A DNA stretch of 64,000 nucleotides from Betaproteobacteria bacterium (GTDB taxonomy: Bacteria > Pseudomonadota > Gammaproteobacteria > Burkholderiales > Usitatibacteraceae), in contig JAGRPO010000088.1 of NCBI GenBank assembly GCA_019449455.1, positions 459 to 64,458 on the forward strand, written 5' to 3'. Positions 1 through 64,000 of this stretch are shown here, in pieces. The position numbers were made by a program, and so were the translations under genes. The notes under the pieces were generated by a model that saw only the letters and a list, made by a program, of their open reading frames with translations, was not told the DNA's origin and ran no database searches. Positions within the stretch are counted from its first letter, which is position 1, and every line of letters begins with the position of its first letter.

Positions 1-360
1 CGTCGGCGTCCAGACCTTGGTCGCATTGAAGACCTTCGCGGGACGCGCTTTCGGCACCAACTCGCCGAGGGCCGCCTCCGCGTAGCCGTACATGGGGGAA
101 GAGTCGAGGAGCGTTCCGCCGCCCGCGAAGAATTCGCGCAGCACCGCCAGGCGCGAATCGCGTTGGGGGCCGGGCGCCACGTCGAAGGTAAGCCACGTCC
201 CCATGCCGACGGCGGGGATCGTCTCGCCGGTGCCGGGGATCGCGCGCTCGAGGATGGCCGCGGGGGCCGACCGGACATCGCCTGGCAGGACGGCGGCACC
301 GGCCAGGGCGGCGAGGCTCTTCAGGGCGCTACGGCGGCCGGCGCGGCTTTCGGTGCTCAT
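1..360 (-). CDS. Aldo/keto reductase, Tat-exported (partial; C-terminal part lies beyond the left edge)
   Basis: Not in the ORF track because it runs off the window. Reverse translation from the ATG at 358-360 gives MSTESRAGRRSALKSLAALAGAAVLPG...IPAVGMGTWLTF...LLDSSPMYGYAEAALGE. This is a twin-arginine signal followed by N-terminal aldo/keto-reductase-like motifs. Confidence 0.7.
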   Translation of the reverse strand, partial: MSTESRAGRRSALKSLAALAGAAVLPGDVRSAPAAILERAIPGTGETIPAVGMGTWLTFDVAPGPQRDSRLAVLREFFAGGGTLLDSSPMYGYAEAALGELVPKARPAKVFNATKVWTPT

Positions 361-442
361 TGGGGTTCCCTCCAGCGACGCTCCTCAGTTTGCGCCCGTC
401 GGGGTAGGATTGAGCCACTCACAACGAGGAGGAGCAAGGAAA

Positions 443-922
443 ATGATCGACCATCCGGTGGGCGACATCCTGAAGGGCAAGACAAGCCCCACCCTGCTTT
501 CCGTGGCCGCCACGGCCACCGTTTCCGAGGCTGTCGCCCTGATGGACGAAAAGGGCCTGGGCTCGGTCCTCGTCCGCGACGCGGCCGGCGCCATGGCCGG
601 AATCTTCACCGAGCGCGACGTCATGCGCCGCGTGGTGCGCCAGGGACGCGATCCCAGGACCACGCCCATGTCCGCGGTCATGACCCCCGATGTCCGCAAG
701 GTGCCGTCCACGGAGTCGGTCCTCGAGGTCCTTCGCCTCATGGTCGAGCACGGGTATCGGCACATGCTGGTGGCCGACGGCGGCAAGCCCGTGGGCGTGG
801 TGTCGATCCGGGACCTCATGCGCTGGCTCATCCTGCCGGATGCCCCCATCGCCCATGAGGGGCGCCGGGGCGAGATCCGCACGCGCGCGCTGGACGCGGT
901 GGAGACCCTGAAGCAGAGCTAG
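443..922 (+). CDS. CBS-domain pair protein
   Basis: Internal ATG at 443 of ORF 92..922, preceded by GAGGAGG (427-433). The sequence MIDHPVGDILK...GIFTERDVMRRV...VGVVSIRDLMRWL shows two CBS repeats. Confidence 0.85.
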   Translation: MIDHPVGDILKGKTSPTLLSVAATATVSEAVALMDEKGLGSVLVRDAAGAMAGIFTERDVMRRVVRQGRDPRTTPMSAVMTPDVRKVPSTESVLEVLRLMVEHGYRHMLVADGGKPVGVVSIRDLMRWLILPDAPIAHEGRRGEIRTRALDAVETLKQS

Positions 923-2091
923 GCGACGGGCGGGCCCCCGTGCCCGACGTTGCCGTCGTCGTCGCACGCCACGCGGTTGCGTCCTTCGCGCTTGGCGCGC
1001 AGGAGGGCCTGGTCGGCTCGGTTGATGAGGCCCTCGAGCGCCACGTGATCCTGCGCGACGCCGAGGCTCGCGGTGATCGAGAGTTCCCCGCCCGGCGACG
1101 GCACGGGCGTGGCGGCGATCAAGGCGCGCAGCTTTTCGGCCACGTCCGCCGCGACCTCCAGCGGGGTGCCGGGAAGAAGGACCACGAACTCCTCGCCGCC
1201 CCAGCGGCAACACACGTCGGACTTGCGCAGGCTCGCCTGGATGAGCCGGGCGATGTGCCGGATCGAAACGTCGCCCGCGGCGTGGCCGTGCGTGTCGTTG
1301 ATCTGCTTGAAGTGATCCAGGTCGAGGACCACGGCGGCAACCGCGAGCCCGTTGCGGCGGCAATATTCGAAAGGGGCGTTCGCCAGGTCGAGGAAGGCGC
1401 GCCGGTTGGCGAGCCCCGTCAGCAGGTCGGTGCTCGCCATGCGCTCGGCATCTTCCTTCGCCAGGCGCAGCTGGTAGGTCATCTCGAGGTTCTGCCGCAA
1501 GGTGTCCGAGATCACCCGCGTCGCGCGCAATGACGACCCGAGGAAGAGAATCACGCCGCCGCCGATGATGAATGCGGGCCGCTCCCCGGTGGCGAGCAGC
1601 CAGATCGTCGCCGGAAGCAGGACCGCCGCGAGGGTGGCGATGACCAGCCACCGGATGGCGGAATATGCCGCGAGCGCCGCGCCGGCCATGCCGATGAGGA
1701 CGAAAAGGATCATCACCTGGTGGAGCAGCGACTCCCTGGGCATCATCCACGCGCACCCGAATCCCCAGATCGCCGACGAGACCAGAAGGGTGACGACGTA
1801 GGGGCGTTCCCAGGCCAGAAGAGCGTCCCCTGCGGGAGCCTTCGTGTAATAAGCGCGAAAGAGGGCGATGCGGACGAACGAGGCTGCGGCGAGAGCCGTA
1901 AGCCACAAGAGAATCGCGGAGTGATCCACGGCAGGCCACAACAGGAGCGAGAGCAGGGTGGCCGCGGCGAGGCTCAGGAATACCGCCGGATAGGAAGACT
2001 CGTAAAGCAGCCTGATGCGGTCGGCCCGCACGCGGCTGGCCCACACGCCCCCGGCGGGGGTTCGAACTTGCCCGACTTCCATGATCGCCAC
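919..2091 (-). CDS. Membrane-anchored diguanylate cyclase (GGDEF domain with I-site)
   Basis: ORF 919..2091. The N-terminal half is multi-TM. The C-terminus carries RKSDVCCRWGGEEF (an RxxD I-site five residues upstream of GGEEF). The start is uncertain: GTG at 2091 or ATG at 2082. Confidence 0.9.
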   Translation of the reverse strand: MAIMEVGQVRTPAGGVWASRVRADRIRLLYESSYPAVFLSLAAATLLSLLLWPAVDHSAILLWLTALAAASFVRIALFRAYYTKAPAGDALLAWERPYVVTLLVSSAIWGFGCAWMMPRESLLHQVMILFVLIGMAGAALAAYSAIRWLVIATLAAVLLPATIWLLATGERPAFIIGGGVILFLGSSLRATRVISDTLRQNLEMTYQLRLAKEDAERMASTDLLTGLANRRAFLDLANAPFEYCRRNGLAVAAVVLDLDHFKQINDTHGHAAGDVSIRHIARLIQASLRKSDVCCRWGGEEFVVLLPGTPLEVAADVAEKLRALIAATPVPSPGGELSITASLGVAQDHVALEGLINRADQALLRAKREGRNRVACDDDGNVGHGGPPVA

Positions 2092-2229
2092 GATTCCTGG
2101 TTGCTCCGTCTCCGGGACTCACGCCCGGGTCGCTTTTCACCTTGAGAACGGAAACTAGCAGGAAGTCGGGAGCTTTTGGCCCAATGGTTGCAGGTGTAAA
2201 GGGATGGGGCGGGTTTCCGGACGGGGATT

Positions 2230-2257
2230 TTGCCGGGCACGCGCCCTTTGCTATAAT
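2230..2257 (+). promoter_or_regulatory. Sigma70-type promoter for tRNA-Arg
   Basis: TTGCCG (2230-2235), a 16-nt spacer, then TATAAT (2252-2257), ending 10 nt upstream of the tRNA 5' end. Confidence 0.55.
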
Positions 2258-2267
2258 TGCCGACTTC

Positions 2268-2344
2268 GCGCCCGTAGCTCAGTTGGATAGAGTACCTGGC
2301 TACGAACCAGGGGGTCGTGGGTTCGAATCCTGCCGGGCGCGCCA
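2268..2344 (+). tRNA. tRNA-Arg (anticodon ACG)
   Basis: GCGCCCGTAGCTCAGTTGGATAGAGTACCTGGCTACGAACCAGGGGGTCGTGGGTTCGAATCCTGCCGGGCGCGCCA. It folds as a cloverleaf with a 7-bp acceptor stem, anticodon loop CTACGAA, a GGTTCGAATCC T-arm and an encoded CCA. It closely resembles the E. coli Arg-ACG tRNA. Confidence 0.95.
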
Positions 2345-2351
2345 GTTGTAT

Positions 2352-2391
2352 GAAGGGGCCAGTCGAGAGACTGGCCCCTTTTCATTTCGTC
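2352..2391 (+). repeat. Direct repeat copy A (40 nt; includes the tRNA terminator)
   Basis: GAAGGGGCCAGTCGAGAGACTGGCCCCTTTTCATTTCGTC matches 3429-3468 at 34 of 40 positions (hand alignment). Confidence 0.8.
2354..2387 (+). terminator. Rho-independent terminator of tRNA-Arg
   Basis: Perfect 11-bp stem AGGGGCCAGTC / GACTGGCCCCT with loop GAGA, followed by TTTTCATTT. Confidence 0.85.
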
Positions 2392-2558
2392 CGCCTTCGG
2401 GCGGAAGCGGGCTCCTGCGCGACGCGGGCCGCGGCCTTGGCGGTCCTTTTCCCCGCTGATTGACGCAACTCACGATGCGCGCGCGGTAAAAGGGGCAAGC
2501 TGGAATCGCTTTCGTTCCGGTGTTTGCCGAGATGGGTGGCGACGAGGGAGGGGTTTCC

Positions 2559-3368
2559 ATGAAGCGCCTGCGATCCGTACTGCGTTTCATCGTGGCCATG
2601 CTGGCGATGTGCGTGGTTCCAGTCCACGGGGCGACCTGGGAGGATGCGAACGGACCTCACTCGACGGTTGTCGTCGCCGGTGCTGGCCCCGGGGGCAGGT
2701 ACTACATCCATCGCCCCAAGGCGCTCGGGGCCAATGCCCACCCCATCGCGGTCCTGTGCGTCGGGACGGGGTCGAATCCGAGGAACTACGATGCCCTCCT
2801 GGCCCAGCTGGCGTCGCACGGCGTCGTCGCGATTGCCGACACGGATCCCTACCAGGCGGACGGGTCCAAGGCCAGCGCAGCCGTGAACTGGCTTCTCGAC
2901 CAGCACGAGACGGCAGGAAGCGAGTACCACCAGAAGCTCATCTCCTCCCGCGTGCTTGCCATCGGACATTCGTCGGGTGGAAACGGGGCGATGATGGCTG
3001 CCACAGGCAACCGGAGGATCACGAGCATTCTCCTGTACGCGCCCGCTCTGGACTCGGCAAGACCAGCCGACCTGTCCGTCCCCACCTTCTACATCTCGGG
3101 CTCGCTCGATGCGACGGCGACTCCCGAATACGTGAAGACCCGATACCAGGAAACGTCGAAGGCGAATGCCTGGTACGGAGAAAACAGGAACCAGGGCCAC
3201 GTCGGGTTCGCGAGAAACCCGTCCGTCCAGCGCGTCACGAGGGCATGGGTATACGCCCACCTCCTGGGCGACACGGGGGCGGCGAGAGGATGCTTCTACG
3301 GCCCCGGCTGGGCATTCGGAAACGCATCCGAGTGGAAAGAAGCGCTGAAGAACAACAATGCACGCTGA
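2559..3368 (+). CDS. Secreted alpha/beta hydrolase (dienelactone hydrolase / cutinase-polyesterase-like fold)
   Basis: ATG at 2559 follows GGGAGG. Signal peptide MKRLRSVLRFIVAMLAMCVVPVHG. Nucleophile elbow GHSSGG. Candidate Asp in SGSLDATA and candidate His in NQGHVGF. Confidence 0.8.
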   Translation: MKRLRSVLRFIVAMLAMCVVPVHGATWEDANGPHSTVVVAGAGPGGRYYIHRPKALGANAHPIAVLCVGTGSNPRNYDALLAQLASHGVVAIADTDPYQADGSKASAAVNWLLDQHETAGSEYHQKLISSRVLAIGHSSGGNGAMMAATGNRRITSILLYAPALDSARPADLSVPTFYISGSLDATATPEYVKTRYQETSKANAWYGENRNQGHVGFARNPSVQRVTRAWVYAHLLGDTGAARGCFYGPGWAFGNASEWKEALKNNNAR

Positions 3369-3428
3369 TGCCACGGATGCGGATGCCGGGCCGGCAAGCC
3401 CTTGCTTCGATCAGGTGATCGGCGCAGC

Positions 3429-3468
3429 GAAGGGGCCACTCGGGAGACCGGCCTCTTTTGACTTCGTC
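3429..3468 (+). repeat. Direct repeat copy B (degenerate copy of the tRNA terminator region)
   Basis: GAAGGGGCCACTCGGGAGACCGGCCTCTTTTGACTTCGTC. It retains a 7-bp stem (one G-T pair) plus TTTT, so it probably also terminates the hydrolase transcript. Confidence 0.7.
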
Positions 3469-3475
3469 GGGGACG

Positions 3476-3934
3476 TCATTCCCGGAACTGCACGGCCAGC
3501 ATCTCCGCCCTCGCGCACGCCTGGCCTGCCGCGCTGAGCGACAGCGACACCTGCACCTTGCGTCCCTCGATGCCCCGAAGCACGCCCCTGACCTCGAGTT
3601 CCACGCCGATCGGCGTCGGGCGCAGGAAGTCCACCTTCAGCGATGCCGTGACGAATCGCATGAACTCTCCGTCGTCGCCGATTTCCCGGCCCGCGGCCCG
3701 GTAGGCGAAGGCCGCCGCCGATGCCGTTCCATGGCAATCGAGAAGGGAGGCGACCATGCCTCCGAAGACATGGCCGGGCACGCCACCGCTGAACTCGGGG
3801 CGCACCGTGAACCGTGCAACGGTCTCCTCCGCGTCCCAGTAGCTCTTGAGGTGATGACCCTGGGGGTTGCTCTTTCCGCAACCGTAGCAGTGGCTGAATC
3901 TCTCCGGATAGCAGTCCTGGAACGCGGTGGGCAT
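3476..3934 (-). CDS. PaaI/hotdog-fold thioesterase
   Basis: Internal ATG at 3934 (GGGAG upstream) of ORF 3476..4060. Motifs HCYGCGKSNPQGHHL and GGMVASLLDCHG are typical of the PaaI family. Confidence 0.8.
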   Translation of the reverse strand: MPTAFQDCYPERFSHCYGCGKSNPQGHHLKSYWDAEETVARFTVRPEFSGGVPGHVFGGMVASLLDCHGTASAAAFAYRAAGREIGDDGEFMRFVTASLKVDFLRPTPIGVELEVRGVLRGIEGRKVQVSLSLSAAGQACARAEMLAVQFRE

Positions 3935-3954
3935 TTCGACTCCCGCCGGCCCGT

Positions 3955-4275
3955 TCACTCGACGAGGATCTGCTGCGTCGGGTTGTCGACGATCACGGGG
4001 GTCTCCATGTACACGACCTGCGGGGGCGCGCCGTACTTCTCCGTGACGAAGGCCCGCCACGCGTCGGTGTACAGGGCCTCGGCATCCTGCCGGGACCGCC
4101 AGAGATAGACGCCGCCGGCGGTCATGCCGTCTTCGGCGAGGACGTAGTACTTGCGGATCAACCCGGGCTGCGACTGGTAGCGCGGCGCCGTGCCCTGGAA
4201 GATGGACCTGGCCTCATCGACCGTCAGGGGCTTTGGCAGTCGGAACGTGGCGATGGCGGTGATCATCCCGTTCAT
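3955..4275 (-). CDS. YdhR-like putative monooxygenase (dimeric alpha-beta barrel)
   Basis: ORF 3955..4275. ...PGLIRKYYVLAEDGMTAGGVYLWRSRQDAEALY... resembles E. coli YdhR (GGIYLF...ALAYL). Confidence 0.65.
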   Translation of the reverse strand: MNGMITAIATFRLPKPLTVDEARSIFQGTAPRYQSQPGLIRKYYVLAEDGMTAGGVYLWRSRQDAEALYTDAWRAFVTEKYGAPPQVVYMETPVIVDNPTQQILVE

Positions 4276-4662
4276 CTACTTCGCGGTCTTCTTCACGGCC
4301 TTTTTCGCCGCCGGCTTGCGGGACTTCTTCGCAACCTTCTTCACGGCTTTCCTGGCCGCCTTCGCTTTCGGGGGCTGCTTTCCCGAAGCCGTCTTCAGGG
4401 CCTGCTTCGCGGCCTTCCGCACCGCGGCGACCGCGCCGCCCACCGTGTCCTTGACGGACTTGACGGCGCTCTTCGCCGCTTTCCTCACCTTCTTCTCCAT
4501 CGGGCCTTGCTCGGCCGCCGTCTCGGCTTTCGACTTGTGACGCATGTCGGCGGCGTGGGCACGCTTGTAGGACTGGATGTCCTTGAACTGCCCGCTCTCG
4601 TCACGGACGGCATACAGCTTGGTACCGGTTCGGCTTCTCATCGTGGTGCGACGCGTGGCCAT
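4276..4662 (-). CDS. Histone H1-like Lys/Ala-rich basic protein
   Basis: ATG at 4662 follows AGGAGAG. The N-terminal globular part is MATRRTTMRSRTGTKLYAVRDESGQFKDIQSYKR. It is followed by a low-complexity tail, KKVRKAAKSAVKSVK...KAKAARKAVKKVAKKSRKPAAKKAVKKTAK. The stop abuts the start of the downstream gene. Confidence 0.7.
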   Translation of the reverse strand: MATRRTTMRSRTGTKLYAVRDESGQFKDIQSYKRAHAADMRHKSKAETAAEQGPMEKKVRKAAKSAVKSVKDTVGGAVAAVRKAAKQALKTASGKQPPKAKAARKAVKKVAKKSRKPAAKKAVKKTAK

Positions 4663-4745
4663 GGTCTCTCCTTTGCGGGATCGGGGTTGCGGCGATACAT
4701 CCTGGCCCATCGCCCCGATGATAGCTTGGCGCGGTCCGCCCGTGA

Positions 4746-4780
4746 GGAGGTGTAACGGGGAGCCTCCTCGTTACACCTCC
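4746..4780. repeat. Perfect 12-bp inverted repeat (hairpin or operator candidate)
   Basis: GGAGGTGTAACG (4746-4757), an 11-nt spacer, then CGTTACACCTCC (4769-4780). It lies in the divergent intergenic region between 4662 and 4893. Confidence 0.6.
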
Positions 4781-4892
4781 CGCACACCACTCACGAGCTG
4801 ATTCCCGTGGCGTTGATGGCAGTCAACATGGCGTCCGCCCGTTGGGATAAACATGGAACTTCAGGGCGGATCTCCAACGAAGGGAGGCTGTC

Positions 4893-5363
4893 ATGTCCAT
4901 CGCCAATCGGTTGCAGGACTACATCGCAGACCGGAAACTCACCTGGGATCCCGTGTCGCACCAGCCGAGCAGCTCGTGCATGGAGGCGGCGCACCTCGCC
5001 CACGTATCCCCTGATCGCGTGGCCAAGGCGGTCGTGCTCGAGGGCAATGCCGGATACCTGATGGCCGTGATCCCGGCCAACCAGCACCTGGACGTGGACG
5101 ATCTCGGCGAGGCCATCGCGGACGATCTCGCGCTCGTGAGCGAAGGCAAGCTGAAGGAGCTGTTCGCGGACTGCCAGCCGGGAGCGGTTCCGCCGGTCGG
5201 CGCGGCCTACGGGATCAACACGCTCTGGGACGAAAGTCTCGGCGGCAGGGCGGATGTGTACTTCGAGGGGGGCGACCACCAGACCCTCGTGCATATGAAC
5301 GGGACCGACTTCGGGGCGTTGATGCGCAAGGCGGCCACACGGCTTCCGGATAGCTGCCACTGA
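4893..5363 (+). CDS. YbaK/EbsC-type aminoacyl-tRNA deacylase domain protein
   Basis: ORF 4893..5363 with GGGAGG upstream. ...KAVVLEGNAGYLMAVIPANQHLD...GAVPPVG... is typical of the YbaK/ProX editing-domain family. Confidence 0.75.
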   Translation: MSIANRLQDYIADRKLTWDPVSHQPSSSCMEAAHLAHVSPDRVAKAVVLEGNAGYLMAVIPANQHLDVDDLGEAIADDLALVSEGKLKELFADCQPGAVPPVGAAYGINTLWDESLGGRADVYFEGGDHQTLVHMNGTDFGALMRKAATRLPDSCH

Positions 5364-5480
5364 GATTGCCTTCGCGACGTCGAGTCGCGGGGGAAGCGGC
5401 GGACCGGGGACAGGGGAGTCCGATCCTGCCCGGACGAGCGGGTACACTTGGCCGACCCTGGTCAAGGTGGCCTCGCGACA

Positions 5481-6443
5481 ATGAACCCGATCCCCGCACT
5501 GCTGTTGGTCCTCGCCCTGGGCGGCTGCGCCACGGCCGATCACCTCGCCGCCCCTGAAGCGCCGGATCCGGGGCGCCTGCCGTCCGCCCAACGGGTGGTG
5601 AGCGTGCCAGGCCTTCGTCCCTGCAACGATGGCGCGGGAAGCATGCTGAACATCGACCCGCGCCAGGCGGTCAATGTCCTGGTGCATGGCTGCAACGGCT
5701 CCGCCGGCAAGTTCCTGTCGCTGGCCGAAGTGCTCGCCTTTCATGGTCAGCAGACCGTGTGCTTCTCCTACGACGACCGCGCGAGCCTCATGGTGAGTTC
5801 GGGCCAGCTGGCCAGTGCCGTCGACACGCTCGCGGAGAGCCTCGAGAAGCCGCAGGTCACGGTGATCGGCCACAGCATGGGAGGGCTCATCGCACGCAAG
5901 GCGCTCGTCGGAGACCGCGCGGACCCCATCCGCAACGCGCAGATCGACCTTCAGCTGGTGACGGTCTCGGCGCCGTTCTCCGGCATCGCCGCGGCGCGGG
6001 GGTGCGCCATTCCGGCGCTGCGTGCCGCATCCCTGGGCCTCAACGATCTCGCCTGCTGGCTCGTCAGCGGCGACAACTGGTACGAGATCACGTTTGCGTC
6101 GAGTTTCATCCGGCAGCCCGGCAGTCTCGCCCGGCAGGTTCGCCGCCACCTGAAAGTCGTCACCGACGAGCGTGGCACTTGCCGCCGTCGCGACGAAACC
6201 GGCCAGTGCATCGAGGGCGACTACATCTTCAGCCTTGCCGAGCAGCGTTACCCGCCGGTCACCAATGCCCCCGGAACCAGGGACGTCGAAGTGCCGGCCG
6301 GGCACGTGGAAATCGTCGGCGAAGCCGGTGTCACTCCCCGCAAGCTGATCGCGGTATTCCAGCGCGAAGGCATCGTCCGCGTCACGCCTCCGGAACGGCA
6401 GTCGGCGTTCCAGGATCTGCTGGCGCAGCTCTACGGGCGATGA
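5481..6443 (+). CDS. Lipoprotein alpha/beta hydrolase (lipase/esterase-like)
   Basis: Internal ATG at 5481. Lipobox LVLALGGC. Nucleophile elbow GHSMGG. Confidence 0.8.
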   Translation: MNPIPALLLVLALGGCATADHLAAPEAPDPGRLPSAQRVVSVPGLRPCNDGAGSMLNIDPRQAVNVLVHGCNGSAGKFLSLAEVLAFHGQQTVCFSYDDRASLMVSSGQLASAVDTLAESLEKPQVTVIGHSMGGLIARKALVGDRADPIRNAQIDLQLVTVSAPFSGIAAARGCAIPALRAASLGLNDLACWLVSGDNWYEITFASSFIRQPGSLARQVRRHLKVVTDERGTCRRRDETGQCIEGDYIFSLAEQRYPPVTNAPGTRDVEVPAGHVEIVGEAGVTPRKLIAVFQREGIVRVTPPERQSAFQDLLAQLYGR

Positions 6444-6503
6444 GCCGGCAGGCAGGCCCTCCGCCGGGTTGACGACGCCCGTATCCGGGATGTAGTGTCC
6501 GCC

Positions 6504-6519
6504 TAGACCGATCGGTCTA
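6504..6519. promoter_or_regulatory. Perfect 16-bp palindrome; candidate TetR operator
   Basis: TAGACCGATCGGTCTA lies 49 nt upstream of the cupin ATG. The TetR gene is second in the same gene string. Confidence 0.5.
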
Positions 6520-6567
6520 TTCGAGGCTTGCGGACCAACGAGGGCGTTACCAACAGGAGGCACCAAC

Positions 6568-6954
6568 ATGCGAGTGGCGAAAGACGACGTGGACGTCCGG
6601 ATGGAGATTCCCGGCGCGGTGATCCGCCAGAAAAAGGAATTCGGCGACGCGAGCGGGTTCGGCAAGATCAGCGGCGAGTATTTCACGCTCTCGGCGGGTG
6701 TCGATACCACCCCGCTCTTCCAGGGCCTGGAAGGCAACCTCTGCCAGTGCCCCCACTGGGGCTTCGTCCTGCGCGGCCGGATCACCACGACCGATGCGAA
6801 GGGCGCGCAGGAGACGGTGAACGTGAACGACCTGTTCTACTGGCCGCCCGGGCACAACGTCAGGGTGGACGCCGACGCGGAGATCGTCATGTTCAGCCCG
6901 CAGCACGAGCACAGCCATGTGATCGATCACATGATCGGGAAGGTGGGGGGCTAG
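6568..6954 (+). CDS. Cupin-domain protein
   Basis: ORF 6568..6954 with AGGAGG upstream. ...CPHWGFVLRGRIT...YWPPGHNVRV... is cupin-like. Confidence 0.7.
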   Translation: MRVAKDDVDVRMEIPGAVIRQKKEFGDASGFGKISGEYFTLSAGVDTTPLFQGLEGNLCQCPHWGFVLRGRITTTDAKGAQETVNVNDLFYWPPGHNVRVDADAEIVMFSPQHEHSHVIDHMIGKVGG

Positions 6955-6995
6955 GTTTGCGGGGAGCGGCGCGGCTCGCTTCCGGGGAACCCGCA

Positions 6996-7580
6996 ATGCA
7001 CCCGGTGCATTCAACCAAGCAGCGCCTGCTCGATGCGGGGATAGCCATGCTCCTGAAGCATGGCTACCACGACCTGGGCATCCAGGCGCTGCTCGAAGCC
7101 ACGCAGACTCCGAAGGGTTCTTTCTACCACCACTTCCGGGACAAGGAGGACTTCGCGCTCCAGGCCGTGGACCAGTACATGCAGCATGTGCATGCGGGCC
7201 TCGACGCCTGCCTGGAGGACACGGGACGTCCCCCGCTGGAGCGGATGCGCAAGTTCTTCGAGATGACGCAGCAGAGCTACCGGAGGGAGGGTTACATGGG
7301 TTGCCTTCTGGGTGGGCTCGGGCAGGAACTGTCAGGCGTAAGCGAGGTGTTTCGGCGAAAGATCGAGGAGTGCTTTTCCGTCATCGCCAGGCGCATGGCC
7401 GTCTGCCTCGAGGAGGCGCGAGACAGGGGCGACATACCGGCCGATTCCAATACGCGGCGCATGGCGAGCCTGCTGGTGGACTGCTGGGAAGGGGCGGCAC
7501 TTCGCAGCCGGCTGCGGGGAAATGCCACGCCCCTGACGGCGATGCTCGACTTCTACTTCCAGTCGGCCGCCAGTCGTTGA
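6996..7580 (+). CDS. TetR/AcrR family transcriptional regulator
   Basis: Internal ATG at 6996 of ORF 6528..7580. KQRLLDAGIAMLLKHGYHDLGIQALLEATQTPKGSFYHHFRDKE is a canonical TetR HTH. Confidence 0.9.
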   Translation: MHPVHSTKQRLLDAGIAMLLKHGYHDLGIQALLEATQTPKGSFYHHFRDKEDFALQAVDQYMQHVHAGLDACLEDTGRPPLERMRKFFEMTQQSYRREGYMGCLLGGLGQELSGVSEVFRRKIEECFSVIARRMAVCLEEARDRGDIPADSNTRRMASLLVDCWEGAALRSRLRGNATPLTAMLDFYFQSAASR

Positions 7581-7591
7581 GAGGCTGCCGC

Positions 7592-7628
7592 GGGCCCCGG
7601 CGCCGAATTCGAGTCGACGCCGGGGCCC
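7592..7628 (+). terminator. GC-rich hairpin after the TetR gene (terminator-like, no T-tract)
   Basis: GGGCCCCGGCG (7592-7602) pairs with CGCCGGGGCCC (7618-7628). Confidence 0.35.
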
Positions 7629-7681
7629 CGCCACCCGCCTGCGATACACTTGAAGCGTCGAGGTGCGCAGCGGGAAGTGCG

Positions 7682-8257
7682 ATGAAATCGGCACTGGTTG
7701 TCTACGGCACGACGGAAGGCCAGACCCGCAAGATCGCGGAGTTCATCGCGAACGCATTGAAGGCGGGCGGCGTGAAAGTAGACCTCGTGGACAGCGCCGA
7801 CGAGCGCGCAGCCCTGGTCCAGCCGACCTACTCGGCCGCCATCGTATGCGGCTCCGTCCACCAGCTCCGCTACCAGGCTTCGCTGCTGCATTTCGTGAAG
7901 GACAACGCGGCGTGGCTCGCCGGGATTCCGGCCGCGTTCGTCGGCGTCAGCCTGACGGCGGCGCTGGAGGACGATGAGAGTCGGAGGGAACTGGAGGGGC
8001 TCGCGGAAGCGTTCTTCCGTGAAACCGGCTGGACGCCGGCGATCACTCGCCACGTGGCCGGTGCGCTGCGGTACACGCAATACGACTACTTCAAGCGGTT
8101 GGTCATGAAGCTGATCGCGAGGCACCAGGGCGGCGACACGGACACGTCGCGCGACCACGAGTACACCGACTGGGATGACCTGACCCGCTTTGTCGACGAG
8201 TTCCTGGCCGCCACTTCCCTGCGGGAGAGCGGTCACGGCGATCTGCGGCGATCCTGA
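7682..8257 (+). CDS. hemG: HemG-type long-chain flavodoxin (menaquinone-dependent protoporphyrinogen oxidase family)
   Basis: Internal ATG at 7682. MKSALVVYGTTEGQTRKIAEFIA...GALRYTQYDYFKRLVMKLIARHQGGDTDT...YTDWDDL aligns by eye with E. coli HemG, including the HemG-specific loop. Confidence 0.7.
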   Translation: MKSALVVYGTTEGQTRKIAEFIANALKAGGVKVDLVDSADERAALVQPTYSAAIVCGSVHQLRYQASLLHFVKDNAAWLAGIPAAFVGVSLTAALEDDESRRELEGLAEAFFRETGWTPAITRHVAGALRYTQYDYFKRLVMKLIARHQGGDTDTSRDHEYTDWDDLTRFVDEFLAATSLRESGHGDLRRS

Positions 8258-8294
8258 GTTGGAGCGTTCCGGTGGACGGTCGCAGGAGGAAGGC

Positions 8295-9983
8295 ATGACA
8301 GACAGGATCTGGCTCAAGAGCTACCCCGCCGGCGTGCCAGCCGAGATCGACGCCGACCAGTTCGACTCGATCGCGGACCTGCTGGACGGCCTGTTCGGCA
8401 AGTTCGCCGACAAGCCCGCCGTTCACAACCTCGGCCGCACGCTGAGCTACGCCGAACTGGAGCGCCTTTCGCGAGATTTCGCGGCCTTCCTGCAGGCCCT
8501 GCCGGGCATGGGCAAGGGCGACCGGGTCGCCATCATGTCGCCCAACCTGCTGCAGTACCCGGTGGCGCTGTTCGGCGTCCTGCGCGCCGGCATGACGGTG
8601 GTGAACGTCAATCCCCTGTACACGCCGCGCGAGCTGGAGCACCAGCTGAAGGACTCGGGCGCCAAGGCCATCGTCGTCATCGAGAATTTCGCCAGCGTCC
8701 TGCAGCAGGTGCTCGGGAAGACGCCGGTCGAGCACGTGATCACCACCCGGGTCGGGGACCTGTTGCCGGTCCCGAAGCGCTGGCTCGTCAATTTCGTGAT
8801 CAAGCGGGTGAAGAAGATGGTGCCCGCGTGGCGCATCGACGGCGCCATCGGCTTCCGGGAGGCGCTCGCGCGCGGCGCGGCGACCTCGCTCAGGCCCGTC
8901 GAGATGACTCGCGAGGACATCGCATTCCTGCAGTACACCGGCGGCACCACCGGCGTCTCGAAGGGCGCGATGCTGACCCACCGCAACTTCCTCGCCAATG
9001 TGGAACAGACGAGCACCTGGATCTCGGCCAGCTTCAGGGAAGGGGCCGAGATCGTCATCGCGCCGCTGCCCATGTACCACATCTTCTGCCTCACTTCGAC
9101 GCTGGCGTTCATGAAGTGGGGCAGCCTCATCGTGCTCATCACCAATCCGCGCGACCTGCCGGGACTGGTCGCGGAGCTTCGGCGCTGGAAGTTCAGCGGC
9201 ATGACGGCGGTCAACACCCTGTTCAACGGCCTGTTGAACACGCCCGGCTTCGACGGGCTCGACTTTTCCGCGCTGAAGGTGGCGGTCGGCGGCGGCGCGG
9301 CCGTGCAGAAGTCGGTCGCCGAGCGCTGGCGGCAGGTGACCGGACGCTACATCACCGAAGCCTACGGCCTGACGGAGGCTTCGCCGGGCGTCTGCGCCAA
9401 TCCGATGGAATCGCCCTGGAACGGCACCATCGGCCTGCCTTTCTCCTCCACCGACGTGTCGATCCGCGACGACGGCTTCGGGGAGCTGCCGGCATGGACG
9501 GGCGCGGGCGACATCGAGAAGCACACCGGCGAGATCTGCGTGCGCGGCCCGCAGGTGATGAAGGGCTACTGGATGAGCCCGGGCGAAACCGCCAAGGTGC
9601 TGCAGGACGGCTGGCTGAAGACGGGCGACGTCGGCTACATGAACGCCGAGGGGTACATCACCCTGACCGACCGCAAGAAGGAGATGATCCTGGTGTCGGG
9701 CTTCAAGGTCTTCCCGAACGAGATCGAGGCCGTGGTGGCCATGCACCCGGGCGTGCTCGAATGCGGGGTGGTGGGCGTGCCCGACGAGAAGTCGGGCGAA
9801 GCCGTGAAGGTGGTGATCGTGAGGAAGGACGCGGGCCTCACCGCGGAAGCCGTGATCGAGCACTGCAAGACGCTGCTGACCGGCTACAAGGTCCCGCGCC
9901 ACGTGGAGTTCCGCGACAACCTGCCGAAGTCCCCGATCGGAAAGGTCCTGCGGCGGGAACTGCGCGCCGCGCGGAAAGCGTAG
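8295..9983 (+). CDS. fadD: Long-chain-fatty-acid--CoA ligase
   Basis: ATG at 8295 follows GGAGGAAGG. MTDRIWLKSYPAGVP...LQYTGGTTGVSKGAMLTHRN...GYKVPRHVEFRDNLPKSPIGKVLRREL carries the AMP-binding and FadD motifs. Confidence 0.92.
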   Translation: MTDRIWLKSYPAGVPAEIDADQFDSIADLLDGLFGKFADKPAVHNLGRTLSYAELERLSRDFAAFLQALPGMGKGDRVAIMSPNLLQYPVALFGVLRAGMTVVNVNPLYTPRELEHQLKDSGAKAIVVIENFASVLQQVLGKTPVEHVITTRVGDLLPVPKRWLVNFVIKRVKKMVPAWRIDGAIGFREALARGAATSLRPVEMTREDIAFLQYTGGTTGVSKGAMLTHRNFLANVEQTSTWISASFREGAEIVIAPLPMYHIFCLTSTLAFMKWGSLIVLITNPRDLPGLVAELRRWKFSGMTAVNTLFNGLLNTPGFDGLDFSALKVAVGGGAAVQKSVAERWRQVTGRYITEAYGLTEASPGVCANPMESPWNGTIGLPFSSTDVSIRDDGFGELPAWTGAGDIEKHTGEICVRGPQVMKGYWMSPGETAKVLQDGWLKTGDVGYMNAEGYITLTDRKKEMILVSGFKVFPNEIEAVVAMHPGVLECGVVGVPDEKSGEAVKVVIVRKDAGLTAEAVIEHCKTLLTGYKVPRHVEFRDNLPKSPIGKVLRRELRAARKA

Positions 9984-10080
9984 CGCAATTGCGTTCGGTG
10001 CCGTACATACGCCATTCGCGGTTTCACGCATATTCGAGTCACGGTCGGCAATTCCCGCTGAATGACTGGGGGCGCACAAA

Positions 10081-10782
10081 GTGACAGTTCGGACTCGCGC
10101 TGCGAATCGGGTGCTGGCGAGCATCCCTGCAAGGGAATACAAGCGGCTCCAGGCCCAGCTCGAACCGGTCGCGTTGGAGTTCGGTCAGGTGCTCTACGAG
10201 CCGGGGAAGTCGATCCGGCACGTCTACTTCCCCCTCGACTGCCTGGTTTCGCTGCTCACCGCCGTCGACAAGCGCCGGACCCTCGAGGTCGGAATGGTGG
10301 GCAACGAGGGCATGGCGGGAATGCCGTTCATCCTCGGCATCGGCGTCTCCGGGGTTCGCGCCATCGTGCAGGGGGGTGGCAATGCGCTGCGCATGGCCTC
10401 GGCGCCCTTCCGCATCGAGTTCGACCGCAACAGGCCGCTGCGGGACGCGCTGTTCCGGTACACCTACGCGTTGATGGCGCAGATTTCGCAGACGGCCGCC
10501 TGCAACCGCTTTCACGAAACGGAAGCACGGCTGGCACGATGGCTGTTGATGACGCGCGACCGGGTCGAGTCGGACGAATTCCACCTGACCCACGAGTTCC
10601 TGGCGCATATGCTCGGATTGCGGCGCGAGGGCGTCACGGAGGCCGCCAGCGTCCTCAGGCGACGCAAACTGATCAGCTATAGCCGGGGCAAGGTCCGGAT
10701 CCTGGATGCAGGAGGGCTCAAGGCGTCGTCTTGCTCGTGCTACCAGATCGTGAAGAAGGTGTTCGACCGGGCGCAAGGCTGA
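10081..10782 (+). CDS. Crp/Fnr family transcriptional regulator
   Basis: ORF 10081..10782 with a GTG start. It has a cNMP-binding-like barrel plus the C-terminal HTH HEFLAHMLGLRREGVTEAASVLRRRKLI. There is no N-terminal Cys cluster. Confidence 0.85.
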   Translation: MTVRTRAANRVLASIPAREYKRLQAQLEPVALEFGQVLYEPGKSIRHVYFPLDCLVSLLTAVDKRRTLEVGMVGNEGMAGMPFILGIGVSGVRAIVQGGGNALRMASAPFRIEFDRNRPLRDALFRYTYALMAQISQTAACNRFHETEARLARWLLMTRDRVESDEFHLTHEFLAHMLGLRREGVTEAASVLRRRKLISYSRGKVRILDAGGLKASSCSCYQIVKKVFDRAQG

Positions 10783-10835
10783 TCCCGGCGCCGGCCCGCG
10801 ACTCGCGACTGGCGCCCGGGAACGAGGGAATCGGG

Positions 10836-11906
10836 CTACTTCGGGCGTGGACGCGACAGGCTCGGCTGCACCGCCTGCAGCCGGCCGGCGCGCAACTCGA
10901 CCACGGCCTTCGCCACCGCGCGCGCGACATTGCGCGCCTCCTCCTGGACGGACGTGTCCCGGTCCAGCGCTTCGTGACTCGTCGCGTATGGCTCGTAGTA
11001 CCCGATGTAGCGGTCCAGCCGCGATTGCGCGCCGGCGTCGATGAAGCCCATCCAGTCGAGCCAGTCCGACAGGGCGCGGCGCGACTCCTCGACGCCGGTC
11101 ACGTCGCCATGGACGATCAACCCGTAGGCGCGCCCGGCAAGGTGCTTCGGGTAATCCCATCCGGCCATCTCCAGGGCCTTGGCCTTGCCCGCCTTCTTGC
11201 CCGAGGTCGAGGTGGGGTCGGGATTGCCTCCGTCGGCGCACACCAGGCGGTCGATCATCAGCTTCAGGGGGCTTGGGCTCTGGTACCAGTAGACGGGGGA
11301 AACGATGATCACCGCGTGGGCGGCGGTCCAGCGCTCGTAGATCTCGGCCATCCAGTCGTTGGTCTGGTTGAGCGCGTGGTTGGGGTAGCAACTGCACGGC
11401 CAGTGGCACAACGGCATCGCCGTCGAAAGGCAGCCTTTGCACGGATGGATCTTCCGCCCGTATTCGGACGTGAGCAGGCTCAGGTCCAGCAGGTCGGGCT
11501 CGATCCCGGCCTGCTCCAGCTCTTCGCGGCAGAGCCCCAGCAGGCGGAACGTCTTGGATATCTCGCCCGGGCAGGTGCCGTCGTTTCGCGCCGAGCCGCA
11601 GATCAGCAGGACACGGGACGGGCTCGCCGGCTCGGCCCAGCGCCGCTGCGCTTCGGCGATGCGCTCCTTCGTGCCGATCCAGTCGGTGGACAGGTCGTAG
11701 TCCGGATCCGCATAGCCCGGGCCCGCCTTTTGCGTGAAGGGCGCCTTGCGGCCCTCCGTGTAGGCCTGCCAGGCGATCTCCTCCAGGCGCGCGAGGGAAG
11801 GGTCCTCGGCGCGAAACGCGGGATCGTGGAAGGACGCAAGAAAGCGGGCGCTGAACTGGGCGCGGTCGAGCGGGGCCGGAGCCTGGCCCTTGCGAATCTT
11901 GATCAT
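10836..11906 (-). CDS. Flavodoxin-like NAD(P)H-dependent FMN reductase family protein with a Cys-rich insert
   Basis: This is the 3' 356 codons of ORF 10836..13466. ATG at 11906 follows GGGAGG. Motifs: VLLICGSARNDGTCPGE and HPCKGCLSTAMPLCHWPCSC (a possible Fe-S or metal site). Confidence 0.75.
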   Translation of the reverse strand: MIKIRKGQAPAPLDRAQFSARFLASFHDPAFRAEDPSLARLEEIAWQAYTEGRKAPFTQKAGPGYADPDYDLSTDWIGTKERIAEAQRRWAEPASPSRVLLICGSARNDGTCPGEISKTFRLLGLCREELEQAGIEPDLLDLSLLTSEYGRKIHPCKGCLSTAMPLCHWPCSCYPNHALNQTNDWMAEIYERWTAAHAVIIVSPVYWYQSPSPLKLMIDRLVCADGGNPDPTSTSGKKAGKAKALEMAGWDYPKHLAGRAYGLIVHGDVTGVEESRRALSDWLDWMGFIDAGAQSRLDRYIGYYEPYATSHEALDRDTSVQEEARNVARAVAKAVVELRAGRLQAVQPSLSRPRPK

Positions 11907-12081
11907 GGTCGCCTCCCGGAATGCCGGGCCGCGCTGCCTGCGCGCCCGAAAGTGTCGTCCAAGCCGCCGGAGGCCGGCATCGCCACCGGAAGGCGATATT
12001 CCATCAGCCGCGAGTCGCCGTCCGTGCGAAACCGAACAGAACGGCTGCATTTCCCGGGGTGCCAGCCGTTCTTGGCCGGGA

Positions 12082-12122
12082 TTGACGCAGGTCACGCGAG
12101 CCCGGGCGATGCGCTCTAGATT
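12082..12122 (+). promoter_or_regulatory. Candidate class II Crp/Fnr-dependent promoter of sqr
   Basis: TTGACGCAGGTCAC (12082-12095; TTGAC-N4-GTCAc). A -10-like TAGATT (12117-12122) starts 28.5 nt from the box centre. Confidence 0.4.
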
Positions 12123-12167
12123 GAAGGACAATACCCTGGAGCGCATCGCGCGCGAGGAGCACTCGTC

Positions 12168-13439
12168 ATGGCACACGTCGTCATCATCGGCGCAGGCCTG
12201 GGCGGCATGCCCATGGCCTACGAAATGCAGGAGCAGCTGCGGCCCGGCGACAGGCTGACCGTCGTCGGCAACGGCCCCAATTTCCATTTCGTCCCATCCA
12301 ACCCCTGGGTCGCGGTGCGCTGGCGCAAGCGCAGCGAGATCGAGTTCCCGGCCGCGGAGTACCTCGGCAAGAAGGGCATCGCCTTCAATCCCGCGGGCGC
12401 GAAGCGGGTCCACCCCGAGAAGAACCAGGTCGAGCTGGGCGACGGCGCCATGCTCGACTACGACTACCTCGTCATTGCCACCGGGCCGAAGCTCGCCTTC
12501 GACGAGATCGAGGGCCTCGGTCCCGAAGGCCACACCCAGTCCGTCTGCCACGTCGACCACGCGGAACGGGCGGCGCTCGCGTGGGACGCGTTCGTGAACG
12601 AGCCGGGTCCCATCGTCGTGGGCGCGGTGCAGGGCGCCTCGTGCTTCGGCCCGGCCTACGAGTTCGCGTTCATCATGGAAACGGACCTGCGCCGGCGCAA
12701 GCTGCGCGACCGCGTGCCGATGACCTTCGTCACGTCGGAGCCCTACATCGGGCACCTGGGCCTGGGGGGCGTGGGCGACTCGAAGACGATGCTGGAGTCG
12801 GCGCTGCGCGACAAGCACATCAAGTGGATCTGCAACGCCAAGGTGACGAAGGTCGAGGCCGGCACGATGCACGTGACGGAGCACGACGAGGAGGGCAAGC
12901 CCAGGAAGGAGCACAAGCTGCCTTTCCGCTACTCGATGATGCTCCCGGCCTTCAAGGGCATCGACGCGGTGTTCGGGATCGAGGGCCTCACCAACCCGCG
13001 CGGGTTCATCCTGATCGACGCGAACCAGAGGAACCCGAGGTTCCGGAACATCTTCGCGGTGGGCGTGTGCGTGGCCATTCCGCCGGTCGAACCGACTCCA
13101 GTGCCGACCGGGGCTCCCAAGACGGGATTCATGATCGAGTCGATGGTGACCGCCGCCGCGCACAACATCCGCGCCGAGTTGGACGGCAAGGCCGGCGAGG
13201 AGAAGGCCACCTGGAACGCGGTGTGCCTCGCGGACATGGGCGACACGGGCATCGCGTTCGTCGCGCTGCCGCAGATCCCGCCGCGCAACGTGAACTGGTT
13301 CTCGGAAGGCAAGTGGGTCCACCTCGCCAAGATCGCCTTCGAGAAGTACTTCATCCGCAAGATGAAGCGGGGGACCTCGGAGCCGTTCTACGAGAAGCAG
13401 GTGATGAACATGCTGGGCATCACCAAGCTCAAGCGCTAG
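12168..13439 (+). CDS. sqr: Sulfide:quinone oxidoreductase
   Basis: ORF 12168..13439. MAHVVIIGAGLGGMP...FVPSNPWV...YDYLVIATGPKLAF...SVCHVDHAERA...CFGPAYEFA...PVPTGAPKTGFMIESM...WVHLAKIAFEKYFIRKMK is collinear with Acidithiobacillus ferrooxidans SQR as I remember it. Confidence 0.92.
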   Translation: MAHVVIIGAGLGGMPMAYEMQEQLRPGDRLTVVGNGPNFHFVPSNPWVAVRWRKRSEIEFPAAEYLGKKGIAFNPAGAKRVHPEKNQVELGDGAMLDYDYLVIATGPKLAFDEIEGLGPEGHTQSVCHVDHAERAALAWDAFVNEPGPIVVGAVQGASCFGPAYEFAFIMETDLRRRKLRDRVPMTFVTSEPYIGHLGLGGVGDSKTMLESALRDKHIKWICNAKVTKVEAGTMHVTEHDEEGKPRKEHKLPFRYSMMLPAFKGIDAVFGIEGLTNPRGFILIDANQRNPRFRNIFAVGVCVAIPPVEPTPVPTGAPKTGFMIESMVTAAAHNIRAELDGKAGEEKATWNAVCLADMGDTGIAFVALPQIPPRNVNWFSEGKWVHLAKIAFEKYFIRKMKRGTSEPFYEKQVMNMLGITKLKR

Positions 13440-13444
13440 GGCGC

Positions 13445-14356
13445 GTGCCGGTGAGCCGAAGGCCACGGATCGGCCTCGCGCTGGGCAGCGGCTCGGCGCG
13501 CGGCTGGTCGCAGATCGGCGTGATCCGCGTGCTCGAGCGGGCGGGCATCTCCCCGGAGATCGTCTGCGGCACCTCGATCGGCGCCCTTGTCGGCGCCGCT
13601 TATGCGGCCGGCGAGATCGAGCGGCTCCACGACTGGGTCAAGGGCCTGAGGTGGCAGGCCGTCGTCGGCATGGTCGACCTGAAGATGAACGGCGGCCTCA
13701 TCGAGGGCGGCAAGCTGGTCGAATTCTTCCGCGCGCATTTTCGCGACGAGGGCATCGCGCGGCTGCCGAAGGCCTTCGGTTGCGTGGCGACGGAGCTGGC
13801 GAGCGGGCGCGAGATCTGGCTGCGCGACGGCGCAGTGATCGACGCGGTGCGCGCCTCGATCGCGCTGCCCGGCCTCTTCACGCCGGTCGAGCGGGATGGG
13901 CGCCTGCTGGTCGACGGCGGGCTGGTGAACCCCGTTCCGGTGTCGCTGTGCCGCGCCATGGGCGCGGACATCGTCATCGCGGTCGACCTGAACTGGGATC
14001 TCATCGGCAGGCGCCACCGGGGGGCGGAGGAATCGAAGGCTCCGGGTCCCGGGGAAGCAGGCGGCATGTTCGCCTCCATGCTCGCGAAGCTGCGGGCGGC
14101 GCGGCGCCCCGGCGAAGTGCCGGCGGAGCCGTCGGACGCGCCATCGCTTCTGGAGGTGCTCTCCACCAGCCTCAACATCATGCAGGTGCGCATCACGCAA
14201 AGCCGGCTCGCCGGGGAGCCGGCGGACGCCATGATCCGCCCGAGGCTCGCCGGCATCGCCGCGATGGACTATCACCGCGCCGAGGCGGCGATCGCGGAGG
14301 GGGAGCGCGCCGCCGAGCGGTCGTTGCCGCTGATCATGGAGCTGTTCGAAAGCTGA
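13445..14356 (+). CDS. Patatin-like phospholipase (RssA-like)
   Basis: GTG at 13445 (or 13451) within ORF 12581..14356. GLALGSGSARG (oxyanion), GTSIGA (GxSxG) and DGGLVNPVP (catalytic Asp). Confidence 0.85.
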   Translation: MPVSRRPRIGLALGSGSARGWSQIGVIRVLERAGISPEIVCGTSIGALVGAAYAAGEIERLHDWVKGLRWQAVVGMVDLKMNGGLIEGGKLVEFFRAHFRDEGIARLPKAFGCVATELASGREIWLRDGAVIDAVRASIALPGLFTPVERDGRLLVDGGLVNPVPVSLCRAMGADIVIAVDLNWDLIGRRHRGAEESKAPGPGEAGGMFASMLAKLRAARRPGEVPAEPSDAPSLLEVLSTSLNIMQVRITQSRLAGEPADAMIRPRLAGIAAMDYHRAEAAIAEGERAAERSLPLIMELFES

Positions 14357-14400
14357 CGACGCGGAACCGGCCCCTCGCTGGCGGTTCCACCTCGTGGCGT

Positions 14401-15069
14401 CTATCCGGAGCGGCCGAGGCCGTCGGCGATCGCGGCGCCCGCTTGGAGGGCCAGGCGAAAGCGCCGGTCGAAGTCGCCGCCGTCGAACTTCCCGGGCGCC
14501 TCGAAGATCACGCGGCCCTGGTGCACGCGCAGGCTGAAGGGGCTGCGCACCACCCTGGCGATCTCGCCGGCCTCGCAGACGAGCCTTCGCACGGAGGCGG
14601 TCATGATGCGGAGCGCCCGCGGCTCGTCGTTGGTGGATACGAGGAAGTTCTCGTCGAAGGCGGGGTCGCCGAGGTCCACGAACGAACCGGCGGTGGCGAG
14701 CGCCCTTCGATCGCGGATTTCCATCTCGAACGACGGGTCGGCGATCTCGATGGCATAGCGTGTCCACGGGAAGGTGGTCTTGGTGCCGGTCCGGAACGTG
14801 CTCACCCGTGCCGGCCGTCCCGAGACGACCAGCTCGCCGACCGGCTCTCCCTCCCTGCCCGAAGTGCCGCCCGATGCGTGGACGAAGGCATCGAATCGCG
14901 CCCTCGCGCGCCGGTCCCCGCGGACCGAGAGCAGGAGGCCCGCGAGGAACAGGGAGGCGATCAGCGCGCCCGCCGCGAGGAGGGCGTACGCGGGATGGCG
15001 GCCGAGCCACTCGGCCGCGGCGCATGCGGTGGGATGGTCGGAGCAGGAGAAGAGGGCTTCGCGAGCCAT
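14401..15069 (-). CDS. Hypothetical membrane-anchored protein
   Basis: ORF 14401..15069. It has one N-terminal TM (AYALLAAGALIASLFLAGLLL). I recognise no motif. Confidence 0.5.
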   Translation of the reverse strand: MAREALFSCSDHPTACAAAEWLGRHPAYALLAAGALIASLFLAGLLLSVRGDRRARARFDAFVHASGGTSGREGEPVGELVVSGRPARVSTFRTGTKTTFPWTRYAIEIADPSFEMEIRDRRALATAGSFVDLGDPAFDENFLVSTNDEPRALRIMTASVRRLVCEAGEIARVVRSPFSLRVHQGRVIFEAPGKFDGGDFDRRFRLALQAGAAIADGLGRSG

Positions 15070-15290
15070 GTCGGGTCGTCGCGGCGTCTGGCATCGAAGG
15101 CAACGACACGCTGTTTACGTGGCGCCGCGTCCTCTGTCAATCGCGCGCCCCGCAATCCGAAATCGTCGCGCGGCGATCGGCGATTTCGGCTCGCGCCCCG
15201 GCGGCGCATCGGGTCTCATGGCCTCGCAGGATGACCGAAGGCCGCCCGCCGGCAGCCTTCCCTTCAATGACCCGAGATCGAGAGGTGACC

Positions 15291-15518
15291 GTGAGAACCA
15301 AACTTCGTTTCGCCGCGGCCTGTGCCGTCGCATCCGCCCTGTTCGCCGTCCCCGCCTTCGCCGCCGAAGGCACGCCCAAGCCGCCGGCGCCCGAGCGCAA
15401 GGCGAGCGCGCCCGAATCGCAGCAGGATCGCATGCGCCGCTGCAACGCGACGGCAAAGGAGAAGTCGTTGAAGGGCGACGACCGCCGCGCGTTCATGTCG
15501 GCCTGCCTCAAGGGCTAG
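15291..15518 (+). CDS. PsiF-repeat family secreted protein
   Basis: GTG at 15291 follows GAGAGG (alternative ATG at 15267). It has a signal peptide, then QQDRMRRCNATAKEKSLKGDDRRAFMSACLKG, which matches the E. coli PsiF repeat. Confidence 0.7.
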   Translation: MRTKLRFAAACAVASALFAVPAFAAEGTPKPPAPERKASAPESQQDRMRRCNATAKEKSLKGDDRRAFMSACLKG

Positions 15519-15560
15519 GCGGAATCGGGGACGTGTCCGCCGACGCGTCCCCGGTCGATG

Positions 15561-16916
15561 TCAGGGCTGCCGCGGCGCGGGGCGCGCGGCCTCCTCGCGC
15601 CCGAGCCAGCGCTTCAGCCAGCCGTCCGCGGCCCACACGAGCACGGCGAGGACGATCGCCGCCATGGCCCAGCGCAGGAGTCCCGCCACCGCCGCGGCAT
15701 CGATCGCGGGCAGCGGAAACTTCTTCAGGTCCGTCCACCGGTCCGCCATCCAGTGCCATCCCGTGTGCGCCACGAGGGCGGAGAGGACGATCGTGGCCGC
15801 GCGCTCGGGCACGGCCCGGAACAGCAGGTTCATCGCGGGGACGAGCACGGCGAGCACCGCCACCTGCCCCAGCTCGACGCCGACATTGAAGGCGACCAGC
15901 GAAGTCACGAGGTGCGCCCCGGCGAACTGCAGCGTCTCGCGCAGGGCGAAGGCGAAGCCGAAGCCGTGCACCAGGCCGAACGCGAAGGCGAGGATCCAGC
16001 GCCGGTGCGTGCTGCTGCCCACCACGTTCTCCAGCGCCATGCAGAAGATAGATGCCGCGATGAGCGTCTCGACCAGCGGCGGGAACCACAGCCCGCCGGG
16101 CGCGAGGCCGAAGGCGGCCGCCGCGAGCGTGATCGAGTGCGCGACGGTGAACGCGGTGGCGATGACGACCAGCGGCCGCAGCCTGCGAAACGGGATCACG
16201 AGGCAGGCGATGAAGAGCAGGTGATCCGTTCCGTCGAGGATGTGGAAGAAGCCCTCCTTCACGAAGCGCAGCGCCGCCTGGTGCCAGCGCGGGTCGAGGT
16301 GCACGAGGCCGGGGTCGCCGTGAAGCTCGAAGGCGCGCTCCTCGCCGCCGGGGGGCAGGAACCGCAGCGTCGTGAGGACCCGCAGCCCGAGCCGCGCGAG
16401 CCGGGGGTGGATGGAGAACTGCGCGCGGTCCGAGGCGATCGGGTACTCGAGCAGCACGTCGAGAAACTGGCTCTTCCAGTAGAGGTCCGTATCGGGCGGC
16501 ACCGGCGCGGCCCGCAGGTGCGCGAGCGCCTCCTCCCAGGAGGCGAACGACCGGTCGGAGGCGACGGACACGCGGGCCTCGGCGATGCCGGGATAGGGAA
16601 GGCTTCGCCCGTCCTCGTAGAGCGCGACGTTGTCGGCGAACCACAGCTTCGCCGCCACGCGCAGCGCCACATCCACGCGCGGCAGGTCGAGGTAGCCGGG
16701 CCCTCGCAAGGGCATGTCCACCTCGTTCATCGCGCCCAGCGGCACGCGCACCAGCAGATGCAGCCGCCCGCCGTCGGGCCGGACGAACGCCTGCACCGTC
16801 ACGTCGTTCGGGATGTCGTGCGCGCGCGCCGTCGGCGCAAGCGCGGGGAGGACCAGCGCGGCCAGGAGTGCGAGCACGCGCAGCGCCGCGAAGGCTGGCT
16901 GCGACTGTCCGGTCAT
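15561..16916 (-). CDS. HupE/UreJ family membrane protein with an N-terminal periplasmic domain
   Basis: ORF 15561..16916. It has a signal peptide and a periplasmic domain of about 200 aa, then EGFFHILDGTDHLLF and six TM segments typical of HupE/UreJ. Confidence 0.78.
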   Translation of the reverse strand: MTGQSQPAFAALRVLALLAALVLPALAPTARAHDIPNDVTVQAFVRPDGGRLHLLVRVPLGAMNEVDMPLRGPGYLDLPRVDVALRVAAKLWFADNVALYEDGRSLPYPGIAEARVSVASDRSFASWEEALAHLRAAPVPPDTDLYWKSQFLDVLLEYPIASDRAQFSIHPRLARLGLRVLTTLRFLPPGGEERAFELHGDPGLVHLDPRWHQAALRFVKEGFFHILDGTDHLLFIACLVIPFRRLRPLVVIATAFTVAHSITLAAAAFGLAPGGLWFPPLVETLIAASIFCMALENVVGSSTHRRWILAFAFGLVHGFGFAFALRETLQFAGAHLVTSLVAFNVGVELGQVAVLAVLVPAMNLLFRAVPERAATIVLSALVAHTGWHWMADRWTDLKKFPLPAIDAAAVAGLLRWAMAAIVLAVLVWAADGWLKRWLGREEAARPAPRQP

Positions 16917-16980
16917 CGGTCTTCCACCCGCTCGGTCCCCTTGCGCGCGACCCCGTGACCTTAATGGAACGCGCGGCGCG

Positions 16981-17010
16981 TTGCAAAGCGGAAGAGGCGC
17001 TGCCTAGAAT
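16981..17010 (+). promoter_or_regulatory. Sigma70-type promoter candidate for the NHL-repeat gene
   Basis: TTGCAA (16981-16986), an 18-nt spacer, then TAGAAT (17005-17010). Confidence 0.45.
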
Positions 17011-17092
17011 GGTCCGCACAAGAACCGGCCGGCACCATCGGCACACGCGTCCGCCCCACGGCGCCCGAGCGACTGCACGAGGAGGAAAACCC

Positions 17093-18262
17093 ATGAAGCT
17101 CACGCGACGCAGCGCCGTCACCGCCACGGCAGCCGCCCTGGTGGCGGGACTCGGCATCGGCCAGGCCGTTCTCCAGAACAAGGCGGATGCCCAGGGGCGC
17201 ACCGTGGAGGCGCCGAAATTCGAGGTCGACCCGCTCTGGCCCAAGCCGCTGCCCAACCACTGGGTGCTCGGCATGGCGATCGGCATCTGGGTCGACGACC
17301 AGGATCACGTCTGGATCGTCCACCGGGGCGCGGCGACCCTGCACAACAACGAGCGGGCGCTGGAGCTGAAGGTGGGCGAGTGCTGCGCGGCCGCCCCGCC
17401 CGTGCTGGTCTTCGACCCCGCGGGCAACCTCGTGCGTTCCTGGGGCGGGCCGGGCCAGGGCTACGAGTGGCCGGAGTCGAACCACGGCGTGCACGTCGAC
17501 TACAAGGGCAACGTCTGGATCGGCGGCAACGGGCCCAGGGACGCGCACATCCTGAAGTTCACCAAGGACGGCAAGTTCCTCATGCAGCTGGGCAGACTCG
17601 GCGGCAACAAGGGCAGCAACGACCCCGACAACTTCGGGCGCGTGGCCAAGATCTGGGTGGACCCGAAGACGAACGAGGCCTACGTCGCGGACGGCTACAG
17701 GAACAAGCGCGTGGCGGTGCTCGATGCCGACACGGGCAGGATGAAGCGCTACTGGGGCGCCTACGGCAACAAGCCCGACGACGCGGACCTCGGCAAGTAC
17801 GATCCCGGCGCGCCCCTGCCGAAGCAATTCCGCAATCCCGTGCACTGCGTCGAGCGCGCGAACGACGGCCTGGTCTACGTGTGCGACCGCCAGGCCGACC
17901 GCATCCAGGTGTTCAAGCCGGACGGCAGCTTCGTGAAGGAGGCGCAGTTCGCGAAGAACACGCTGGGCTCGGGCTCGACGTGGGATCTCGCTTTCTCGAA
18001 GGACGCGCAGCAGAAGTACCTCTACATCGCCGACGGGACCAACGAGGTCGTTCGCGTCGTCGTGCGGGAAACGCTGCGGGAGGTCACGAACTTCGGCGAC
18101 GGCGGCAGGCAGCCGGGGCAGTTCTACGGCGTGCACAGCATCGCCACGGACTCGAAGGGCAACATCTACACGACGGAAACCTACGAGGGCAAGCGCCTGC
18201 AGAAGTTCGTGCTCAAGGGCATGGCGCAGGTCGCCGCCGGCAACCAGGGCACCGTCTGGTAG
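17093..18262 (+). CDS. Tat-exported NHL-repeat beta-propeller protein
   Basis: ATG at 17093 follows GGAGGAAAA. Tat signal MKLTRRSAVTATAAALVAGLG. It contains repeated NHL-like blades (e.g. GQFYGVHSIATDSKGNIYTTE). Confidence 0.8.
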   Translation: MKLTRRSAVTATAAALVAGLGIGQAVLQNKADAQGRTVEAPKFEVDPLWPKPLPNHWVLGMAIGIWVDDQDHVWIVHRGAATLHNNERALELKVGECCAAAPPVLVFDPAGNLVRSWGGPGQGYEWPESNHGVHVDYKGNVWIGGNGPRDAHILKFTKDGKFLMQLGRLGGNKGSNDPDNFGRVAKIWVDPKTNEAYVADGYRNKRVAVLDADTGRMKRYWGAYGNKPDDADLGKYDPGAPLPKQFRNPVHCVERANDGLVYVCDRQADRIQVFKPDGSFVKEAQFAKNTLGSGSTWDLAFSKDAQQKYLYIADGTNEVVRVVVRETLREVTNFGDGGRQPGQFYGVHSIATDSKGNIYTTETYEGKRLQKFVLKGMAQVAAGNQGTVW

Positions 18263-18263
18263 T

Positions 18264-18300
18264 GGGGACGGTTCCCAGGAACCGTCCCCTTTTCGCTTTT
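18264..18300. terminator. Bidirectional intrinsic terminator / REP-like hairpin
   Basis: GGGGACGGTTCC-CAGG-AACCGTCCCC followed by TTTTCGCTTTT, between convergent genes. It shares the core GGGACGGTTCC with the 54053-54142 array. Confidence 0.75.
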
Positions 18301-18608
18301 CAGCCGGTGCTCCAGGCGCGCGGGCGCTTCATGCCCGCGATCTTGCAGGCCTGGCCGGGGTAGCCGTAGGGGAAGAGCTCGAAGAGGCGGTTGCGGGCGC
18401 CGGGGCCGAGGCGTTCCATGAGGTGCCAGATGACGAACCTCGCATCCGCGGTGATCTGGTGCTCCTCCCAGTAGCCGCGCATGAACCGGATCGCGTCCCA
18501 GTGGTCCGGTCCCAGTTCGATGCCTTCCTTGCGCGCAAGCGCCACCGCGACGTTCTCGGACCATTGGCTCGGGTCGACGAGATAGCCGTCGGCATCCAGA
18601 ACAGGCAT
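18300..18608 (-). CDS. DsrC/TusE family protein (atypical C-terminal arm)
   Basis: ATG at 18608 follows GGAAGG. MPVLDADGYLVDPSQWSE...HWDAIRFMRGYW...LFELFPYGYPGQACKIAGMKRPRAWSTG. Confidence 0.8.
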   Translation of the reverse strand: MPVLDADGYLVDPSQWSENVAVALARKEGIELGPDHWDAIRFMRGYWEEHQITADARFVIWHLMERLGPGARNRLFELFPYGYPGQACKIAGMKRPRAWSTG

Positions 18609-18723
18609 GTTGGATACACCTTCCATGGGCCAAATGGTAACGGATCGGGTTACTTCGTCAACCCCCCCCATCCGGGTTACCCCGGGAGGATTGGGCGAGG
18701 CCGGGCCCGGGGGGCGGGATGGG

Positions 18724-19857
18724 TCAGCCCAGCGGGTCCTCGCGGAACTTTTCCTGGATGCGCTCGATCTCGTCGCGCTGCCCGGCGAGGCCCTTCACGC
18801 ATTCCGCGTCGAGGTGCGTGCCCGCGAGCTGGTCGAGGATGGCGAAGGCCACGTCGTTCGTGTACGCGTCCTTGTAGGGGCGCTTGCTGGTGAGGGCGTC
18901 GAAGACGTCCGCCACCGCGACGATCCGCGCCTCCAGCGGGATGGCGTCGCCCGCGAGGCCGTAGGGATAGCCCCGGCCGTCGACGCGCTCGTGGTGCAGG
19001 AGGGCGATGTTCCTCACCACCTCGATGTCCGCGAGGGAGCCCAGCCCGAAATTGGTCAGCAGCTCGTCGATGATCGCCTGCCCGCGATTGGCGTGCGTGC
19101 GCATCACGTCCATCTCCTTGTCGGTGAGGCTGTCCGGCTTGAGCAGGATCGCGTCGGGGATGCCGATCTTCCCGATGTCGTGCAGCGGGGCGTAGGCCTG
19201 GATGCGCTCGATGTACTCGTCGTCGAGGTCGTGCCGCTCGGCGAGCGCGCGGGCGACGAGGCGGGCGTAGCGCGACATCCGGTCGAGATGGCTGCCCGTC
19301 TCGGTATCGCGGGCGTTCACGATGTGCCGCGCGCTCTCGAGGGCGGCCGAGAGGGTCCGCACCGCGGCGAGCTCCTGGACCACCAGCAGCGACACCAGGT
19401 GGCCGAAGATGTCGAGCTGCGCGAGGGCGGTCTCGGTGAACACGTCGGGCTCGCGGGAATTGAAGAACACGAACCCCAGGAACGCGCCGTTCGAGAAGAT
19501 GGGCATCGTGTAGCTCGCCGCGAAGCCGGAGCGGCCCAGGCGCCTCGAATGCTCGCTCTCCGCGCCCTCGAACGTGAGCATGTGCTGGATGACGCGCGGG
19601 TGCTTCTCCTCCAGGAGCCTGGCGAGCGACGGCACTTCGCCGAGCGGCGCCTGGTAATGGGGCAGGGGATCGTCGCCGTCGCTCGAGTGGACGAAGGTCT
19701 TGAGGAACGTGGTCTTCGGGTCGTAGATCGCGACCGCGATGCGGGCCACGAACGGCATGAAGGTGCGCACCGCCCAGTGGATCTCGCGGATCCGGGCGCG
19801 CAGCGACCCTTCGCCGTTGAGTGCCTGCAGCGCGTCGTGGTGTTCCGTTTCGGTCAT
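18724..19857 (-). CDS. GAF-like sensor / HD-GYP domain c-di-GMP phosphodiesterase
   Basis: ATG at 19857 overlaps the upstream stop (ATGA). Motifs: YAPLHDIGKIGIP (HD) and HHERVDGRGYPYGL (GYP). Confidence 0.88.
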   Translation of the reverse strand: MTETEHHDALQALNGEGSLRARIREIHWAVRTFMPFVARIAVAIYDPKTTFLKTFVHSSDGDDPLPHYQAPLGEVPSLARLLEEKHPRVIQHMLTFEGAESEHSRRLGRSGFAASYTMPIFSNGAFLGFVFFNSREPDVFTETALAQLDIFGHLVSLLVVQELAAVRTLSAALESARHIVNARDTETGSHLDRMSRYARLVARALAERHDLDDEYIERIQAYAPLHDIGKIGIPDAILLKPDSLTDKEMDVMRTHANRGQAIIDELLTNFGLGSLADIEVVRNIALLHHERVDGRGYPYGLAGDAIPLEARIVAVADVFDALTSKRPYKDAYTNDVAFAILDQLAGTHLDAECVKGLAGQRDEIERIQEKFREDPLG

Positions 19858-20507
19858 GTCGCCTTCGCGCGCGGCGGCGAGGGGGTGGGCTTGATCCCGA
19901 GCTTGTCGGCCGCCCGCACGAGGTCGGCCACCGATCGCACCGACATCTTCTCCATGATGCGGCCGCGGTGCACCTTGACCGTCTTTTCGGTGGTGCCGAT
20001 CTCGGCGGCGATCACCTTGTTGCGCTTGCCGGCGATCACGTGGGTGAGCACCTCGCGTTCGCGCGGCGTGAGCTCGCCGTATCGAAGCGCGATCTCGCGC
20101 TTGGTGACCTTGTCGCTGGAGGCGGCGCGCGCGCGCGCGATGGCGCGCGTGAGAGCGGCGAGCAGTGTGGCGGCCTCGACGGGCTTGAGCAGGAAGTCGA
20201 CGGCGCCGCGCTTCATCGAGGTGACCGCTCCCGGCACGTCGCCGTGCCCGGTGAGGAAGACCACGGCGATCTCCGGCCGCAGGGCCTGCAGGCGGGCATG
20301 CAGCTCGAGGCCGCTCTTGCCCGGGAGCCCGATGTCGAGCAGCGCGCACGACGGCCCCGTGATGCCCGGCAGGAACTCGAGGAACTCCTCCGCGGTGGCG
20401 AAGGCCTGCGGGTCGGCGCCCTCGGCGCGCAGCAGGCGCGTGATCGACGTGCGCACCGACGGGTCGTCGTCGATGATGAACAGGCTCACGCCCTCGGCGG
20501 CGATCAT
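19854..20507 (-). CDS. FixJ/LuxR-type response regulator
   Basis: ORF 19854..20507. REC domain (LFIIDDDPS...ALLDIGLPG...K) plus LuxR HTH (LTPREREVLTHVIAGKRNKVIAAEIGTTEKTVKVHR). ATGA overlap with the kinase gene. Confidence 0.92.
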   Translation of the reverse strand: MIAAEGVSLFIIDDDPSVRTSITRLLRAEGADPQAFATAEEFLEFLPGITGPSCALLDIGLPGKSGLELHARLQALRPEIAVVFLTGHGDVPGAVTSMKRGAVDFLLKPVEAATLLAALTRAIARARAASSDKVTKREIALRYGELTPREREVLTHVIAGKRNKVIAAEIGTTEKTVKVHRGRIMEKMSVRSVADLVRAADKLGIKPTPSPPRAKAT

Positions 20508-21673
20508 TTGGGGTCTTCTCCCGGCAGGTGGATGGTGAAGGTGAGGCCGCGGCCGGCATTGCGCTCCAGCTCGAGCCGCCCGCCGTGAGCTTCCACCAGC
20601 GAGCGCGTGACGAGGAGCCCCAGGCCGGTGCCGCGTGCCTTGGTCGTGTGGAATGTCCGCGTCATGCGGGCGAGGACTTCGTTGTCGGCGCCCGGGCCGC
20701 TGTCGGTCACGCGCACGCGCACGCCCCCGTCCTCGGGCTCGACCGCGACCACGAGCGCGCGCTCGACGCCGGCGGGGTTGCCTTCCATCGCCTCGATGGC
20801 GTTCACCACGAGGTTCAGGAGCGCCTGGTAGAGCTGGACGGGATCGGCCATCACGCGGCCCAGCGTCTTGCGCGCCAGGAGCTGCGTCCTGACGCCGGCG
20901 TGACGCAGGTGCGTGCGCGTGAAGTCGAGGACCTCGGAGGCGATGCGGGCCGCGTCCACGGCCTCCGCGGCCGCCGGCTGCTTGCGCACGAGGCGGTGCG
21001 CGCGAAGGATGATCTCGCCGGCGCGCCGCGCGTCGCCCGCGATCGCCTCCAGGGCTTCGCGGACCTCGGCCGCGTTGCCCGAGTCGAGAAAACGCAGCGC
21101 GGCCTCGGCGTTGGCGGTGATGGCCGCGAGCGGCTGGTTCACCTCGTGGGCCAGGGAGGCGCCGAGGGCCGCCACCGTGCGCACCCGCGAGGCATGGGCG
21201 ACCGTGTCCTGGAGGTCGTGCTCGCGCTCGCGGGTGAGGTGCAGCTCGGTCACGTCGGACTGCGTGCCCACGTGGTGCGTGACCTTTCCCGTCGCGTCCC
21301 GGATGGGCGCGATGCGCAGGAAGTTCCAGAACGGCGTGCCGTCCTTGCGGTAGTTGAGGATCTCGCCCTGGAAGACCTTTCCCTGCTGCAGCGCGATGGC
21401 CATCTGCTTGACGGTCTCGGGGTCGGTCCCGGGGCCTTGCACCATGCGGCAGTTGGTGCCCAGGATCTCGTCGGCGGTGTAGCCCACCAGCCGCTCGAAC
21501 GACGGGCTCACGTAGACGATGGGCGCGTCCGGCGTCGAGGCGTCCGAGATGACGATGCCGTCGTCGGCCACGTCGAGCGCGGCGGCCTTGAGCCAGGTGG
21601 CGACCTCGGGAGGGAGCGCCTTTGCCGCGACCCGGGAGGCGCGCTTCGGCACGGTCGGCTTGCGGGCGGCCAT
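20504..21673 (-). CDS. LOV-domain sensor histidine kinase (FixL-like transmitter)
   Basis: ORF 20504..21673. LOV core DGIVISDASTPDAPIVYVSPSFERLVGYTADEILGTNCRMVQGPGTDPETV...GEILNYRKDGTPFWNFLRIAPIRD...GTQSDVTE. H-box LAHEVNQPLAAI. C-terminal HATPase_c (GTGLGL). Confidence 0.88.
   Translation of the reverse strand: MAARKPTVPKRASRVAAKALPPEVATWLKAAALDVADDGIVISDASTPDAPIVYVSPSFERLVGYTADEILGTNCRMVQGPGTDPETVKQMAIALQQGKVFQGEILNYRKDGTPFWNFLRIAPIRDATGKVTHHVGTQSDVTELHLTREREHDLQDTVAHASRVRTVAALGASLAHEVNQPLAAITANAEAALRFLDSGNAAEVREALEAIAGDARRAGEIILRAHRLVRKQPAAAEAVDAARIASEVLDFTRTHLRHAGVRTQLLARKTLGRVMADPVQLYQALLNLVVNAIEAMEGNPAGVERALVVAVEPEDGGVRVRVTDSGPGADNEVLARMTRTFHTTKARGTGLGLLVTRSLVEAHGGRLELERNAGRGLTFTIHLPGEDPK
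21254..21574 (-). other. LOV (light-oxygen-voltage) PAS subdomain of the kinase; adduct-forming Cys codon at 21449-21451
   Basis: GTNCRMVQG corresponds to the canonical GxNCRFLQG. The reverse complement of 21441-21460 reads GGC ACC AAC TGC CGC ATG GT. Confidence 0.8.
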
Positions 21674-21684
21674 CGGTCGCGCGC

Positions 21685-22398
21685 CTAGCCGGTGTACGTG
21701 CGCAGGCGCTCGATGTCGGGCACCGACACCGAACGGCCTTCCATCACGATGAGGCCGGCGTCGGCCAGCTCGTGGAGGATGCGCGAGAAGTACTCCGGCG
21801 TGAGGTTCAGCCGCGAGGCCACGATCATCTTGTTGGCGGGAAGCGTCACGCTCGCCGAGCGGGCGGAGCCGTCGGAAAGCGTGTCGTCGCGCAGCAGGTA
21901 GCCGATCACGCGCTCCAGGCCCGAGCGCAGCGAATACGCCTCCACGTCACGGATGAGCTGGTGAAGCTTCCTCGACATGCCGGCCAGCAGCCGGCGGGCG
22001 AAGCGCGGGTCGCGCTCGATCTCGTCGAGGACCATGCTCTTCGAGACGTGCAGCAGCAGCGAATCCTTCAGCGTCTGCGCGGAGATGACGTAGGGCATGT
22101 CCATGAAGAGGATCGCCTCCCCGAACGAGATGCCGGGGCCCATGATCTCGATCACCTTCTCCGAGCCCTGCGGCGAGGTGACGAAGAGCTTCACCTGCCC
22201 GTAGAGGACGACGTGGAATCCCTCGCAGCGGTCGCCGCGCGAGAAGAGAGTCTCGCCCTTCATCGCGTAGATGCGGCGCGTGCCGCCCGCTATGCGCGCG
22301 ATCTCCTCGGGCGTCAGGTCGCTGAACAGCGGGAGGTTCACCAGGAACTGCTCGACCGGGATGTCCGGCCCGCGCGCGCGCGGCTCTCCGGTTTGCAT
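21685..22398 (-). CDS. Crp/Fnr family regulator, Dnr/NnrR-like (no Fe-S Cys motif)
   Basis: ORF 21685..22398. LPLFSDLTPEEIARIAGG...GISFGEAILF... is the effector barrel. The HTH is IVASRLNLTPEYFSRILHEL. It lies 11 nt upstream of the LOV kinase start and 51 nt downstream of the respiratory operon. Confidence 0.88.
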   Translation of the reverse strand: MQTGEPRARGPDIPVEQFLVNLPLFSDLTPEEIARIAGGTRRIYAMKGETLFSRGDRCEGFHVVLYGQVKLFVTSPQGSEKVIEIMGPGISFGEAILFMDMPYVISAQTLKDSLLLHVSKSMVLDEIERDPRFARRLLAGMSRKLHQLIRDVEAYSLRSGLERVIGYLLRDDTLSDGSARSASVTLPANKMIVASRLNLTPEYFSRILHELADAGLIVMEGRSVSVPDIERLRTYTG

Positions 22399-22449
22399 GA
22401 CGGTAGGGGCACTGGGCGTTGTGAGGGCCCATGATACCCCGGCCGGCGC

Positions 22450-23265
22450 TCACGACCCGACGGAAACGCGCCCGGGAAGGCCCGGGTCGGGCCGGGGGGC
22501 GGCCCGCGAGGAGAGCGCGGCGGCGATGGCCGCGCACAGCGCCGCCGAGGAAAGCAGGTTGTGCAGCCAGCGCGCCAGCGGCCAGCCGGAAGCGGCGACG
22601 GCGGCGAGGACCTGCGCCGCGATGAGCGCGACCGCCAGGCGGGCGGCGAGGCGCGCGCCCGGCGGCGGGGAGGCGCTGAACGCCAGCAGAGCCCATCCGG
22701 CGAGGCTCGCCCACGCGAGCGCGCGGTGGACGAGGGCGAGCGACGAGGGATCGGACGGCGGCGCGGTGGCGAGCACGCCGCCCGTCACCGTGGCGAGGGC
22801 GACGAGCGCGCTTGCCGCGACGAAGGGCGTCGCGAGGCGGCCGCGGGGGGCAAGCGCGGCGACCGCGAGGCCGGCCGACAAGGCGAGGAGGGTGAGGCCT
22901 CCGAGCAGGTTGGCGAGCATCACCGCGGGAGGCGCGGCGCCCGCCGAGCGCCGGCCGATGACCGCGAGCACCGCCACCAGCACGAGGACGGCGGCGGCCG
23001 CCACGCGGCGGCCGGGGCGCGCGGGGGCCTTCCACGCGACGGCGGCGATGAGGAGCGCGAGGACGGTCACGCCCATCGCCGCGACGCGATGGGCGAGCCG
23101 CACGGCATCGGAGAGCCCGAAACCGGTGCAGCCGCCGGCGGGGCAGGGCGCGGCCGCCAGCCGCAGCCAGGCGCTGGAGGCGACGACGACGAAGACGAGG
23201 GCGGCGCACGCCGCGGCCGACGCGACGAGCGCGCGGTCGTCCCGCGCGAGGCCGGGCAGGCTCAC
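22450..23265 (-). CDS. Polytopic membrane protein, weakly COX15/CtaA-like
   Basis: GTG at 23265 overlaps the upstream stop (GTGA). CPAGGC in the first loop, and AHRVAAMG / VHRALAWA helix motifs that recall the HR motifs of haem A synthase halves. Confidence 0.5.
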   Translation of the reverse strand: MSLPGLARDDRALVASAAACAALVFVVVASSAWLRLAAAPCPAGGCTGFGLSDAVRLAHRVAAMGVTVLALLIAAVAWKAPARPGRRVAAAAVLVLVAVLAVIGRRSAGAAPPAVMLANLLGGLTLLALSAGLAVAALAPRGRLATPFVAASALVALATVTGGVLATAPPSDPSSLALVHRALAWASLAGWALLAFSASPPPGARLAARLAVALIAAQVLAAVAASGWPLARWLHNLLSSAALCAAIAAALSSRAAPRPDPGLPGRVSVGS

Positions 23266-24683
23266 CGGACCCCGGCCGGGGCCCGCTGCCGGAGCGCGCC
23301 GATCACGACGATCACGAACGCGAGGCCGCCCAGGATGGCGACGAGGCCGCCCAGGCCCATCAGCGCCATGCCGGCCACCTCCTGGGACGTGCGCAGGACC
23401 TGCGCGGCGCCCGCCACCTTGCGCTCCACGCCGTAGCCGCCGGACCAGACCAGGCCCACGATGTGCGCGAGCTGCCCGCCGCCGTAGAGCCACGGCTGCC
23501 ACGCCGCCAGGCGGGACCGCGGCGCCGCGAAGCCCAGCTGCGGCAGCAGGTGGTAGGCGAGGCCCATGAAGGCGAGCGTCACGCCGACGATGCAGCCGTG
23601 GTAGTGCGCGGGGATCTTCACGTTGGGGCCGCTGATCGCGAACCCGATGAGGCCGCCGGCCGCGAAGAGCCCGATCGAGGCGGCGAGCGCGCCGAATATC
23701 GGGCGGCTGCGCCCGTCGAGCGCCGGCAGCCCGCGCATGGCCCAGAGCAACGCGAGCAGCACGGGCGGGATGGCGAGCCCGCCGCCGAATCGCATGAGCC
23801 ACGTCTGCAGCTTGTGGTGCTCGACCGACGCCACGGGGTGCGCGATGTAGATGGCAGGCGTCACGAGCACCGAGGCGAACGCGATGGTGAAGACGAGCAG
23901 CGTCACGCGCGGCGAGAGCGCCAGGCGCAGGCCCAGCGCCGAGGCGAGCCACAGCCAGCCCCCGAGCATGAGGAGCGTCCACGTGAACTGCAGCACGTGA
24001 CCGCCGCCCCAGAACAGCAGCTCGTAGTAGGCCTTGCGCTCGAGGTGCGGGGAGACGTCGAGGTACGACCAGCCGAACGCGGCCAGCGCGACGGCGGTCG
24101 CGGCCGCCGATCCCACGATGCCCCAGCGCAGCGCGGCCTCCCCGTCGAGGACGGATCCGGAGGACCGTGCCGCCCAGAACGTGCGTGCCACGGCGGCTGC
24201 CACGCCCGCGCCGATCGCGCCGAGCCCGCCGAGGAATACGGCGTTGTCGATGACCGGGATGTAATTGGCGAGCACCGGGACCGCGTGCCCCGCGAGAGGG
24301 GCGACGCACAGGGCGAGTGTCCCGGCCGCGCACAACGCGAGCGATGTCCAGCCCAGGGCGATGGCGCGCGAATCGCAGGCGAGGCTCCAGAGGACGCCGG
24401 CGAAGGCGAGGAACCACACCAGCACCGAGAGGTCGACGTGCGCGACGAGCGCCACCTGGAAGAAGTCCGCGACGGGAAACACCTCCTTCAGTCCGGGCGT
24501 GCGCGCGAGCACCAGCAGCAGCGAGAAGATGCCGGAGCCGACGAGGGCGGCGATGCCGAGCACCAGCCAGCCCGTGGCGAGCCGCGCGGAGGCGTCGCGC
24601 GCCACCGTGATCCCGTAGGCCGTGCCCCGGCCGGAACCCGCGGAGGATGCAGTGGGGAGATGAAGGGAGGGCAGGCTAGCCAT
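23262..24683 (-). CDS. Orphan haem-copper oxidase superfamily catalytic-subunit homologue (473 aa)
   Basis: ORF 23262..24683, 12-TM pattern. All six canonical His are present: LVAHVDL (helix II), LFWGGGHVLQF (helix VI), SVEHHKLQ (helix VII), IPAHYHGCIVG (helix X). There is no Tyr at His+4. The start overlaps the upstream gene by 8 nt. Confidence 0.8.
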   Translation of the reverse strand: MASLPSLHLPTASSAGSGRGTAYGITVARDASARLATGWLVLGIAALVGSGIFSLLLVLARTPGLKEVFPVADFFQVALVAHVDLSVLVWFLAFAGVLWSLACDSRAIALGWTSLALCAAGTLALCVAPLAGHAVPVLANYIPVIDNAVFLGGLGAIGAGVAAAVARTFWAARSSGSVLDGEAALRWGIVGSAAATAVALAAFGWSYLDVSPHLERKAYYELLFWGGGHVLQFTWTLLMLGGWLWLASALGLRLALSPRVTLLVFTIAFASVLVTPAIYIAHPVASVEHHKLQTWLMRFGGGLAIPPVLLALLWAMRGLPALDGRSRPIFGALAASIGLFAAGGLIGFAISGPNVKIPAHYHGCIVGVTLAFMGLAYHLLPQLGFAAPRSRLAAWQPWLYGGGQLAHIVGLVWSGGYGVERKVAGAAQVLRTSQEVAGMALMGLGGLVAILGGLAFVIVVIGALRQRAPAGVR

Positions 24684-26265
24684 GGTGCTTCTCCTGGCGT
24701 TTGGGTGGCAGGGTGTGGCGGGCCGCGCGCGGCCCCAGGCGGGAAAGCTCGGTGCGGAACGTGTCGAGTTCGACGCGCAGCGCGTCGAGATCGGTGAGCC
24801 CGGCGTGCGCGTACCGGACGCGCTCCCGCGGCACGCTCGAGCGCAGGGAGGGCTTGCGCCCGCCGTCCAGGCGGGCCGCGACGAGCGCGTCGCCCACGCG
24901 GAACTCGCAGTCGCCCTCCCGGCATCCCGCGACGAGCACGCCGTCGGCGCCCGCGCGAAGGGCGTATTCGACGAAGGAGGGAGGCACCATCGCGGCGCAC
25001 AGGAACTCGATCGCGGCCGTGGAGTGGCCCTCGAGGGACGCGACGCCGGCGCCCCAGCGGCAGCCGAACACCACGATGCGGGGGCCGCCCTCGAGCGCCG
25101 CCGCGCGCGCCTCGAGCCGCGCGCGCAGCCCGCCGATGGTCGCCGAGGGCATGTCGATGCCCGTGGCGAGCGCCTCGTCGCGGCGGAAAGGCGTCGAGGA
25201 CGGGCAGGCGCCGGTGCAGATGCCGCATCCCGCGCAGAGGTTCGCGTCGACCTGCGCCTGCCGGAGGTGCGGCCGGGCGTCGGTGCGCGGCACCATCACC
25301 ACGGCGTCGTAGGGGCAATCGGCGAAGCAGCGCGCGCAGCCGTTGCAGTTGGCGAGGTTCACGCGGGCCACCGGCGCGCGCGGCACGCGGGTGGCGTAGG
25401 GCAGCGCGGCGAGGCCGGCGAAGAACGCGGCGGTCGCCGCCCACAGGCCCTCGGGGCCGAGCCAGGCCATGGCCGGGTGCGGAAAGAGGTAGAACCAGTC
25501 GAGCGGGATCGTCGCGGGCAGCAGGCCGAGGTCGGCGGCGGGCATGAGCGAGACGGGCTTCGCGAGCGCGAGCGCCGCGAGCATCGCGGCCGTTCCCCAG
25601 GCAAGGGCGCGCGGCGGTTGGGTGCGCGCCGGGCTCACCCGCTGCACGTGGACCCACATCGCCGCGAGCATCGCTAGCGGCAGGCCGATGTGCAGGAAGA
25701 TGAGGAGCGAGAAGAAGCGGTCGTTCACCTGGTCGCCGGCGATGACGTTGCGGGTGAGCGCCCCGTCGAAGAACGGCAGCGCGTCGAGCCATTCGGTGGT
25801 CGCGGTGAGGCTCCATTGCGCGAGCTGGTCCCAGGGGAGCCAGTAGCCGCCGATGCCGGCGGCGAACATCAGGGCGAGCGCGAAGATGCCCGTGAGCCAG
25901 GCGAATCGCCTGAACGCGGCGTAGTGGCGGCGCGAGAGCTCGCGCACGAGATGCAGCGCCGTGACCGCCACGAGGGCGTCGGCGCTGTAGCGGTGCAGGG
26001 CGCGCGCGAACGCTCCCAGCGGCCAGGCGTTCCGGTCCATCGCGGCGAGGCTCTCGCGCGCGCCGGTGGCGCTGGTGTCGAAGCCGACGTAGATCCAGAT
26101 GCCGGAGGCGCAGCAGATCCAGAAGGAGAGGAAGCCGAGGGCGCCCAGGTGCCGCCACGGGTTCAGGCGCTGGCCGAAGGCGCGGTCGAAGAGCGCGTCC
26201 AGCCGCTCGACGATCGGGGCGGCGGGACCCGGCCCGGGAAGCGCGAAGGCGGCGGAAGCGTTCAT
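24676..26265 (-). CDS. Fusion protein: dihaem cytochrome b (bc-type N-domain) + 2x[4Fe-4S] ferredoxin + MvhD/FlpD-like domain
   Basis: ATG at 26265 within ORF 24676..26574. Cyt b His pairs: ALHRY...ALHLV and FLHIGLPL...WVHVQ, plus GYWLPWDQLA. Fe-S motifs CNGCARCFADCP and CAGCGICTGACP. MvhD-like motifs VVFGCRWG...LVAGCREGDCEF. Confidence 0.8.
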   Translation of the reverse strand: MNASAAFALPGPGPAAPIVERLDALFDRAFGQRLNPWRHLGALGFLSFWICCASGIWIYVGFDTSATGARESLAAMDRNAWPLGAFARALHRYSADALVAVTALHLVRELSRRHYAAFRRFAWLTGIFALALMFAAGIGGYWLPWDQLAQWSLTATTEWLDALPFFDGALTRNVIAGDQVNDRFFSLLIFLHIGLPLAMLAAMWVHVQRVSPARTQPPRALAWGTAAMLAALALAKPVSLMPAADLGLLPATIPLDWFYLFPHPAMAWLGPEGLWAATAAFFAGLAALPYATRVPRAPVARVNLANCNGCARCFADCPYDAVVMVPRTDARPHLRQAQVDANLCAGCGICTGACPSSTPFRRDEALATGIDMPSATIGGLRARLEARAAALEGGPRIVVFGCRWGAGVASLEGHSTAAIEFLCAAMVPPSFVEYALRAGADGVLVAGCREGDCEFRVGDALVAARLDGGRKPSLRSSVPRERVRYAHAGLTDLDALRVELDTFRTELSRLGPRAARHTLPPKRQEKHHG

Positions 26266-26294
26266 GGTCGTCCCGGCTCGTTCCTCGGCCGCGG

Positions 26295-26795
26295 CTAGCG
26301 GATGAGGATCCCGCCCTTGCCGGGCTCGAAGTCGATCACCAGCACGCGGCCGGGCTCGAGGCGCACCTGCTCCTCGCGCACGCGGTCGAACGTGCCCGCG
26401 GCATCGTCGGCGAGCGCCACGCGCAGCCGGTGCGTGCCGGCCGCCACGGGGATGCGCCGGTAGGCGACGGAGGCGCCGTCGCGCGAAAAGCCGGCGGGCT
26501 TCGCGACGATGTCGGCGACGGGGGCGCCGTCGAGCTCCACCTTCACGAGCACCGGGGCGCGCTCGCGGGGGCAATCCTCCGCGGCGCGCATGTTGGGGGC
26601 GAGCTTCGCGAGTTCCTCGGGCGTGCGCATGCGGCAGGCGACCTTGCGCTGTCCCGCGTGGTTGAGGGACAGGCGGATCAGCGCGTACCCCGGCGGCAGC
26701 GGCCTGAAGGCCGGCGCGGTCGAGAAGTAGCCGAGGGCGGCCGCGAAGGCGCCGTAGAGGAGGGCCTGGAGAACGTAACGGAAGGCGCGGTTCAC
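26295..26795 (-). CDS. Hypothetical single-TM protein of the operon
   Basis: GTG at 26795 overlaps the upstream stop (GTGA). N-terminal TM YVLQALLYGAFAAALGYF, then a soluble domain of about 130 aa with no motif I recognise. Confidence 0.55.
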   Translation of the reverse strand: MNRAFRYVLQALLYGAFAAALGYFSTAPAFRPLPPGYALIRLSLNHAGQRKVACRMRTPEELAKLAPNMRAAEDCPRERAPVLVKVELDGAPVADIVAKPAGFSRDGASVAYRRIPVAAGTHRLRVALADDAAGTFDRVREEQVRLEPGRVLVIDFEPGKGGILIR

Positions 26796-28729
26796 GGGCG
26801 GCCTCCCAGGCGCACGACGTCGGCGTCCCCGGCGTGGATGCGCGGCGCGAGCTTGAACGCGTCCGAGAAGCAGTCGTCGGGCGCGAGCCCCTGCTTGGCG
26901 AACGCCGGCTGCGCGGCCTCGACCATCTTCACCGAGCCGCACGCGTAGATGCGATGCCCCGCGAGGTCGGGATAGTCGGAGAGGATCGCCTCGTGGACGA
27001 GCCCGGTGCGGCCCTCCCACGCTTCCCCGGGCGCGGGGTCGGAGAGCACGGGCACGAAGCGGAAGTTCGGATGCTCCCTGGCCCAGCGCTCGGGGAGCTC
27101 GCGCAGGTACATGTCGGCGAGCGTGCGCGTGCCCCAGTAGAGCACCATGGGCCGCGTGATCCCGGCGTGGAACGCGTGCTCCACCATGCTCTTCACGGGC
27201 GCGAAGCCGGTCGCCCCCGCGACGAAGATCACGGGCTTGGCGCCGTCCTCGCGCAGGAAGAAGGAGCCCACGGGCCCCTCGAAGCGCACGCGGTCGCCGA
27301 CCTTCATGGCGGTGAAGACGTGCGTGGTGAAGCGGCCGCCCTGGATGGCCCGGATGTGCAGCTCGATGGGGCCTTGCTCGTGCGGGGCGGTGGCGAAGGA
27401 GAAGGCGCGCTTCTGGCCGTCGTCGAGGAGGATGTTGATGTACTGGCCGGCGTAGAACGGTGCCTTCCCGCCGCCCTCCACCTCGAGGCGCACGCGCATC
27501 ACGTCCTTCGCCAGGAGGTCGAGCGAGACGACGCGCGCCTCGTGCACGGCGACCGGGCGGGCCGCCTGCGCCGTGGGCTCGTACTCGATTTCCACGTCGG
27601 AGAGTGGCTTGGCCACGCAGGCGAGGACGCGCCCGGCCTCGCGGTCGGCGGCCGTGAGGGCGCTTTGCTGGTAGGCGCCCAGCGCCACCTCGCCGTGCAG
27701 CACCGTGCACTTGCACACGCCGCAGCCGCCGTTGCGGCAGTCGAAGGCCATGGGCAGGCCGTCCCTCAGGCACGCGTCGAGGAGCGACTCGTCCTCCTTC
27801 ACCGGGATGATGCGGTTGTCCGGATGGGCCAGGACATGGAAGGCGCGCAATTCGCGGCGCCCGAACTTCGGCGGCAGCCACGGCGCCATGACGGCGAGCA
27901 GCGTGAGTCCTCCCACGAGCAGCCACAGGGTGTCGGGCGACCAGCGGTAGAGCAGCGCGTAGGTCGGCATGTAGAACCAGTCGAACTCGATCGCGGCGGC
28001 CATCGTCGCGAGGTCGGCGGGCCCCTGGCTCAGGGCCGGCTTCACGACCGAGAGCACGACCATGGCCGCGCCCAGCGCGGCCATCAGCGGGTTCGGGGGC
28101 AGCGTCTTCGCCTGCGGCACGCGGTGGGTGTGGATCCACAGGAGCGCCAGCACGCCGAGCGGCAGCCCGATGTGGAGGAAGGAGAGCAGCGAGAAGAACC
28201 GGTCGTTCACGCTGTCCGCGACCAGGAAGTTGCGCATGAGCAGCCCGTTGAAGACCGGGAGCGCGTCGAACCACTCGGCGGTGGCCGTGACCGTGAACGC
28301 CGCGAGCTGGTCCCACGGCAGCATGTAGCCGTTGATGCCGGAGGCGTAGACGAGCCACAGCACGAGCACGCCGCTCACCCACGAGAACCAGCGGAACCCG
28401 CGGTGGCGGTCGAAGGCGAAGTGGCGCAGGAGGTGCAGCGCCATCGTGAGCACCATGCCGTCGGAGGCGTAGCGGTGCAGGCTTCGCATGATGCCCCCGG
28501 CCCACTTCTGCCCGTGCGTGAGCCGCTCGACCGACAGGTACGCCTCGGTGACGCTCGTGTCGAAGAAGGCGTAGAGGTAGAGCCCGCTCGCGACCACGAC
28601 CCAGAACAGCCAGTAGCTGATCGCCCCCAGGTGGTAGAGCGGGTTCAGGTGCTCGCCGAAGATCGCGTTGGCGGCCCGCTCGGCGAGAAGGAACAGGCGT
28701 TGGAGCAGTCGCTGCAGGAGCTTGAGCAT
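26792..28729 (-). CDS. Fusion protein: dihaem cytochrome b + plant-type [2Fe-2S] ferredoxin + FAD/NAD(P)H ferredoxin-reductase module
   Basis: ORF 26792..28729. Cyt b: SLHRY...ALHLL, GYMLPWDQLA, FLHIGLPL...WIHTH. [2Fe-2S]: CRNGGCGVCKC...LACVA. FNR module: RAFSFA (RxYS-type FAD site), VAGATGFAP (NAD(P)H site), YACGSVKM. Confidence 0.85.
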   Translation of the reverse strand: MLKLLQRLLQRLFLLAERAANAIFGEHLNPLYHLGAISYWLFWVVVASGLYLYAFFDTSVTEAYLSVERLTHGQKWAGGIMRSLHRYASDGMVLTMALHLLRHFAFDRHRGFRWFSWVSGVLVLWLVYASGINGYMLPWDQLAAFTVTATAEWFDALPVFNGLLMRNFLVADSVNDRFFSLLSFLHIGLPLGVLALLWIHTHRVPQAKTLPPNPLMAALGAAMVVLSVVKPALSQGPADLATMAAAIEFDWFYMPTYALLYRWSPDTLWLLVGGLTLLAVMAPWLPPKFGRRELRAFHVLAHPDNRIIPVKEDESLLDACLRDGLPMAFDCRNGGCGVCKCTVLHGEVALGAYQQSALTAADREAGRVLACVAKPLSDVEIEYEPTAQAARPVAVHEARVVSLDLLAKDVMRVRLEVEGGGKAPFYAGQYINILLDDGQKRAFSFATAPHEQGPIELHIRAIQGGRFTTHVFTAMKVGDRVRFEGPVGSFFLREDGAKPVIFVAGATGFAPVKSMVEHAFHAGITRPMVLYWGTRTLADMYLRELPERWAREHPNFRFVPVLSDPAPGEAWEGRTGLVHEAILSDYPDLAGHRIYACGSVKMVEAAQPAFAKQGLAPDDCFSDAFKLAPRIHAGDADVVRLGGRP

Positions 28730-28738
28730 GGGGGAGGT

Positions 28739-29575
28739 TCAGCCGGCGGCGCGCAGCCGGCGGCGGTGGCGTTGCCATTCGCGCAGCAGGTAGACGAGCG
28801 TGGTGAGGAGGATCGACAGGCCCGCGAGGATCTCGATCACCACGCCGTAGTCCAGGCGGTACCGGCCGGTGCGCGGATCGTAGACGGTGCACAGCAGGCG
28901 AACGCGGTCGACGATGTTGGCGAGGCTCGCCGCGGGCAGGGGCGCGTCGGTGAGGAGCGCCTTCAGCGGGCCCACGAGCATCGACATCTCGAAGTTCTCG
29001 CCGTAGACCTGCGCGGCCACGCGGCCGTTCGCGTCGAGGAGCGTCACCTGCGTGAGGTGGTCGAAGCCGCCGGCGGAGGCGGCGTAGCTGAAGCCCAGCT
29101 CGCGCGTGATCGCCTCCACCACCCCGGCCTCGGGGCTGAGGAAGTGCCAGTCGCGGCGGTCGATGCCCTGCTGGCGGGCGAAGGCGCGCATCGCCTCGGG
29201 CGTGTCGTAGGGGTAGTTGAAGCCGATGGTGGCCAGGGAGTAGCGCCCCGGGCCCAGCGCGCGGTCGGCCTCGGCGACGGCCTTGGCCAGGAAACGCGTG
29301 GTGGTGGGGCAGACCTGCGAGCAGCCGGTGTAGACGAAGCTCACCAGCACCGGCCGGCCGCGAAGCTGCGACAGGCGGAAGGGACTCCCGTCACCGGCCC
29401 GGAAGGCGTGGTCGCCCACCGGGGTGCCGATGGCGCGCTGGCTGCGGTCGAGGGCCGCGTCCGGCTCCAGGGTGGCGCCCTCGGGCGCTGCTCGCGCCTG
29501 CACAGCGCCGAGGACTGCCCCGAAGCAGAGCGCGGCCGCCGTCAGCAGCCAGCGCGGTCGGCATCCGTTGCCCAT
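28739..29575 (-). CDS. SCO1/SenC copper chaperone with an extra C-terminal TM segment
   Basis: ATG at 29575 within ORF 28739..30337. Signal/anchor, then thioredoxin-fold motif FVYTGCSQVCPTT (CxxxC) and a conserved His in GFDHLTQV. Confidence 0.88.
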   Translation of the reverse strand: MGNGCRPRWLLTAAALCFGAVLGAVQARAAPEGATLEPDAALDRSQRAIGTPVGDHAFRAGDGSPFRLSQLRGRPVLVSFVYTGCSQVCPTTTRFLAKAVAEADRALGPGRYSLATIGFNYPYDTPEAMRAFARQQGIDRRDWHFLSPEAGVVEAITRELGFSYAASAGGFDHLTQVTLLDANGRVAAQVYGENFEMSMLVGPLKALLTDAPLPAASLANIVDRVRLLCTVYDPRTGRYRLDYGVVIEILAGLSILLTTLVYLLREWQRHRRRLRAAG

Positions 29576-29580
29576 GCGGG

Positions 29581-30480
29581 CTAGCCTCGCCAGGCCGCGT
29601 CCGCGATCACGCCGATGAGAAGTAGCGAGAGCTGGGCGAGCGAGGCGTGGAAACTGCGCATCGCGGTGGCGCGCGAAGGATCCCTGGCAAGGCGGGCCGC
29701 GGCCCGCAGGAAGAGGAAGCCCCCCGCGATCGCGCCTGCGGCATAGAGCGGACCCAGGCCGAAGGCGAGCGGAAGGAACGAGGAGAAGACGAGGACGACG
29801 GTGCCGGCGAGGACCGCGCGTGCCGCGCGGGCGTCGCCGACGACGACCGGCAGCATCGGCACGCCGGCGGCCCGGTAGTCGTCGTGGTAGGCGATGGCGA
29901 GGCTCCAGAAATGCGGCGGGGTCCACAGGAACAGGACCCACGCGAGCGACGCGGCGACGGGGCCGACCTCGCCCGGCGCGACGCTCGTGGCGCCGGCGAG
30001 CACCGCGAAGCTGCCCGCGAGCCCGCCGATCACGATGTTCATCCAGGTGCGCCGCTTGAGGACGACGGTGTAGACGACGCCGTAGAAGAAGGCGCCCAGG
30101 AACACGAACAGGGCGGCCACCGGGTTCACCGCGACGGCCGTCGCGCAGACGGCGAGCGCCAGCATCAGGCCGATCACGCCCAGCCAGAACGGCCCGTGCG
30201 TGAGCCGGCCGGTGACGAACGCCCGGTGGCGCGTGCGCCCCATGCGCGCGTCGAGGTCGCGCTCGACGTACTGGTTGAACGCGCCGGCCGAAGCGGACGC
30301 GGCGATGACGCAGGCCACCAGCAGGGCGATCTGCCACGCGCCCGCCGCCTGCCGGCCGGGGACCGCGAGGGCTCCCGCGAGCGCGGTGAGCCCGATCGCG
30401 AACCCGATGCGCAGCTTGAACAGGTCGAAGAACAACCTCACCTGGTCGCGCATCGGGCCTGCATGTCCATCTTCGCTCAT
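29581..30480 (-). CDS. ctaB: Protohaem IX farnesyltransferase (haem O synthase)
   Basis: ATG at 30480 within ORF 29581..31944. NQYVERDLDARMGRTRHR (UbiA-type motif) and LFLWTPPHFWSLA. Confidence 0.9.
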   Translation of the reverse strand: MSEDGHAGPMRDQVRLFFDLFKLRIGFAIGLTALAGALAVPGRQAAGAWQIALLVACVIAASASAGAFNQYVERDLDARMGRTRHRAFVTGRLTHGPFWLGVIGLMLALAVCATAVAVNPVAALFVFLGAFFYGVVYTVVLKRRTWMNIVIGGLAGSFAVLAGATSVAPGEVGPVAASLAWVLFLWTPPHFWSLAIAYHDDYRAAGVPMLPVVVGDARAARAVLAGTVVLVFSSFLPLAFGLGPLYAAGAIAGGFLFLRAAARLARDPSRATAMRSFHASLAQLSLLLIGVIADAAWRG

Positions 30481-30506
30481 GGCGGTCTCCCGGTCGGTCG
30501 GTTGGG

Positions 30507-32228
30507 CTACTTGAGCGGCCAGACGGTCGACAGGTACTTCCAGTTCACGAAGTAGTAGAGGATGAACGACGTGAGGAAGATCATCGCCAGCACGAAGGTG
30601 CCCGGCGCCACGAACCCGCCGATGCCGATGGAGCCGTGGCCCGACGGGGCGGCGGCGACCGGTACCGGCGCGGGCGCCATGCCCTGGCGGACCGGGACGT
30701 GCTTGAAGTCCGGCGTCTGGATCTTCTTGCCGAAGAACACGGAGCCCACGGTGATGGCGAGGTACATCCCGCCGCCGATGACCGCGGCGATGCCCGAGAC
30801 CGCCATGATGCCCATCATGAGATAGGCGGTGCCGGGGAACTCGTGCGGCAGGATCGCGCCCGAGAACGCCATGTCCCAGTGCCGGCGCGGCACGCCCAGC
30901 GTCCCGGCGCCCATCATGAACACCGAGAAGGAGCACATGCCGAGGCCGTAGACATAGGGCTGCCACTTCGCCATGCCCGGGAACATGACCTCGCGCCGGA
31001 AGAGCGTCGGGATGAGGAAGTAGGTGAGCGCCATGAACGCGAGCGTGGTGCCCACGACGACCGTCGCGTGGAAGTGGCCGGGCACGTAGATCGTGTTGTG
31101 GATGATGAGGTTCAGCTGCTCCGTGCCCATCATCACGCCCGAGATGCCGCCCAGGAAGCCGAAGCCCACGAGCGAGATGAACATCCCCGAGAAGCTCGGG
31201 TTGCCCCAGGGGGCCTTGCGCAGCCACTCGAAGAAGCCCTTGTTGAAGCCCTTCTCGCGCTGCGCCACCTCGATCGCGCCCGGCACCGTGAGGCCGTGCA
31301 CCATGGAGGCGAGCACCGCGAGGTACATGGCGTAGCTGGTGTTGAAGATCTTCCAGTTGGAGGTGAGGCCGGGGTCGGCGAGCAGGTGGTGGGCGCTCGC
31401 GAGCTGCAGGAAGAGGATGTAGAGGACGAAGGCGGTCCGGCTCACCTTCTCGCTCATCGGCTTCGCGCCGAAGACGATGGCGGCGATCGCGTACCACACC
31501 GACACGTGGGCCGCGACGTTGATCTGCTGCGAGGAGTGCCCGAACGCCCACCAGACGGTGCGGTACATGAGGGAGTCGATGTGCGACACCAGGCCCACGG
31601 ACCAGAGGAAGGTGGGGATCAGGATGATCGCGCCCGCGGCGATGGTGAAGACGGCGATGATCGCGGCGGTGACGGCCCCGAAGGTCACCAGCGGGATCGA
31701 GCCGTTGTAGGTCTTCTCCGCCTTGCCGACGACCAGCGTGCCGAAGAACACGAAGCAGGCGACGAGCGCGCCCACGGCGAAGAGGATGAGCCCGAGGTAG
31801 AAGAGCGGGTGCGCCCCCATCGGCACGTAGGAGGTGAACATCACGCTGGAGTCGCCCTTGAACACGGCGAAGTTGTTCGTGAGCGCGCCGACGATCATGA
31901 GCCAGAAGGCGACCCAGGCCACCTTCGGCGTCGCGAGCCGGCACTTGAGGAGCGTGGAGGCGGCGAAGTAGAGCACCGCGATCTCGAAGAAGATGATCCA
32001 GAAGACGAGCATGTCCAGCCCGTGCGCGGTGAGCGCGAGGTAGAACCAGTCGGGCGGCAGCAGCTTCACGGCGGGCCAGCGCGTGAGCGTGACCAGGAGC
32101 GCGAGGACTCCGCCCACGAGGAGGGAGACCACCCCCGCGACGGCGTTCCAGCGGATGAGCTTCTCGGCCGGCTCGTGGAAGACGAGGCCGGAGGACGGGC
32201 AGGTGCGGAAATTGCGATTGACGGCCAT
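30507..32228 (-). CDS. Haem-copper oxidase subunit I, B-family-like, lacking the cross-link Tyr
   Basis: ORF 30507..32228. TAHGLDMLVFW (helix II His), WWAFGHSSQQINV (CuB His; His+4 is Gln, not Tyr), ASAHHLLADPG (HH), VPGHFHATVVVG (HxH). Confidence 0.9.
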   Translation of the reverse strand: MAVNRNFRTCPSSGLVFHEPAEKLIRWNAVAGVVSLLVGGVLALLVTLTRWPAVKLLPPDWFYLALTAHGLDMLVFWIIFFEIAVLYFAASTLLKCRLATPKVAWVAFWLMIVGALTNNFAVFKGDSSVMFTSYVPMGAHPLFYLGLILFAVGALVACFVFFGTLVVGKAEKTYNGSIPLVTFGAVTAAIIAVFTIAAGAIILIPTFLWSVGLVSHIDSLMYRTVWWAFGHSSQQINVAAHVSVWYAIAAIVFGAKPMSEKVSRTAFVLYILFLQLASAHHLLADPGLTSNWKIFNTSYAMYLAVLASMVHGLTVPGAIEVAQREKGFNKGFFEWLRKAPWGNPSFSGMFISLVGFGFLGGISGVMMGTEQLNLIIHNTIYVPGHFHATVVVGTTLAFMALTYFLIPTLFRREVMFPGMAKWQPYVYGLGMCSFSVFMMGAGTLGVPRRHWDMAFSGAILPHEFPGTAYLMMGIMAVSGIAAVIGGGMYLAITVGSVFFGKKIQTPDFKHVPVRQGMAPAPVPVAAAPSGHGSIGIGGFVAPGTFVLAMIFLTSFILYYFVNWKYLSTVWPLK

Positions 32229-32238
32229 GGCGGTCTCC

Positions 32239-32793
32239 CTACCCTTTCTTCGGCTTGACGACGTAGAGCTTGCTCGCCATCGTGTGGTGGTTGATGCCGC
32301 AGTACTCGTTGCAGATGATCGAGTACGTGCCTTCCTTCGTCGGCGTGAGCGTCACGACGTGCTCGTAGCCGGGGTGGATCTGGATGTTGATGTTCTCGGG
32401 CTGCAGCGAGAAGCCGTGCAGCCAGTCGGTCGACATGATGTGCAGGCGGTAGGTCTGCCCTTCCTCGAGCTCGAGGACGGGCCAGAACTGCCAGAGGCGG
32501 GCGACGAGATAGACGTCGCTGCCGGGCACCGGATGCACCACGGGGATGTTCTGCTCGGTGACGGTGCGCACCGTGTGCTTGTCGACCATCGCCTGCGCCT
32601 TGGCGAGGTAGGCCTCGGGCGTGGTGCGGTAGGCCTCGTTGGAGAGGTTCTGCTTACCGTAGACGTGCCAGTACGGCATCATGAAGAACATCACCATGCA
32701 CCAGACGAAGGCGATGACGATCCAGGTGCCTTCGACGCGGTCCAGGGGCTGCTTCCACCAGAGTCGTTCGGCAGGGGGTTGTATGGCGCTCAT
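32239..32793 (-). CDS. Haem-copper oxidase subunit II with an intact CuA site
   Basis: ORF 32239..32793. It has one TM and then a cupredoxin domain with DWLHGFSL and CNEYCGINHHTM (CxExCGxxHxxM). Confidence 0.85.
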   Translation of the reverse strand: MSAIQPPAERLWWKQPLDRVEGTWIVIAFVWCMVMFFMMPYWHVYGKQNLSNEAYRTTPEAYLAKAQAMVDKHTVRTVTEQNIPVVHPVPGSDVYLVARLWQFWPVLELEEGQTYRLHIMSTDWLHGFSLQPENINIQIHPGYEHVVTLTPTKEGTYSIICNEYCGINHHTMASKLYVVKPKKG

Positions 32794-32817
32794 GTCGGCC
32801 TCGCGGGGTAGGAGTTC

Positions 32818-33000
32818 TTATTTGGCGATCGGAATGCCGACGATCTCCATCACGCCCCAGACGATGTACAGGACGGTGGGCATCGCGACGCCGAGGAACA
32901 GCAGGAGGAACGGGTTGTCGATCAGCTGCTGCATCATCGGGACCGGCTCGTCGTGCATGTCGTCGTCCGCCGGGGCGGGCGAGGCGGGTACCTGACTCAT
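32818..33000 (-). CDS. Small single-TM peptide, first gene of the operon (possible subunit IIa-like accessory)
   Basis: ATG at 33000 follows AGGAGGAG. MSQVPASPAPADDDMHDEPVPMMQQLIDNPFLLLFLGVAMPTVLYIVWGVMEIVGIPIAK. Confidence 0.5.
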   Translation of the reverse strand: MSQVPASPAPADDDMHDEPVPMMQQLIDNPFLLLFLGVAMPTVLYIVWGVMEIVGIPIAK

Positions 33001-33054
33001 GGGGTCTCCTCCTGGAATGGGGGGCGGGCCGCGGGGGCGACACGTCACGCAGGT

Positions 33055-33096
33055 ATGCTAGGCAGCCGGCCCGGGGAAAAAATTGAACCCGTTCAA
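33055..33096 (-). promoter_or_regulatory. Candidate class II Crp/Fnr(Dnr)-dependent promoter of the respiratory operon
   Basis: Perfect palindrome TTGAAC-CC-GTTCAA (33083-33096; TTGA-N6-TCAA core). On the minus strand the -10-like TAGCAT (33060 to 33055) begins 29.5 nt from the box centre, i.e. the classical -41.5 geometry. Confidence 0.5.
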
Positions 33097-33150
33097 GAAA
33101 AGCCGCTTTGGACCCCGGTGCCGTGGCAGATCGCCCGTCCGGCCGCTAAC

Positions 33151-34221
33151 ATGGAGCCCGTGAACGCCACCATGATCGATTCGTCCCCGGCGGCCACCGC
33201 CGCGGCTGCCCCGGCCGCCGGCCGCCGCGCCGTAGCGGCCTGGCTCCTCGCCTGCTGTGCCCTCGTCTTCGCCATGGTCGTCGTGGGCGGGGCCACGCGG
33301 CTCACCCACTCCGGCCTGTCCATCGTCGAGTGGCAGCCCCTGGTGGGAGCCCTCCCGCCGCTGAACGACGCGCAATGGGCCGAGACCTTCGGGAAGTACC
33401 AGCTCACGCCCGAGTTCAGGCTGCGCAACCACGACATGGACGTCGAGGGGTTCAAGACGATCTTCTGGTGGGAGTACTTCCACCGCCTCCTCGGCCGGCT
33501 CATCGGCGTGGCGTTCCTCGTGCCGTTCCTCTATTTCTGGCTTCGCGGGCGGCTCGACCGGCCGCTCGGGTGGAAGCTCGCCGGCATCTTCGCGCTGGGC
33601 GGGCTCCAGGGCGGGATGGGCTGGTACATGGTGAAGAGCGGCCTCGTGGCCGACCCGCAGGTGAGCCAGTTCCGGCTCACGGCGCACCTGGGGCTGGCGC
33701 TCCTCATCCACGCGGCCATGTTCTGGGTGGCGCACGAGATCCTCAGGCCCGCGCCCTCGGGCGCGCCGGCGGGCCTTCGCCGCGCGGGGCTCGCCTTCGC
33801 CGCCGTCGTCTTCGCGATGGCGCTCACCGGCGGCCTGGTCGCCGGCATCCGCGCCGGCTTCGCCTACAACACCTGGCCGCTCATGAACGGCCACTGGGTG
33901 CCGCCGGAGATCCTGATGATCGAGCCGTGGTGGCGCAACTTCGGCTACAACATGGCCACGGTTCAGTTCGTGCACCGGACGCTCGCGATCGTCGTCCTGG
34001 CCGGCGCCTGTTTCCTCGCCTGGCGCGTCTTCGCCACGCGCGCGGCGGGCACGCAGGCGCGCCTGGCCGCGGGAACGCTCGCCGCGGTCACCCTGCTGCA
34101 GGTGGCGCTCGGCATCGCGACGCTGCTGATGGCGGTCCCCGTCGGCCTGGGCACCGCGCACCAGGGCGGCGCCGTGGTCGTCCTCACCGCCGCCCTCTGG
34201 CTCGCCCGGGCCCTGCGCTGA
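33151..34221 (+). CDS. ctaA: Haem A synthase (COX15/CtaA type)
   Basis: ATG at 33151 within ORF 32953..34221. GGATRLTHSGLSIVEWQP, FWWEYFHRLLGR, VQFVHRTLA and GTAHQGGA are typical COX15 motifs. Confidence 0.88.
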   Translation: MEPVNATMIDSSPAATAAAAPAAGRRAVAAWLLACCALVFAMVVVGGATRLTHSGLSIVEWQPLVGALPPLNDAQWAETFGKYQLTPEFRLRNHDMDVEGFKTIFWWEYFHRLLGRLIGVAFLVPFLYFWLRGRLDRPLGWKLAGIFALGGLQGGMGWYMVKSGLVADPQVSQFRLTAHLGLALLIHAAMFWVAHEILRPAPSGAPAGLRRAGLAFAAVVFAMALTGGLVAGIRAGFAYNTWPLMNGHWVPPEILMIEPWWRNFGYNMATVQFVHRTLAIVVLAGACFLAWRVFATRAAGTQARLAAGTLAAVTLLQVALGIATLLMAVPVGLGTAHQGGAVVVLTAALWLARALR

Positions 34222-34248
34222 CCCCGGGACCCCGCCGGCTGGCGCCCG

Positions 34249-34818
34249 TCAGGGCTTCAGCGGGCAGTTCTTCACGCGCGGGCAGGCTTCGTCGTGGCGG
34301 TGCGCGATCGAGATGGCGATGGCCTTCGACCGCGAGGGATCGACGGTGCCCATCAGCTCGGCGAGCTCGACGCTTTCGCGCTCGAGGTGGCGGCGCATGC
34401 GCGCGAGGAAGTCGGCCGAGGTGCCGCCGGGAAAGGCCACCAGGACGCCGCCCGCGAGGGCGAGCAGCGGGATGCGAAGCGCATGCCACAGCTCGGCCAG
34501 CTCGCGGTGCTCCACGAGGAGCGAGGAGACGAGCTCGAAGGACTGGCCGCGGTGGGCCGGCGAGTCGGAGGCGGCGAGGACCGCCGGGAAGATGTCCGTT
34601 TCCTCGTCGACCACGTGCACGTTGATCGCCTCGTCGATCTCCGCGACCAGCGCGCCGGCGCGACCGGACAGGCCGGCGGGCGGCGGGGTCGGGACGGCGG
34701 CGAGCTCGGACGCGAGCGCCTCCAGGCGATCGAGCAGCCCGGCAATGCAGCGGTGGCACTGCCCGAGCGAATCGCGCGGGGACGTAACGCCGGTCTGTTC
34801 GGACTGCGGATCTGGCAT
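34249..34818 (-). CDS. Hemerythrin-like (HHE cation-binding) domain protein
   Basis: ATG at 34818 follows GGAGGG. Spaced His/Glu motifs: CHRCIAGLLDRLE, NVHVVDEETDIFP, LVEHRELAELWH, RRHLERE. The assignment is tentative. Confidence 0.5.
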   Translation of the reverse strand: MPDPQSEQTGVTSPRDSLGQCHRCIAGLLDRLEALASELAAVPTPPPAGLSGRAGALVAEIDEAINVHVVDEETDIFPAVLAASDSPAHRGQSFELVSSLLVEHRELAELWHALRIPLLALAGGVLVAFPGGTSADFLARMRRHLERESVELAELMGTVDPSRSKAIAISIAHRHDEACPRVKNCPLKP

Positions 34819-34841
34819 CGGCCCTCCGGAAGCGAGGACCA

Positions 34842-34883
34842 AGACTACCGGGACGGGCGCCGCGGCAATTTAAAGAAGATCAA
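34842..34883 (-). promoter_or_regulatory. Weak Crp/Fnr-like half-site promoter candidate for the hemerythrin-like gene
   Basis: TTAAAGAAGATCAA (34870-34883; only the right half ATCAA is canonical). The minus-strand -10-like TAGTCT (34847 to 34842) begins 29.5 nt from the centre. It shares the TCAAGAAAA flank with the 33083 box. Confidence 0.25.
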
Positions 34884-34916
34884 GAAAACGGCAATGCGGC
34901 CCGACCGGCGGGGCGA

Positions 34917-35651
34917 TCAGGCGAGGTGAAGCCCGCCGTCGAGGCCCAGGGTCTCGCCGGTCATGAATCCCGCCAGCGGGGAGACGAGAAAGCGCACGGC
35001 GTGCGCGAATTCCTCGGGCTCGCCGAAGCGTCCCGCCGGAAGCGCGGCGAGCACCTGGCGCCGCTGCGCCTCGGTGAGGTGGTCGGTCGCGGAGGGCGAG
35101 CGCATGAAGGTCGGGGCGATGGCGTTGACGGTGACGCCGCGGGAGGCGACCTCGCGGGCCAGCGCCTCGGTGAGCGAAGCCACGGCGCCCGAGGCTGCCG
35201 CGTCCGCGGTCCCGCGCGGGGCCGCGCTCGCGCGATGCCCGCCCACGTTCACGATGCGGCCCCAGCCGCGCGTCGTCATTTCGGGAAGCACCGCGCGCGA
35301 CCACAGGAAGGTGCCGTCGAGGCGCGCGCCGAGGACGCGGCGCCAGGCGGTCATGTCCGTGGCGGCGATCGCCGAGTCGGTGGAGGCGCCAGCCGCGTTC
35401 ACGAGGATGTCCACCGGCCCCAGGTCGGCGCGCACGCGCTCGTGCGCGGCGCGAACGGCCTGGGTGTCCGTGACGTCGGCCGCGACGACGATGCGCTCGC
35501 CGCGCAGGAATCTCGACAGCGTGTCCAGGCGCAGCGCGTCGAGGTCCACGAGCGCCACGCGGGCGCCATCCTCGAGGAGGGCGCGCACGGCCGCCAGCCC
35601 GAGGGCGCCGGCTCCGCCGGTCACCACCGCCACCTTGCCCCGGATCGTCAT
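34917..35651 (-). CDS. Short-chain dehydrogenase/reductase (FabG-like)
   Basis: ORF 34917..35651. VAVVTGGAGALG (TGxxxGxG), NAAG, and a predicted catalytic Ser/Tyr/Lys region. Confidence 0.88.
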   Translation of the reverse strand: MTIRGKVAVVTGGAGALGLAAVRALLEDGARVALVDLDALRLDTLSRFLRGERIVVAADVTDTQAVRAAHERVRADLGPVDILVNAAGASTDSAIAATDMTAWRRVLGARLDGTFLWSRAVLPEMTTRGWGRIVNVGGHRASAAPRGTADAAASGAVASLTEALAREVASRGVTVNAIAPTFMRSPSATDHLTEAQRRQVLAALPAGRFGEPEEFAHAVRFLVSPLAGFMTGETLGLDGGLHLA

Positions 35652-35667
35652 GGTCGCTTCTTCTCCT

Positions 35668-36348
35668 TCATCGCCCCGCCGGGCGCCACGGCGCGAGGAG
35701 TTCCGCCAGGCCGTCCCAGCAGATCTGCACGCCGATGCACAGCAGGATGAACGCCGAAAGCCGCAGGAAGACCGCCGTCCCCGATGCGCCCAGGAGCCGC
35801 ACGAGGTGCGAGGCGTAGCGATAGGCGAGCCAGATGGCCACCGAGGCGATCCAGATCCCGATGAGCAGCCCCGCCGACGTGGTGAACAGGGGCACGCCCC
35901 GCTTGGGCAGGCTCGCGCCCAGCGTGATGGCGATCGAAATGGAGCCCGGGCCCACCGTGATGGGGAACGAGAGGGGATAGAAGGCGTGCCCGGCGACTTC
36001 GTGCGCCGGCGTGAGCCGGGTGGAACCCGGCGCGTCGCTGCCCGCGCCGCCCTCGGCGGCGAGCAGTCGCCAGGCCGTGGCCGCCACGAGCAGCCCGCCG
36101 CCCACGCGCACCACCGGAAGCGAGATGTCGAAGAAAGCCAGCACGTGCGTGCCGACGAACGCCGCGGCCACGAGGAGCACGAGGCAGTTGAGGCCGACTC
36201 TGCGCGCCATGCCCCGTCGCGCGTCCTCGGCCATGCCGCCCGTGAGCGCGAGGAAGATCGGCGCGTTTCCCGGCGGATTGGTGATGGGAAGCAGCGCGGC
36301 GAGCGTCACCAGCGCGGTCCGGGCGATCGTGGCGAGCTCGGTCTCCAA
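35668..36348 (-). CDS. MarC/UPF0056 family integral membrane protein
   Basis: ORF 35668..36348 with a TTG start codon. LLPITNPPGNAPIFL is the family signature. Confidence 0.78.
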   Translation of the reverse strand: METELATIARTALVTLAALLPITNPPGNAPIFLALTGGMAEDARRGMARRVGLNCLVLLVAAAFVGTHVLAFFDISLPVVRVGGGLLVAATAWRLLAAEGGAGSDAPGSTRLTPAHEVAGHAFYPLSFPITVGPGSISIAITLGASLPKRGVPLFTTSAGLLIGIWIASVAIWLAYRYASHLVRLLGASGTAVFLRLSAFILLCIGVQICWDGLAELLAPWRPAGR

Positions 36349-36357
36349 GGGCGGCCG

Positions 36358-36816
36358 TCAGCTCGTGCAGTCGAGGTAGATCGTGCGGTGCTCGTAGGCG
36401 GACGCGGTCTTCGCGATCGTCCCGCACACGTAGGTCACCTCGAGCTGCTTGCGGTCGCCCGGCGCCGGGTCGCCGCACATCGCGTTGGAGATCTCGAAGG
36501 AGGCGGTGCGCCTGCCGTTCACGCGGCGCGCGACCCAGCGCGTCGCGTCGCAGCTCTTCGCGGAAGTGCCGTAGTACGCGGTGGACACCGTGATCGGGCC
36601 GGTGGGCCGCGGCGGGGCGGGAGCGGCCGCCGGCGGCGGCGGGGGGCGCCGGCCTTCGTCGAGCGCCTTGCGGTATCCCGCGGCGAAGCCGTCGTCGTAG
36701 CCGCGGCGATAGCCGTCGCGGTAGTCGCTGCGGTTCTCCTGCGATTCCTCGCCGTCGATGGCGAAGGCGGGCGTGCCCAGGGCGACGAAAAGGGCCAGGG
36801 CTAGGCAGTGGCGCAT
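36358..36816 (-). CDS. Secreted hypothetical protein
   Basis: ATG at 36816 within ORF 36358..37707. It has a signal peptide MRHCLALALFVALGTPAFA, a Pro-rich linker, and a Cys-containing C-terminal domain. It overlaps the upstream gene by 16 nt. Confidence 0.55.
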   Translation of the reverse strand: MRHCLALALFVALGTPAFAIDGEESQENRSDYRDGYRRGYDDGFAAGYRKALDEGRRPPPPPAAAPAPPRPTGPITVSTAYYGTSAKSCDATRWVARRVNGRRTASFEISNAMCGDPAPGDRKQLEVTYVCGTIAKTASAYEHRTIYLDCTS

Positions 36817-37628
36817 GGGGTGTTCTCCAGGACGGGGGAAGGGCGGCCTGTCGCCTTGCGGCTGCGGCATGCGGCGAGGAAGGCGTCGAGCAGGGGCTTG
36901 CCGTCGAGCAGCTCGGCGTCGGACGGATTCATGAACTCGGGATGCCACTGCACGCCCGCCACGAAGCTCGGCCCGGCCCAGCGCACGGCCTCGACGACGC
37001 CGTCGGGCTCGCTCAACGCCTCGATGACGAGGTCGCGGCCGAGCGTCTTCACGGCCTGGTGGTGGATGGTGTTGATTCGCGCGAGCCCCGTGCGCGGGTA
37101 CAGGCGGGAGAGCCAGCCCCCCTCGACCACGCGCATGGCATGGAAGTTGTCCTCGTAGCGCCGGTCGCACCGGTGCAGGACGGATTCGCCCACCTGGGTG
37201 GCGATGTCCTGGTAGAGCGTGCCCCCGAAGGCGACGTTGATGAGCTGGCTGCCCCGGCAGATGCCGAAGACGGGCTTGCCCTGGCGCACGAATTCCTCGA
37301 AGAGCCTGATCTCGTAGCGGTCGCGGACGCGGTCGCCGGACCACTCCGGGTTGAGCGGCGCCTCGCCGTAGGTTTCCGGGGCGATGTCGGCGCCGCCCTG
37401 CAGCACCAGGCCGTCGAGCGCGTCCACGTAGTCCTTCTTCGAGATCCTGGACGGATGGTGCGGGGAGGCGATGCTCAGCGCCGGGACCATGAAGGCGAGC
37501 ACCTGGCCCGACATCACCCAGCTCGCCACCGATTGCTCGAGGTACTGGACGCTCTTCGTGGGCATGAAGAAGCGGCGGGGATCGGGATAGAGCAGCCGCG
37601 CCGATATTCCGATTTTCAGCGGTTCCAT
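36801..37628 (-). CDS. Class I glutamine amidotransferase / peptidase C26 (PuuD-like gamma-glutamyl hydrolase)
   Basis: ORF 36801..37628. GKPVFGICRGSQLINVAFGG (nucleophile Cys) and GVQWHPEF (catalytic His). Confidence 0.85.
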   Translation of the reverse strand: MEPLKIGISARLLYPDPRRFFMPTKSVQYLEQSVASWVMSGQVLAFMVPALSIASPHHPSRISKKDYVDALDGLVLQGGADIAPETYGEAPLNPEWSGDRVRDRYEIRLFEEFVRQGKPVFGICRGSQLINVAFGGTLYQDIATQVGESVLHRCDRRYEDNFHAMRVVEGGWLSRLYPRTGLARINTIHHQAVKTLGRDLVIEALSEPDGVVEAVRWAGPSFVAGVQWHPEFMNPSDAELLDGKPLLDAFLAACRSRKATGRPSPVLENTPCATA

Positions 37629-37776
37629 CTTCGTATTCCTCCCTCTTCCTCGGGGAGAGGGGCGCCGTAACTATATCCCGTCGCCGCCATCCCCGCCGCG
37701 CGCCCACCTGTTGACCTATGACAGGAACGCCTCGCGCAGCCCGGCTACATTGGGAGCGTAACCTCCTGTTTTCGCC

Positions 37777-39714
37777 ATGGAAAAGTCACGCATTGTCGAG
37801 GCACTGGGCGAAGAAGGGCTGCGCCTGCCCGCACTCCTGAACGACGCGCTCGCGGCGAACGACCGCGCCAAGTACCTCTTCACCGTGCTCCAGGTCGCGC
37901 GGGGCCATGCGGACCACCCCGGAGGGCCCGCGCCGGAACTGCGCGCCGAGCGCGAGGCCGCCGGCCTGACTGCCGCCGGCTTCGACGAGGTTGCCGCGCT
38001 GGCGACCAGGGTCGGCGAGGACCGCTATTTCATGCCCGGGGTCGAGCGGCTGTGCGCGCGCCTGCACGCGGAAGTCGACGCGATGCTCGCGCCGCTCCAG
38101 GCATCGGGAGACGAGGCCGACGGGTTCGACGGGCGGCGCGCGCGGCTGGCCGCGCAGCCGTGGTGCGGCGAGGACGACCAGATCAGCGCGGAACAGATCG
38201 CCTCGCTCACCGCGGGCGGCCGGGAAGGCGCCGACACCGTCCACCGGCTCGTGATGGACATGCACAAGGCCCTGAACGGGCTGCAGGCGCGCATCGCGTC
38301 GGAGGCGATCGATGGCGCCCACGCCTACGGGATGGCGCAGGGGGACCGGGCGCTCGTGGCGGCGTTCATGCGGGGCGTGAACCGCACCGCTGCCCTGAAG
38401 CTCGACCACCCCGGCCTCGGCACGACCGCCACGCGGTCGGGCGCGAAGCTGGTGATCCAGAACGACATCGGGACGACCGAGGCGCACGTCCTCGTGGTGC
38501 ACGTCGAGGGCGGCCGCGTGACCCTCACGTACACCGACGTTCACATGCAGCGGCTCCTTTTCTTCCAGAGCCTCTTCGATGCGTGGCGCGTGGACTGGCA
38601 GGACACCCTCTCGCGCACCGACCGCACGATGGAGGACGGCGTCTACCACCTCTGCATCGGCTCCTACGCGGCCGCGGGCGCGGCCGAGCTGGAGGAGTAC
38701 CTCGCGTTCCTCGGCTCCCGCCTCGTCTTCCTCATCGACTGGAACCGCGCCCGCAAGCGCCTGCGACTGCTGCTGCCGAAGAAGGACCTGATGGATCTCC
38801 TCAAGTGGACGGCCGACAACGACCACGGGCACATGGCCTTCCTGCGCGCGGGCGGGGAGCAGATGATCTTCGACTCCCTCGCTTTCGTGTCGCGCGCGCC
38901 CGCCTCCTTCGGCGCCCGGCTGGACGACGTGCTGGGGCGCGCGGCGGCGGTGAACTTCATGCGCTACGTGATGCGGACCTGCGCGCAGGGCCTGATCGGC
39001 GGCCGCCCGGAGGGCCTCATCCGCGACGAGGTCCGCGCCGAGCTGGTGAGCTACTTCCGCTCGGCGCAGGAGAGCGTTCTCGACGTCGCGGCCGAGCACG
39101 CCGCGTTCGCCCTCGAGATCGCCTCCGGCATACGCGACGCGCTGGTGAACGCCGGCACGCCCTCGGCGGGCGAGGCGATCGCCCGCAACGCGCAGCGCGC
39201 GAAGGCGTGGGAGCACCGCGCCGACGATCTCGTCAACGCGGCGCGCGCGCAGGCGAGGCATTCGGAGCGCGCGCAGTCCTACCGCGACCTGATCGAGGTG
39301 GCCGACGACATCGTGGACGAGCTCGAGGAGGCCGCGTTCCACCTCGCGCTCGTGCCCCGCGACGCCGACGGCGATTCGCTGTGCGCGGCGCTGCGTCCCC
39401 TGGCCGCGCTCGCGGTCGAGAGCGTCCAGGAGTATCTCAAGGCGGTGGAGACCGCGCGCACGCTGCACCGCGGCAGCCCCCGGGAGGACACGCAGGATTT
39501 CCTCGAGGCCATCCACCGGATCATGACGCTGGAGCGGCGAAGCGACGAGATCCATCGCGCGGCCAAGACCCTGGTTCCGTCCCGGTCCGGAAGCTACGGC
39601 GCCCTCTTCGGCTTCATCGAGTGCGCGGGAAATCTCGAGGCGGCGATCGACGCGCTGATGCACACCGCGCTGCACCTGCGCGACGCGGTGCTGGGCGAGC
39701 TGGTGGTGCAGTGA
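37777..39714 (+). CDS. 645-aa protein: unknown N-terminal region of about 430 aa + DUF47/PhoU-like helical C-terminal domain
   Basis: ORF 37777..39714. The C-terminus has WEHRADDLVNAAR...YRDLIEVADDIVDELEEAAFHL and IMTLERRSDEIHRAAKTL (two E..aD.i repeats as in DUF47/PhoU). Confidence 0.65.
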   Translation: MEKSRIVEALGEEGLRLPALLNDALAANDRAKYLFTVLQVARGHADHPGGPAPELRAEREAAGLTAAGFDEVAALATRVGEDRYFMPGVERLCARLHAEVDAMLAPLQASGDEADGFDGRRARLAAQPWCGEDDQISAEQIASLTAGGREGADTVHRLVMDMHKALNGLQARIASEAIDGAHAYGMAQGDRALVAAFMRGVNRTAALKLDHPGLGTTATRSGAKLVIQNDIGTTEAHVLVVHVEGGRVTLTYTDVHMQRLLFFQSLFDAWRVDWQDTLSRTDRTMEDGVYHLCIGSYAAAGAAELEEYLAFLGSRLVFLIDWNRARKRLRLLLPKKDLMDLLKWTADNDHGHMAFLRAGGEQMIFDSLAFVSRAPASFGARLDDVLGRAAAVNFMRYVMRTCAQGLIGGRPEGLIRDEVRAELVSYFRSAQESVLDVAAEHAAFALEIASGIRDALVNAGTPSAGEAIARNAQRAKAWEHRADDLVNAARAQARHSERAQSYRDLIEVADDIVDELEEAAFHLALVPRDADGDSLCAALRPLAALAVESVQEYLKAVETARTLHRGSPREDTQDFLEAIHRIMTLERRSDEIHRAAKTLVPSRSGSYGALFGFIECAGNLEAAIDALMHTALHLRDAVLGELVVQ

Positions 39715-41336
39715 GCACGGTCGACGGCGCCTGCCCGGTCTTCGGGATCGGCATCGCGAAAGCCGGCACGGGAACGGGTGGCCTCGACCAGATGGGCTCG
39801 AAGGCCTTCAACCTGCAACGCATGGTGGCCGCCGGGCTTCCGGTGCCGCAGGCCTACGTGCTGGGAACCGGGTGGTGCGGGATGCACCAGCGCGATCCCG
39901 GCGCAACGCGGCAGGCGCTTCACGACGCGCTGGGCGAGTGGACGCGCCGCCTCGAGCAGGCCTGCGGGCTCGCCTTCGGCGGCGAGAGGAGGCCGCTCCT
40001 CGTCTCGGTGCGCTCGGGAGCGCCGGCGTCGATGCCGGGGATGATGGACACCGTGCTCAACGTCGGGCTGTGCGACCGCGCCGTGCGGGGCCTGCTGCGC
40101 CTCTCCGGCAACCCGCGACTCGCATGGGACTCGTACCGGCGACTCGTGCAGCAGTATGCCCAGGTCGTGCACGGCGCCAGGGGCGGCGCGTTCGACGAGA
40201 TCGCCGCCGCCGCCGTGGCGCAGGCGGGCGCGCAGGGCGTCCGCGAGCTCGACTTCGAGAGCCTCGCCAGGCTCGCCGCCGACAGCCTCGACCTGTTCGC
40301 CGACATCACCGGGGCGCCCTTCCCGCAGGACCCGCGCGAGCAGCTCGAGGCCGCGACGGTTGCGGTGCTCGACTCGTGGCGCTCGGCGCGCGCCACGGAA
40401 TACCGCCGCCTGCACGGCATCGCCGACGCCATGGGGACGGCGGTGACGGTGCAGCGCATGGTCTTCGGCAACGCCGGCGGAACCTCGGGCTCCGGCGTGG
40501 GGTTCACGCGCGATCCGGCCACCGGCGAAAACCGCCTCTACCTCGATTTCCTCTTCAACGCGCAGGGCGAGGACGTGGTGTCCGGGCGCCACGCCGTCAC
40601 CGACACGGCCCGGCTGCCCATGGCGCTGCCCGAAGTCGCCCAGCGACTCGAGGAATTGCGCCACGCACTCGAGTCCACGTTCGGCGACGCGCAGGAGTTC
40701 GAGTTCACCGTGCAGGACGGGCGGCTCTACCTGCTGCAGACGCGCACCGCCAAGCGCACGCCGTGGGCGGCGCTGCGGATCGCGGTGGAGCAGGTGCGCG
40801 AGGGCATCGCCACGCCCGCCCAGGCGCTCGCGCGCCTCGAAGGCATCGACCTCGCGGCCATCGAGCGCCGCCGCGTGGCCGACGAAGGCGAGGCGGCGCT
40901 CGCCAGCGCCGTGCCGGCGAGCATCGGCCTCGCGGTGGGGGCGATCGCGCTCGACACGAAGACCTGCGTGCGGCTCGCCGGCGAGGGCCGTCCGGCCATC
41001 CTGGTGCGCAACGACACGAGCACGGAGGACATCGCCGGCATCGCCGCCGCGAGCGGCGTCCTCACGGCGCGCGGCGGCCGGACCTCGCACGCGGCCGTCG
41101 TCGCGCGCCACATGGGAAAGGTCTGCCTCGTGGGCTGCGCCACGCTGCGGATCGACGAGAAGGCGCGCACGATCACCTTCGGCGGGGCGACGCGGCGCGA
41201 GGGCGAGACCATCTGCCTCGATGCGGAGAACGGGCGGGTCCTCGACGGCGAGCCCGAGGTGGTCGTCGAGCGCCCCGAGGGACTGCTCTCGGAGGTGGCG
41301 CGCTGGCGGGCCGGCTCGCCGTCAGTCCCGGCGTGA
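39711..41336 (+). CDS. Truncated pyruvate,phosphate dikinase-like protein (ATP-grasp nucleotide domain + swivel phospho-His domain; no PEP/pyruvate TIM barrel)
   Basis: GTG at 39711 overlaps the upstream stop (GTGA), in frame with ORF 38052..41336. LLVSVRSGAPASMPGMMDTVLNVGL, FPQDPREQL, GTAVTVQRMVFGN, NAQGEDVVSG, LYLLQTRTAKRT, TARGGRTSHAAVVARHMGK (His codon 41088-41090). The protein ends about 80 aa after the His. Confidence 0.85.
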   Translation: MSTVDGACPVFGIGIAKAGTGTGGLDQMGSKAFNLQRMVAAGLPVPQAYVLGTGWCGMHQRDPGATRQALHDALGEWTRRLEQACGLAFGGERRPLLVSVRSGAPASMPGMMDTVLNVGLCDRAVRGLLRLSGNPRLAWDSYRRLVQQYAQVVHGARGGAFDEIAAAAVAQAGAQGVRELDFESLARLAADSLDLFADITGAPFPQDPREQLEAATVAVLDSWRSARATEYRRLHGIADAMGTAVTVQRMVFGNAGGTSGSGVGFTRDPATGENRLYLDFLFNAQGEDVVSGRHAVTDTARLPMALPEVAQRLEELRHALESTFGDAQEFEFTVQDGRLYLLQTRTAKRTPWAALRIAVEQVREGIATPAQALARLEGIDLAAIERRRVADEGEAALASAVPASIGLAVGAIALDTKTCVRLAGEGRPAILVRNDTSTEDIAGIAAASGVLTARGGRTSHAAVVARHMGKVCLVGCATLRIDEKARTITFGGATRREGETICLDAENGRVLDGEPEVVVERPEGLLSEVARWRAGSPSVPA

Positions 41337-41364
41337 CCCCCGCGGGGTCGCGCCGCAATGCGGG

Positions 41365-44127
41365 TCAGTCCCAGGCCGGGGACAGGCACTTCGAGGTCCG
41401 GCGTGCCAGCACCGCCTGGAAATTCCGGACCGAGTCGCGCATGACCGGGGAGCGGCCGTCGTGGCAGGTGAGGCAGGCGCCCACGCGCAGGATCCGGCGC
41501 TGCTCCTCGACCGCGAAGGGCCGGGCGTCGTCGCGCGTCGAGACCATGCCGTCGCGCGCCCCGAGAAACGCAATCCATGCGTCGGCTGGAAGGCCATCGG
41601 CGGGCAGGCGGGGCGAGGAGGGCGTGAAGCGCCAGCGGCCCCCGGAGGGCGTCGGCCCGTAGCGCAGGTCGCCGCGGCCGTATCCGATCGCCACGGGATC
41701 GTTGTGGCAGGATTCGCAGGAGCGCGCCTCGCGCCGCGTGGTGTGCGGCTCGATGGGCGCGTAGAGCCTGCGGAACACCGTGCCCGCCGGGCGCCCGGGC
41801 TGTGCCGGCCGGTCGACGGTCAGGATCATGCCGGGCACGAACGTTTCGACCATGTCCCGGCCCGCACCGCCAGGCGATTGGCGACGCGCGACGCCGAGGG
41901 TCGGAAGGTCCGCGACGAACGGCCCGGACTTCTCGACCCATTCGCCGCGGACCTCGGCGCCGTCGATCCAGTCCCAGGCCGTTCCCGCCGCGTCGAACGA
42001 CGTGTGGCACGTGGAGCAACGCGGAGCCCATGCGGAGTGACAACTGCCGCACGAGAGACGCGCGTGTCCCCGGCCCTCCACGCAGACGCGGGCCGTGGGC
42101 TTGAGCGCGAGCCGTTCGCCGGTGCGCTTGCGCACCATGGCGGGCCGCCCCTCGGGATCGATCACGACGTTGACCAGCGCGTCGCCCTTCGCTGTCCGTC
42201 CGTGGCGGCTTGCGGCGGGCCCGGGCCAGGCGCGGATCGCAAGGATGCGCCGCGACTCGGGGTCGAGGGCGGACGAAGGCAACGTGGGCAGGCTCGCGCC
42301 CGCCGGCGCATGGCAGTCCGCGCAGGCGACCCTGAGCTGCCCGCTCTTGGTCGCGTGCGCCACGCCGTCTCCCATGACCTCGGCCGACGTGTGGCAGTCG
42401 ATGCAGTCGAGGCCGCGCTGGTGGTGGATGTCGGGGGTCACGCGCTCGAACACGCGGTCGCCCTCGACGACCCGATATCCCGCCGACAGCGGCCGCGCCG
42501 GGTCCGCCGCCTGCGCGGGCGGCTCGTTCATCTCGTGCCAGCCCTCGTAGCTCGTCGCGATGCGGCCGGATCGGCTGTGGCAACCGAAGCACTGGCCGTT
42601 TCCGATGTCGAGCGAGAGAGCCGGGTGCACCGTCGGCGCATCGGGCGTTCCGCCTTCCTTCTGGCGCTGGTAGCGGCGCAGCGCTTCGAGCGCCGCCGGG
42701 CCGTAGACGAGGTGGCAGGCATTGCAGCCGCCGCCCCTCGTGCCCTCGTCGTTCGGGCCGAGCGTCTCCTTCGCCGCGCCGAGATGGCACAACGCGCAAA
42801 GCTGGCGCAGGTGCGTGTCCGCCGCCGATCGGCCGAGCTGGCGGACATGGACGGGGGCGCGCGCGTCCCCGGGGGCCTCCTCCCCGAAGACCTTCCGGTC
42901 GACTCGCACGATCCCGCTCATGGTGGCCATGACCGACCGCTCGACCCTCGCGACGACGGATGCATGGCACGAGCTCTGGCCGCATCGGCCCTGTGCGGTC
43001 GCCATGTTGCCCGGTATCACGTCCATGCCGGCGTGCGCCCTTGCCTTGTCGAGAGTCAGCCCATCGCCGCCGTGGCACGACATGCAGCCGATGGCTTCCG
43101 GCCGGTGCGAATTGCCCAGGCCCGTGACGCCGCGATGGCACGCGAGGCACCCCTCGGGCCGGCCCATCGCGACGGGAAGCGGCACGGGCACTTCCGGCGT
43201 TGCCGCGAAGACGAAACCGGCGCGCGGATTGCCGGCCCCGGCCGGCCACCCCGGCGAGAACGCCCAGTTCTCTCCGCGCGCGAACGCCCCGACCGCGCAC
43301 AGGCCCGCATAGATCACCGCGACGGCGAGCAACGCGACCTTCGTCCCCGCCGCCCGGGCCGGCCGGATCTCGCGCACGGCGTAGAGGGCGCCCACGGCGA
43401 CGACCCCGCCCAGCACGACCGCGAGCGGCCACGCGGTCCAGTGCAGGATCTCCTGCAAGCCGAGGAAATACCACGGCCCCTTGAGAACGGGATCCCGACC
43501 GTCGTGCAGGCCCGGCGACAGGAAGAGCGAAAGGACGCCGGTGCACAGCGTGACGGCCACGAGCGCCGCCGTGCGCGGCCATACCCGTCGCGCGTGCTCG
43601 ATGACGAACAGCCAGACGACGATCGTCGCCGTCGCGGCATGCTGCACGTAGATCAACTCGAGCCGCTCGGCCGCTCCGAACAACAGCGTCGCCAGCAGCG
43701 GGCCGAGGAGCGGCACCTGGGTCGTCGCTTCGGTCACGATGCGAAGCGCCTGGCGGGCGTCCGCATCGCCGCGGAGCAGGAACCCCGACAGCATGATGAA
43801 GGCGAGGAGCGGCAGGGTCAGCGCGAGGCGAAGCCAGATGCCGCGGGGCACGCGCCGCTCGACCGGCGCCCGCAGGCGGTCCCACACGTGCGCGAGGGTG
43901 AGCAACAGGCATGCCTGGGCGGCCAAGTAGTGCAGGTTGCGGTAAAAGACCGCCGCGGGATTTGCCAGGAGCATGGCGGCGATGGACCCGTACCCGTCGG
44001 CCGGGTCGTAGGGCACCGCGACCGCCACGCCCGACACGGCCGCGATGACGAAGGCCGCGGTGGCGAGATCGCCGAGGGTGCCCCACCGCGACATGACGAT
44101 GGAGGACGCCTGGCTACGAGGAGGCAC
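41365..44127 (-). CDS. Fusion protein: cytochrome b6/subunit IV-like membrane domain + multihaem (about 12 sites) cytochrome c
   Basis: ORF 41365..44127 (GTG start; alternative ATG at 44094). Cyt b: NLHYL-(13)-AHVW, VQHAAT-(14)-EHARR, GPWYFLGLQEILH. There are eleven CxxCH motifs (CLACH, CMSCH, CALCH, CNACH, CFGCH, CIDCH, CADCH, CGSCH, CSTCH, CESCH, CLTCH) plus one CGQSSCH. Confidence 0.85.
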   Translation of the reverse strand: MPPRSQASSIVMSRWGTLGDLATAAFVIAAVSGVAVAVPYDPADGYGSIAAMLLANPAAVFYRNLHYLAAQACLLLTLAHVWDRLRAPVERRVPRGIWLRLALTLPLLAFIMLSGFLLRGDADARQALRIVTEATTQVPLLGPLLATLLFGAAERLELIYVQHAATATIVVWLFVIEHARRVWPRTAALVAVTLCTGVLSLFLSPGLHDGRDPVLKGPWYFLGLQEILHWTAWPLAVVLGGVVAVGALYAVREIRPARAAGTKVALLAVAVIYAGLCAVGAFARGENWAFSPGWPAGAGNPRAGFVFAATPEVPVPLPVAMGRPEGCLACHRGVTGLGNSHRPEAIGCMSCHGGDGLTLDKARAHAGMDVIPGNMATAQGRCGQSSCHASVVARVERSVMATMSGIVRVDRKVFGEEAPGDARAPVHVRQLGRSAADTHLRQLCALCHLGAAKETLGPNDEGTRGGGCNACHLVYGPAALEALRRYQRQKEGGTPDAPTVHPALSLDIGNGQCFGCHSRSGRIATSYEGWHEMNEPPAQAADPARPLSAGYRVVEGDRVFERVTPDIHHQRGLDCIDCHTSAEVMGDGVAHATKSGQLRVACADCHAPAGASLPTLPSSALDPESRRILAIRAWPGPAASRHGRTAKGDALVNVVIDPEGRPAMVRKRTGERLALKPTARVCVEGRGHARLSCGSCHSAWAPRCSTCHTSFDAAGTAWDWIDGAEVRGEWVEKSGPFVADLPTLGVARRQSPGGAGRDMVETFVPGMILTVDRPAQPGRPAGTVFRRLYAPIEPHTTRREARSCESCHNDPVAIGYGRGDLRYGPTPSGGRWRFTPSSPRLPADGLPADAWIAFLGARDGMVSTRDDARPFAVEEQRRILRVGACLTCHDGRSPVMRDSVRNFQAVLARRTSKCLSPAWD

Positions 44128-44533
44128 GGGCGATCCATCCTCCGGAAGCCGGGTCGGGCTCGATGCGCATCGGTGCGAGCGATCGCGTCGCCGGGCCGGC
44201 GGCGACGCTGCCGTCGGCGCGATAGCGCGACCCGTGGCATGGGCAGACCACTTCGTCGCCGACCACGCGCTCGATCCGGCAGCCGAGGTGGGTGCAGCGC
44301 CCCGAAAACGCGCGCGGGGCCCCGTCGCCGCCCCGGTAGACGATCGCGCCGTCGATGATGGAGAGCCCCATGGCGGCGTCGGCCGGGATGGACACCGCGC
44401 CGGGAGGCCGGCGGGACTGCTCGCGCCGAAGCAGGGACACGAGCAAGCCGGCGAGCGGGAGGCCGGCCACGATCGCGAGGGCCCGCCTGAAAAACCTTCG
44501 CCGAGACGCCGAGTTCGCGAGCCGGAAGCTCAT
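44114..44533 (-). CDS. Rieske [2Fe-2S] protein, Tat-exported
   Basis: ATG at 44533 within ORF 44114..45619. Tat signal SRRRFFRRALAIVAGL. CTHLGC ... CPCHGS boxes. Confidence 0.88.
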   Translation of the reverse strand: MSFRLANSASRRRFFRRALAIVAGLPLAGLLVSLLRREQSRRPPGAVSIPADAAMGLSIIDGAIVYRGGDGAPRAFSGRCTHLGCRIERVVGDEVVCPCHGSRYRADGSVAAGPATRSLAPMRIEPDPASGGWIARASS

Positions 44534-44722
44534 GGAATGCCTGACCACCACGCGGGCCCGGGGCGGACCAGCCGGTATTCTACGCCGGCGTCGCGCGGGG
44601 ACCGGCGATGGCCGGGCACGATGCAGCGCAGCAATGCGCGTGCCCTCGGTCGCGTGCCATACTGCGCCGGTCAAGCCCCGGATCGACACGGGGCGACATC
44701 CCGAAACCCGGAGGAGACCATC

Positions 44723-45661
44723 ATGAACCGCAGGATTTCCCTTGCGATGGCTGTTGCCGCAGCCCTCGCCGCCGGCGCCGCGCAGGCGCAAACGATCCGC
44801 CTGATGACCGGCCCGCAGGGCGGCGTCTGGGTGCCGCTTGGCGGGTCCCTCAAGAACATGTGGGAGAAGGCCATCCCCGGCCTGCAGGTGCAGACGATGC
44901 CCGGCGCCGGCATCGCCAACGTGCGCGGCGTGGACGAGGGCAAGGCCGACGTGGGCTTCGGCAACAGCATCACGTCCGTGGACGGCGTGGCCGGGCGCGC
45001 CCCGTTCCCGCACAAGGTGACGAAGGCCTGCCAGCTGGCGAACCTCTATCCCCAGTACTTCCAGGTGGTGGCGCTCGCGGCGAGCGGCATCAACGGCATC
45101 GCGGATCTCAAGGGCAAGAGCATCGCCGTGCAGCCGAAGGGCAACACGGCCGAGCTCATCTCGCAGCAGATCCTGCAGGCGGTGGGCCTGAGCTACCAGA
45201 GCGCCAAGGTGAGCTTCGTGAACAGCTACACGGATGCCGCGGCGCTGCTCAAGGACGGCCACGCGCAGGTCTTCACGCTGGGCACGACCATTCCCGCCTC
45301 CTCGATCATGGACGTGGCGGCCGGGCGCGACATCAAGATGGTGCCCGTGACCGACGAGATCGTCGCCGCGATGCGCAAGATGAACCCCGGCTACACCAAG
45401 GGCGCGATCAAGGCCGGCACCTACCCGAAGCAGGACAACGACGTGCCCGCGATCGTCTACTCGGCCCACCTCGTCGTCTCGTGCAGCCTGCCCGAGCAGA
45501 CCGTGTACCAGATGACGAAGGCGATGGCCGCCAACGTGGCCGACATGGCCGCGATCAACAAGGCGATGGCCTCGCTCACGCCGAAGATGATGGCCGAGGA
45601 CATCGGCGTGCCGTTCCACCCCGGCGCGGTGAAGTTCTACAAGGAAGTGGGGGCGATGTAG
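44723..45661 (+). CDS. TAXI-family TRAP transporter solute-binding protein
   Basis: ATG at 44723 follows GGAGGAG. It has a signal peptide, and TGPQGGVWVPLGG...NVRGVDEGKADVGFGN...HPGAVKFYKE is typical of TAXI receptors. Confidence 0.88.
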   Translation: MNRRISLAMAVAAALAAGAAQAQTIRLMTGPQGGVWVPLGGSLKNMWEKAIPGLQVQTMPGAGIANVRGVDEGKADVGFGNSITSVDGVAGRAPFPHKVTKACQLANLYPQYFQVVALAASGINGIADLKGKSIAVQPKGNTAELISQQILQAVGLSYQSAKVSFVNSYTDAAALLKDGHAQVFTLGTTIPASSIMDVAAGRDIKMVPVTDEIVAAMRKMNPGYTKGAIKAGTYPKQDNDVPAIVYSAHLVVSCSLPEQTVYQMTKAMAANVADMAAINKAMASLTPKMMAEDIGVPFHPGAVKFYKEVGAM

Positions 45662-45686
45662 GGCCGGCCGCGCGAGCCGGGGAGCG

Positions 45687-47540
45687 GTGACTGTGGAGAA
45701 GGCGCTTCGCTGGACGACGGGCGGCGTCGCGATCGCGATGTCGCTCTACCACATGTGGTTCGCCGCCATGCCGCCGCCGGAGGCGATGATCTTCCGCGGC
45801 ACGCACCTGCTCTTCGCGCTCGTCCTCGTCTTCCTGCTCGTCCCCGCCGGGGGCCGCGACGGCCCCCGGCGCCTCCTCTGGCTCGATCTCGCCCTCATCG
45901 CCGCGGCGGCGGCGGCGATCGGCTACATCTTCGCGAACTACCAGTACATCGTTAACCGCATCATCTACATCGACGACCTCGGCGCCTGGGACAAGGCGAT
46001 GGCGGTCGTCACGGTCCTCGTCGTCCTCGACGCCTCCCGGCGCGTGATCGGCTGGGCCCTGCCCGCGACCGCGCTCGTGTTCCTCGGTTACGCGGTGTTC
46101 TACTCGGGCATCAAGATGCAGGTGCTGCTGGAGCAGATGTACCTCTCCACCGACGGCATCTTCGGCTCCACGCTGGGCGTTTCCGCCTCCTACGTGATCG
46201 TCTTCGTGCTCTTCGGCGCGTTCATGGAGCGAAGCGGCACGGGGCGCCTCTTCATGGACTTCGCGCTCTCGCTCACCGGCGCCCAGGCCGGCGGGCCGGG
46301 CAAGGTCGCCATCGTGAGCTCGAGCCTCTTCGGCACGATCTCCGGCAGCGCCGTCGCCAACGTGATGGTCGACGGCCCCATCACCATCCCGCTCATGAAG
46401 AAGACCGGCTTCCGGCCGCCGTTCGCCGCGGCGGTGGAGGCGAGCGCCTCGACGGGCGGCCAGATCATGCCCCCGATCATGGGCGCGGCCGCCTTCGTCA
46501 TGGCCGAGTACCTCGCGGTGAGCTACTTCCAGGTCACCGTCTGGGCGTGGATCCCGGCGATGCTCTTCTACGTTGCGCTCTTCTTCGCGGTCCACTTCGA
46601 GGCCAAGCGCGTGGGCCTGGTGGGCGTGCCGCGGGCTGACCTGCCGCGGCTCGGCACCGTCATGCGCGAGCGCGGCCACCTCTTCATTCCCATCTTCATC
46701 GTGCTGGGCGGGATGGCGATGTCCTACAGCGCGCCGCTGTGCGCCCTGGCGGGCACCATCGCGACGCTTCCCGTCGCGCTGCTGCGCCGAAGCACGCGGG
46801 AGGGGATCTCGTGGCGCACGGTCGTCGAGGCGCTGGAGGGCGGCGCCCGCGACGCGCTCGCGGTGGCGATGGCCTGCGCCTGCGCCGGCATCGTGATCGG
46901 CGTGATCTCGCTCACGGGGCTGGGCATCACCTTCACGCAGATCGTGATCGCGCTGGCCCAGAACAGCCTCATCCTGGCTCTCGTCCTCACGGCGATGGCC
47001 GGGATCGTCCTCGGCATGGGCATGCCCACGACGCCGGCCTATATCGTCATGGTGTCGCTCCTGGTGCCGGCCCTCATCAAGCTCGGCGTCGCCACCCCGG
47101 CCGCGCACATGTTCGCGTTCTACTTCGCGGTCCTCTCGGCGATCACGCCGCCGGTGGCGCTCGCGGTCTTCGCCGCCGCCGCGCTCGCCAAGGCGAACAT
47201 GTGGCGCGCCGGCCTCGAGTCGGTGCGCATCGCGGCCGCGGGCTTCATCGTGCCCTTCATGTTCGTCTACGAGCCGGCCCTGCTCGCCATCGGCGACTGG
47301 GGGGACATCGCGCTCGCGGCGGCCACGGCGACGGTGGGCGTGATGGCGCTCGCGGCCTCGCTGTACGGCTACCTGCTTGCCCCGCTCGCCCTCTGGCAGC
47401 GCGTGGCCCTCGGCGCGGCGGCGTTCCTGCTCATCAAGCCGGGCGTCGTCACCGACGTCATGGGGCTCGGCATTCTAGGACTGGTGGCGGCCTTGCAGTG
47501 GGCCGCGTCCCGGCGCCGGCCCGTCGCCGACCACGCCTGA
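45687..47540 (+). CDS. TRAP transporter fused 4TM/12TM permease (TAXI type)
   Basis: ORF 45687..47540 with a GTG start. It is a large polytopic protein directly downstream of the TAXI receptor. ...SSSLFGTISGSAVANV...TGGQIMPPIMGAAAF... Confidence 0.88.
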   Translation: MTVEKALRWTTGGVAIAMSLYHMWFAAMPPPEAMIFRGTHLLFALVLVFLLVPAGGRDGPRRLLWLDLALIAAAAAAIGYIFANYQYIVNRIIYIDDLGAWDKAMAVVTVLVVLDASRRVIGWALPATALVFLGYAVFYSGIKMQVLLEQMYLSTDGIFGSTLGVSASYVIVFVLFGAFMERSGTGRLFMDFALSLTGAQAGGPGKVAIVSSSLFGTISGSAVANVMVDGPITIPLMKKTGFRPPFAAAVEASASTGGQIMPPIMGAAAFVMAEYLAVSYFQVTVWAWIPAMLFYVALFFAVHFEAKRVGLVGVPRADLPRLGTVMRERGHLFIPIFIVLGGMAMSYSAPLCALAGTIATLPVALLRRSTREGISWRTVVEALEGGARDALAVAMACACAGIVIGVISLTGLGITFTQIVIALAQNSLILALVLTAMAGIVLGMGMPTTPAYIVMVSLLVPALIKLGVATPAAHMFAFYFAVLSAITPPVALAVFAAAALAKANMWRAGLESVRIAAAGFIVPFMFVYEPALLAIGDWGDIALAAATATVGVMALAASLYGYLLAPLALWQRVALGAAAFLLIKPGVVTDVMGLGILGLVAALQWAASRRRPVADHA

Positions 47541-47571
47541 ACCGGCCGCGCGGGGGCGTCGCCGGAACCGG

Positions 47572-49278
47572 CTACTTGGACCCGGGGGCCAGGTCGCCCT
47601 TCGAGAAGGCGCCCGTCGTTTCGCCCGCCACCGAGCCCGAGCGCAGGCGGCTCTTGCGCAGCTGCCCAGCCTGCTCGAGGATGGGGTAGGCGGTCGAGCA
47701 GAAGAACGAGTTGATGCGGCGCATGTCGCTGATGATGTCCAGGTGCAGCGAGCTGGTCTCGATGGACTGCACGGACTGGTCGGACAGGCGGTCGAGGTGC
47801 TGGGCCGCGTAGGAGCGCTCGAGGTCGCGGAACTTCTCCTTCTCCGCGAGCAGCATCTGGGCGGTCTTCACGTCGCCGGTGAGGAAGACCGAAAGCCCCA
47901 GGCGCAGGTTCGCGACGAGCTTGGCGTGCAGGTCGCAGAGCTCCTTCATCCCGGCATCCGAGAACGAGAGCTTGTGGGCGATCTTCTTGTCCTTGATGTC
48001 CTGGAGGATGCGCTCGATCACGTCGCCCACGTGCTCCAGGTTGATCGTGAGCGAGATGATCTCGGCCCAGCGGCGGCCGTCCTTCTCGTCGAGCGCCTCG
48101 CGGCTGATCTGCGTGAGGTAGAGCTTCACCGCGGTGTAGAGGCGGTCCACGTCGTCGTCCAGGCGGATGAGCTCCTCGACGCGCTTGTCGTCGTTGGTGC
48201 GCAGCACCTCGATCAGGCCGTTGAGCATCTGCTCGATGGTGTCGCCGATGCGAAGCGTCTCGCGCGCGGCGTTGGCGAGCGCCAGGGTCGGGGTCTCCAG
48301 CGCCAGGCTGTCCAGGTGGCGCGGCTCGGCCACCTGCACGCCGCCGGCGCCGCTCGCCACCGGGAACCACTTCTCGACGAGGCGCGCGATGGCGTCGGTG
48401 AGGAAGATGAAGCCCAGCGCGAGCGCCACGTTGAAGGCCACGTGGAAGTGAAGCACCTGCCGGCGCGGGTCCGGGTCCAGCTGCGCGATGCCCTGCATGA
48501 CCAGCGGCAGCGCCAGGGAGAAGACGACGCAGCCGGCGAGCTTGAAGGAGAGATTGCCCAGCGCCACGCGCCGCCCGGCCCCGGGCGTGCCCAGGGTCGC
48601 CACCAGCCCGATGAGGCCGCTGCCAAGGTTGGCGCCCAGCACCAGGCACATCGCCACCGGGACGGAGATCACGTGCGCGGCCGCGAGGGTGGCCGTGAGC
48701 AGCACCACCGCGAGGCTCGACCACGAGAACACGGTGAAGACGGCCCCGATCAGCATGTCGAGCATCGGGTCGCCGGAAAGGGAGCCGAAGAGCACCTTGG
48801 TGCCCGCGGAGGCGACGATGGGCCGGGTCGCCTCCTGGGTGAGCTGCAGCGCGAGGATGATGAGGCCCAGCCCGATGGACACCCGGCCCAGCTGCCCGGC
48901 CCTGGTGTTCTTGCGCGACAGGAAGAAGATCACCCCGAAGAAGATCGCGAGCGGCGAGAGCCATGACAGGTCGAGCGAGAACACCTGCGCCATGAGCGCG
49001 GTGCCCACGTCGGCGCCCAGCATGATGGCGAGCGCGGGGGCGAGCGCGATGAGGTTCTGGGAGACGAAGGAGCTGGTGATGAGCGCCGTGGCGCTCGACG
49101 ACTGCACGAGGCCGGTGACGCCCAGCCCCGCCATGAAGGCCGATCCGCGATTCGTGACGCTCTTCGACAGGACGCGGCGCAGGCTCGCGCCGTAGACGCG
49201 CAGGATCCCCGTGCGGACGATGTGCGTGCCCCACACGAGGAGCGCCACGCTGGCGAAAAGGTTGAGGAGCGTCTGCAC
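47572..49278 (-). CDS. Na/Pi cotransporter family protein with a C-terminal PhoU-like domain (YjbB/NptA-like)
   Basis: GTG at 49278 within ORF 47572..49458. VQTLLNLFASVALLVWGTHIVRTGILRVYGASLRRVL aligns with the E. coli YjbB N-terminus. QSSSAT repeat motif. Confidence 0.85.
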   Translation of the reverse strand: MQTLLNLFASVALLVWGTHIVRTGILRVYGASLRRVLSKSVTNRGSAFMAGLGVTGLVQSSSATALITSSFVSQNLIALAPALAIMLGADVGTALMAQVFSLDLSWLSPLAIFFGVIFFLSRKNTRAGQLGRVSIGLGLIILALQLTQEATRPIVASAGTKVLFGSLSGDPMLDMLIGAVFTVFSWSSLAVVLLTATLAAAHVISVPVAMCLVLGANLGSGLIGLVATLGTPGAGRRVALGNLSFKLAGCVVFSLALPLVMQGIAQLDPDPRRQVLHFHVAFNVALALGFIFLTDAIARLVEKWFPVASGAGGVQVAEPRHLDSLALETPTLALANAARETLRIGDTIEQMLNGLIEVLRTNDDKRVEELIRLDDDVDRLYTAVKLYLTQISREALDEKDGRRWAEIISLTINLEHVGDVIERILQDIKDKKIAHKLSFSDAGMKELCDLHAKLVANLRLGLSVFLTGDVKTAQMLLAEKEKFRDLERSYAAQHLDRLSDQSVQSIETSSLHLDIISDMRRINSFFCSTAYPILEQAGQLRKSRLRSGSVAGETTGAFSKGDLAPGSK

Positions 49279-49475
49279 TGCGGTCGATCGAGACTCCCGC
49301 GGCACTCGTGCCGCCGGGGGAAAGGTCACCTCGCTTTGGCTGGCCGCAAGGGGCCCGCAAGCGGCGATTATGACAGTTTCGTGTCGGGCGCGGCGCGAGC
49401 GGATGGCCGCGCCGGCGCGAGGGCGACGATAATGGGCGGCGCCCCGCGTCCGGGGCACTTTCGAAGGGAGACGGC

Positions 49476-50594
<1,119 letters not shown>

Positions 50595-50598
50595 AGCG

Positions 50599-51129
50599 AT
50601 GACCTCGCACCTCGCCGACCTGCCTGCCTCCGCGTGGGTCGCCCGCTGGACCGGACTCATTCGCCCGGGCGGGGAGGTGCTCGACCTCGCCTGCGGGTCG
50701 GGGCGCCACGCGCGCTACCTCGCGGCTCACGGCTTCGAGGTCACCGCCGTCGACCGCGATCCGGGGCTCTTCCCCGACCCGCCGGCCGGGGTGACGCTCG
50801 TGGGGGCGGACCTCGAGGCGGGGCCGTGGCCCTTCGCGGACCGGCGCTTCGACGCGGTCGTCGTGGCCAACTACCTGCACCGGCCGCTGTTTCCGCTCCT
50901 CCTGGAATCCCTGGAGCCCGGCGGTGTCCTGGTCTACGAGACATTCGCCCGCGGCAACGAGCGTTTCGGCAAGCCCTCGAATCCGGACTTCCTGCTGGCC
51001 CCCGGCGAGCTCCTCGAGGCGGTGCGCGGCAGGCTCCGCGTGGTGGCCTACGAGGACCTCGTGGTCACCGCGCCGCGCCCGGCCGCGATCCAGCGGCTCT
51101 GCGCCCGGCGCGAGGATCCTGCCATCTAG
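50599..51129 (+). CDS. Class I SAM-dependent methyltransferase
   Basis: ATG at 50599 within ORF 50557..51129. [16 protein letters not shown] (motif I) and GGVLVYETF. Confidence 0.8.
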
Positions 51130-51195
51130 GGGGACGATGCGAGGGGGGAATGCGGTAAAATCTCGGTCTTTCGACCGCCCCACGGCCCCGCAACC

Positions 51196-52074
51196 ATGCT
51201 CACCGGCAGCCTAGTCGCAATCGTCACGCCCATGCAGGCGGACGGAGCGCTCGACATTCCCGGCTTCAAGGCTCTCCTCGACTGGCACATCGCCGAAGGC
51301 ACCGACGGCATCGTCGTGGTCGGCACGACGGGCGAGTCGCCCACGGTGGACGTGGACGAGCACTGCCTGCTCATCAGGACGGCCGTGGAGCACTGCAAGG
51401 GCCGCATCCCGATCATCGCGGGCACGGGCGGCAACTCCACGCGCGAGGCGATCGAGCTCACGAAATTCGCCAGGGACGTCGGCGCGAACTATTCGCTCTC
51501 GGTGGTGCCGTACTACAACAAGCCTTCGCAGGAAGGGTTGTACCGGCATTTCAAGGCCATCGCGGAGGCGGTGGACATCCCGATGATCCTCTACAACGTC
51601 CCCGGGCGGACGGTCGCGGACATGGCCACCGACACGACGCTGCGGCTCGCGCAGGTGCCGGGAATCGTGGGCATCAAGGACGCCACCGCCAACCTCGACC
51701 GCGGCGCGGACCTGCTGCGCCGCAAGCCCGCGCAGTTCGCCGTGTACTCCGGCGACGACGCCACGGCGCTGCCCTACATCCTGCTCGGCGCCCACGGCGA
51801 CATCTCCGTCACCGCCAACGTGGCGCCGCGCGCCATGCACGAGATGTGCGCGGCCGCGCTCGCCGGGGACGCAGGGAAGGCCATTGCCCTCAACCAGCGC
51901 CTCATGGGGCTGCACCAGAAGCTCTTCGTCGAGGCCAATCCCATCCCCGTGAAATGGGCGCTGGCGCGCATGGGGCGCATCGGCGAGGGAATCCGCCTGC
52001 CGCTCACGCCGCTCGCGCCCGCCTTCCACGAAACCGTCACCGGGGCGCTCCGCGAAGCGGGCTGCCTCTCCTGA
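51196..52074 (+). CDS. dapA: 4-hydroxy-tetrahydrodipicolinate synthase
   Basis: ORF 51196..52074. [10 protein letters not shown]...[13 protein letters not shown]...[13 protein letters not shown]...ILYNVPGRT...GIKDAT. Confidence 0.95.
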
Positions 52075-52088
52075 ACCGGACCCAATCC

Positions 52089-53255
52089 ATGAAACGTTTC
52101 CTGCCGCTCGCCCTCGTCCTCGCCTCGCTCGTCCTCGCCTCCGGATGCTCGATCTTCAAGACCGAGGAGCAGCAGCGCATCGCGCGCACGCGTGAACGCC
52201 CGCTCGAGATGCCGCCGGACCTCACGGCCCCGGTCATCGACGATCGCTACGCGGTCCCCGACCCCCGCGCCTCCACCAGCTTCTCGCAGTACAGCAAGGA
52301 CAGGACCGGCACCCCCTCGGGCACGCCGATCGCCGGGCCCGCGTCCTCGGTGCTGCCCGCCGTGTCGAACGCGCGCATCGACCGCGGCGGCGACCAGCGC
52401 TGGATCGTCGCCAAGGCCGATCCCGCGCAGGTGTGGCCGATCGTGCGCGATTTCTGGCAGGACATCGGGTTCTCGATCGCCCGCGAGACGCCGGAGTCCG
52501 GGATACTCGAAACCAACTGGCGCGACACGCGCGCCAACGTCGAGACGACGGGGATTCGCGGCGTGATCAACCGTGCGTTGCCCGGCATGTTCTCCACCGG
52601 CGAGCGCGACCGCTTCCGCACGCGCATCGAGCGCGGCGCGGAGCCGGGCACGACGGAGATCTACGTGAGCCATCGCGGCCTCGAGGAAGTCTTCACCTCG
52701 GCCACGCAGGACTCGACGCGCTGGCAGCCTCGCGGCACCGGCACCGACCGCGATCTCGAGGCCGAGATGCTGGGCCGCCTGCTGGTGAAGCTCGGCGCGC
52801 CGGCGAGGAAGGCCGCGCCCGCGACGGAAGGATTGCCCGCTGCCGCCGGCTCCGTCATGGCGTCCGCTTCCCCCGTCGCGGCCAACGCGTCGATGCAGAA
52901 AGGCGGCGCGGGGCCGCTCGTCGTGAACGACGGCTTCGACCGCGCCTGGCGCAGGGTGGGCCTCGCGCTGGACCGGACCGGATTCACGGTCGAGGACCGC
53001 GACCGTTCCAAGGGCACGTTCTTCGTTCGCTACATCGACCCGGACGCGCAGGCCGCGGACTCGGGACAGGGCTTCCTCGACAAGCTCGCCTTCTGGCGCC
53101 CGGCCGCGAAAGCGAGCCAGCCGCAATACCGCGTGCTGGTGACCGACGCCGGCGGCGGGCTGTCGCACGTGGCGGTGCAGACGGCGAAGGGCGAGCCGGA
53201 CACGTCGGCCACGGCGAAAAGGATCCTCGCGCTCCTGTTCGAGCAGCTGAAGTAG
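52089..53255 (+). CDS. bamC: Outer membrane protein assembly factor BamC (NlpB) lipoprotein
   Basis: ATG at 52089 within ORF 51846..53255. Lipobox LVLASGC. It sits in the conserved position immediately after dapA. ...GILETNWRD..., FFVRYIDP... Confidence 0.78.
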   Translation: MKRFLPLALVLASLVLASGCSIFKTEEQQRIARTRERPLEMPPDLTAPVIDDRYAVPDPRASTSFSQYSKDRTGTPSGTPIAGPASSVLPAVSNARIDRGGDQRWIVAKADPAQVWPIVRDFWQDIGFSIARETPESGILETNWRDTRANVETTGIRGVINRALPGMFSTGERDRFRTRIERGAEPGTTEIYVSHRGLEEVFTSATQDSTRWQPRGTGTDRDLEAEMLGRLLVKLGAPARKAAPATEGLPAAAGSVMASASPVAANASMQKGGAGPLVVNDGFDRAWRRVGLALDRTGFTVEDRDRSKGTFFVRYIDPDAQAADSGQGFLDKLAFWRPAAKASQPQYRVLVTDAGGGLSHVAVQTAKGEPDTSATAKRILALLFEQLK

Positions 53256-53272
53256 CGGGAGCGCCCGCACGC

Positions 53273-54040
53273 ATGGCGCTGCGCTTCGCCTCCCTCGGGA
53301 GCGGCAGTTCCGGCAACGGGCTGGTCGTCGAACGGGGCAGGACCCGCGTCCTCCTGGACTGCGGATTCACGCTGGGCGACACGGCCTTCCGGCTGGGCAG
53401 GCTCGGGCTCGTCCCCGGCGACCTCGCGGCGATCCTCGTGACGCACGAGCATACGGATCACCTCGGCGGTGTCGCGCGCTTCGCCCGCCGCCACGCCATT
53501 CCCGTCCATCTCACGCGCGGCACCGCGCTATCGCTTCCGCTCGATTTCCCCGCGAGCCTCGTGCGGTTCGTCGATCCGCACGCGGCCTTCGAGGTGGACG
53601 AGCTGCTCGTGGACCCTTTCCCGGTACCCCACGACGCGAGGGAGCCCGTGCAGTACGCGTTTTCCGACGGCGATGCGCGGCTCGCGGTGGTGACGGACCT
53701 GGGCATGTCCACGCCGCACGTCGAGGAGAAGCTGACCGGTTGCGACGCGCTGGTGCTCGAGTGCAACCATGACGCGGGCCTGCTCGAACGCGGTTCGTAC
53801 CCGCGCAGCCTCAAGGACCGCATCGGGGGCCGTTTCGGCCACCTGGACAACGCGGCGGCCGCGGCGATCGTCGCCCGCATCGACTGCTCGGGCCTGGAGC
53901 ACATCCTCGCCGCCCACCTCTCCAAGGAGAACAACCGGCCGGAGCTCGCGGTGCAGGCGCTGGCGGGGGCCCTGGGGTGCGAGGCATCCTGGATCGGGGT
54001 TTCCACCCAGGACGAGGGCTTCGCCTGGCGCGGCGTGTGA
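53273..54040 (+). CDS. MBL-fold metallo-hydrolase
   Basis: ATG at 53273 within ORF 52433..54040. LLDCG...VTHEHTDHLGG (HxHxDH) ...HLS. Confidence 0.85.
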   Translation: MALRFASLGSGSSGNGLVVERGRTRVLLDCGFTLGDTAFRLGRLGLVPGDLAAILVTHEHTDHLGGVARFARRHAIPVHLTRGTALSLPLDFPASLVRFVDPHAAFEVDELLVDPFPVPHDAREPVQYAFSDGDARLAVVTDLGMSTPHVEEKLTGCDALVLECNHDAGLLERGSYPRSLKDRIGGRFGHLDNAAAAAIVARIDCSGLEHILAAHLSKENNRPELAVQALAGALGCEASWIGVSTQDEGFAWRGV

Positions 54041-54049
54041 GGGGGGACT

Positions 54050-54149
54050 AAAGGGACGGTTCCGGAGCTTTTTAAAAGGGACGGTTCCGGAGACATGTTT
54101 TAAAGGGGACGGTTCCGGAGACATGTCTCCGAAACCGTCCCCTTTAAAA
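54050..54149. repeat. REP/iteron-like array: three direct copies and one inverted copy of GGGACGGTTCCGGAG
   Basis: Direct copies lie at 54053-54067, 54078-54092 and 54106-54120. The inverted copy CTCCGAAACCGTCCCC is at 54127-54142. Copy 3 and the inverted copy form a 26-bp-arm palindrome (54098-54149, one mismatch) centred on ACATGT. Confidence 0.8.
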
Positions 54150-54150
54150 C

Positions 54151-54180
54151 AAAAAGCCGGCCCAAGGGCCGGCTTTTCTG
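54151..54180. terminator. Bidirectional intrinsic terminator
   Basis: AAAAA-GCCGGCCC-aa-GGGCCGGC-TTTTCTG, between convergent genes. Confidence 0.7.
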
Positions 54181-54196
54181 TTGCCGAGAAGCGCGA

Positions 54197-54433
54197 TTAC
54201 TTCTTGGGGGCTTCGGCGGGCTTCGCGTCGGCCTTCGGGGCTTCGGCGGGCTTGGCGGCATCGGCCGGGGCGCCAGCGGCGGGCGCGGCGACCGGGGCTT
54301 CGGCGGGCTTCGGGGCCTCGACGGGCTTCGGCGCTTCGACCTTCGGGGCGGGCGCGGGGGCCGGCGCTTCGGTTTTTCCGCAGGCAACGACGCCGGCGGC
54401 GAGGAGGGCAGCGAGGAGGTAGGAAATCTTCAT
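54197..54433 (-). CDS. Small lipoprotein with an Ala/Pro/Lys-rich repeat tail
   Basis: ATG at 54433 within ORF 54197..54517. Lipobox LLAAGVVAC, followed by repeated (K)PAEAP / EAPKP units. Confidence 0.6.
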   Translation of the reverse strand: MKISYLLAALLAAGVVACGKTEAPAPAPAPKVEAPKPVEAPKPAEAPVAAPAAGAPADAAKPAEAPKADAKPAEAPKK

Positions 54434-54602
54434 TTTCTGGGATCCTTGAGGACTGGGTGTCGGTGGAGTTTTGCTCGCGGTCAGGGCGCCGGCGGATTGC
54501 TGCGATGCAAGATGCAACCGACGCCTTCCCGAACGAACGCAAAATCATACCATCGGCCGCCATCCCGTGGAAGGGGCCAAAAGCCGGAAAAACCCTGTTA
54601 GT

Positions 54603-55109
54603 TCAAAGGCCGAGGGTGGACGAGCCGATGGCCGGCTCGGACAGTTCCCAGATCTCCTCGAAGCGGTCGCGCAGGGGCGAGGCGTCCTGCGGGGAGTGCA
54701 GTGCAACAATGGCGCGGGACTGGTCGTGATGCTGCAGGTGCCAGACGCTGTGGTCGTCGGCGACGACGAACGGATCCGTCGCGTTGCGCGCCTGCCCGAC
54801 GGTGCGGTGGATCGCGATGGAGCCGGGGAGCTGCCGCAGCAGGGCGATGAGGCGCGGCTCGTGGCGCTCGAGGTGCTCGGGCTCGTGCAGCGCGATCCTC
54901 AGGCGATGCGCCCGCCCGGCCAGCAGGAAGCGGCGGATCCTCTCGATGCGGGCGACGTCGCCGTATCCGCGCTGCTCGAGGTTGTAGTCGAAGATGCAGA
55001 GCATCTTCTGCGCGGCGCCGACCACCTCGTCGATGGCCGCCTTCGACTCCGCCAGCCCCGACAGCTGCCGGTAGGTGGCCTTCGATTCCGCGTTTCCGGG
55101 CGTGCTCAT
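54603..55109 (-). CDS. Hypothetical protein (168 aa), translationally coupled to the RoxA-like gene
   Basis: ATG at 55109 overlaps the upstream stop (ATGA). It lies within ORF 54603..56372. I recognise no motif. Confidence 0.55.
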   Translation of the reverse strand: MSTPGNAESKATYRQLSGLAESKAAIDEVVGAAQKMLCIFDYNLEQRGYGDVARIERIRRFLLAGRAHRLRIALHEPEHLERHEPRLIALLRQLPGSIAIHRTVGQARNATDPFVVADDHSVWHLQHHDQSRAIVALHSPQDASPLRDRFEEIWELSEPAIGSSTLGL

Positions 55110-56281
55110 GCTTGCTTCTCCTCGCCCAGGTGGAGCAGGCCCCGGGCGTGCCAGACGTGTGCCAGATCCACGAATGATGATGGCGCGCCGGCCATCGAGG
55201 CAAGAGTGCGCGAGTCGGCGAGCCGGCGCAACCACGCCGCGCAGGCCCCGCGCGCGGCGACCGCCTCCCCGTTGAGGAAGAACGATCCCCGCGCGTAGAG
55301 CAGGCGGGCCCGGCGGTCGAGAACCAGCCCGCGCCGCGCGGCCGCCGCCTCGAAGCGCGCGCGCGGCAGCCTGCGTGCGGGCGGCGTGAAGTAGACGTGC
55401 GCCTTGGGCTCGGACAGGAACCGGCCCGCGAATTCGAGGGCGTCGCCCCGGCCCCAGCGGATGCGATCGAGCGTGCGCGCGACGTGCGCGACGAGCGCCG
55501 GCGGGATGCGTCCCGGCGAGCGCGACTGCCGCAGGCCCGGGTCGGCGTAGCGGCCCGCGAGGTCCATGCGTTCGCCGAGGTAGTCGAGGAATCCGGCGCC
55601 GAGTTCCGCGTCCGATGGCGCGCGGAACCCCACCGACCAGGTGAGGCATTGCGTTTCGGCCACTCCGTGGTGCGCCACGCCGGGCGGGAGGTAGAGCATG
55701 TCGCCGGGCTCGAGGACCCATTCCTCCTCGGGCTCGAAGCGCGCGAGGATCCGCAGGTCGAGGCCCGGGACGAAGGCGAGGTCCGACTGGCGGGAGACCT
55801 GCCAGCGCCTGCGGCCCATGCCCTGGATGAGGAACACGTCGTAGGAGTCGACGTGCGGCCCCACGGTGCCGCCGGGAACCGCGTAGCTCACCATGAGATC
55901 GTCGACGCGCGCGTGCGGAACGAATGCGAATCGTGCCAGGAGCGCGGCCGCGCGGTCGCTGAAGTGGTTGGTGTCCTGGACGAGCACGGTCCAGTTCCGG
56001 CCCGGACGGCGCGCGAGCTCCGCGCGGCTGAACGGGCCGTGGCGCACGTCCCAGTGGCGTCCGGCGCGCCGCACCACGCGCGATTCGGCGTCGGGAGAGC
56101 ACGCGAGGTCCAGCACCTCCCGGGCGGAAAGCGGGTCCACGAAAGCGGGGAAGGCGCCCCGCACGAGCAGGGGGCGCTTCTGCCAGTGCTCGCGCAGGAA
56201 TCGCCCGGTGGCCATCGGCCCCGGAAAGCGCGCGCCCTGCGAATGCCACCGCCCGTCGGCGGGCCCGCCCTTGCGCCTCAT
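55106..56281 (-). CDS. JmjC/cupin-4 ribosomal oxygenase (RoxA/YcfD-like)
   Basis: ORF 55106..56317. FLREHWQKRPLLVRGAF...LVQDTNH...DDLMVSYAVPGGTVGPHVDSYDVFLIQGMGRRRW...PGDMLYLPPGVAHHG...WSVGFRAP is collinear with E. coli YcfD. The start is uncertain: ATG at 56281 or 56215. The GTG at 56317 was rejected. Confidence 0.8.
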   Translation of the reverse strand: MRRKGGPADGRWHSQGARFPGPMATGRFLREHWQKRPLLVRGAFPAFVDPLSAREVLDLACSPDAESRVVRRAGRHWDVRHGPFSRAELARRPGRNWTVLVQDTNHFSDRAAALLARFAFVPHARVDDLMVSYAVPGGTVGPHVDSYDVFLIQGMGRRRWQVSRQSDLAFVPGLDLRILARFEPEEEWVLEPGDMLYLPPGVAHHGVAETQCLTWSVGFRAPSDAELGAGFLDYLGERMDLAGRYADPGLRQSRSPGRIPPALVAHVARTLDRIRWGRGDALEFAGRFLSEPKAHVYFTPPARRLPRARFEAAAARRGLVLDRRARLLYARGSFFLNGEAVAARGACAAWLRRLADSRTLASMAGAPSSFVDLAHVWHARGLLHLGEEKQA

Positions 56282-56319
56282 GAAATCCGCTAGAATCGTT
56301 TCGAGTCCCGAGGACACAC

Positions 56320-56799
56320 ATGTTACAGGTTGGACACCCTGCCCCGTCGTTCACGCTTCCGGACGCGAGCATGGAGATGATGCAGCTCTCCAGCTTCCGC
56401 GGAAAGAAGAACGTCGTGCTCTATTTCTACCCGCGCGACGGCACGCCGGGCTGCACCATCCAGGCAGTCGACTTCAGCGACCGCGAACAGGAATTCGCCA
56501 GGCTCGACACGGTCATCTTCGGCATCTCGCGCGACGACGTTCTCTCGCACGCCGCGTTCCGGGACGAGCAGGGCCTGTCGGTGCAGCTCCTCGCGGACAC
56601 CGACGCCATCGTGTGCCGCAAGTACGACGTGATCGAGAAGAAGGTGATCGACGGGCGTCCCCGCGAGAGCCTCACGCGCTCGACCTTCATCATCGACAAG
56701 AAGGGGATCCTGCGCCACATCCTGCGCGACGTGAGCCCGAAGGACCATGCCGACGAGGTGCTGAAAAAGGTGAAGGCCCTCAATGGCCGCGCGGATTGA
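56320..56799 (+). CDS. bcp: Thiol peroxidase / peroxiredoxin Bcp
   Basis: ORF 56320..56799. GHPAPSFTLPD...VVLYFYPRDGTPGCT. Confidence 0.92.
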   Translation: MLQVGHPAPSFTLPDASMEMMQLSSFRGKKNVVLYFYPRDGTPGCTIQAVDFSDREQEFARLDTVIFGISRDDVLSHAAFRDEQGLSVQLLADTDAIVCRKYDVIEKKVIDGRPRESLTRSTFIIDKKGILRHILRDVSPKDHADEVLKKVKALNGRAD

Positions 56800-57283
56800 C
56801 GCGGGCACCGTCGTCACGATCGCCTACGAGCTTCGCGACGTCGAGGGTGCGCTCCTCGACGAGGCCGGCGCGACGGTGGCCTACCTGCACGGCGGCTTCG
56901 GCGGGATCTTTCCCAAGGTCGAGGCGGCGCTCGAGGGACATGGCCCCGGCCACGAGGTCACGCTCTCGCTGGAGCCCGAGGACGCCTTCGGCGAATACGA
57001 GCCCGAGCTCCTGCGCGTCGAGCCGCGCGAAGCCTTCCCCGAGGTGCTCCAGGTCGGCATGCGCTTCGAGGGCGTTCCCGGGGGAGAGCCCTCCGACGAC
57101 CCGTACATCTACACCGTGACCGACATCGCGGACGAGCAGGTGGTGGTGGACGGCAACCACCCGCTCGCAGGCGAGCGCGTGTGGTTCAAGTGCACGGTGA
57201 CGCAGGTGCGCCCCGCCTCGCAGGAGGAGCTTCTGCACGGCCACGCGCACGGCGAGCACGCTCCGGAGAGCGACGAAGGCTAG
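56783..57283 (+). CDS. slyD: FKBP-type peptidyl-prolyl isomerase, SlyD-like (His-rich tail)
   Basis: ORF 56783..57283. VVTIAYELRD...PEDAFGEY...VVVDGNHPLAGERVWFKCTV...HGHAHGEH. Confidence 0.82.
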   Translation: MAARIDAGTVVTIAYELRDVEGALLDEAGATVAYLHGGFGGIFPKVEAALEGHGPGHEVTLSLEPEDAFGEYEPELLRVEPREAFPEVLQVGMRFEGVPGGEPSDDPYIYTVTDIADEQVVVDGNHPLAGERVWFKCTVTQVRPASQEELLHGHAHGEHAPESDEG

Positions 57284-58254
57284 CCGCCCGACCGGACCTC
57301 GGTTTGCGGTTCGGCCCGGAACAGCTTCTTTTCGTTCGGGTCGACGGTGATGCGGACCCACCCGGTCACGGGACTGCCGAAGGTCTCGACGCGCAACACG
57401 TTCTCCACGCGATTGCCGTAACCGTCGCGGAACGGCCGGTCCGCGCGGAAGGAGTGCGTGTCCCCGTGCGCGAAGAGCACGGGCTTCGCCAGGCGCAATG
57501 CCCCCGCGGCCACCTGCGCCAGCAGCGCGTCGTAGACCTTGTCGCGGCTCCCTACCCAGGGGTTGGCGTGCGCGGCCAGCACCAGGCCCCGGCGGTCCGC
57601 GCCCTCGGCGAGGCGGATCGCACGCTCGACCCAGTCGCGATTGGCTGCGGCGCGGCAGCGCTGCTCCGCATCGCTCGCCGCGTCGAAGCCGCGGTTGTCG
57701 TTGCTGCCCACGACGTGGACCGTCGCGAACACCACGCCGTTCTTCGTCCACATCGCGTTCTCCGGCAGGCCGGGGCAGCGGCATGCCGTGCCCTCGCGCT
57801 CGGCGCACGCCTCCTGGCGGGCGAGCGGCAGGCGCGAGCGGCCGAGGGACCACGCGCCGGAAAAGAACACCTGGCGAAGCCTCGCGAGACGCTCGAGGGG
57901 ATCCATCTTCCCGTTGGAATCGCGCCGGCAGTCCGTCCAGTCGTTGTCGCCGGGCGTGAGGACGAGCGCATGGCGCGAGCGATCGAGGCGGGCCCTTGCG
58001 TCCGCGTACCGCTCGTCCGCGCACGGCGAGTCGCCGCCGGCCTTGAAGTCGCCCACGTGCAGGATGAAGGCGAGCGGCTCCGCGCCCATCGCGGCGAGCA
58101 TCGCGTCGAACTCCATGGCCTCGCGCTCGCCGTAGGGCGAATCGCCCGTCACGGCGAAGGAAAACGATTCCGGATGGGGCGGCTTCGAGGCGCAGCCGGC
58201 AAGGGCGAGCGCGGCGAGGGCGGCGGCGAGGAAAGGGCGGACGCGGGAGCTCAC
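57280..58254 (-). CDS. Lipoprotein metallophosphoesterase
   Basis: GTG at 58254 overlaps the mutS stop (GTGA). It is the last 324 codons of ORF 57280..60414. Lipobox LALAGC. Motifs GDSPYG, HVGDF, GDNDW, GSNDN and HGDTH. Confidence 0.75.
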
Positions 58255-60821
58255 GAGTCCAGGCGCCGCTTGAGGCGGTAGAGCGCCTCGAGCGCCTCGC
58301 GGGGCGAAAGCGCATCGGGGTCGAGGTCGGCGAGCGCCTCGAGCACGGGGTGCGGCTCGGGTTCCGTCGCAGCCGCGGGCGCCGCGAAGAGGTCGGCCTG
58401 AGCGCCGCCGGAGCGCAGGTGCGTCTCGAGCTCCGCGAGGTGCCTGCGCGCCACGCGCACGATCTCCTTCGGGATCCCCGCGAGGTGGGCCACGTGGATG
58501 CCGTAGGACTTGTCTGCGGGCCCGGGCTCGAGGCGATGCAGGAACACGATGCGATCCTTGTGCTCGACCGCGTCCAGGTGCACGTTCGCGATGTTGGGCA
58601 GCTCCGCCGCGAGTTGCGTGAGCTCGAAGTAGTGCGTCGCGAAGAGCGCGTAGCAGCGCACGCGCTCCGCGAGGTGCCGCGCGATGGCGTACGCGAGCGC
58701 GAGGCCGTCGAAGGTGGACGTCCCGCGCCCGATCTCGTCGACCAGCACGAGGCTCCTCGGCGTGGCGTTGTTGAGGATCGCGGCGGCCTCGGTCATCTCC
58801 ACCATGAAGGTCGAGCGGCCGCCGGCCAGGTCGTCGGAGGCGCCGATGCGGGTGAAGATGCGGTCGACGGGGCCCAGGGTCGCGGCGGCGGCGGGAACGA
58901 ACGAGCCGCAATAGGCGAGCAGCGCGATCTGGGCGACCTGGCGCATGTAGGTCGACTTGCCGCCCATGTTGGGGCCGGTAATGAGGAGGAGCTGGCGCGA
59001 GCGCGAAAGCATCGTGTCGTTGGGGATGAAGTCCTCGACCTGGCTCTCGACCACGAGGTGGCGCCCGCCGGCGATCTCGATCACGTCCTCGCCGGTGAAG
59101 GCGGGGCGCGTGAGCCGCAGCGCCTGCGCCGATGCGGCCAGCGCGGCCAGCGCATCGAGCTCGGCGGCGGCATCCGCGATCTCCTGCAGGCGAGCCAGCC
59201 GCCCCTGGAGGCGCGCGAGGAGCGCCTCGTAGAGTTCGCGCTCCCGCGCGAGCGCCCGGTCCCCGGCGGCCAGGGCCTTGTCCTCGAAGGCCTTGAGCTC
59301 GGGCGTGATGAAGCGCTCGGCATTCTTCATCGTCTGCCGCCGGCGGTAGTCGGGCGGGACCTTCTCGAGCTGGCCCTGCGTCACCTCGATGAAGAAGCCG
59401 TGCACCTTGTTGAATTCCACGCGCAGGTTGGCGATGCCCGTGCGTTCGCGCTCGCGCTTCTCCATCTCCATCAGGAACGACCCGCAGTCGCCCTGGATCG
59501 CGCGCAGCTCGTCGAGCTCCCGGTCGAAGCCGTCCGCGATCACGCCGCCCTCGCGCACGACGGCGGCGGGCTCGTCCCGGAGCGTGGCGTCCAGGTCCGC
59601 GTGGATGTCGTCGGCGGGGGCGAGCGGCACGGCGAGGCGATCGAGGGCCGGCGCGCCGGCCGACGACAGGATCGCGTGCAGGGCGGGCAGGGTGGCGAGC
59701 GTGTCCCGGAGGCCGGCCAGGTCGCGCGGCCGGGCGCTGCCGAGCGCCACGCGGGCCGCGATGCGCTCCACGTCCGACCAGCCCGAGAGGGCGCGCGCGA
59801 TGTCCGGATGGCGCACGCGGGAATTGGCGGCCACGAGGGCCTCGATGCCGTCGTGGCGTCCCGCGAGGACGGCCGTGTCGCGCAGCGGGTGGTGCAGCCA
59901 GTGGCGCAGCCGCCGGCTGCCCATGGCGCTCGCGCAGCGGTCCAGGAGCGAGGCGAGCGTCGGGGCGTCCGCGCCCGAAAGCGTCTCGCTGATCTCGAGG
60001 TTGCGGCGGGTGTGCGCGTCCATCTGCACGAACTCGCTCTCGCGCTCGACGGCGAGGCCCGTGACGTGGGGAAGCGCCGATTGCTGCGTGTGCCGCGCGT
60101 AGGCGAGCAGCGCCCCCGCCGCGCCGAGCGCCGCCGCGAGGCCCTCCACGCCGTAGCCCGAGAGATCGACGGTGCCGAACTGGCGCGCGAACTCGCGCGC
60201 CGCGGAGGACGGGTCGAACTGCCACGACTCGATGCGCTTCACGGGCGCGTTGGCGCGCGTCGCGGGCGGATCGAAATCGTCGGGGACGAGGAGCTCGGCG
60301 GGTTGCAGGCGCTCGAGCTCGGCGGCGAGGCGCGAGGCCGGCACCTCCGTGACGCGAAGCCGGCCGCTCGCGAGCGAAAGCCAGGCGAGGCCGGCGGTGC
60401 GCTCCAGCACGCACGCGGCGACGAGGAGGCTCTCCTTCGTGGCGGCCAGCAGCGCCGAATCGGTGAGGGTTCCCGGGGTGACGACGCGCACCACCTTGCG
60501 CTCCACCGGGCCCTTCGAGGTCGCCGGGTCGCCCACCTGCTCGCAGATGGCCACCGACTCGCCCAGCTTCACCAGCTTCGCGAGGTACTGCTCGATCGCG
60601 TGGAAAGGCACGCCCGCCATGCGGATGGGTTGCCCCGCGGACGCCCCGCGCGTGGTGAGCGTGATGTCGAGCAGCTTGGCGGCGCGCTCGGCGTCGGCAT
60701 GGAAGAGCTCGTAGAAGTCCCCCATGCGATAGAACAGCAGCATGTCGGGGTACCCCGCCTTCAGGGCGAGGTACTGCTGCATCATGGGGGTGTGGCCTTC
60801 ATTCCCCTTCGGGGCGGCCAT
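58251..60821 (-). CDS. mutS: DNA mismatch repair protein MutS
   Basis: ORF 58251..60839 (TTG at 60839; ATG at 60821 preferred). HTPMMQQYL...GDFYELF...[13 protein letters not shown]...[12 protein letters not shown]. Confidence 0.95.
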
Positions 60822-60996
60822 GTCCTTGTTCTTGCTCAAGATGCGATTCTCTGCGGGAACCGTCGGGGGTCGACGGCGGTGCCTGTTTCGCGGGCCATGG
60901 GAGCGAAATGTATCCCATATGCAGCCCGGTCCGCATGACGGGAATGCTTGCGGATCGACGGCGTGACGTCGACGAACGGCGAGCCCTGCAGGCGAG

Positions 60997-62265
60997 TCAG
61001 GGCGCGGGCGGCCCGTTGTAGCGCAGGATCACGAAATCGTCGCCGCCCCCGGCCACGCTCGCCATGGTGGACAGCTGCCGGCGAGCGGAGGCGCTCCCGC
61101 GAACCTCCGCGTCGAGGAAGACGAGCGTCCAGGTGAAGATGTCGTCGGTCGAGGCCACGTCGAAGCCGTGCCTGACGCCGCCCAGTGCGACGAGCTCGCG
61201 CGTTCCGGCGAGCCTCCGGAGGCCCTGCTCCGTCATGAAGAGAGGCGCCGAGGTATCCGCGGTGCCGCCGATCGCCAGGTAGGGAAGCGTGACCTCGTCG
61301 AGCCCGTGCCCGTCGCGCCCGAATGCCGGCAGGTACGGCTGCCCGAAGTAGGGCACGTAGCCGACGGCCGCCTTGAGGCGGGGATCGTCCGTCACCCGGG
61401 TCCATGACAGTCCCGAGGAGGTGGTGAGCCCGGCGCCACGCATCAGCAGCATCGACTCGCCGCCCATGCTCGCCCCGAAGCCGCCGATGCGCGTCGCGTC
61501 GATGTGGTCGCGCCACTGCGGATGCGCGAGCACCAGGTCGATCGAGGCGGACAGCGAAAGCGGCCGCAACGCCTGGAGCGCCGTGAAATTCTCGAGGCGA
61601 GCCAGGACCCTCACGGCGTCGCCGAAGTCGTCCACCTTGAGGTTGGAGAAGCGCGGGTCGCCATGGAACGGGGCGAGGACGACGTAGCCGTGGCTCGCCA
61701 TCACGGATATCACGGCCAGGTAATCGTTGGAGAGCGGGCTGCCGGCGTAGCCGTGGGAGAAGACCAGCATCGGATAGCGTGCCGCATCGTCGGCGAAGAG
61801 CGGGGGCTGCGATCCGGTCTGCATGCGTGGAACGACCTTGCCCGTGGGCAATGCATAGTCCGGACGCGGGTTGCCGTCGAGGGTGGGATAGCACGCCACC
61901 ACGACGAAGGCGACCTGCTGTCCCGCAAATCGCCCGTAGAGAGTGGCGTTCGCGGGCGCCACCACGTGCGCGGTGAGCGTATTCGCGGGGTCGGCCAGCA
62001 AGTCCGTGGCGTAGCGTGGGGTGCCGCCGGCCGACGCGAGGCCTTCCCAGTAGTCCTGGACATCGTCGCCGGGAACGACCCTGCCGAAATCCTGCACCAC
62101 GTTGCTGCATGCGACCTTGAAGGGACCGGGGATCGGGAGAGGCTGAACGATTGCCGTGGGTACGGGTTCGTCCGTCGAGCCGCCGCCGCCACCACCGCAG
62201 CCGGCGATCGCCAGCGTCACGCCGGACAGCAGCGCAGTCAATCCTCGATGAACCGCAAGACTCAT
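60997..62265 (-). CDS. Lipoprotein alpha/beta hydrolase (PAF-acetylhydrolase / dienelactone hydrolase-like)
   Basis: ORF 60997..62265 with GGAGG upstream. Lipobox LAIAGC followed by a Gly run. [12 protein letters not shown] and GFGASMGG (nucleophile elbow). Confidence 0.75.
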
Positions 62266-62481
62266 GGTTGCCTCCGTCTCGACCCAGGATCCAGAATGAA
62301 GACACGGGACACGGCGGTCTGTTCGTTAGCGTACATCGCCGGCGACCAGGCCGGGCTTCGTCCGGCCGGCAACATGCGCCGGGGTTCGCGGGGCGACGGG
62401 CCCGCGCTTTGCGCGCGCGCAAGCGGCGCCCCCGGGGTCGCGACGTATAATCGGCCGCGTTCCCCTGCCGTCCGGAAGCCG

Positions 62482-63414
62482 ATGCCCGCCAATCCCGCTG
62501 CGCAACACGACGACATATCGCCCGGCTCGCTGCGTGCGTGGGCCGTCGCCGTTCGCCCGAAGACGCTCCCGATCGCGGCCATTCCTGTGGTCGTCGGCAC
62601 GTCGCTCGCGTGGATGCACGGGGCGGCCATCCTCCCCTGGGTCGCCGCGCTCGCCTTCGTGGCCTCGATCATCATGCAGGTCATCACCAACCTCCAGAAC
62701 GACGTCGGCTACACGGCGCGCGGGCTCGAGACGGGCCTGCGCGTGGGCCTGCCGCGCGCCACGGCGAAGGGATGGCTCACACCCGCGGAAGTCCGGCGCG
62801 CGATCGCGGTCGCCATCGCGGGCGCCACGCTCGTCGGAACGCCGCTCGCGTTGCACGCGGGGCCGGCGGTGGCCGGGATCGGGGTGGCGTCGGTCCTCGC
62901 GGCGCTCTCCTACATGGGCGGGCCGCGCCCCATCGCGTACACGCCCTTCGGCGAGCTCGCGGTGTTCGTGTTCTTCGGGCTGGTGGCGGTGCTGGGCACC
63001 TACCTCCTGCACGCCGGTGCCGGCGGGCCGACGGTGTGGCTCGCGGCGATCGCGATCGGCTTGCACGCGGCGGCGGTCCTCGTCGTCAACAACCATCGCG
63101 ACGCGGATCACGACCGCCGCACGGGGCGGCGCACGTTCGCGGCGACGTTCGGCAAGGACGCCTCCGCCGCGCTCTATGCCGCCACGCTGTGGACGCCCTT
63201 CGCCATCGTGTCGCTCATGGCCGTCGCGGACGCCCGCCCCGGCCTCGCGGCGCCGCTCCTGCTCCTGCCGATGGCGTGGCGACTTCAGCGCGATTTCGCG
63301 AACCTGCCCCCCGGCCCCGCCTTCAACTTCATCCTGTTCCGCACGGTGAAGCTCGAGCTCTTCTTCGGCGCCGCCTTGTCGGCGGGCGCGGCGCTGCAAC
63401 GCCTCGCGTCCTGA
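62482..63414 (+). CDS. menA: 1,4-dihydroxy-2-naphthoate polyprenyltransferase (UbiA superfamily)
   Basis: ATG at 62482 within ORF 61504..63414. WAVAVRPKTLP..., NLQNDVGY (NxxxD), VNNHRDADHDRRTGRRT (second Asp-rich motif). Confidence 0.78.
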   Translation: MPANPAAQHDDISPGSLRAWAVAVRPKTLPIAAIPVVVGTSLAWMHGAAILPWVAALAFVASIIMQVITNLQNDVGYTARGLETGLRVGLPRATAKGWLTPAEVRRAIAVAIAGATLVGTPLALHAGPAVAGIGVASVLAALSYMGGPRPIAYTPFGELAVFVFFGLVAVLGTYLLHAGAGGPTVWLAAIAIGLHAAAVLVVNNHRDADHDRRTGRRTFAATFGKDASAALYAATLWTPFAIVSLMAVADARPGLAAPLLLLPMAWRLQRDFANLPPGPAFNFILFRTVKLELFFGAALSAGAALQRLAS

Positions 63415-63476
63415 GGCACGGGGCATACGTCACGCGACGGCTTGCCGGATCCGGGCAGGCGGCGCGCCCGCCGACG

Positions 63477-64000
63477 TCAGGACCGGGTGCCGATCGCCTG
63501 CAGCAGCGGCGAGAATACCTTGGGGTTGGCCGCGACGATGCGGCCGCCTTCGAGGAATCCCTCTCCACCCTCGAAATCCCCGACCATGCCCCCGGCCTCG
63601 CGCACGAGAAGCGCGCCCCCGGCCATGTCCCAGGGCGACAAGCCCATCTCCCAGAAGCCGTCGAGGCGCCCGGCAGCGACCCAGGCGAGGTCGAGTGCCG
63701 CCGCGCCGGGCCGGCGAACGCCGGCGACGCGGCGCGTGACCTCGCCGAACATGCGCAGGTATTCGTCGAAGTGCGCGAACTCGCGAAACGGGAAACCCGT
63801 GCCGATGAGCGCCTCGTCGAGCCTGTCGGCCGCGCTCACGCGGATGCGGCGGTCGTTCATGAAGGCGCCCGCGCCGCGCGTGGCCGTGAAGAGCTCGTTG
63901 CGGTTGGGGTCGTAGACGACGGCCTGCTGCAGCACGCCCTTGTGCTTGAGGGCGATCGACACGCAGTACTGCGGGAAGCCGTGCAGGAAGTTGGTGGTGC
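63477..64000 (-). CDS. suhB: Inositol monophosphatase family protein (partial; N-terminus beyond the right edge)
   Basis: ORF 63477..63962 continues in frame to the window edge. ...LGTGFPF..., [23 protein letters not shown] and [17 protein letters not shown] are IMPase motifs. Confidence 0.85.

Follow-up and report, generated by a model that had tools for sequence, protein, structure and literature searches.

This locus raises the question of what is served by two membrane cytochromes b that carry different cytoplasmic redox modules at their C-termini, and in which direction electrons pass through them. The two proteins, here called A and B, are encoded close together in the 64,000-nucleotide stretch of betaproteobacterial DNA that we analysed (the window); their positions, domains and neighbouring genes are listed in Table 1.

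Table 1. Features of the A/B locus in the window (aa, positions within the protein; HCO473, divergent haem-copper-oxidase homologue of 473 aa)
Feature	Position (nt)	Strand	Details
Crp/Fnr-family regulator	21685..22398	-	domain search
Ala-rich membrane protein	22450..23265	-	271 aa; 7 helices; start overlaps HCO473 stop by 4 nt
HCO473	23262..24683	-	473 aa; directly after B; Pfam COX1 3.9e-15
Protein B	24676..26265	-	529 aa; paralogous cytochrome b + 2x[4Fe-4S] + MvhD/FlpD
B, MvhD/FlpD-like [2Fe-2S] domain	24733-25026	-	aa 414-511 (Pfam)
B, 2x[4Fe-4S]	25195-25368	-	aa 300-357
B, cytochrome b helices A-F	25381-26265	-	aa 1-295
166-aa protein	26295..26795	-	single-pass membrane beta-sandwich protein; start overlaps A stop by 4 nt
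Protein A	26792..28729	-	645 aa; ATG start; cytochrome b + plant-type [2Fe-2S] + FAD/NAD(P)H
A, NAD_binding_1	26909-27226	-	aa 502-607
A, FAD_binding_6	27260-27535	-	aa 399-490
A, plant-type [2Fe-2S] ferredoxin	27605-27820	-	aa 304-375 (Pfam)
A, cytochrome b helices A-F	27860-28729	-	aa 1-290
SCO1/SenC copper chaperone	28739..29575	-	Pfam SCO1-SenC 1.2e-10; gene call
Haem O synthase CtaB/CyoE	29581..30453	-	TIGR01473 244.9 (cut-off 210.3); start per public gene call
eNOR-type haem-copper subunit I	30507..32228	-	573 aa; Pfam COX1 1.5e-66
eNOR subunit II	32239..32793	-	CuA site CNEYCGINHHTM
60-aa single-helix ORF before subunit II	32818..33000	-	conserved; 54 loci by tblastn
Haem A synthase COX15/CtaA	33055..34221	+	PF02628; divergent; in 29 loci
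Palindromic Fnr/Dnr-type box	33083..33096	.	TTGAACCCGTTCAA; upstream of 60-aa ORF and subunit II

The preliminary description of this DNA had taken A and B for two paralogous bc-type dihaem cytochromes b. This is borne out by our comparisons: across family members, the cytochrome b part of A shares 39-51% identity with that of B, and each of the motifs quoted at the time was found in the translations. B lies within a longer open reading frame (24676-26574, minus strand), and its likely start, the ATG at 26265, agrees with two independent public gene calls. An assembly or frameshift artefact was ruled out by the number of homologues with all domains and by the presence of a relative in at least 574 species-level genomes (a genome scan gave 598 pattern matches, of which tblastn upheld 574). 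Proteins matching at E<=1e-5 number 4333 for A and 2247 for B, totals that include single-domain matches. The full domain set is present in 120/120 of the best listed A homologues (best 120 of 4333) and in nearly all of the best 120 listed for B (of 2247), with one exception, P0166, that lacks FlpD. Burkholderiales MAGs appear to make up most of the carriers found in the genome scan.

Protein A combines its cytochrome b with a plant-type ferredoxin and an FNR-type module, as proposed earlier, and according to Pfam and NCBIfam this C-terminal half is BenC/NqrF-like. The Pfam matches are Cytochrome_B (1.5e-21), Fer2 (7.7e-16), FAD_binding_6 (5.4e-14) and NAD_binding_1 (3.4e-22), the last three with scores exceeding their cut-offs. 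Among 81 sequences of the A family, the haem ligands H85/H99/H186/H200, the cluster cysteines C331/336/339/371 and the motifs RxFSFA (RAFSFA in A), GxTGFAP (GATGFAP in A) and YACGS are conserved. The C-terminal half is closest to NADH-oxidising reductases (NCBIfam: BenC 7e-60, MmoC, NqrF 1.7e-33; PDB: 5ogx at 1.2e-50), at scores below the equivalog level (BenC, NF040810: 202.9 bits, cut-off 430; nqrF, TIGR01941: 116 bits, cut-off 295). The AF2 model of A is poor (pLDDT 61.6), with a secondary structure of six long helices. NqrF and the BenC/MmoC-type reductases have the same succession of plant-type [2Fe-2S], FAD and NAD(P)H domains, and NqrF, too, is tethered to the membrane as an entry point for NADH; in A, however, the module is attached to a dihaem cytochrome b, where those reductases have a single anchor helix or are soluble. 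A path that leads from cytoplasmic NAD(P)H through flavin and a stack of two b haems to an outer-face acceptor, like that conceivable for A, is found in the NOX/FRE family and in MsrQ with Fre, but their ferric-reductase membrane domain is unrelated to bc-type cytochrome b and no FeS cluster is known between their flavin and haem.

In protein B, the cytochrome b is followed by two [4Fe-4S] motifs and an MvhD/FlpD domain, again as first described (Pfam: Cytochrome_B 2.7e-20, Fer4 dicluster ~1e-8, FlpD 5.3e-15). FlpD (PF02662) scores 55.9 bits (cut-off 22.3), and NCBIfam gives a match to HdrA2 at 1.4e-26. Twelve cysteines are kept in 80% or more of the 61 homologues compared: the eight of the two CxxCxxCxxxCP motifs, and C402, C423, C447 and C452, which we take to be the [2Fe-2S] ligands from what is known of MvhD. 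B shares with the MvhD of Mvh:Hdr complexes a domain with four conserved Cys. Its two [4Fe-4S] clusters on a dihaem membrane protein also resemble the FeS-plus-cytochrome-b proteins of the QmoC/HdrE type, whose b-type cytochrome is NarI-like whereas that of B is bc-type. No Hdr or hydrogenase genes were found within +/-10 kb of the pair or in the other contexts examined, and no HdrA-, HdrB- or CCG-domain proteins are encoded near B.

The membrane cores of A and B score above the gathering cut-offs of the Pfam cytochrome b models (PF00033 / PF13631), and their N-terminal 200 aa have cytochrome b6 as best PDB matches (E 7e-22). As in the cytochrome b of bc1 and b6f complexes (PetB + PetD; QcrB), helices B and D carry the four haem His; these are invariant in both families and align to the b6 haem ligands. 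The 13-residue spacing noticed earlier holds (H85/H99 and H186/H200 in A, 13 residues between), and in helix D this is the bc1-type spacing. A profile of residues ~205-295 aligns with residues 43-119 of b6f subunit IV, i.e. helices E-F (E 3e-5), placing 'lelDWfYL' over 'LEILPEWYL'. The PEWY position is therefore occupied by a variant, xDWF(Y), with D250 and W251 invariant, which speaks against the earlier statement that PEWY is not evident. The cd-loop motif GYxLPWDQ is retained as in b6. Because both motifs are kept, a quinone pocket on the p-side has to be reckoned with, and the quinone-independent use suggested in the preliminary description is unsupported. Homology stops after helix F, the alignment reaching residue 119 of subunit IV and residue 312 of yeast cytochrome b; A and B consist of helices A-F only (b6 plus the first two subunit IV helices) and lack the eight-helix core. 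The six-helix homology to b6/subunit IV predicts cytoplasmic C-termini for both proteins, which bears on a topology question raised from the start. A and B differ from bc1/b6f cytochrome b in lacking helices G and H, in having xDWF(Y) instead of PEWY and His/Tyr at the position of b6 Cys35 (the haem cn ligand), in the absence of a linked Rieske or cytochrome c1/f gene, and in the cytoplasmic redox modules fused behind helix F. The top NCBIfam cytochrome b model is ExtP of a selenite/tellurite reduction operon (NF040969; A 1e-28, B 1.4e-28), at ~100 bits far under its 290-bit cut-off; unlike A and B, ExtP has only 205 residues and four helices and carries no fused modules.

The preliminary description missed the gene context: the linkage of the A/B pair to eNOR and other haem-copper genes is near-obligatory. 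Almost all of 80 genome loci of sufficient length preserve the order small ORF-CuA-eNOR-CtaB-SCO1-A-166aa-B-HCO473, with A present in 80, the 166-aa protein in 77, B in 73, and HCO473 and eNOR in 65 each. The overlaps of A with the 166-aa protein gene and of HCO473 with the 271-aa protein gene occur in both public gene calls, while that of B with HCO473 depends on the start chosen; the 271-aa protein is conserved in close relatives only. Crp/Fnr and PAS-kinase genes adjoin the cluster, and in 33/50 loci a TTGA-N6-TCAA box precedes subunit II by 262-414 bp (expected, 0.054 per 450 bp). No ORF with a Rieske-type CxHxGC...CxxH motif was detected in the cluster or in loci L001-L087, and none with CxxCH on the cluster strand. 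The sole Rieske domain of the window lies ~15 kb away.

When subunit I is aligned with the B-family oxidase 7deg_A, GHSSQQ falls over GHPVVY, so the cross-link Tyr is replaced by Gln. Gln at this position is the diagnostic residue of eNOR (PMC8756737 Table A4), and 58 sequences as well as three distant contexts retain the motif. Subunit I also carries AHH and HFH, and the six conserved His expected of an eNOR are present. Six His, Gln for Tyr and a CuA subunit II together mark the gene product, as judged from its sequence, as being of eNOR type. NO reductase activity of an eNOR has been shown only for Rhodothermus marinus (PMC11214002).

The maturation genes in this cluster suggest one alternative, in which A (and B) would bring cytoplasmic reducing power to the outer membrane face for eNOR biogenesis, either as electrons for haem A synthase, the O2-dependent enzyme that forms the haem As of eNOR, or to keep SCO1 or periplasmic Cu in the reduced state for CuA/CuB insertion. 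A directly follows CtaB and SCO1, a divergently transcribed CtaA gene is found in the window as in other loci, and the cluster of one locus (L083) additionally encodes CtaG and an LpqE-like protein. Fd-FNR modules are moreover the classical reductases of multicomponent monooxygenases, and mitochondrial Cox15 depends on ferredoxin/ferredoxin reductase. The use of haem As by eNOR and the presence of CtaA in many eNOR operons (PMC11214002) are also in keeping with such a role. We nevertheless consider it unlikely: the closest couplings and fusions join B to HCO473 and to the 166-aa protein, not A to CtaA or SCO1; eNOR contexts exist with B-type proteins but without A; and two dihaem wires seem elaborate for maturation.

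The two other conserved neighbours are less familiar. The 166-aa protein matched nothing in Pfam or NCBIfam and nothing in the PDB better than E 4.5e-3; it has 1766 homologues, which among the best 120 listed are all unnamed or 'hypothetical protein', and its AF2 model (pLDDT 87.5) predicts a TM helix and a sandwich. HCO473 (447 aa from an alternative start) gave no match in a PDB sequence search. Four of its His are invariant or nearly so (H82 and H229 in 63/63, H360 and H362 in 62/63 sequences), the HH pair is retained in just 54/63 and 47/63, the Tyr position is Phe, and no subunit II with CuA accompanies it.

Fusions in other lineages tie these neighbours to B. The 166-aa protein forms the C-terminus of B-type proteins in some (P0368 family), and in P0397, found on two contigs, a B-type cytochrome b is fused to a homologue of HCO473 that is 58% identical to that of the window. 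In another lineage, a cytochrome b with flavodoxin, FAD_binding_1 and NAD_binding_1 domains, a P450-reductase-like diflavin arrangement that replaces the Fd-FNR module, occupies the place of A in the cluster; P450-reductase-type modules are NADPH oxidisers. In distant lineages without A, B-type proteins adjoin eNOR, with nirS nearby in one such context and, in the second, an ORF of NirK-like multicopper/cytochrome c type. In locus L085, a cupredoxin and c-type cytochromes are encoded close to eNOR.

HCO473 without a subunit II, the conserved Qo-like motifs and the NqrF/BenC-like module of A would also suit a general NAD(P)H:quinone oxidoreductase, in which A feeds the quinone pool at the p-side pocket in the manner of dihaem succinate:menaquinone reductases; HCO473 may then be the quinol-oxidising partner, without direct protein-to-protein transfer to eNOR. 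This seems rather improbable to us, since it leaves the near-obligatory eNOR linkage, the flavin-less B and the HCO473 and 166-aa fusions unexplained, and since transmembrane quinone reduction by NADH would waste redox energy and membrane potential.

A 2026 preprint already describes the architecture, with a function that is proposed only: the eNOR operon of Ferrigenium straubiae contains a pair that matches by description (IMG 2878407319, 2878407323) and that was seen in proteome data from denitrifying Fe(II)-oxidising conditions (bioRxiv 10.64898/2026.01.22.701106). Judged likewise by description, the gene order is the same (eNOR II, eNOR I, haem O synthase and sco1, followed by cyt b+FeS+FAD+NADH and, further on, cyt b+FeS). 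Nothing is said in the preprint of an MvhD domain, a PEWY-like motif, fusion variants, the paralogy of the pair or a partner role of the second haem-copper homologue. Its authors propose a quinol:NAD+ oxidoreductase, a direction opposite to that favoured here. In this scheme, a quinol:NAD+ (or quinol:ferredoxin) oxidoreductase would perform Qo-type bifurcation powered by NO reduction: one electron would enter the high-potential branch, with eNOR or HCO473 replacing Rieske/c1, and the other would reach NAD+ through the b haems with FeS/FAD (A), or a low-potential cytoplasmic acceptor through MvhD (B). The invariant Qo-loop signature and cd-loop motif, the MvhD domain with its HdrA2 match, typical of bifurcating Hdr/Mvh complexes, the tight linkage to a very high-potential terminal reaction and the need of autotrophs such as Ferrigenium for NADH all fit. 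We still regard the scheme as quite improbable. The cluster and the 80 loci scanned contain no gene for a Rieske protein or other obvious high-potential one-electron acceptor, and electrons would have to move from the p- to the n-side against the membrane potential, in addition to climbing ~400 mV (as deduced from standard potentials). The Fd-FNR module belongs to the NADH-oxidising oxygenase-reductase/NqrF type, its diflavin substitute is not known to operate in the direction of NADP+ reduction, and for the carriers, apparently mostly Burkholderiales MAGs, the need for such a device is not evident. Membrane polarity and the diflavin lineage likewise disfavour the bifurcating-style use of the dihaem wire suggested in the preliminary description.

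Our preferred reading, to which we assign a probability of about 45%, is that A and B are NAD(P)H/FeS-fed transmembrane dihaem wires that serve the eNOR-type NO reductase module. The module, including A and B, would be expressed under low O2/NO. Each protein would hold two bis-His b haems in its six-helix core, one near each membrane face, and past helix F the chain would return to the cytoplasm. In A, electrons would pass from NAD(P)H via FAD to the [2Fe-2S] cluster directly behind helix F, then to the n-side haem and across the membrane to the p-side haem. The dihaem core of B would be wired through its two [4Fe-4S] clusters and the MvhD-type [2Fe-2S] cluster towards a partner in the cytoplasm; this could be A itself, should A and B pair up as a heterodimeric counterpart of the obligate cytochrome b dimer. 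Our comparisons establish the domains, the conserved ligands, the homology of the helices, the linkage of the genes and the fusions, while we infer this direction of flow, the heterodimer and a p-side acceptor that may be a quinone in the Qo-like pocket, the haems of adjacent HCO473, or CuA/eNOR. The conserved Qo-like motifs mean that this partner may be a quinone instead of a protein. Some observations count against the wire reading: eNOR owns a CuA subunit, so a periplasmic cytochrome c or cupredoxin could suffice; B has no flavin, and no cytoplasmic partner was found for it; and NADH spent on NO would be costly for Fe(II)-oxidising autotrophs. Electrons moving from the n- to the p-side dissipate membrane potential, and such a wire would therefore pay only in detoxification or where a difficult reduction has to be driven. 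If the wire reading is true, the carriers of this cluster would possess a self-contained route from NAD(P)H to NO (or O2) that bypasses bc1 and cytochrome c.

Three co-directional genes occupy the region in which two paralogous cytochrome b fusions had been described. They encode protein A (cytochrome b joined to a plant-type [2Fe-2S] ferredoxin and an FAD/NAD(P)H module), a 166-aa protein, and protein B (a paralogous cytochrome b joined to two [4Fe-4S] clusters and an MvhD/FlpD domain). Pfam assigned Cytochrome_B, Fer2, FAD_binding_6 and NAD_binding_1 to A, and Cytochrome_B, a 4Fe-4S dicluster domain and FlpD to B, all well above the curated cut-offs, and every motif quoted in the preliminary description was found. 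Searches at E ≤ 1e-5 returned 4333 homologues of A, a total that also counts single-domain matches, and 2247 of B. The best 120 of the 4333 A matches all carried five Pfam families, at 63–99% identity, with P0027 and P0033 shortened to ~580–600 aa; the 121st match (P0096, 475 aa) was a fragment lacking the cytochrome b domain. The architecture of B was the same in nearly all of its best 120 matches. When one genome per species was scanned with a pattern, at least 598 matches emerged, at least 574 of them confirmed by tblastn. The same genes are found in the 21.6 kb surrounding a 100% identical B on a 127-kb metagenome contig (JGI 3300040722, ENA ERZ3898269). Full-architecture homologues, the tblastn-confirmed scan and public gene calls rule out an assembly or frameshift artefact in this window of ~70% G+C. 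We conclude that the paired fusions are real and that the original observation was correct, far beyond chance. The 80 loci kept for comparison (L001-L080) are mostly metagenome-assembled genomes labelled Burkholderiales, Betaproteobacteria, Casimicrobiaceae, Usitatibacter(aceae) or Pelomicrobium, with a few under other labels, and include the isolate Pelomicrobium sp. G1. Homologues of A and B carry only generic names in their sources, such as "cytochrome b N-terminal domain-containing protein" and "hydrogenase iron-sulfur subunit".

Features of the cytochrome b/eNOR gene cluster, its surroundings and related loci
Feature	Sequence	Position	Strand	Remarks
DsrC-like gene	window	18300-18626	minus	common only to close relatives (5-6 loci)
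GAF/HD-domain protein gene	window	18724-19857	minus	common only to close relatives (5-6 loci)
271-aa Ala-rich protein	window	22450-23265	minus	start overlaps HCO473 stop by 4 nt
HCO473	window	23262-24683	minus	473 aa; divergent haem-copper-oxidase homologue
Protein B	window	24676-26265	minus	529 aa; ATG start also picked by both public gene callers
166-aa ORF	window	26295-26795	minus	GTG start; 4-nt overlap with A stop
Protein A	window	26792-28729	minus	645 aa
eNOR subunit I	window	30507-32228	minus	573 aa
60-aa single-helix ORF	window	32818-33000	minus	directly upstream of CuA subunit gene
Palindromic Fnr/Dnr-type box TTGAACCCGTTCAA	window	33083-33096		
Hemerythrin gene	window	34249-34818	plus	common only to close relatives (5-6 loci)
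Rieske [2Fe-2S] domain	window	~44114-44400	minus	C-terminal end of a long ORF
P0376	L083	10001-12484		827 aa
cd1 NirS	L084	2396-3889		
cd1 NirS	L085	15794-17428		
NirK-like multicopper/cytochrome c ORF	L087	936-2876		

The cytochrome b parts of A and B share 39–51% identity across family members and have 58 invariant positions in common, among them the haem-ligand histidines H85, H99, H186 and H200 (numbered as in A). Residues 1 to ~200 align with cytochrome b6 (E 7e-22), and these His coincide there with the b6 ligands. GYMLPWDQ makes up the cd-loop (GYSLPWDQ in b6), and the haem cn-binding Cys of b6 is replaced by His/Tyr; the 13-residue gap between the helix D histidines is of the bc1 type, not the b6 type. 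A profile of residues ~205–295 matches b6f subunit IV residues 43–119 (E 3e-5), and the full profile aligns with yeast cytochrome b as far as residue 312. Both proteins are thus predicted to hold cytochrome b helices A–F. Homology predicts a cytoplasmic location for both the N-terminus and the helix F end, in line with the C-terminal topology first suggested; the FeS and flavin modules would then share a compartment with NAD(P)H and FeS assembly. A crude hydropathy scan found every helix except the amphipathic helix B. Six long helices are also visible in the AF2 model of A, a low-confidence model (pLDDT 61.6, pTM 0.42) that was too poor for cluster–haem proximity and was dropped for that use. 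In the subunit IV alignment "lelDWfYL" sits over "LEILPEWYL", with Asp and Trp invariant in both families, so that the PEWY element is present as xDWF(Y). The preliminary interpretation stands for the fusions and the cytoplasmic modules, but its statement that PEWY is not evident was wrong, and the quinone independence it suggested is not upheld. We rate A and B as Rieske-less six-helix bc-type cytochromes b with fused reductase modules.

NADH-oxidising Fd-FNR reductases are the best matches to the C-terminal half of A (BenC, 7e-60; NAD(P)H-flavin reductase, 5.5e-57; MmoC, 3.8e-56; PDB 5ogx, 1.2e-50; NqrF, 1.7e-33), which falls below every equivalog cut-off. The four [2Fe-2S] Cys of A and its FAD and NAD(P)H motifs are kept in 81 sequences. 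B, which has no flavin domain, retains in at least 80% of 61 sequences both the eight Cys of its CxxCxxCxxxCP motif pair and the four of its MvhD-like domain.

The decisive context for both proteins is their membership in a gene cluster with eNOR, a haem-copper NO reductase type with a CuA subunit II; genomic context was not considered in the preliminary description. The minus-strand order is a 60-aa single-helix ORF, CuA subunit II, the 573-aa haem-copper subunit I, haem O synthase, SCO1, protein A, the 166-aa ORF, protein B, HCO473, a 271-aa membrane protein, a Crp/Fnr regulator, a PAS histidine kinase and a FixJ-type regulator, with a divergent haem A synthase gene upstream. When the 573-aa subunit is aligned with B-family oxidases, GHSSQQ stands over GHPVVY. 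At the cross-link Tyr position Gln is diagnostic of eNOR, Asn of sNOR and Tyr of oxygen reductases (PMC8756737, Table A4); the sNOR identity guessed from SenC linkage is ruled out, since the residue is Gln and not Asn. Gene order is retained across the 80 loci wherever the contig suffices: A is present in 80, the 166-aa ORF in 77, SCO1 in 73, B in 73 (it is missing from a few), CtaB in 66, eNOR and HCO473 in 65 each, and the CuA subunit in 54. Extra DNA between the 166-aa gene and B in some loci contains only non-conserved ORFs.

The subunit II gene is preceded, 262–414 bp upstream, by a TTGA-N6-TCAA palindrome in 33 of 50 loci; by chance, 0.054 would be expected per 450 bp. In L001-L080 this Fnr/Dnr-type box is mostly TTGAT-N4-ATCAA. 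A promoter and terminator scan of the cluster gave nothing above shuffled background.

Several smaller genes surround this core. The 60-aa ORF is kept in 54 related loci and in the distant loci L083 and L087; it is a candidate small eNOR subunit, comparable to subunit IIa of ba3 oxidase. The 271-aa protein has seven predicted helices and no Pfam match, and is recognisable in the closest relatives only. A DsrC-like gene and a GAF/HD-domain gene follow the two-component genes, and a hemerythrin gene lies beyond haem A synthase; DsrC-like and hemerythrin genes also occur near the distant cluster in L083. DsrC was ruled out as a conserved partner, being found only in close relatives and this one distant context. 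About 15 kb from the cluster, the window encodes a Rieske [2Fe-2S] domain (CTHLGC...CPCH; Pfam 7.3e-13), probably a small Rieske ferredoxin, which is unlinked to the cytochrome b genes in all related loci. Neither the cluster nor any of the fetched loci contains a Rieske-type ORF.

In HCO473, the three His that bind haem and the first His of CuB are retained in 62–63 of 63 sequences. For the HH pair the counts fall to 54 and 47 of the 63, and distant homologues lack it; the Tyr position is Phe. The protein has neither a subunit II nor a PDB sequence match, and mismatches the diagnostic residues of eNOR, sNOR, cNOR/qNOR, gNOR and nNOR. It may be a haem-only relay or scaffold, not a catalyst. 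Homologues of the 166-aa protein number 1766, the best 120 being unnamed or "hypothetical protein", and it has no Pfam or NCBIfam match. Its confident AF2 model (pLDDT 87.5) shows one transmembrane helix and a beta-sandwich, for which Foldseek gave no informative structural neighbour. Two Cys (C54, C75) and two His are invariant among close homologues. A role as Rieske substitute or metal site was rejected, given the loss of H46 in a fused distant homologue, the generic beta-sandwich and the unspecific Foldseek result; the two Cys more probably form a disulfide in the periplasm.

Searching 1.84 billion cluster representatives with a profile of the six-helix core gave 507 clusters at E ≤ 1e-30, and Pfam scans of selected long members revealed four further architectures. 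P0376 joins cytochrome b to Flavodoxin_1, FAD_binding_1 and NAD_binding_1, its C-terminal module being by domain content a P450-reductase-like diflavin module. In L083 it stands in for the Fd-FNR fusion within an eNOR cluster of otherwise matching content, which comprises a small ORF, CuA, eNOR, UbiA, B, a 167-aa ORF, an HCO473-like gene, an LpqE-like protein, CtaG, SCO1, the cytochrome b–CPR fusion and NnrS; DUF2249 is also nearby. A second type, of ~690 aa (P0368, for instance), adds a 166-aa protein homologue to the C-terminus of a B-type protein. This fusion implies that the helix of the 166-aa protein leaves the cytoplasm, that its beta-sandwich is periplasmic, and that B and the 166-aa protein associate. 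In P0397 (761 aa; two full-length copies on separate contigs, with nirS as the next gene downstream), a B-type core is joined directly to a homologue with 58% identity to the HCO473 of the window. P0467 consists of cytochrome b and two [4Fe-4S] clusters only. B-type proteins also adjoin eNOR in lineages without A, within the ±10 kb examined. Nitrite reductase genes lie beside B-type cytochrome b/eNOR clusters in distant lineages: nirS in L084 and, with a cupredoxin and a multihaem cytochrome, in L085, and a NirK-like ORF in L087. The fusion variants and conserved partners sharpen testable models.

The architecture is widespread. The only literature found on it was a preprint on Ferrigenium straubiae (bioRxiv 10.64898/2026.01.22.701106, May 2026) and a table entry for a Chloroflexi ORF with cytochrome c, cytochrome b6, FeS and FlpD (PMC8756737). 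By its wording, the preprint describes the same operon as in the window: eNOR II, eNOR I, haem O synthase, sco1, an "eNOR scaffold protein" and two "rather unusual" genes partly similar to the bc1 cytochrome b chain. One of these, with cytochrome b, FeS, FAD and NADH domains, was proposed to be a quinol:NAD+ oxidoreductase, and the other has cytochrome b and FeS; the authors report detection of the proteins in a published proteome and speculate on a supercomplex coupling NO reduction with NAD+ reduction. Ours is thus not the first sighting. The eNOR paper PMC11214002 does not mention A/B-type genes, and we found no biochemical study of such fusions.

Judged from their sequences, the parts of each protein would form an uninterrupted cofactor chain, running in A from NAD(P)H through FAD, [2Fe-2S] and the n-side haem to the p-side haem, and in B comprising the MvhD [2Fe-2S], two [4Fe-4S], the n-side haem and the p-side haem. 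Electrons would move from the cytoplasm outward. We favour this direction because the flavin modules belong to NAD(P)H-oxidising types, because one lineage exchanged Fd-FNR for a P450-reductase-type module, which to our knowledge runs only in the NAD(P)H-oxidising direction, and because outward movement goes with the membrane potential. Furthermore, Qo-type bifurcation needs a high-potential one-electron acceptor, and neither a Rieske gene nor one for any other obvious acceptor of this kind is linked. In the quinol:NAD+ bifurcation proposed for Ferrigenium (bioRxiv 10.64898/2026.01.22.701106), a rival reading, electrons would have to oppose both the membrane potential and a redox span of ~400 mV.

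For outward flow, the electrons may end up on a quinone bound in the Qo-like pocket, which is conserved, on HCO473 haems (a candidate backed by the fusion of HCO473 and its adjacency to B) or on the CuA of eNOR. Use as a general NADH:quinone reductase is a rival. A reductase for haem A or copper maturation is also plausible, with CtaB, CtaA, SCO1 and CtaG as neighbours and a module of the monooxygenase-reductase type in A. Since cytochromes b of the bc type form dimers, A and B may pair as a heterodimer whose p-side haems communicate, an attractive idea that would give B a function without need of a further cytoplasmic partner. The boldest reading, to which we assign a probability of about 0.25, takes A and B as a heterodimeric cytochrome b core lacking a Rieske protein; joined by the 166-aa subunit and HCO473, this core would make up a respiratory complex of a new kind. 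Through it, cytoplasmic NAD(P)H, and also a second donor or acceptor linked by FeS/MvhD, would be wired straight across the membrane to an NO reductase of the eNOR type without bc1 or cytochrome c. Alternatively, the complex would use its Qo-like pocket for a bifurcation that is driven by NO and leads to NAD+ or ferredoxin.

The system is testable, as cultured relatives of the carrier lineages exist (Pelomicrobium sp. G1, Usitatibacter records), Ferrigenium straubiae is in enrichment culture, and its homologues were seen in its proteome. If bifurcation is true, it would be the first NADH-making Qo-type bifurcation. Reductases of the eNOR type are reported to be common in nature and to contribute to N2O formation (PMC11214002). 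If they have a dedicated transmembrane cytochrome b input fed by NAD(P)H or FeS, the bc-complex family would gain a Rieske-less branch, the NADPH-oxidase-type transmembrane electron wire would have a bacterial counterpart on another haem scaffold, and the bioenergetic bookkeeping of denitrification and NO detoxification would change in abundant soil, groundwater and wastewater Burkholderiales.

Follow-up and report, generated by a model that had tools for sequence, protein, structure and literature searches.

The window, the whole 64,000-nucleotide stretch of DNA analysed here, encodes a CuA-containing relative of the B-family oxygen reductases in which Gln replaces the Tyr of the His–Tyr cross-link, and this raises the question of what the enzyme reduces. 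The genes at issue lie side by side:

30507..32228, minus strand: eNOR subunit I (catalytic, putative), 573 aa; Pfam COX1, 225.6 bits; six His ligands; GHSSQQIN in helix VI
32239..32793, minus strand: eNOR subunit II; PF00116, 30.1 bits, and TIGR02866; one N-terminal membrane helix and a cupredoxin domain in which the CuA site is complete
32818..33000, minus strand: 60-aa protein with a single transmembrane helix, 5' of subunit II; ATG after a strong AGGAGG ribosome-binding site

We consider it very likely that these genes form the core of a nitric oxide reductase of the eNOR family, which would reduce NO and thereby remove the NO made by NirS. The eNOR enzymes, relatives of ba3-type oxidases that carry Gln for the catalytic Tyr and convert NO to nitrous oxide, are an already described family, and the operon in the window is a typical one that is mislabelled in databases.

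Helix VI of subunit I (residues 226-238, WWAFGHSSQQINV) reads GHSSQQ, and the GHPxVY cross-link motif of B-family O2 reductases is absent. In an alignment to the ba3 oxidase of Thermus thermophilus, ba3 V236 and the cross-link residue Y237 correspond to Q234 and Q235 of the window protein, the latter at His+4, in agreement with the earlier note, which had read the Tyr as lost and Gln at His+3 and His+4. The same alignment confirms its further reading that all six His ligands are kept: H72, H233, H282, H283, H384 and H386 of ba3 are H69, H231, H280, H281, H385 and H387 here, and these residues are invariant across the eNOR clade. Three genome scans found the pattern GH-x-[SAT]-Q-Q-[IV]-N in 227 of 227 homologues from several phyla. 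Because GHxxQQxN is present in every one of them, the Tyr-to-Gln change reflects neither chance nor decay, and on this comparison of sequences it is a signature of the family. Among solved structures, the best matches are the ba3 oxidases of T. thermophilus (PDB 1EHK/1XME, E 2.8e-52) and Aquifex aeolicus (7DEG, about 1e-46); the ba3 type resembles the window enzyme in the six His ligands, the CuA-containing subunit II and a small single-helix gene before subunit II, and the window enzyme differs from it by Y237Q, V236Q, W239N, T312H and Y244V, by its separate clade and by its predicted substrate, NO rather than O2. The window protein also has K-channel-like residues (S308, H311, T314 and Y246). 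Specifically, S309, Y248 and T315 of the ba3 K-channel are kept as S308, Y246 and T314, and ba3 T312 is replaced by H311, which is invariant in the clade.

Over its full length, window subunit I is 44% identical (E 3e-158) to ACY47069.1 (WP_012842681.1) of Rhodothermus marinus DSM 4252, and it is also 44% identical to WP_072715415.1 of R. profundi, which is listed as an eNOR (PMC8756737). ACY47069.1 is taken as the purified R. marinus eNOR because no other eNOR-like gene turned up in the genome of that strain. The purified enzyme reduced NO, did not reduce O2 with a range of donors and contained haem As at both sites (Murali et al. 2024, PMC11214002), and NO reduction by the window enzyme is predicted from it at this level of identity. 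The two proteins share the motifs GHxSQQIN, AHHLLADPG, WK-x-[FW]-NTSY and VPGHFH, and their loci share a CuA subunit and the order small-helix gene, subunit II, subunit I. In a maximum-likelihood tree, 39 Gln-Gln sequences, including the window protein, ACY47069.1 and WP_072715415.1, form one clade (SH-aLRT 99), and this grouping with named eNOR sequences points, as the earlier note had proposed, to a B-family-derived enzyme of a proposed NO-reductase family. The Tyr-bearing B family, with 17 sequences including Thermus ba3, is separate (B clade SH-aLRT 88; split SH-aLRT 97 in another tree), and the window protein falls outside these Tyr-bearing oxidases, the clustering that the earlier note had raised as the alternative. 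Within the Gln-Gln clade, it sits in a proteobacterial sub-branch, apart from R. marinus. Carriers of the enzyme in culture include Usitatibacter palustris, whose protein is 82% identical, Noviherbaspirillum sp. ST 5-3 and Piscinibacter caeni MQ-18. Additionally, six weak matches (25-30% identity) were found in Burkholderiales genomes, of which four are Tyr-bearing B-type oxidases and two are of the FHNMHY type, next to which no SenC gene was detected.

The earlier note had pointed to sNOR, eNOR and relatives together; the published diagnostic residue, which is Gln in eNOR and Asn in sNOR (Table A4, PMC8756737), bears out eNOR and not sNOR. That the window enzyme is an sNOR of the norSY-senC-orf1 type known from ammonia oxidisers (Stein et al. 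2007; Hemp and Gennis 2008) is so improbable as to be nearly negligible. The two do have in common a relationship to the B family, a CuA subunit, the loss of the Tyr and a senC gene, which here follows the core genes. However, sNOR carries Asn rather than the Gln235 found here, and it lacks an equivalent of ba3 S309 and uses another channel, with a conserved Glu elsewhere in it, whereas the S309 equivalent is reported for eNOR (PMC11214002) and is retained in the window protein as S308, which is invariant in the clade. No Asn-type sequence was seen among 27 full-length sequences aligned from the best 150 cluster representatives. With sNOR known here by its published diagnostics, we reject this identity because of the diagnostic residue, the retained S309 equivalent and the grouping of the window protein with named eNOR sequences.

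Could the enzyme still be an oxygen reductase, slow or of high affinity, in which Y299, Y302 or Y270 acts as the electron and proton donor? We regard this as highly improbable. The descent from B-family oxidases speaks for it, as do the nearest outgroup of the Gln-Gln clade, an archaeal GHxxQY clade in which the Tyr is retained, the dependence on haem A synthesis, which requires O2, and the presence of the clade-specific invariant residues Y299 and Y302 at the start of helix VIII, roughly level with the metal site. On the other hand, Y270 is common to the Tyr-bearing sister clade and is therefore no replacement for the cross-link Tyr, and a substitute Tyr on helix VII, which the earlier note had considered, is not present in the cbb3 style, as position HH-6 in the translation of window subunit I is Leu. 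In addition, the R. marinus eNOR failed to reduce O2, its authors saw no sign in models or sequences of a conserved Tyr relocated in eNOR (PMC11214002), and the genome that carries the window already encodes an aa3 oxidase and two cbb3 oxidases.

Subunit II, whose gene adjoins that of subunit I, contains the full CuA pattern H-X34-CNEYCGINHHTM, just as the earlier note had described, and the pattern is kept in 218 of 222 subunit II orthologues; of the other four, three are truncated by the end of a contig or are spurious matches, and one match is too short to score. The stretch covered by the earlier note also holds the 60-aa single-helix gene (32818-33000), a correction to that description. 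A Pfam search with its product gave no match. Among related loci, of which the best 80 were kept per search (80 Burkholderiales-type and 145 of the other clade), the 60-aa gene is kept in 76/80 and 88/145, respectively, and R. marinus DSM 4252 has a counterpart ahead of subunit II (40% over 40 aa). By analogy with the position of subunit IIa (cbaD) in ba3 oxidase, the 60-aa protein is a candidate small third subunit.

The rest of the operon and the divergent neighbour of the core genes are as follows:

29581..30480, minus strand: ctaB/cyoE, haem O synthase; TIGR01473, 244.9 bits against a cut-off of 210.3
28739..29575, minus strand: membrane-anchored SCO1/SenC copper chaperone; PF02630, 42.2 bits
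26792..28729, minus strand: dihaem cytochrome b whose N-terminal domain is of the bc1/b6 type, fused to [2Fe-2S] ferredoxin and FAD/NAD(P)H reductase domains; PF00033, PF00111, PF00970, PF00175
26295..26795, minus strand: 166-aa protein, anchored in the membrane by its N-terminus (open reading frame); no match in a Pfam search
24676..26265, minus strand: fusion of dihaem cytochrome b, 2x[4Fe-4S] and an MvhD/FlpD-like domain; PF00033, Fer4 families, PF02662
23262..24683, minus strand: 473-aa very divergent subunit-I paralogue (the preprint's 'eNOR scaffold protein', see below); PF00115, 56.1 bits
22450..23265, minus strand: 271-aa polytopic membrane protein whose start overlaps the paralogue stop; best Pfam match a non-significant COX15, E 0.75
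21685..22398, minus strand: Crp/Fnr-family regulator, Dnr/NnrR-like, at the far end of the operon; PF00027, PF13545
33151..34221, plus strand: ctaA/COX15 haem A synthase, divergent from the operon; PF02628, 367 bits

Open reading frames and profile matches agree on the order subunit II, subunit I, ctaB, SCO1/SenC that the earlier note had given. Its comparison with norSY-senC-orf1 holds for the senC gene and fails for the full order, which matches the eNOR operon of Ferrigenium straubiae KS. As compared by description, that operon lists eNOR II, eNOR I, haem O synthase, sco1, a cytochrome b-FeS-FAD-NADH protein, a cytochrome b-FeS protein and an 'eNOR scaffold protein', and its products were present in the proteome under denitrifying conditions (2026 preprint, bioRxiv 10.64898/2026.01.22.701106). 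Beyond this list, the window has the adjoining ctaA, the 60-aa small-helix gene, the 166-aa anchored protein and the 271-aa membrane protein. A further likeness, also by description, is to Magnetospirillum magnetotacticum MS-1, for which Tanimura and Fukumori in 2000 reportedly found genes for subunit II, subunit I and haem O synthase in that order, and an enzyme with haem a and no cytochrome c oxidase activity. The 'cytochrome a1-like' haemoprotein of this strain has been assigned to eNOR (PMC11214002).

The SCO1/SenC gene is present in 67/80 related loci, the cytochrome b-[2Fe-2S]-FAD/NAD(P)H fusion is syntenic in 57/80, the cytochrome b-[4Fe-4S]-MvhD fusion in 59/80 and 132/145, and ctaA adjoins the operon in 36/80. 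The subunit-I paralogue, whose start overlaps the preceding stop, forms its own clade in the tree; its His ligands to the haems and the His of helix VI are retained, its helix VII His-His pair is not aligned, and PDB and NCBIfam searches with it gave no match. The synteny of eNOR with the two cytochrome b fusions and this paralogue is tight, spans phyla and includes overlapping start and stop codons. Together with the supercomplex proposed by the authors of the F. straubiae preprint (bioRxiv 10.64898/2026.01.22.701106), it argues for a role in which the enzyme acts on another small-molecule substrate or works mainly as one part of a larger redox assembly that includes the cytochrome b fusions and in which, as the preprint speculates, NO reduction would be linked to NAD(P)H or NO would drive electrons in reverse to NAD+. 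We consider such a role very unlikely: the R. marinus enzyme is a stand-alone NO reductase, and within some 8 kb of its locus, unlike in the window, there is no ctaB or senC, nor are there cytochrome b fusions or a subunit-I paralogue. Because the characterised locus lacks them, the accessory genes here are not explained by the eNOR label. As a tentative and rather doubtful proposal drawn from gene content, eNOR outside Rhodothermus, in most bacteria, may form the terminal part of a dedicated complex encoded by ~10 genes, in which the cytochrome b fusions (one NAD(P)H-binding, one FeS-MvhD) would move electrons through the membrane towards CuA or away from it, either by NOX-like NAD(P)H:NO oxidoreduction without the involvement of bc1 or by NO-driven reverse flow to NAD+, and the paralogue without the His-His pair would be a haem-handling or scaffold subunit.

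For the window enzyme read as an eNOR-family NO reductase, an a-type haem is probable, as predicted from ctaB in the operon and the divergent ctaA beside it. The O2 need of haem A synthesis fits poorly with strictly anoxic denitrification. ctaA is present in many eNOR operons (PMC11214002). Between ctaA and the operon lies a palindrome:

33083..33096, no strand assigned: FNR/Dnr/NnrR-type palindrome TTGAACGGGTTCAA (TTGA-N6-TCAA), upstream of the operon

A TAGCAT −10 element lies at 33055-33060 on the minus strand, with the centre of the box 29.5 nt from its 5' end. The 64 kb contain two TTGA-N6-TCAA sites against 0.10 expected, and an FNR/Dnr box is found upstream in 52/69 Burkholderiales-type orthologous loci versus 0/69 control stretches. 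The Crp/Fnr regulator of the operon is without the FNR N-terminal Cys cluster and has an E-x-x-S-R recognition helix. A Dnr/NnrR-type regulator, acting via the box at −41.5, would probably switch the operon on at low oxygen or with NO. For ctaA, no convincing plus-strand −10 element was read by eye downstream of the shared box.

The genome contains nirS (495.6 bits), and searches of it for cNOR, qNOR, narG and nosZ found none of them. In particular, its haem-copper enzymes are aa3, two cbb3, the window enzyme and the divergent paralogue only, and therefore no cNOR or qNOR is among them. We propose that CuA of subunit II receives electrons from a cytochrome c or a cupredoxin in the periplasm; the low-spin haem (H69/H387) would be next in line, followed by a binuclear site predicted to consist of the high-spin haem (H385) and a non-haem metal on H231, H280 and H281, where two NO would be converted to N2O and water. 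Gln235 may stand in place of the Tyr because NO reduction is a two-electron reaction that would not need the His–Tyr radical cofactor. Protons are predicted to be taken up from the cytoplasm via the K-channel-like path of Y246, S308, H311 and T314, and the enzyme may therefore be electrogenic. The a-type haem would be supplied by ctaB and ctaA, and the copper for CuA by SenC. In this genome, the enzyme would remove the NO made by NirS.

Taken together, the enzyme is of a known type, and the finding is mainly a correction of annotation. Because nirS and eNOR are present and narG and nosZ are absent, the gene inventory marks the genome as a probable N2O producer. Orthologues with at least 63% identity occur in about 38 of the 301 sampled genomes of the order, a spread that is consistent with the claim that eNOR is a large source of N2O in soils and sediments and one that is under-counted, and across phyla the accessory redox genes travel with eNOR.

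The closest solved structures to subunit I, the catalytic subunit of 573 aa, are B-family oxidases (Aquifex 7DEG, E 2.8e-52; Thermus ba3, E ~1e-46). In an alignment with Thermus ba3 and 65 further sequences, subunit I keeps all six ligand histidines (H69, H231, H280, H281, H385 and H387), and residues S308, Y246 and T314 align to ba3 S309, Y248 and T315. Specifically, V236-Y237 of ba3 in helix VI are replaced by Q234-Q235, and W239 by N237. Subunit II carries a complete CuA site, reading H-X34-C-X3-C-X3-H-X2-M. The earlier note had described a CuA enzyme with a subunit I that lacks the cross-link Tyr (30507-33000), and this description is correct.

The same helix VI motif, GH-x-[SAT]-Q-Q-[IV]-N, occurs in 227/227 subunit-I homologues listed in three genome scans over representative species; their hosts belong to Burkholderiales, Myxococcota, Rhodothermales, Balneolaceae, Planctomycetota, Verrucomicrobiota, Leptospiraceae and others. 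Likewise, 218 of 222 subunit II genes hold the CuA pattern, the exceptions being contig-end cuts or a spurious hit. Because both features are so widely kept, the Gln-Gln helix VI is, on sequence grounds, a family signature under selection and not the mark of a decaying oxidase.

Subunit I lies in a single, tightly packed gene run from 33000 to 22450 (-), in which several start and stop codons overlap.

Genes of the run and its neighbours
32818-33000 (-), single-helix protein, 60 aa, with AGGAGG ahead of its start
32239-32793 (-), subunit II, with the CuA pattern
30507-32228 (-), subunit I; Pfam COX1, 225.6 bits
29581-30480 (-), ctaB, haem O synthase; TIGR01473, 244.9 bits, over cut-off
28739-29575 (-), SCO1/SenC, by domain assignment
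26792-28729 (-), cytochrome b fused to [2Fe-2S], FAD and NAD(P)H domains, by domain assignment
26295-26795 (-), anchored protein, 166 aa, between the two cytochrome b fusions
24676-26265 (-), cytochrome b fused to 2x[4Fe-4S] and an MvhD/FlpD domain, by domain assignment
23262-24683 (-), subunit-I paralogue, 473 aa, very divergent; COX1 at only 56 bits
22450-23265 (-), membrane protein, 271 aa, open reading frame
21685-22398 (after the run), Crp/Fnr-family regulator, by domain assignment
33151-34221 (divergent from the run), ctaA, by domain assignment
34249-34842 (-), hemerythrin-domain protein beside ctaA, conserved in just the two closest relatives; a role in O2/NO binding or iron repair is possible

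The residue at the Tyr position distinguishes the nitric oxide reductase families: Gln in eNOR, Asn in sNOR and Bacillus CuANOR (bNOR), Asp in gNOR and Glu in cNOR/qNOR (Table A4, PMC8756737). The eNOR of Rhodothermus marinus catalyses NO reduction but not O2 reduction, and both of its haem sites contain haem As (Murali et al. 2024, PMC11214002). eNOR also has a CuA subunit, often ctaA in its operon, and a B-family-like K-channel that includes an equivalent of S309, which sNOR does not have (PMC11214002). The window locus shows the Gln, keeps the S309 equivalent as S308, and has ctaB and ctaA adjacent. A named-sequence search over 201 genomes from the order of a Rhodothermales locus, followed by lookup of the exact translated proteins, gave ACY47069.1/WP_012842681.1 on the 3,261,604-bp chromosome of R. 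marinus DSM 4252. Since no second eNOR-like gene was found in the R. marinus genome, we take the product of this one to be the purified enzyme, a match made by gene content and not by published accession. The lookup also gave R. profundi WP_072715415.1, which is counted among the eNOR sequences in PMC8756737. The window protein is 44% identical over its full length to both Rhodothermus proteins (E 3e-158 for R. marinus, 2e-161 for R. profundi).

A tree of 70 rows (IQ-TREE, LG+C20+F+G4; quick search with SH-aLRT support only) places 39/39 Gln-Gln sequences in one clade (SH-aLRT 99), which holds the window protein, the two Rhodothermus proteins, Salinibacter and the haloarchaeon Natrarchaeobius. 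Seventeen Tyr-bearing B-family sequences, Thermus ba3 among them, form a separate group. The window protein thus stands with Rhodothermus eNOR and apart from ba3-type enzymes, in a tree whose rows hold no named sNOR, bNOR, gNOR or nNOR sequences. The suggestion of an NO-reductase family in the earlier note is supported, and Gln, S308 and the Rhodothermus clade narrow the family to eNOR; sequence evidence supports an NO reductase reading for the window protein. The joins of the eNOR clade to an archaeal GHxxQY group, the paralogue clade and an HxxHY group are poorly resolved. The GHxxQY group (P0132, P0133, P0139 and P0147, from Thermoproteota and Hodarchaeales) retains the cross-link Tyr, has Q234, N237, H311 and E82 in common with eNOR, and probably corresponds to the K family of O2 reductases; the 'K family' clusters with eNOR (FIND preprint, 10.1101/592808). 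The group would be a natural partner of eNOR for Tyr/Gln swaps. Two Burkholderiales genomes encode a haem-copper homologue whose helix VI reads FHNMHY (L237/L243, G014:C46; L238/L244, G193:C8), with Tyr in two aligned His ligand columns (ba3 H282 and H384) and a cupredoxin gene upstream.

A tyrosine elsewhere in subunit I might compensate for the lost one, as the earlier note had considered. At the sequence level, the cbb3-type position of subunit I holds no Tyr, a Leu standing six residues before His-His (LFLQLASAHH, read directly). Most clade-conserved tyrosines of eNOR are common to B-type oxidases as well, and Y270 is also found in the Tyr-bearing sister clade. The eNOR-clade-specific ones are Y222, Y299 and Y302, of which the latter two lie in an invariant, eNOR-specific W-K-x-[FW]-N-T-S-Y-x-x-Y that opens helix VIII (residues 296-302; window about 31325-31345, -). 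By analogy with A-family oxidases, this stretch presumably lies at about the same level as the CuB histidines. The R. marinus enzyme also has equivalents of Y299 and Y302, and because that enzyme does not reduce O2, functional compensation by them is unlikely. The published analysis likewise saw no sign of a conserved Tyr shifted to another position (PMC11214002). Other eNOR-clade-specific invariants of subunit I are E82, S133, Y222, N237 and H311.

The paralogue, ctaB, SenC and both cytochrome b fusions, which lie outside 30507-33000, were compared by presence, domains and synteny; in both bacterial clades most loci have them beside eNOR. Unlike these, the R. marinus locus is limited to three genes, those for the small-helix protein, subunit II and subunit I, with no SenC, ctaB, cytochrome b fusions or paralogue. 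The same gene set as in the window is described in Ferrigenium straubiae, where the paralogue is named 'eNOR scaffold protein' and a quinol:NAD+ oxidoreductase supercomplex is speculated (2026 preprint, 10.64898/2026.01.22.701106). In the alignment the paralogue retains the two haem-ligand His and the His of helix VI, but the His-His pair of helix VII is not kept; the HH at its VEHHKLQ is not kept in relatives, and no PDB match was found for it. In the tree the paralogue and its relatives make up a separate clade close to eNOR; synteny between the two genes extends over many phyla. The cytochrome b proteins of both fusions (24676-28729, -) are dihaem and paralogous to each other. Across the eNOR clade, R. 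marinus DSM 4252 included (L270; 40% over 40 aa), a gene for the 60-aa single-helix protein is conserved ahead of subunit II. Because it is placed like cbaD (subunit IIa) in the Thermus ba3 operon, its product may be an unreported third eNOR subunit.

A TTGA-N6-TCAA site at 33083-33096, one of only two in the window (0.10 expected), has its centre at a distance of 29.5 nt from the -10 hexamer TAGCAT, as in a class II FNR-type promoter. Of 69 Burkholderiales-type orthologous loci, 52 have such a box upstream, against 0 of 69 control stretches; it is absent from loci of the other bacterial clade. The second window site is at 4813-4826 (TTGATGGCAGTCAA). The missing FNR cluster motif (a single Cys) and the E-x-x-S-R recognition helix of the regulator at 21685-22398 point to a Dnr/NnrR-type protein.

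The window's own genome, G000 (99% complete), has five COX1-family genes: an aa3 type (GHPEVY), two cbb3 types, eNOR and the divergent paralogue. No cNOR or qNOR was found among them. G000 encodes cd1 nitrite reductase nirS (495.6 bits); no nirK over cut-off, narG or nosZ of either clade was found in it. An extra CuA-like cupredoxin domain (G000:C322:1679-1888, 256-aa open frame) lies apart from the subunit II genes of aa3 and eNOR. The gene content of G000 suggests a truncated denitrifier whose pathway ends at N2O. The argument for eNOR here runs parallel to that made for R. marinus, in which NO is produced and no canonical NO reductase is present.

The three-gene core is ba3-like in sequence: its CuA site is complete, there are two haem sites and a metal site of three His, Gln stands in for Tyr, and a set of polar residues resembles a K-channel. 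Drawing on the R. marinus enzyme and general haem-copper enzyme knowledge, we propose that electrons would pass from a periplasmic donor through CuA and the low-spin haem to the high-spin haem and non-haem metal, where two NO would be converted to N2O. SenC would deliver copper, and the Dnr-type regulator would induce the operon. Protons would be taken up from the cytoplasm, and therefore the NO step may conserve energy. CtaB and CtaA would supply a-type haem, whose synthesis would need some O2, which would point to micro-oxic denitrification.

Follow-up and report, generated by a model that had tools for sequence, protein, structure and literature searches.

A conserved gene pair joining a barrel-less pyruvate, phosphate dikinase to a PhoU-tailed protein is a candidate phosphohistidine transfer system linked to phosphate genes

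What does a dikinase do when it lacks the domain that binds pyruvate? The question is raised by two adjacent plus-strand genes in the window, the 64,000-nucleotide stretch of betaproteobacterial DNA analysed here; the features described below are on the same strand unless noted otherwise. Gene A (37777–39714, ATG start) encodes a protein of 645 residues, with a new N-terminal region followed by a PhoU_div/DUF47 tail, and gene B (39711–41336, GTG start) encodes a pyruvate, phosphate dikinase (PPDK) of 541 residues without the barrel. The stop of A and the start of B share the GTGA at 39711–39714, an arrangement of translational coupling. The flanking genes are both on the minus strand, a peptidase C26 gene (36801–37628) being divergent on the left and a cytochrome b-multihaem gene (41365–44127) convergent on the right, so that A and B form a two-gene unit. 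The original prediction, made from the sequence alone, had placed both reading frames, their sizes and the overlap correctly to the base. It had also seen ATP-grasp and swivel domains with a catalytic histidine but no barrel in B, an unmatched N-terminal region and a PhoU/DUF47-like helical bundle in A, and a candidate two-component ATP-dependent phosphotransferase in the translationally coupled pair; each of these points held up in the analysis that follows.

B matches PPDK_N (E = 1e-35) and the PEP-utilizers mobile domain PF00391 (3.5e-20, residues 428–508), and aligns to residues 17–527 of the 874-residue C. symbiosum PPDK (E = 5e-118). The nucleotide- and Pi-binding ATP-grasp domain, delimited by this alignment and by motif positions, covers residues ~26–345 (39786–40745). 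B keeps residues equivalent to C. symbiosum K22, R92, R135, E323, Q335 and R337 and has glutamate in place of D321, all of these being residues that we take to have catalytic or ATP/Pi-site roles in PPDK. The phosphohistidine swivel domain (PF00391) follows at residues ~395–509 (40894–41237), and the isolated His domain of PDB 2fm4 aligns to residues 396–514. Its catalytic histidine, predicted at codon 41088–41090, is indeed encoded there (CAC) as His460, the counterpart of C. symbiosum His455 by alignment; it sits in GGRTSHAAVVAR (residues 455–466), which carries the GGxTSHAAV signature of the PPDK central phosphohistidine domain. Since B aligns over the first 527 PPDK residues with the site residues kept, a swivelling-domain mechanism like that of PPDK (EC 2.7.9.1; 1KBL, 1DIK) is expected, and B appears intact for the first partial reactions of that enzyme, lacking the barrel only.

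The barrel in question is the PEP/pyruvate TIM barrel of PPDK (PF02896), to which no match was found in B. B spans only positions 16–512 of the 865-position PPDK model TIGR01828 and the C-terminal barrel is therefore absent; the score, 522.6 bits, is under the curated cut-off of 843.45, and the protein terminates in the linker preceding the barrel. Could the barrel be encoded elsewhere? Split dikinases such as phenylphosphate synthase exist, and a split but otherwise ordinary PPDK or PEP synthase, in which a distant barrel assembles with B and A is an accessory, was one of the outcomes that the original prediction had named as its refutation. We consider this very improbable. No barrel subunit lies downstream, and a scan with barrel motifs (G.GL.R[TS]E, G[TS]NDL.Q and CGE..DP), run without a positive control, found none in the 64 kb of the window, nor in the 1.1 Mb of sequence that surrounds 111 related loci. 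PEP-utilizers_C is also absent among the recurrent families in the neighbourhood tallies of related loci. A decaying PPDK remnant that lies next to A by accident, as might be suggested by the shortness of B and by one degraded second copy in another genome (L023), has practically no chance: nearly all of the 120 best B homologues are ~530–575 residues long and none is as long as full-length PPDK, while thousands of homologues keep a constant length and intact catalytic residues. The conservation data refute this reading, and the conserved pairing, the coupling and the fusions described next also stand against it.

In 94 of the 97 informative related loci, B is the gene immediately after A, and the pair persists where A is only 34% identical. 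The pairing is far beyond chance, because the same arrangement recurs in nearly every locus, and conservation in other genomes, which had been proposed as a check, is thus established. Overlaps or tiny gaps are usual at the junction: a 4-nt overlap is the commonest (32 loci), an 8-nt one occurs in 6, and the rest are mostly gaps of at most 13 nt. The two proteins also occur as natural fusions of ~1200 residues, which make up at least 120 clusters (90% identity) among those listed, many from Solirubrobacteraceae; two such fusions share only 48% identity across 1199 residues. In these fusions B is joined to A and never to a barrel, which again speaks against a split PPDK. Pairing, coupling, fusions and the lack of barrel motifs in the loci scanned together support a two-component phosphotransferase that would use ATP.

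The closest characterised relative of B is the Mycobacterium tuberculosis protein VadK (Rv1127c), a truncated PPDK of NCBIfam NF004531/PRK05878 (Pascoe et al., EMBO Rep 2026, PMC13400623), and papers on VadK were the only published work bearing on B that a literature search returned. VadK autophosphorylates the equivalent histidine with ATP and Mg2+ and binds its operon partner so tightly that 2 M NaCl is needed to separate them; according to the authors, M. tuberculosis encodes no barrel domain for VadK, a further point against a split enzyme, and their paper makes no mention of Proteobacteria (PMC13400623). VadK resembles B in its ATP-grasp and phosphohistidine swivel, in the missing barrel and in the motif around the catalytic histidine, and it is not a pyruvate enzyme, as B in this comparison probably is not either. 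Each has an operon partner, although the tight binding was measured for VadK, whereas the A–B pairing is known from genes. There are also clear differences. B scores 422.1 bits against NF004531, under its 456-bit cut-off; the VadK partner Rv1126c is encoded beside VadK, while A lies upstream of B and consists, over 645 residues, of a new domain plus DUF47; and VadK is tied to the methylcitrate cycle, in contrast to the phosphate and polyphosphate genes to which the A–B pair is tied, and none of the tallied loci has prp genes close to the pair.

Dikinase-type enzymes with other acceptors show a wider use of the same machinery. Rifampicin phosphotransferase, glucan water dikinase, phenylphosphate synthase and PigC/RedH combine an ATP-grasp domain and a swivelling phosphohistidine with a non-pyruvate acceptor, which is bound by a different domain or subunit. 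Their NCBIfam matches to B are weak (1e-8 to 1e-14, against 1.6e-156 for PPDK) and their acceptor modules have no similarity to A, the candidate module here. PTS Enzyme I, in which the mobile His domain passes phosphate from PEP to a histidine of HPr, shares this domain with B and provides a model for the regulatory alternative discussed below, but its donor is PEP rather than the ATP expected for B, the TIGR01417 match is marginal (3.6e-4) and A is unrelated to HPr.

What would A contribute then? The family is large, with more than 4000 homologues of ~646 residues (clusters at 90% identity) in 1240 clusters at 50% identity. The AF2 model has a pLDDT of 87.7 for the whole of A and 85 for the N-terminal region (residues 1–410, 37777–39006), which is built of helical segments round a beta-sheet core (strands 215–221, 224–230, 238–244, 247–254, 278–281 and 289–298). 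These first ~410 residues (predicted as ~430) match nothing in Pfam even at E ≤ 10, nor in a PDB profile search. Foldseek with the model of this region gave no match in BFVD and nothing significant in the PDB, the best being a 76-residue ACT-like match at E = 0.056; the weak echoes are ACT-like and YbjN-like. The N-terminal region as modelled thus belongs to no known family or fold.

Conservation in A, judged from an alignment of 87 diverse full-length family members, is strongest in this new domain and weaker in the tail. It includes a polar cluster, DHPGLG...QNDIGTT(D/E)AHV...TYTDVH (38404–38544), in which H211, H237, D254, H256 and R259 are at least 97% conserved and N229 and D230 are 90–97% conserved; position 235 is glutamate in the window and aspartate in most relatives. 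DSSP of the AF2 model places all of the cluster residues at one edge of a four-strand meander, and they are a candidate metal or phosphoryl-transfer site. The basic segment IDWNRARKRLR (38734–38766; D321, W322, N323, R326 and K327) is invariant. A is acidic overall (pI 5.45), so that extensive polyphosphate binding is not favoured.

The tail of A (residues 411–645, 39007–39711) is modelled as six long helices between residues 412 and 643 and matches PhoU_div/DUF47 (PF01865) at residues 473–600 with 27.1 bits, above the gathering cut-off of 24.4. In Foldseek the bundle superposes on 3l39 (E = 2.4e-4, TM 0.73), and 2iiu, 2olt and PhoU 4q25 are matched as well (TM 0.7–0.76 on the target over the set, 0.73–0.76 for 3l39, 2iiu and 2olt). 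The likeness to the PhoU_div proteins (3L39, 2OLT, 2IIU) and to PhoU (4Q25, 1T72) lies in the six-helix bundle and in conserved acidic motifs, represented in A by E479, D483, D514, E517, D590 and R594. PhoU_div proteins are stand-alone, ~210 residues long and typically encoded beside a Pit transporter, whereas in A the bundle makes up the last third of 645 residues and is coupled to a kinase-like partner.

Gene neighbourhoods point in the same direction as the tail. Genes for PPK2, Ppx, PhoR/PhoU, CHAD, PhoX and Pst are over-represented among the neighbours in related loci; PPK2 is near the pair in 4 clusters, being the top family of one set, and Ppx-GppA in 2, with OmpR-type regulators, PsiE and GDPD as further neighbours. 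Pho-box-like sites, defined as a 7+4+7 direct repeat with at least 11 of 14 matches to the consensus, 39–72 nt upstream of the A start, are found in 13 of 54 lineages (24%) and in 6 of 202 control upstream regions (3%; Fisher p = 4.5e-6). Sequence comparison thus supports a statistical link between the pair and the Pho regulon and polyphosphate genes, although in about three quarters of the lineages the four genes to either side of the pair include no phosphate gene.

Our preferred reading, to which we assign a probability of roughly 55%, is that the two proteins assemble 1:1 into a phosphohistidine transfer machine of the PPDK type, in which another module takes the place of the pyruvate barrel. 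B would bind ATP and Pi in the ATP-grasp site and phosphorylate its own His460, yielding AMP and PPi, a step proposed because the residues are intact and VadK sets a precedent. The swivel domain would then carry the phosphoryl group from B to A, as fusion, coupling and conservation suggest; the likely docking point is the cluster H211/N229/D230/H237/D254/H256/R259 at the edge of the beta-sheet, near DWNRARK, where the group would be passed to a small acceptor or kept on A. Finally, on the basis of the tail family and the gene neighbourhoods, the PhoU-like tail may couple activity to phosphate status. The complex would help to keep inorganic phosphate, pyrophosphate and polyphosphate in balance, with the operon under PhoB control in many lineages. 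This mechanism is weakened by the N-terminal domain of A, which has no recognisable catalytic fold and echoes regulatory or protein-binding folds, by the acidity of A, by the many lineages that have no phosphate gene nearby and by the window promoter, in which no Pho box is recognised.

Those same echoes fit a regulatory histidine kinase or phosphorelay similar to VadK, without a small-molecule acceptor, which is possible but which we hold only tentatively. Phosphorylated B would report ATP/AMP, Pi and PPi levels, Pi because it is a co-substrate of autophosphorylation, and would phosphorylate a histidine of A or shift its conformation, whereupon the PhoU-like tail would act on PhoR, on Pst/Pit transporters or on c-di-GMP enzymes. 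VadK itself regulates metabolic enzymes via protein–protein contact (PMC13400623), and PhoU-family domains are described as regulatory adaptors in parts of the literature. Two-component regulators are the commonest neighbours of the pair in the neighbourhood tally, and GGDEF-EAL(-CBS) proteins flank it in three lineages, in one with a 4-nt overlap. However, an output partner is not consistently encoded near the pair, the dense invariant His/Asp/Asn/Arg cluster of A resembles a catalytic or metal site more than a single phospho-acceptor, and it is typically the subunits of a single enzyme whose genes are strictly coupled 1:1 and fused.

If the transfer machine is the right reading, what might its acceptor be? 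A speculative answer, which we think unlikely as it stands, is that the pair is a hitherto unrecognised dikinase for inorganic phosphate, in which a new fold harbours a third active site, and that it provides a Pho-controlled route of PPi or polyphosphate metabolism. The phosphohistidine would be formed from ATP and Pi, and the His/Asp site of A would pass the phosphate to Pi, PPi or the end of polyphosphate; in reverse, ATP would be regenerated from AMP, PPi and a phospho-donor. Such an enzyme would work beside PPK2, polyphosphate:AMP phosphotransferase, Ppx and CHAD proteins; the route would be widely distributed among bacteria of soil, sediment and wastewater.

The large A–B family is carried by denitrifying, polyphosphate-accumulating and soil bacteria, with fused forms in actinobacteria. 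Databases label it 'pyruvate, phosphate dikinase', so that a false reaction would enter metabolic models. A pair that acts on Pi, PPi or polyphosphate, or that serves as a sensor of Pi in the cytoplasm, would supply a missing piece of bacterial phosphate homeostasis, a field in which cytoplasmic sensing and the function of PhoU-like domains are poorly defined. Enzymes with a swivelling histidine would, if our preferred reading is true, gain a new type of acceptor module. VadK, seen in this context, may represent a single specialised branch of a far broader set of barrel-less PPDKs that have dedicated partners. We found no literature describing a role for the A–B pair, including the papers that name DUF47 as a whole word, and none joining PPDK with DUF47; new here are the Pho/polyphosphate link, the conserved His/Asp residues of A as a candidate site, and the recognition of VadK, characterised in 2026, as the studied protein nearest to B. 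An identity as an anti-phage defence system was dropped, as the pair has no PADLOC match and lies in stable chromosomal synteny inside its clade.

The pair sequence was not found in two metatranscriptomes of the source study, and the sole RNA run with the sequence has thin, patchy cover of the contig, indistinguishable from DNA carry-over. A consensus scan of the window pair for promoters and terminators found no sigma-70 promoter and no terminator, and the A promoter has no convincing Pho box, scoring at most 10 of 14 against 11–13 in relatives. A conserved block, ACCTGTTGACCTATGACAGGAAC (37706–37728), lies where relatives have their Pho-box-like 7+4+7 repeat, which is degenerate in the window; the block recurs in four related loci (L008, L009, L020 and L028). 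Downstream of it, a −10-like hexamer, TACATT (37746–37751), without a recognisable −35 would suit an activator-dependent promoter, and L008, L009 and L020 have TAGAGT or TAGATT at this position. As for phosphate transport, no pit gene is adjacent to A, and a Na/Pi-PhoU transporter gene lies 6 kb from the pair in the window.

Genes A (37777-39714, forward strand, ATG start, 645 aa) and B (39711-41336, forward strand, GTG start, 541 aa) share a GTGA, common to the stop codon of A and the start codon of B, exactly as the original prediction had it. Since the flanking genes are divergent upstream (peptidase C26, 36801-37628, reverse strand) and convergent downstream (cytochrome b-multihaem, 41365-44127, reverse strand), A and B form a two-gene unit, for which simple scans found no sigma-70 consensus promoter or intrinsic terminator. 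The GC content of the window is about 70%, both proteins find their best matches in metagenome bins of Usitatibacteraceae-like and other betaproteobacteria, and the DNA runs containing this stretch originate from freshwater sediment, soil and groundwater. The flanks of the pair in this clade (window 34917-37628, reverse strand; related locus L028, 1585-6843 and 10548-11930) resemble a putrescine/gamma-glutamyl utilisation set, comprising peptidase C26 (PuuD-like), aldehyde dehydrogenase, Fe-ADH, a glutamine-synthetase-like gene and SDR, with the pair placed centrally among these genes in L028.

B is a barrel-less pyruvate phosphate dikinase (PPDK). Its Pfam matches are PPDK_N and the PEP-utilizers mobile domain, it spans positions 16-512 of the 865 in the PPDK model TIGR01828 (522.6 bits, below the cut-off of 843), and it aligns with residues 17-527 of C. 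symbiosum PPDK (E 5e-118). The residues which we take to form the ATP/Pi site of PPDK (K22, R92, the SMPGMMDT loop, R135, D321, E323, Q335 and R337 in C. symbiosum numbering) are all kept, except that D321 is replaced by glutamate. PPDK catalytic His455 and the adjacent threonine are also preserved, with the histidine being residue 460 of B, encoded by CAC at 41088-41090, precisely the codon originally proposed; with these residues intact, we give almost no weight to B being a decayed gene. The predicted absence of the C-terminal PEP/pyruvate-binding TIM barrel was equally correct, as B ends in the linker before it. Nearly all of the best 120 homologues of B are about 530–575 aa long, far below full-length PPDK, and are labelled in databases as 'pyruvate, phosphate dikinase' or 'PEP/pyruvate-binding domain-containing protein'. 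By NCBIfam profile scores B is far nearer to PPDK than to PEP synthase, rifampicin phosphotransferase or PigC/RedH, and therefore Pi is probably its co-substrate, as it is for PPDK.

If B were one half of a split PPDK, the barrel should be encoded separately. Three motifs conserved in the barrel, used without a positive control, occur in none of the six frames of the window and, in 1.1 Mb from 111 related loci, gave a single chance-like match. No barrel family is found among the recurrent neighbours of the pair and, where B is fused to another protein, the partner is always A; on the evidence of the window and these loci, a split enzyme is quite improbable.

In A, PhoU_div/DUF47 at residues 473–600 is the sole Pfam match, and searches of the whole protein against NCBIfam and, by sequence, against the PDB returned no match. 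An AlphaFold2 model built with 51 homologues as input (mean pLDDT 87.7) contains six long helices at residues 412–643, which superpose on the PhoU-like/DUF47 crystal structures 3l39, 2iiu and 2olt as well as on PhoU. The DUF47 tail also retains its acidic motifs (E479, D483, D514, E517 and D590). Residues 1–410, modelled on their own with a pLDDT of 85, appear to be a new domain: they have no match in Pfam even at E≤10, in a PDB profile search or in BFVD, and comparison with PDB structures gave nothing significant (best E 0.056, for an ACT-like 76-residue piece; YbjN/AmyR-like echoes at about 0.2).

It is mostly in this new region that the strongest conservation of A lies. Over 87 diverse full-length family members, R120, H211, G213, G232, H237, D254, H256, R259, W274, D321, W322, N323 and R326 are kept in at least 97%, and H156, D161, H163, N229, D230, K327 and H352 in 90–97%. 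In the secondary structure of the model, a four-strand antiparallel meander carries, all at one edge, segments H211-G215, N229-G232, D254-H256 and 235–237, the last being Glu-Ala-His in the window and Asp-Ala-His in most relatives. Judging from this topology, rather than from coordinates, they may constitute one candidate His/Asp/Asn-rich site, of a type that binds metal or phosphate. About 39 extra residues follow the VVHV strand of the conserved beta-sheet region in the A homologue of locus L027 (around 7900–8020), so this loop tolerates large insertions.

The pairing proposed from this single locus is conserved. A B homologue lies directly 3′ of A in 20 reference-genome loci and four contigs from a Rhodocyclaceae relative. 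A further 80 loci came from scanning metagenomes, and among all loci with at least 300 nt beyond A, B follows directly in 94 of 97. Two of the three exceptions have too little sequence 3′ of A; in L030, where A is only 34% identical and the sequence runs out, a PPDK-like gene does begin, with a 4-nt overlap. Only in L080 (8001-11243) does a different gene follow, encoding a glycerophosphodiester phosphodiesterase; a Pho-box-like site (11 of 14) stands ahead of A in this locus. Between the stop of A and the nearest start of B there is an overlap of 4 nt in 32 loci and of 8 nt in six, with gaps of at most 13 nt in most of the others. Moreover, P0131 and P0135 are natural fusions of about 1200 aa, in which A is followed by a linker of about 35 residues and then by B. 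As they are only 48% identical over 1199 residues, they are not sequencing artefacts, and a search with P0135 revealed at least 120 further fused proteins (1109–1241 aa), many from Solirubrobacteraceae. Pairing, overlaps and these 'Rosetta stone' fusions argue strongly that A and B work jointly, at a ratio of 1:1. A second copy of the pair in a Ca. Methylophosphatis contig (JADJEV010000001.1; L023, 6001-8154), with A in several frame-shifted pieces and only fragments of B, looks like a pseudogenised paralogue; the same contig carries an intact copy (L014).

Intact residues, pairing, coupling and fusion thus support the originally suggested two-component phosphotransferase. We propose, with a probability of roughly 55%, that A and B are a two-part phosphohistidine transfer machine with a role in Pi, PPi and polyphosphate homeostasis. 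B would charge His460 from ATP and Pi, a site on the new domain of A would receive the phosphate or hand it on, and the PhoU-like tail would couple the machine to phosphate status.

The nearest studied protein to B is VadK (Rv1127c) of M. tuberculosis, likewise a barrel-less PPDK, which autophosphorylates its catalytic histidine with ATP and Mg2+, interacts with methylcitrate-cycle enzymes, is parted from its operon partner Rv1126c only by 2 M NaCl and is reported from actinomycetes only (PMC13400623). The main rival to our proposal is a VadK-like regulatory relay without a small-molecule product, which we regard as possible but rather unlikely. B scores 422 bits against the VadK-type NCBIfam model, under the curated cut-off of 456, and its partner and gene neighbourhood are unlike those of VadK; we therefore treat B as probably VadK-like in its first step but outside that equivalog. 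A literature search found no paper linking PPDK-like proteins with DUF47.

For the transfer machine proposed here, the role in phosphate homeostasis is suggested by the surroundings of the pair, which are variable, yet enriched in phosphate genes. In the Rhodocyclaceae relative the order is phoX-A-B-(EAL-GGDEF-CBS), with phoR, phoB, phoU and pstB nearby; in another genome pstCA, pstS, phoRB and psiE precede A-B, and GGDEF-EAL and ppx follow. Grouping the loci at 80% identity of A left 55 clusters, and 242 flanking ORFs (crudely called, some spurious) were compared with Pfam; in about 12 of these clusters a phosphate or polyphosphate gene is at most four genes away from the pair. By rough estimate, at the usual one to three copies per genome, well under one such family match would be expected per hundred random genes. 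OmpR-type regulators and histidine kinases top the first neighbour set, with Ppx-GppA, PhoR and PhoU found twice each and CBS three times. PPK2, which also adjoins one A-B fusion, is the commonest family of the second set, with four members, two of them two-domain proteins of 491 and 527 aa (L047, 9950-11422; L085, 5720-7300, reverse strand), matching polyphosphate:AMP phosphotransferases in size; such enzymes would presumably recycle AMP released by a dikinase. In the window's clade a 628-aa Na/Pi cotransporter with two PhoU domains (window 47572-49458, reverse strand) is kept 4.5–6 kb downstream of the pair (L010, L013, L016, L020 and L028). Directly 3′ of an actinobacterial fusion (L114, 9690-11476) lie a 98-aa ORF and a gene for a 497-aa CHAD-domain protein, with overlapping stops and starts, and an HD_4 (RelA/SpoT-type hydrolase) gene is found upstream.

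Pho-box-like sites are also enriched before A. Forward-oriented CTGTCAT-N4-CTGTCAT with at least 11 of 14 matches occurs in the preceding 120 nt in 13 of 54 lineages, always 39–72 nt from the start codon, vs 6 of 202 control upstream regions of neighbouring genes (Fisher p = 4.5e-6). This result applies to the relatives and not to the window copy, in which the site seen in close relatives is present in degenerate form only. L001 (3013-3041, reverse strand) contains three tandem half-sites with 11-bp spacing (CCGTCAT CTGG CGGTCAT CAAG ACGTCAT), between a metallophosphoesterase gene and a PilJ-Hpt-HATPase chemosensory kinase gene. GGDEF-EAL proteins adjoin the pair in three separate lineages (L001, 11595-13436, sharing 4 nt with the end of B; L025, 11303-13981, reverse strand; L017, 3385-5199), with faint CBS matches in the first two, and may tie it to c-di-GMP signalling.
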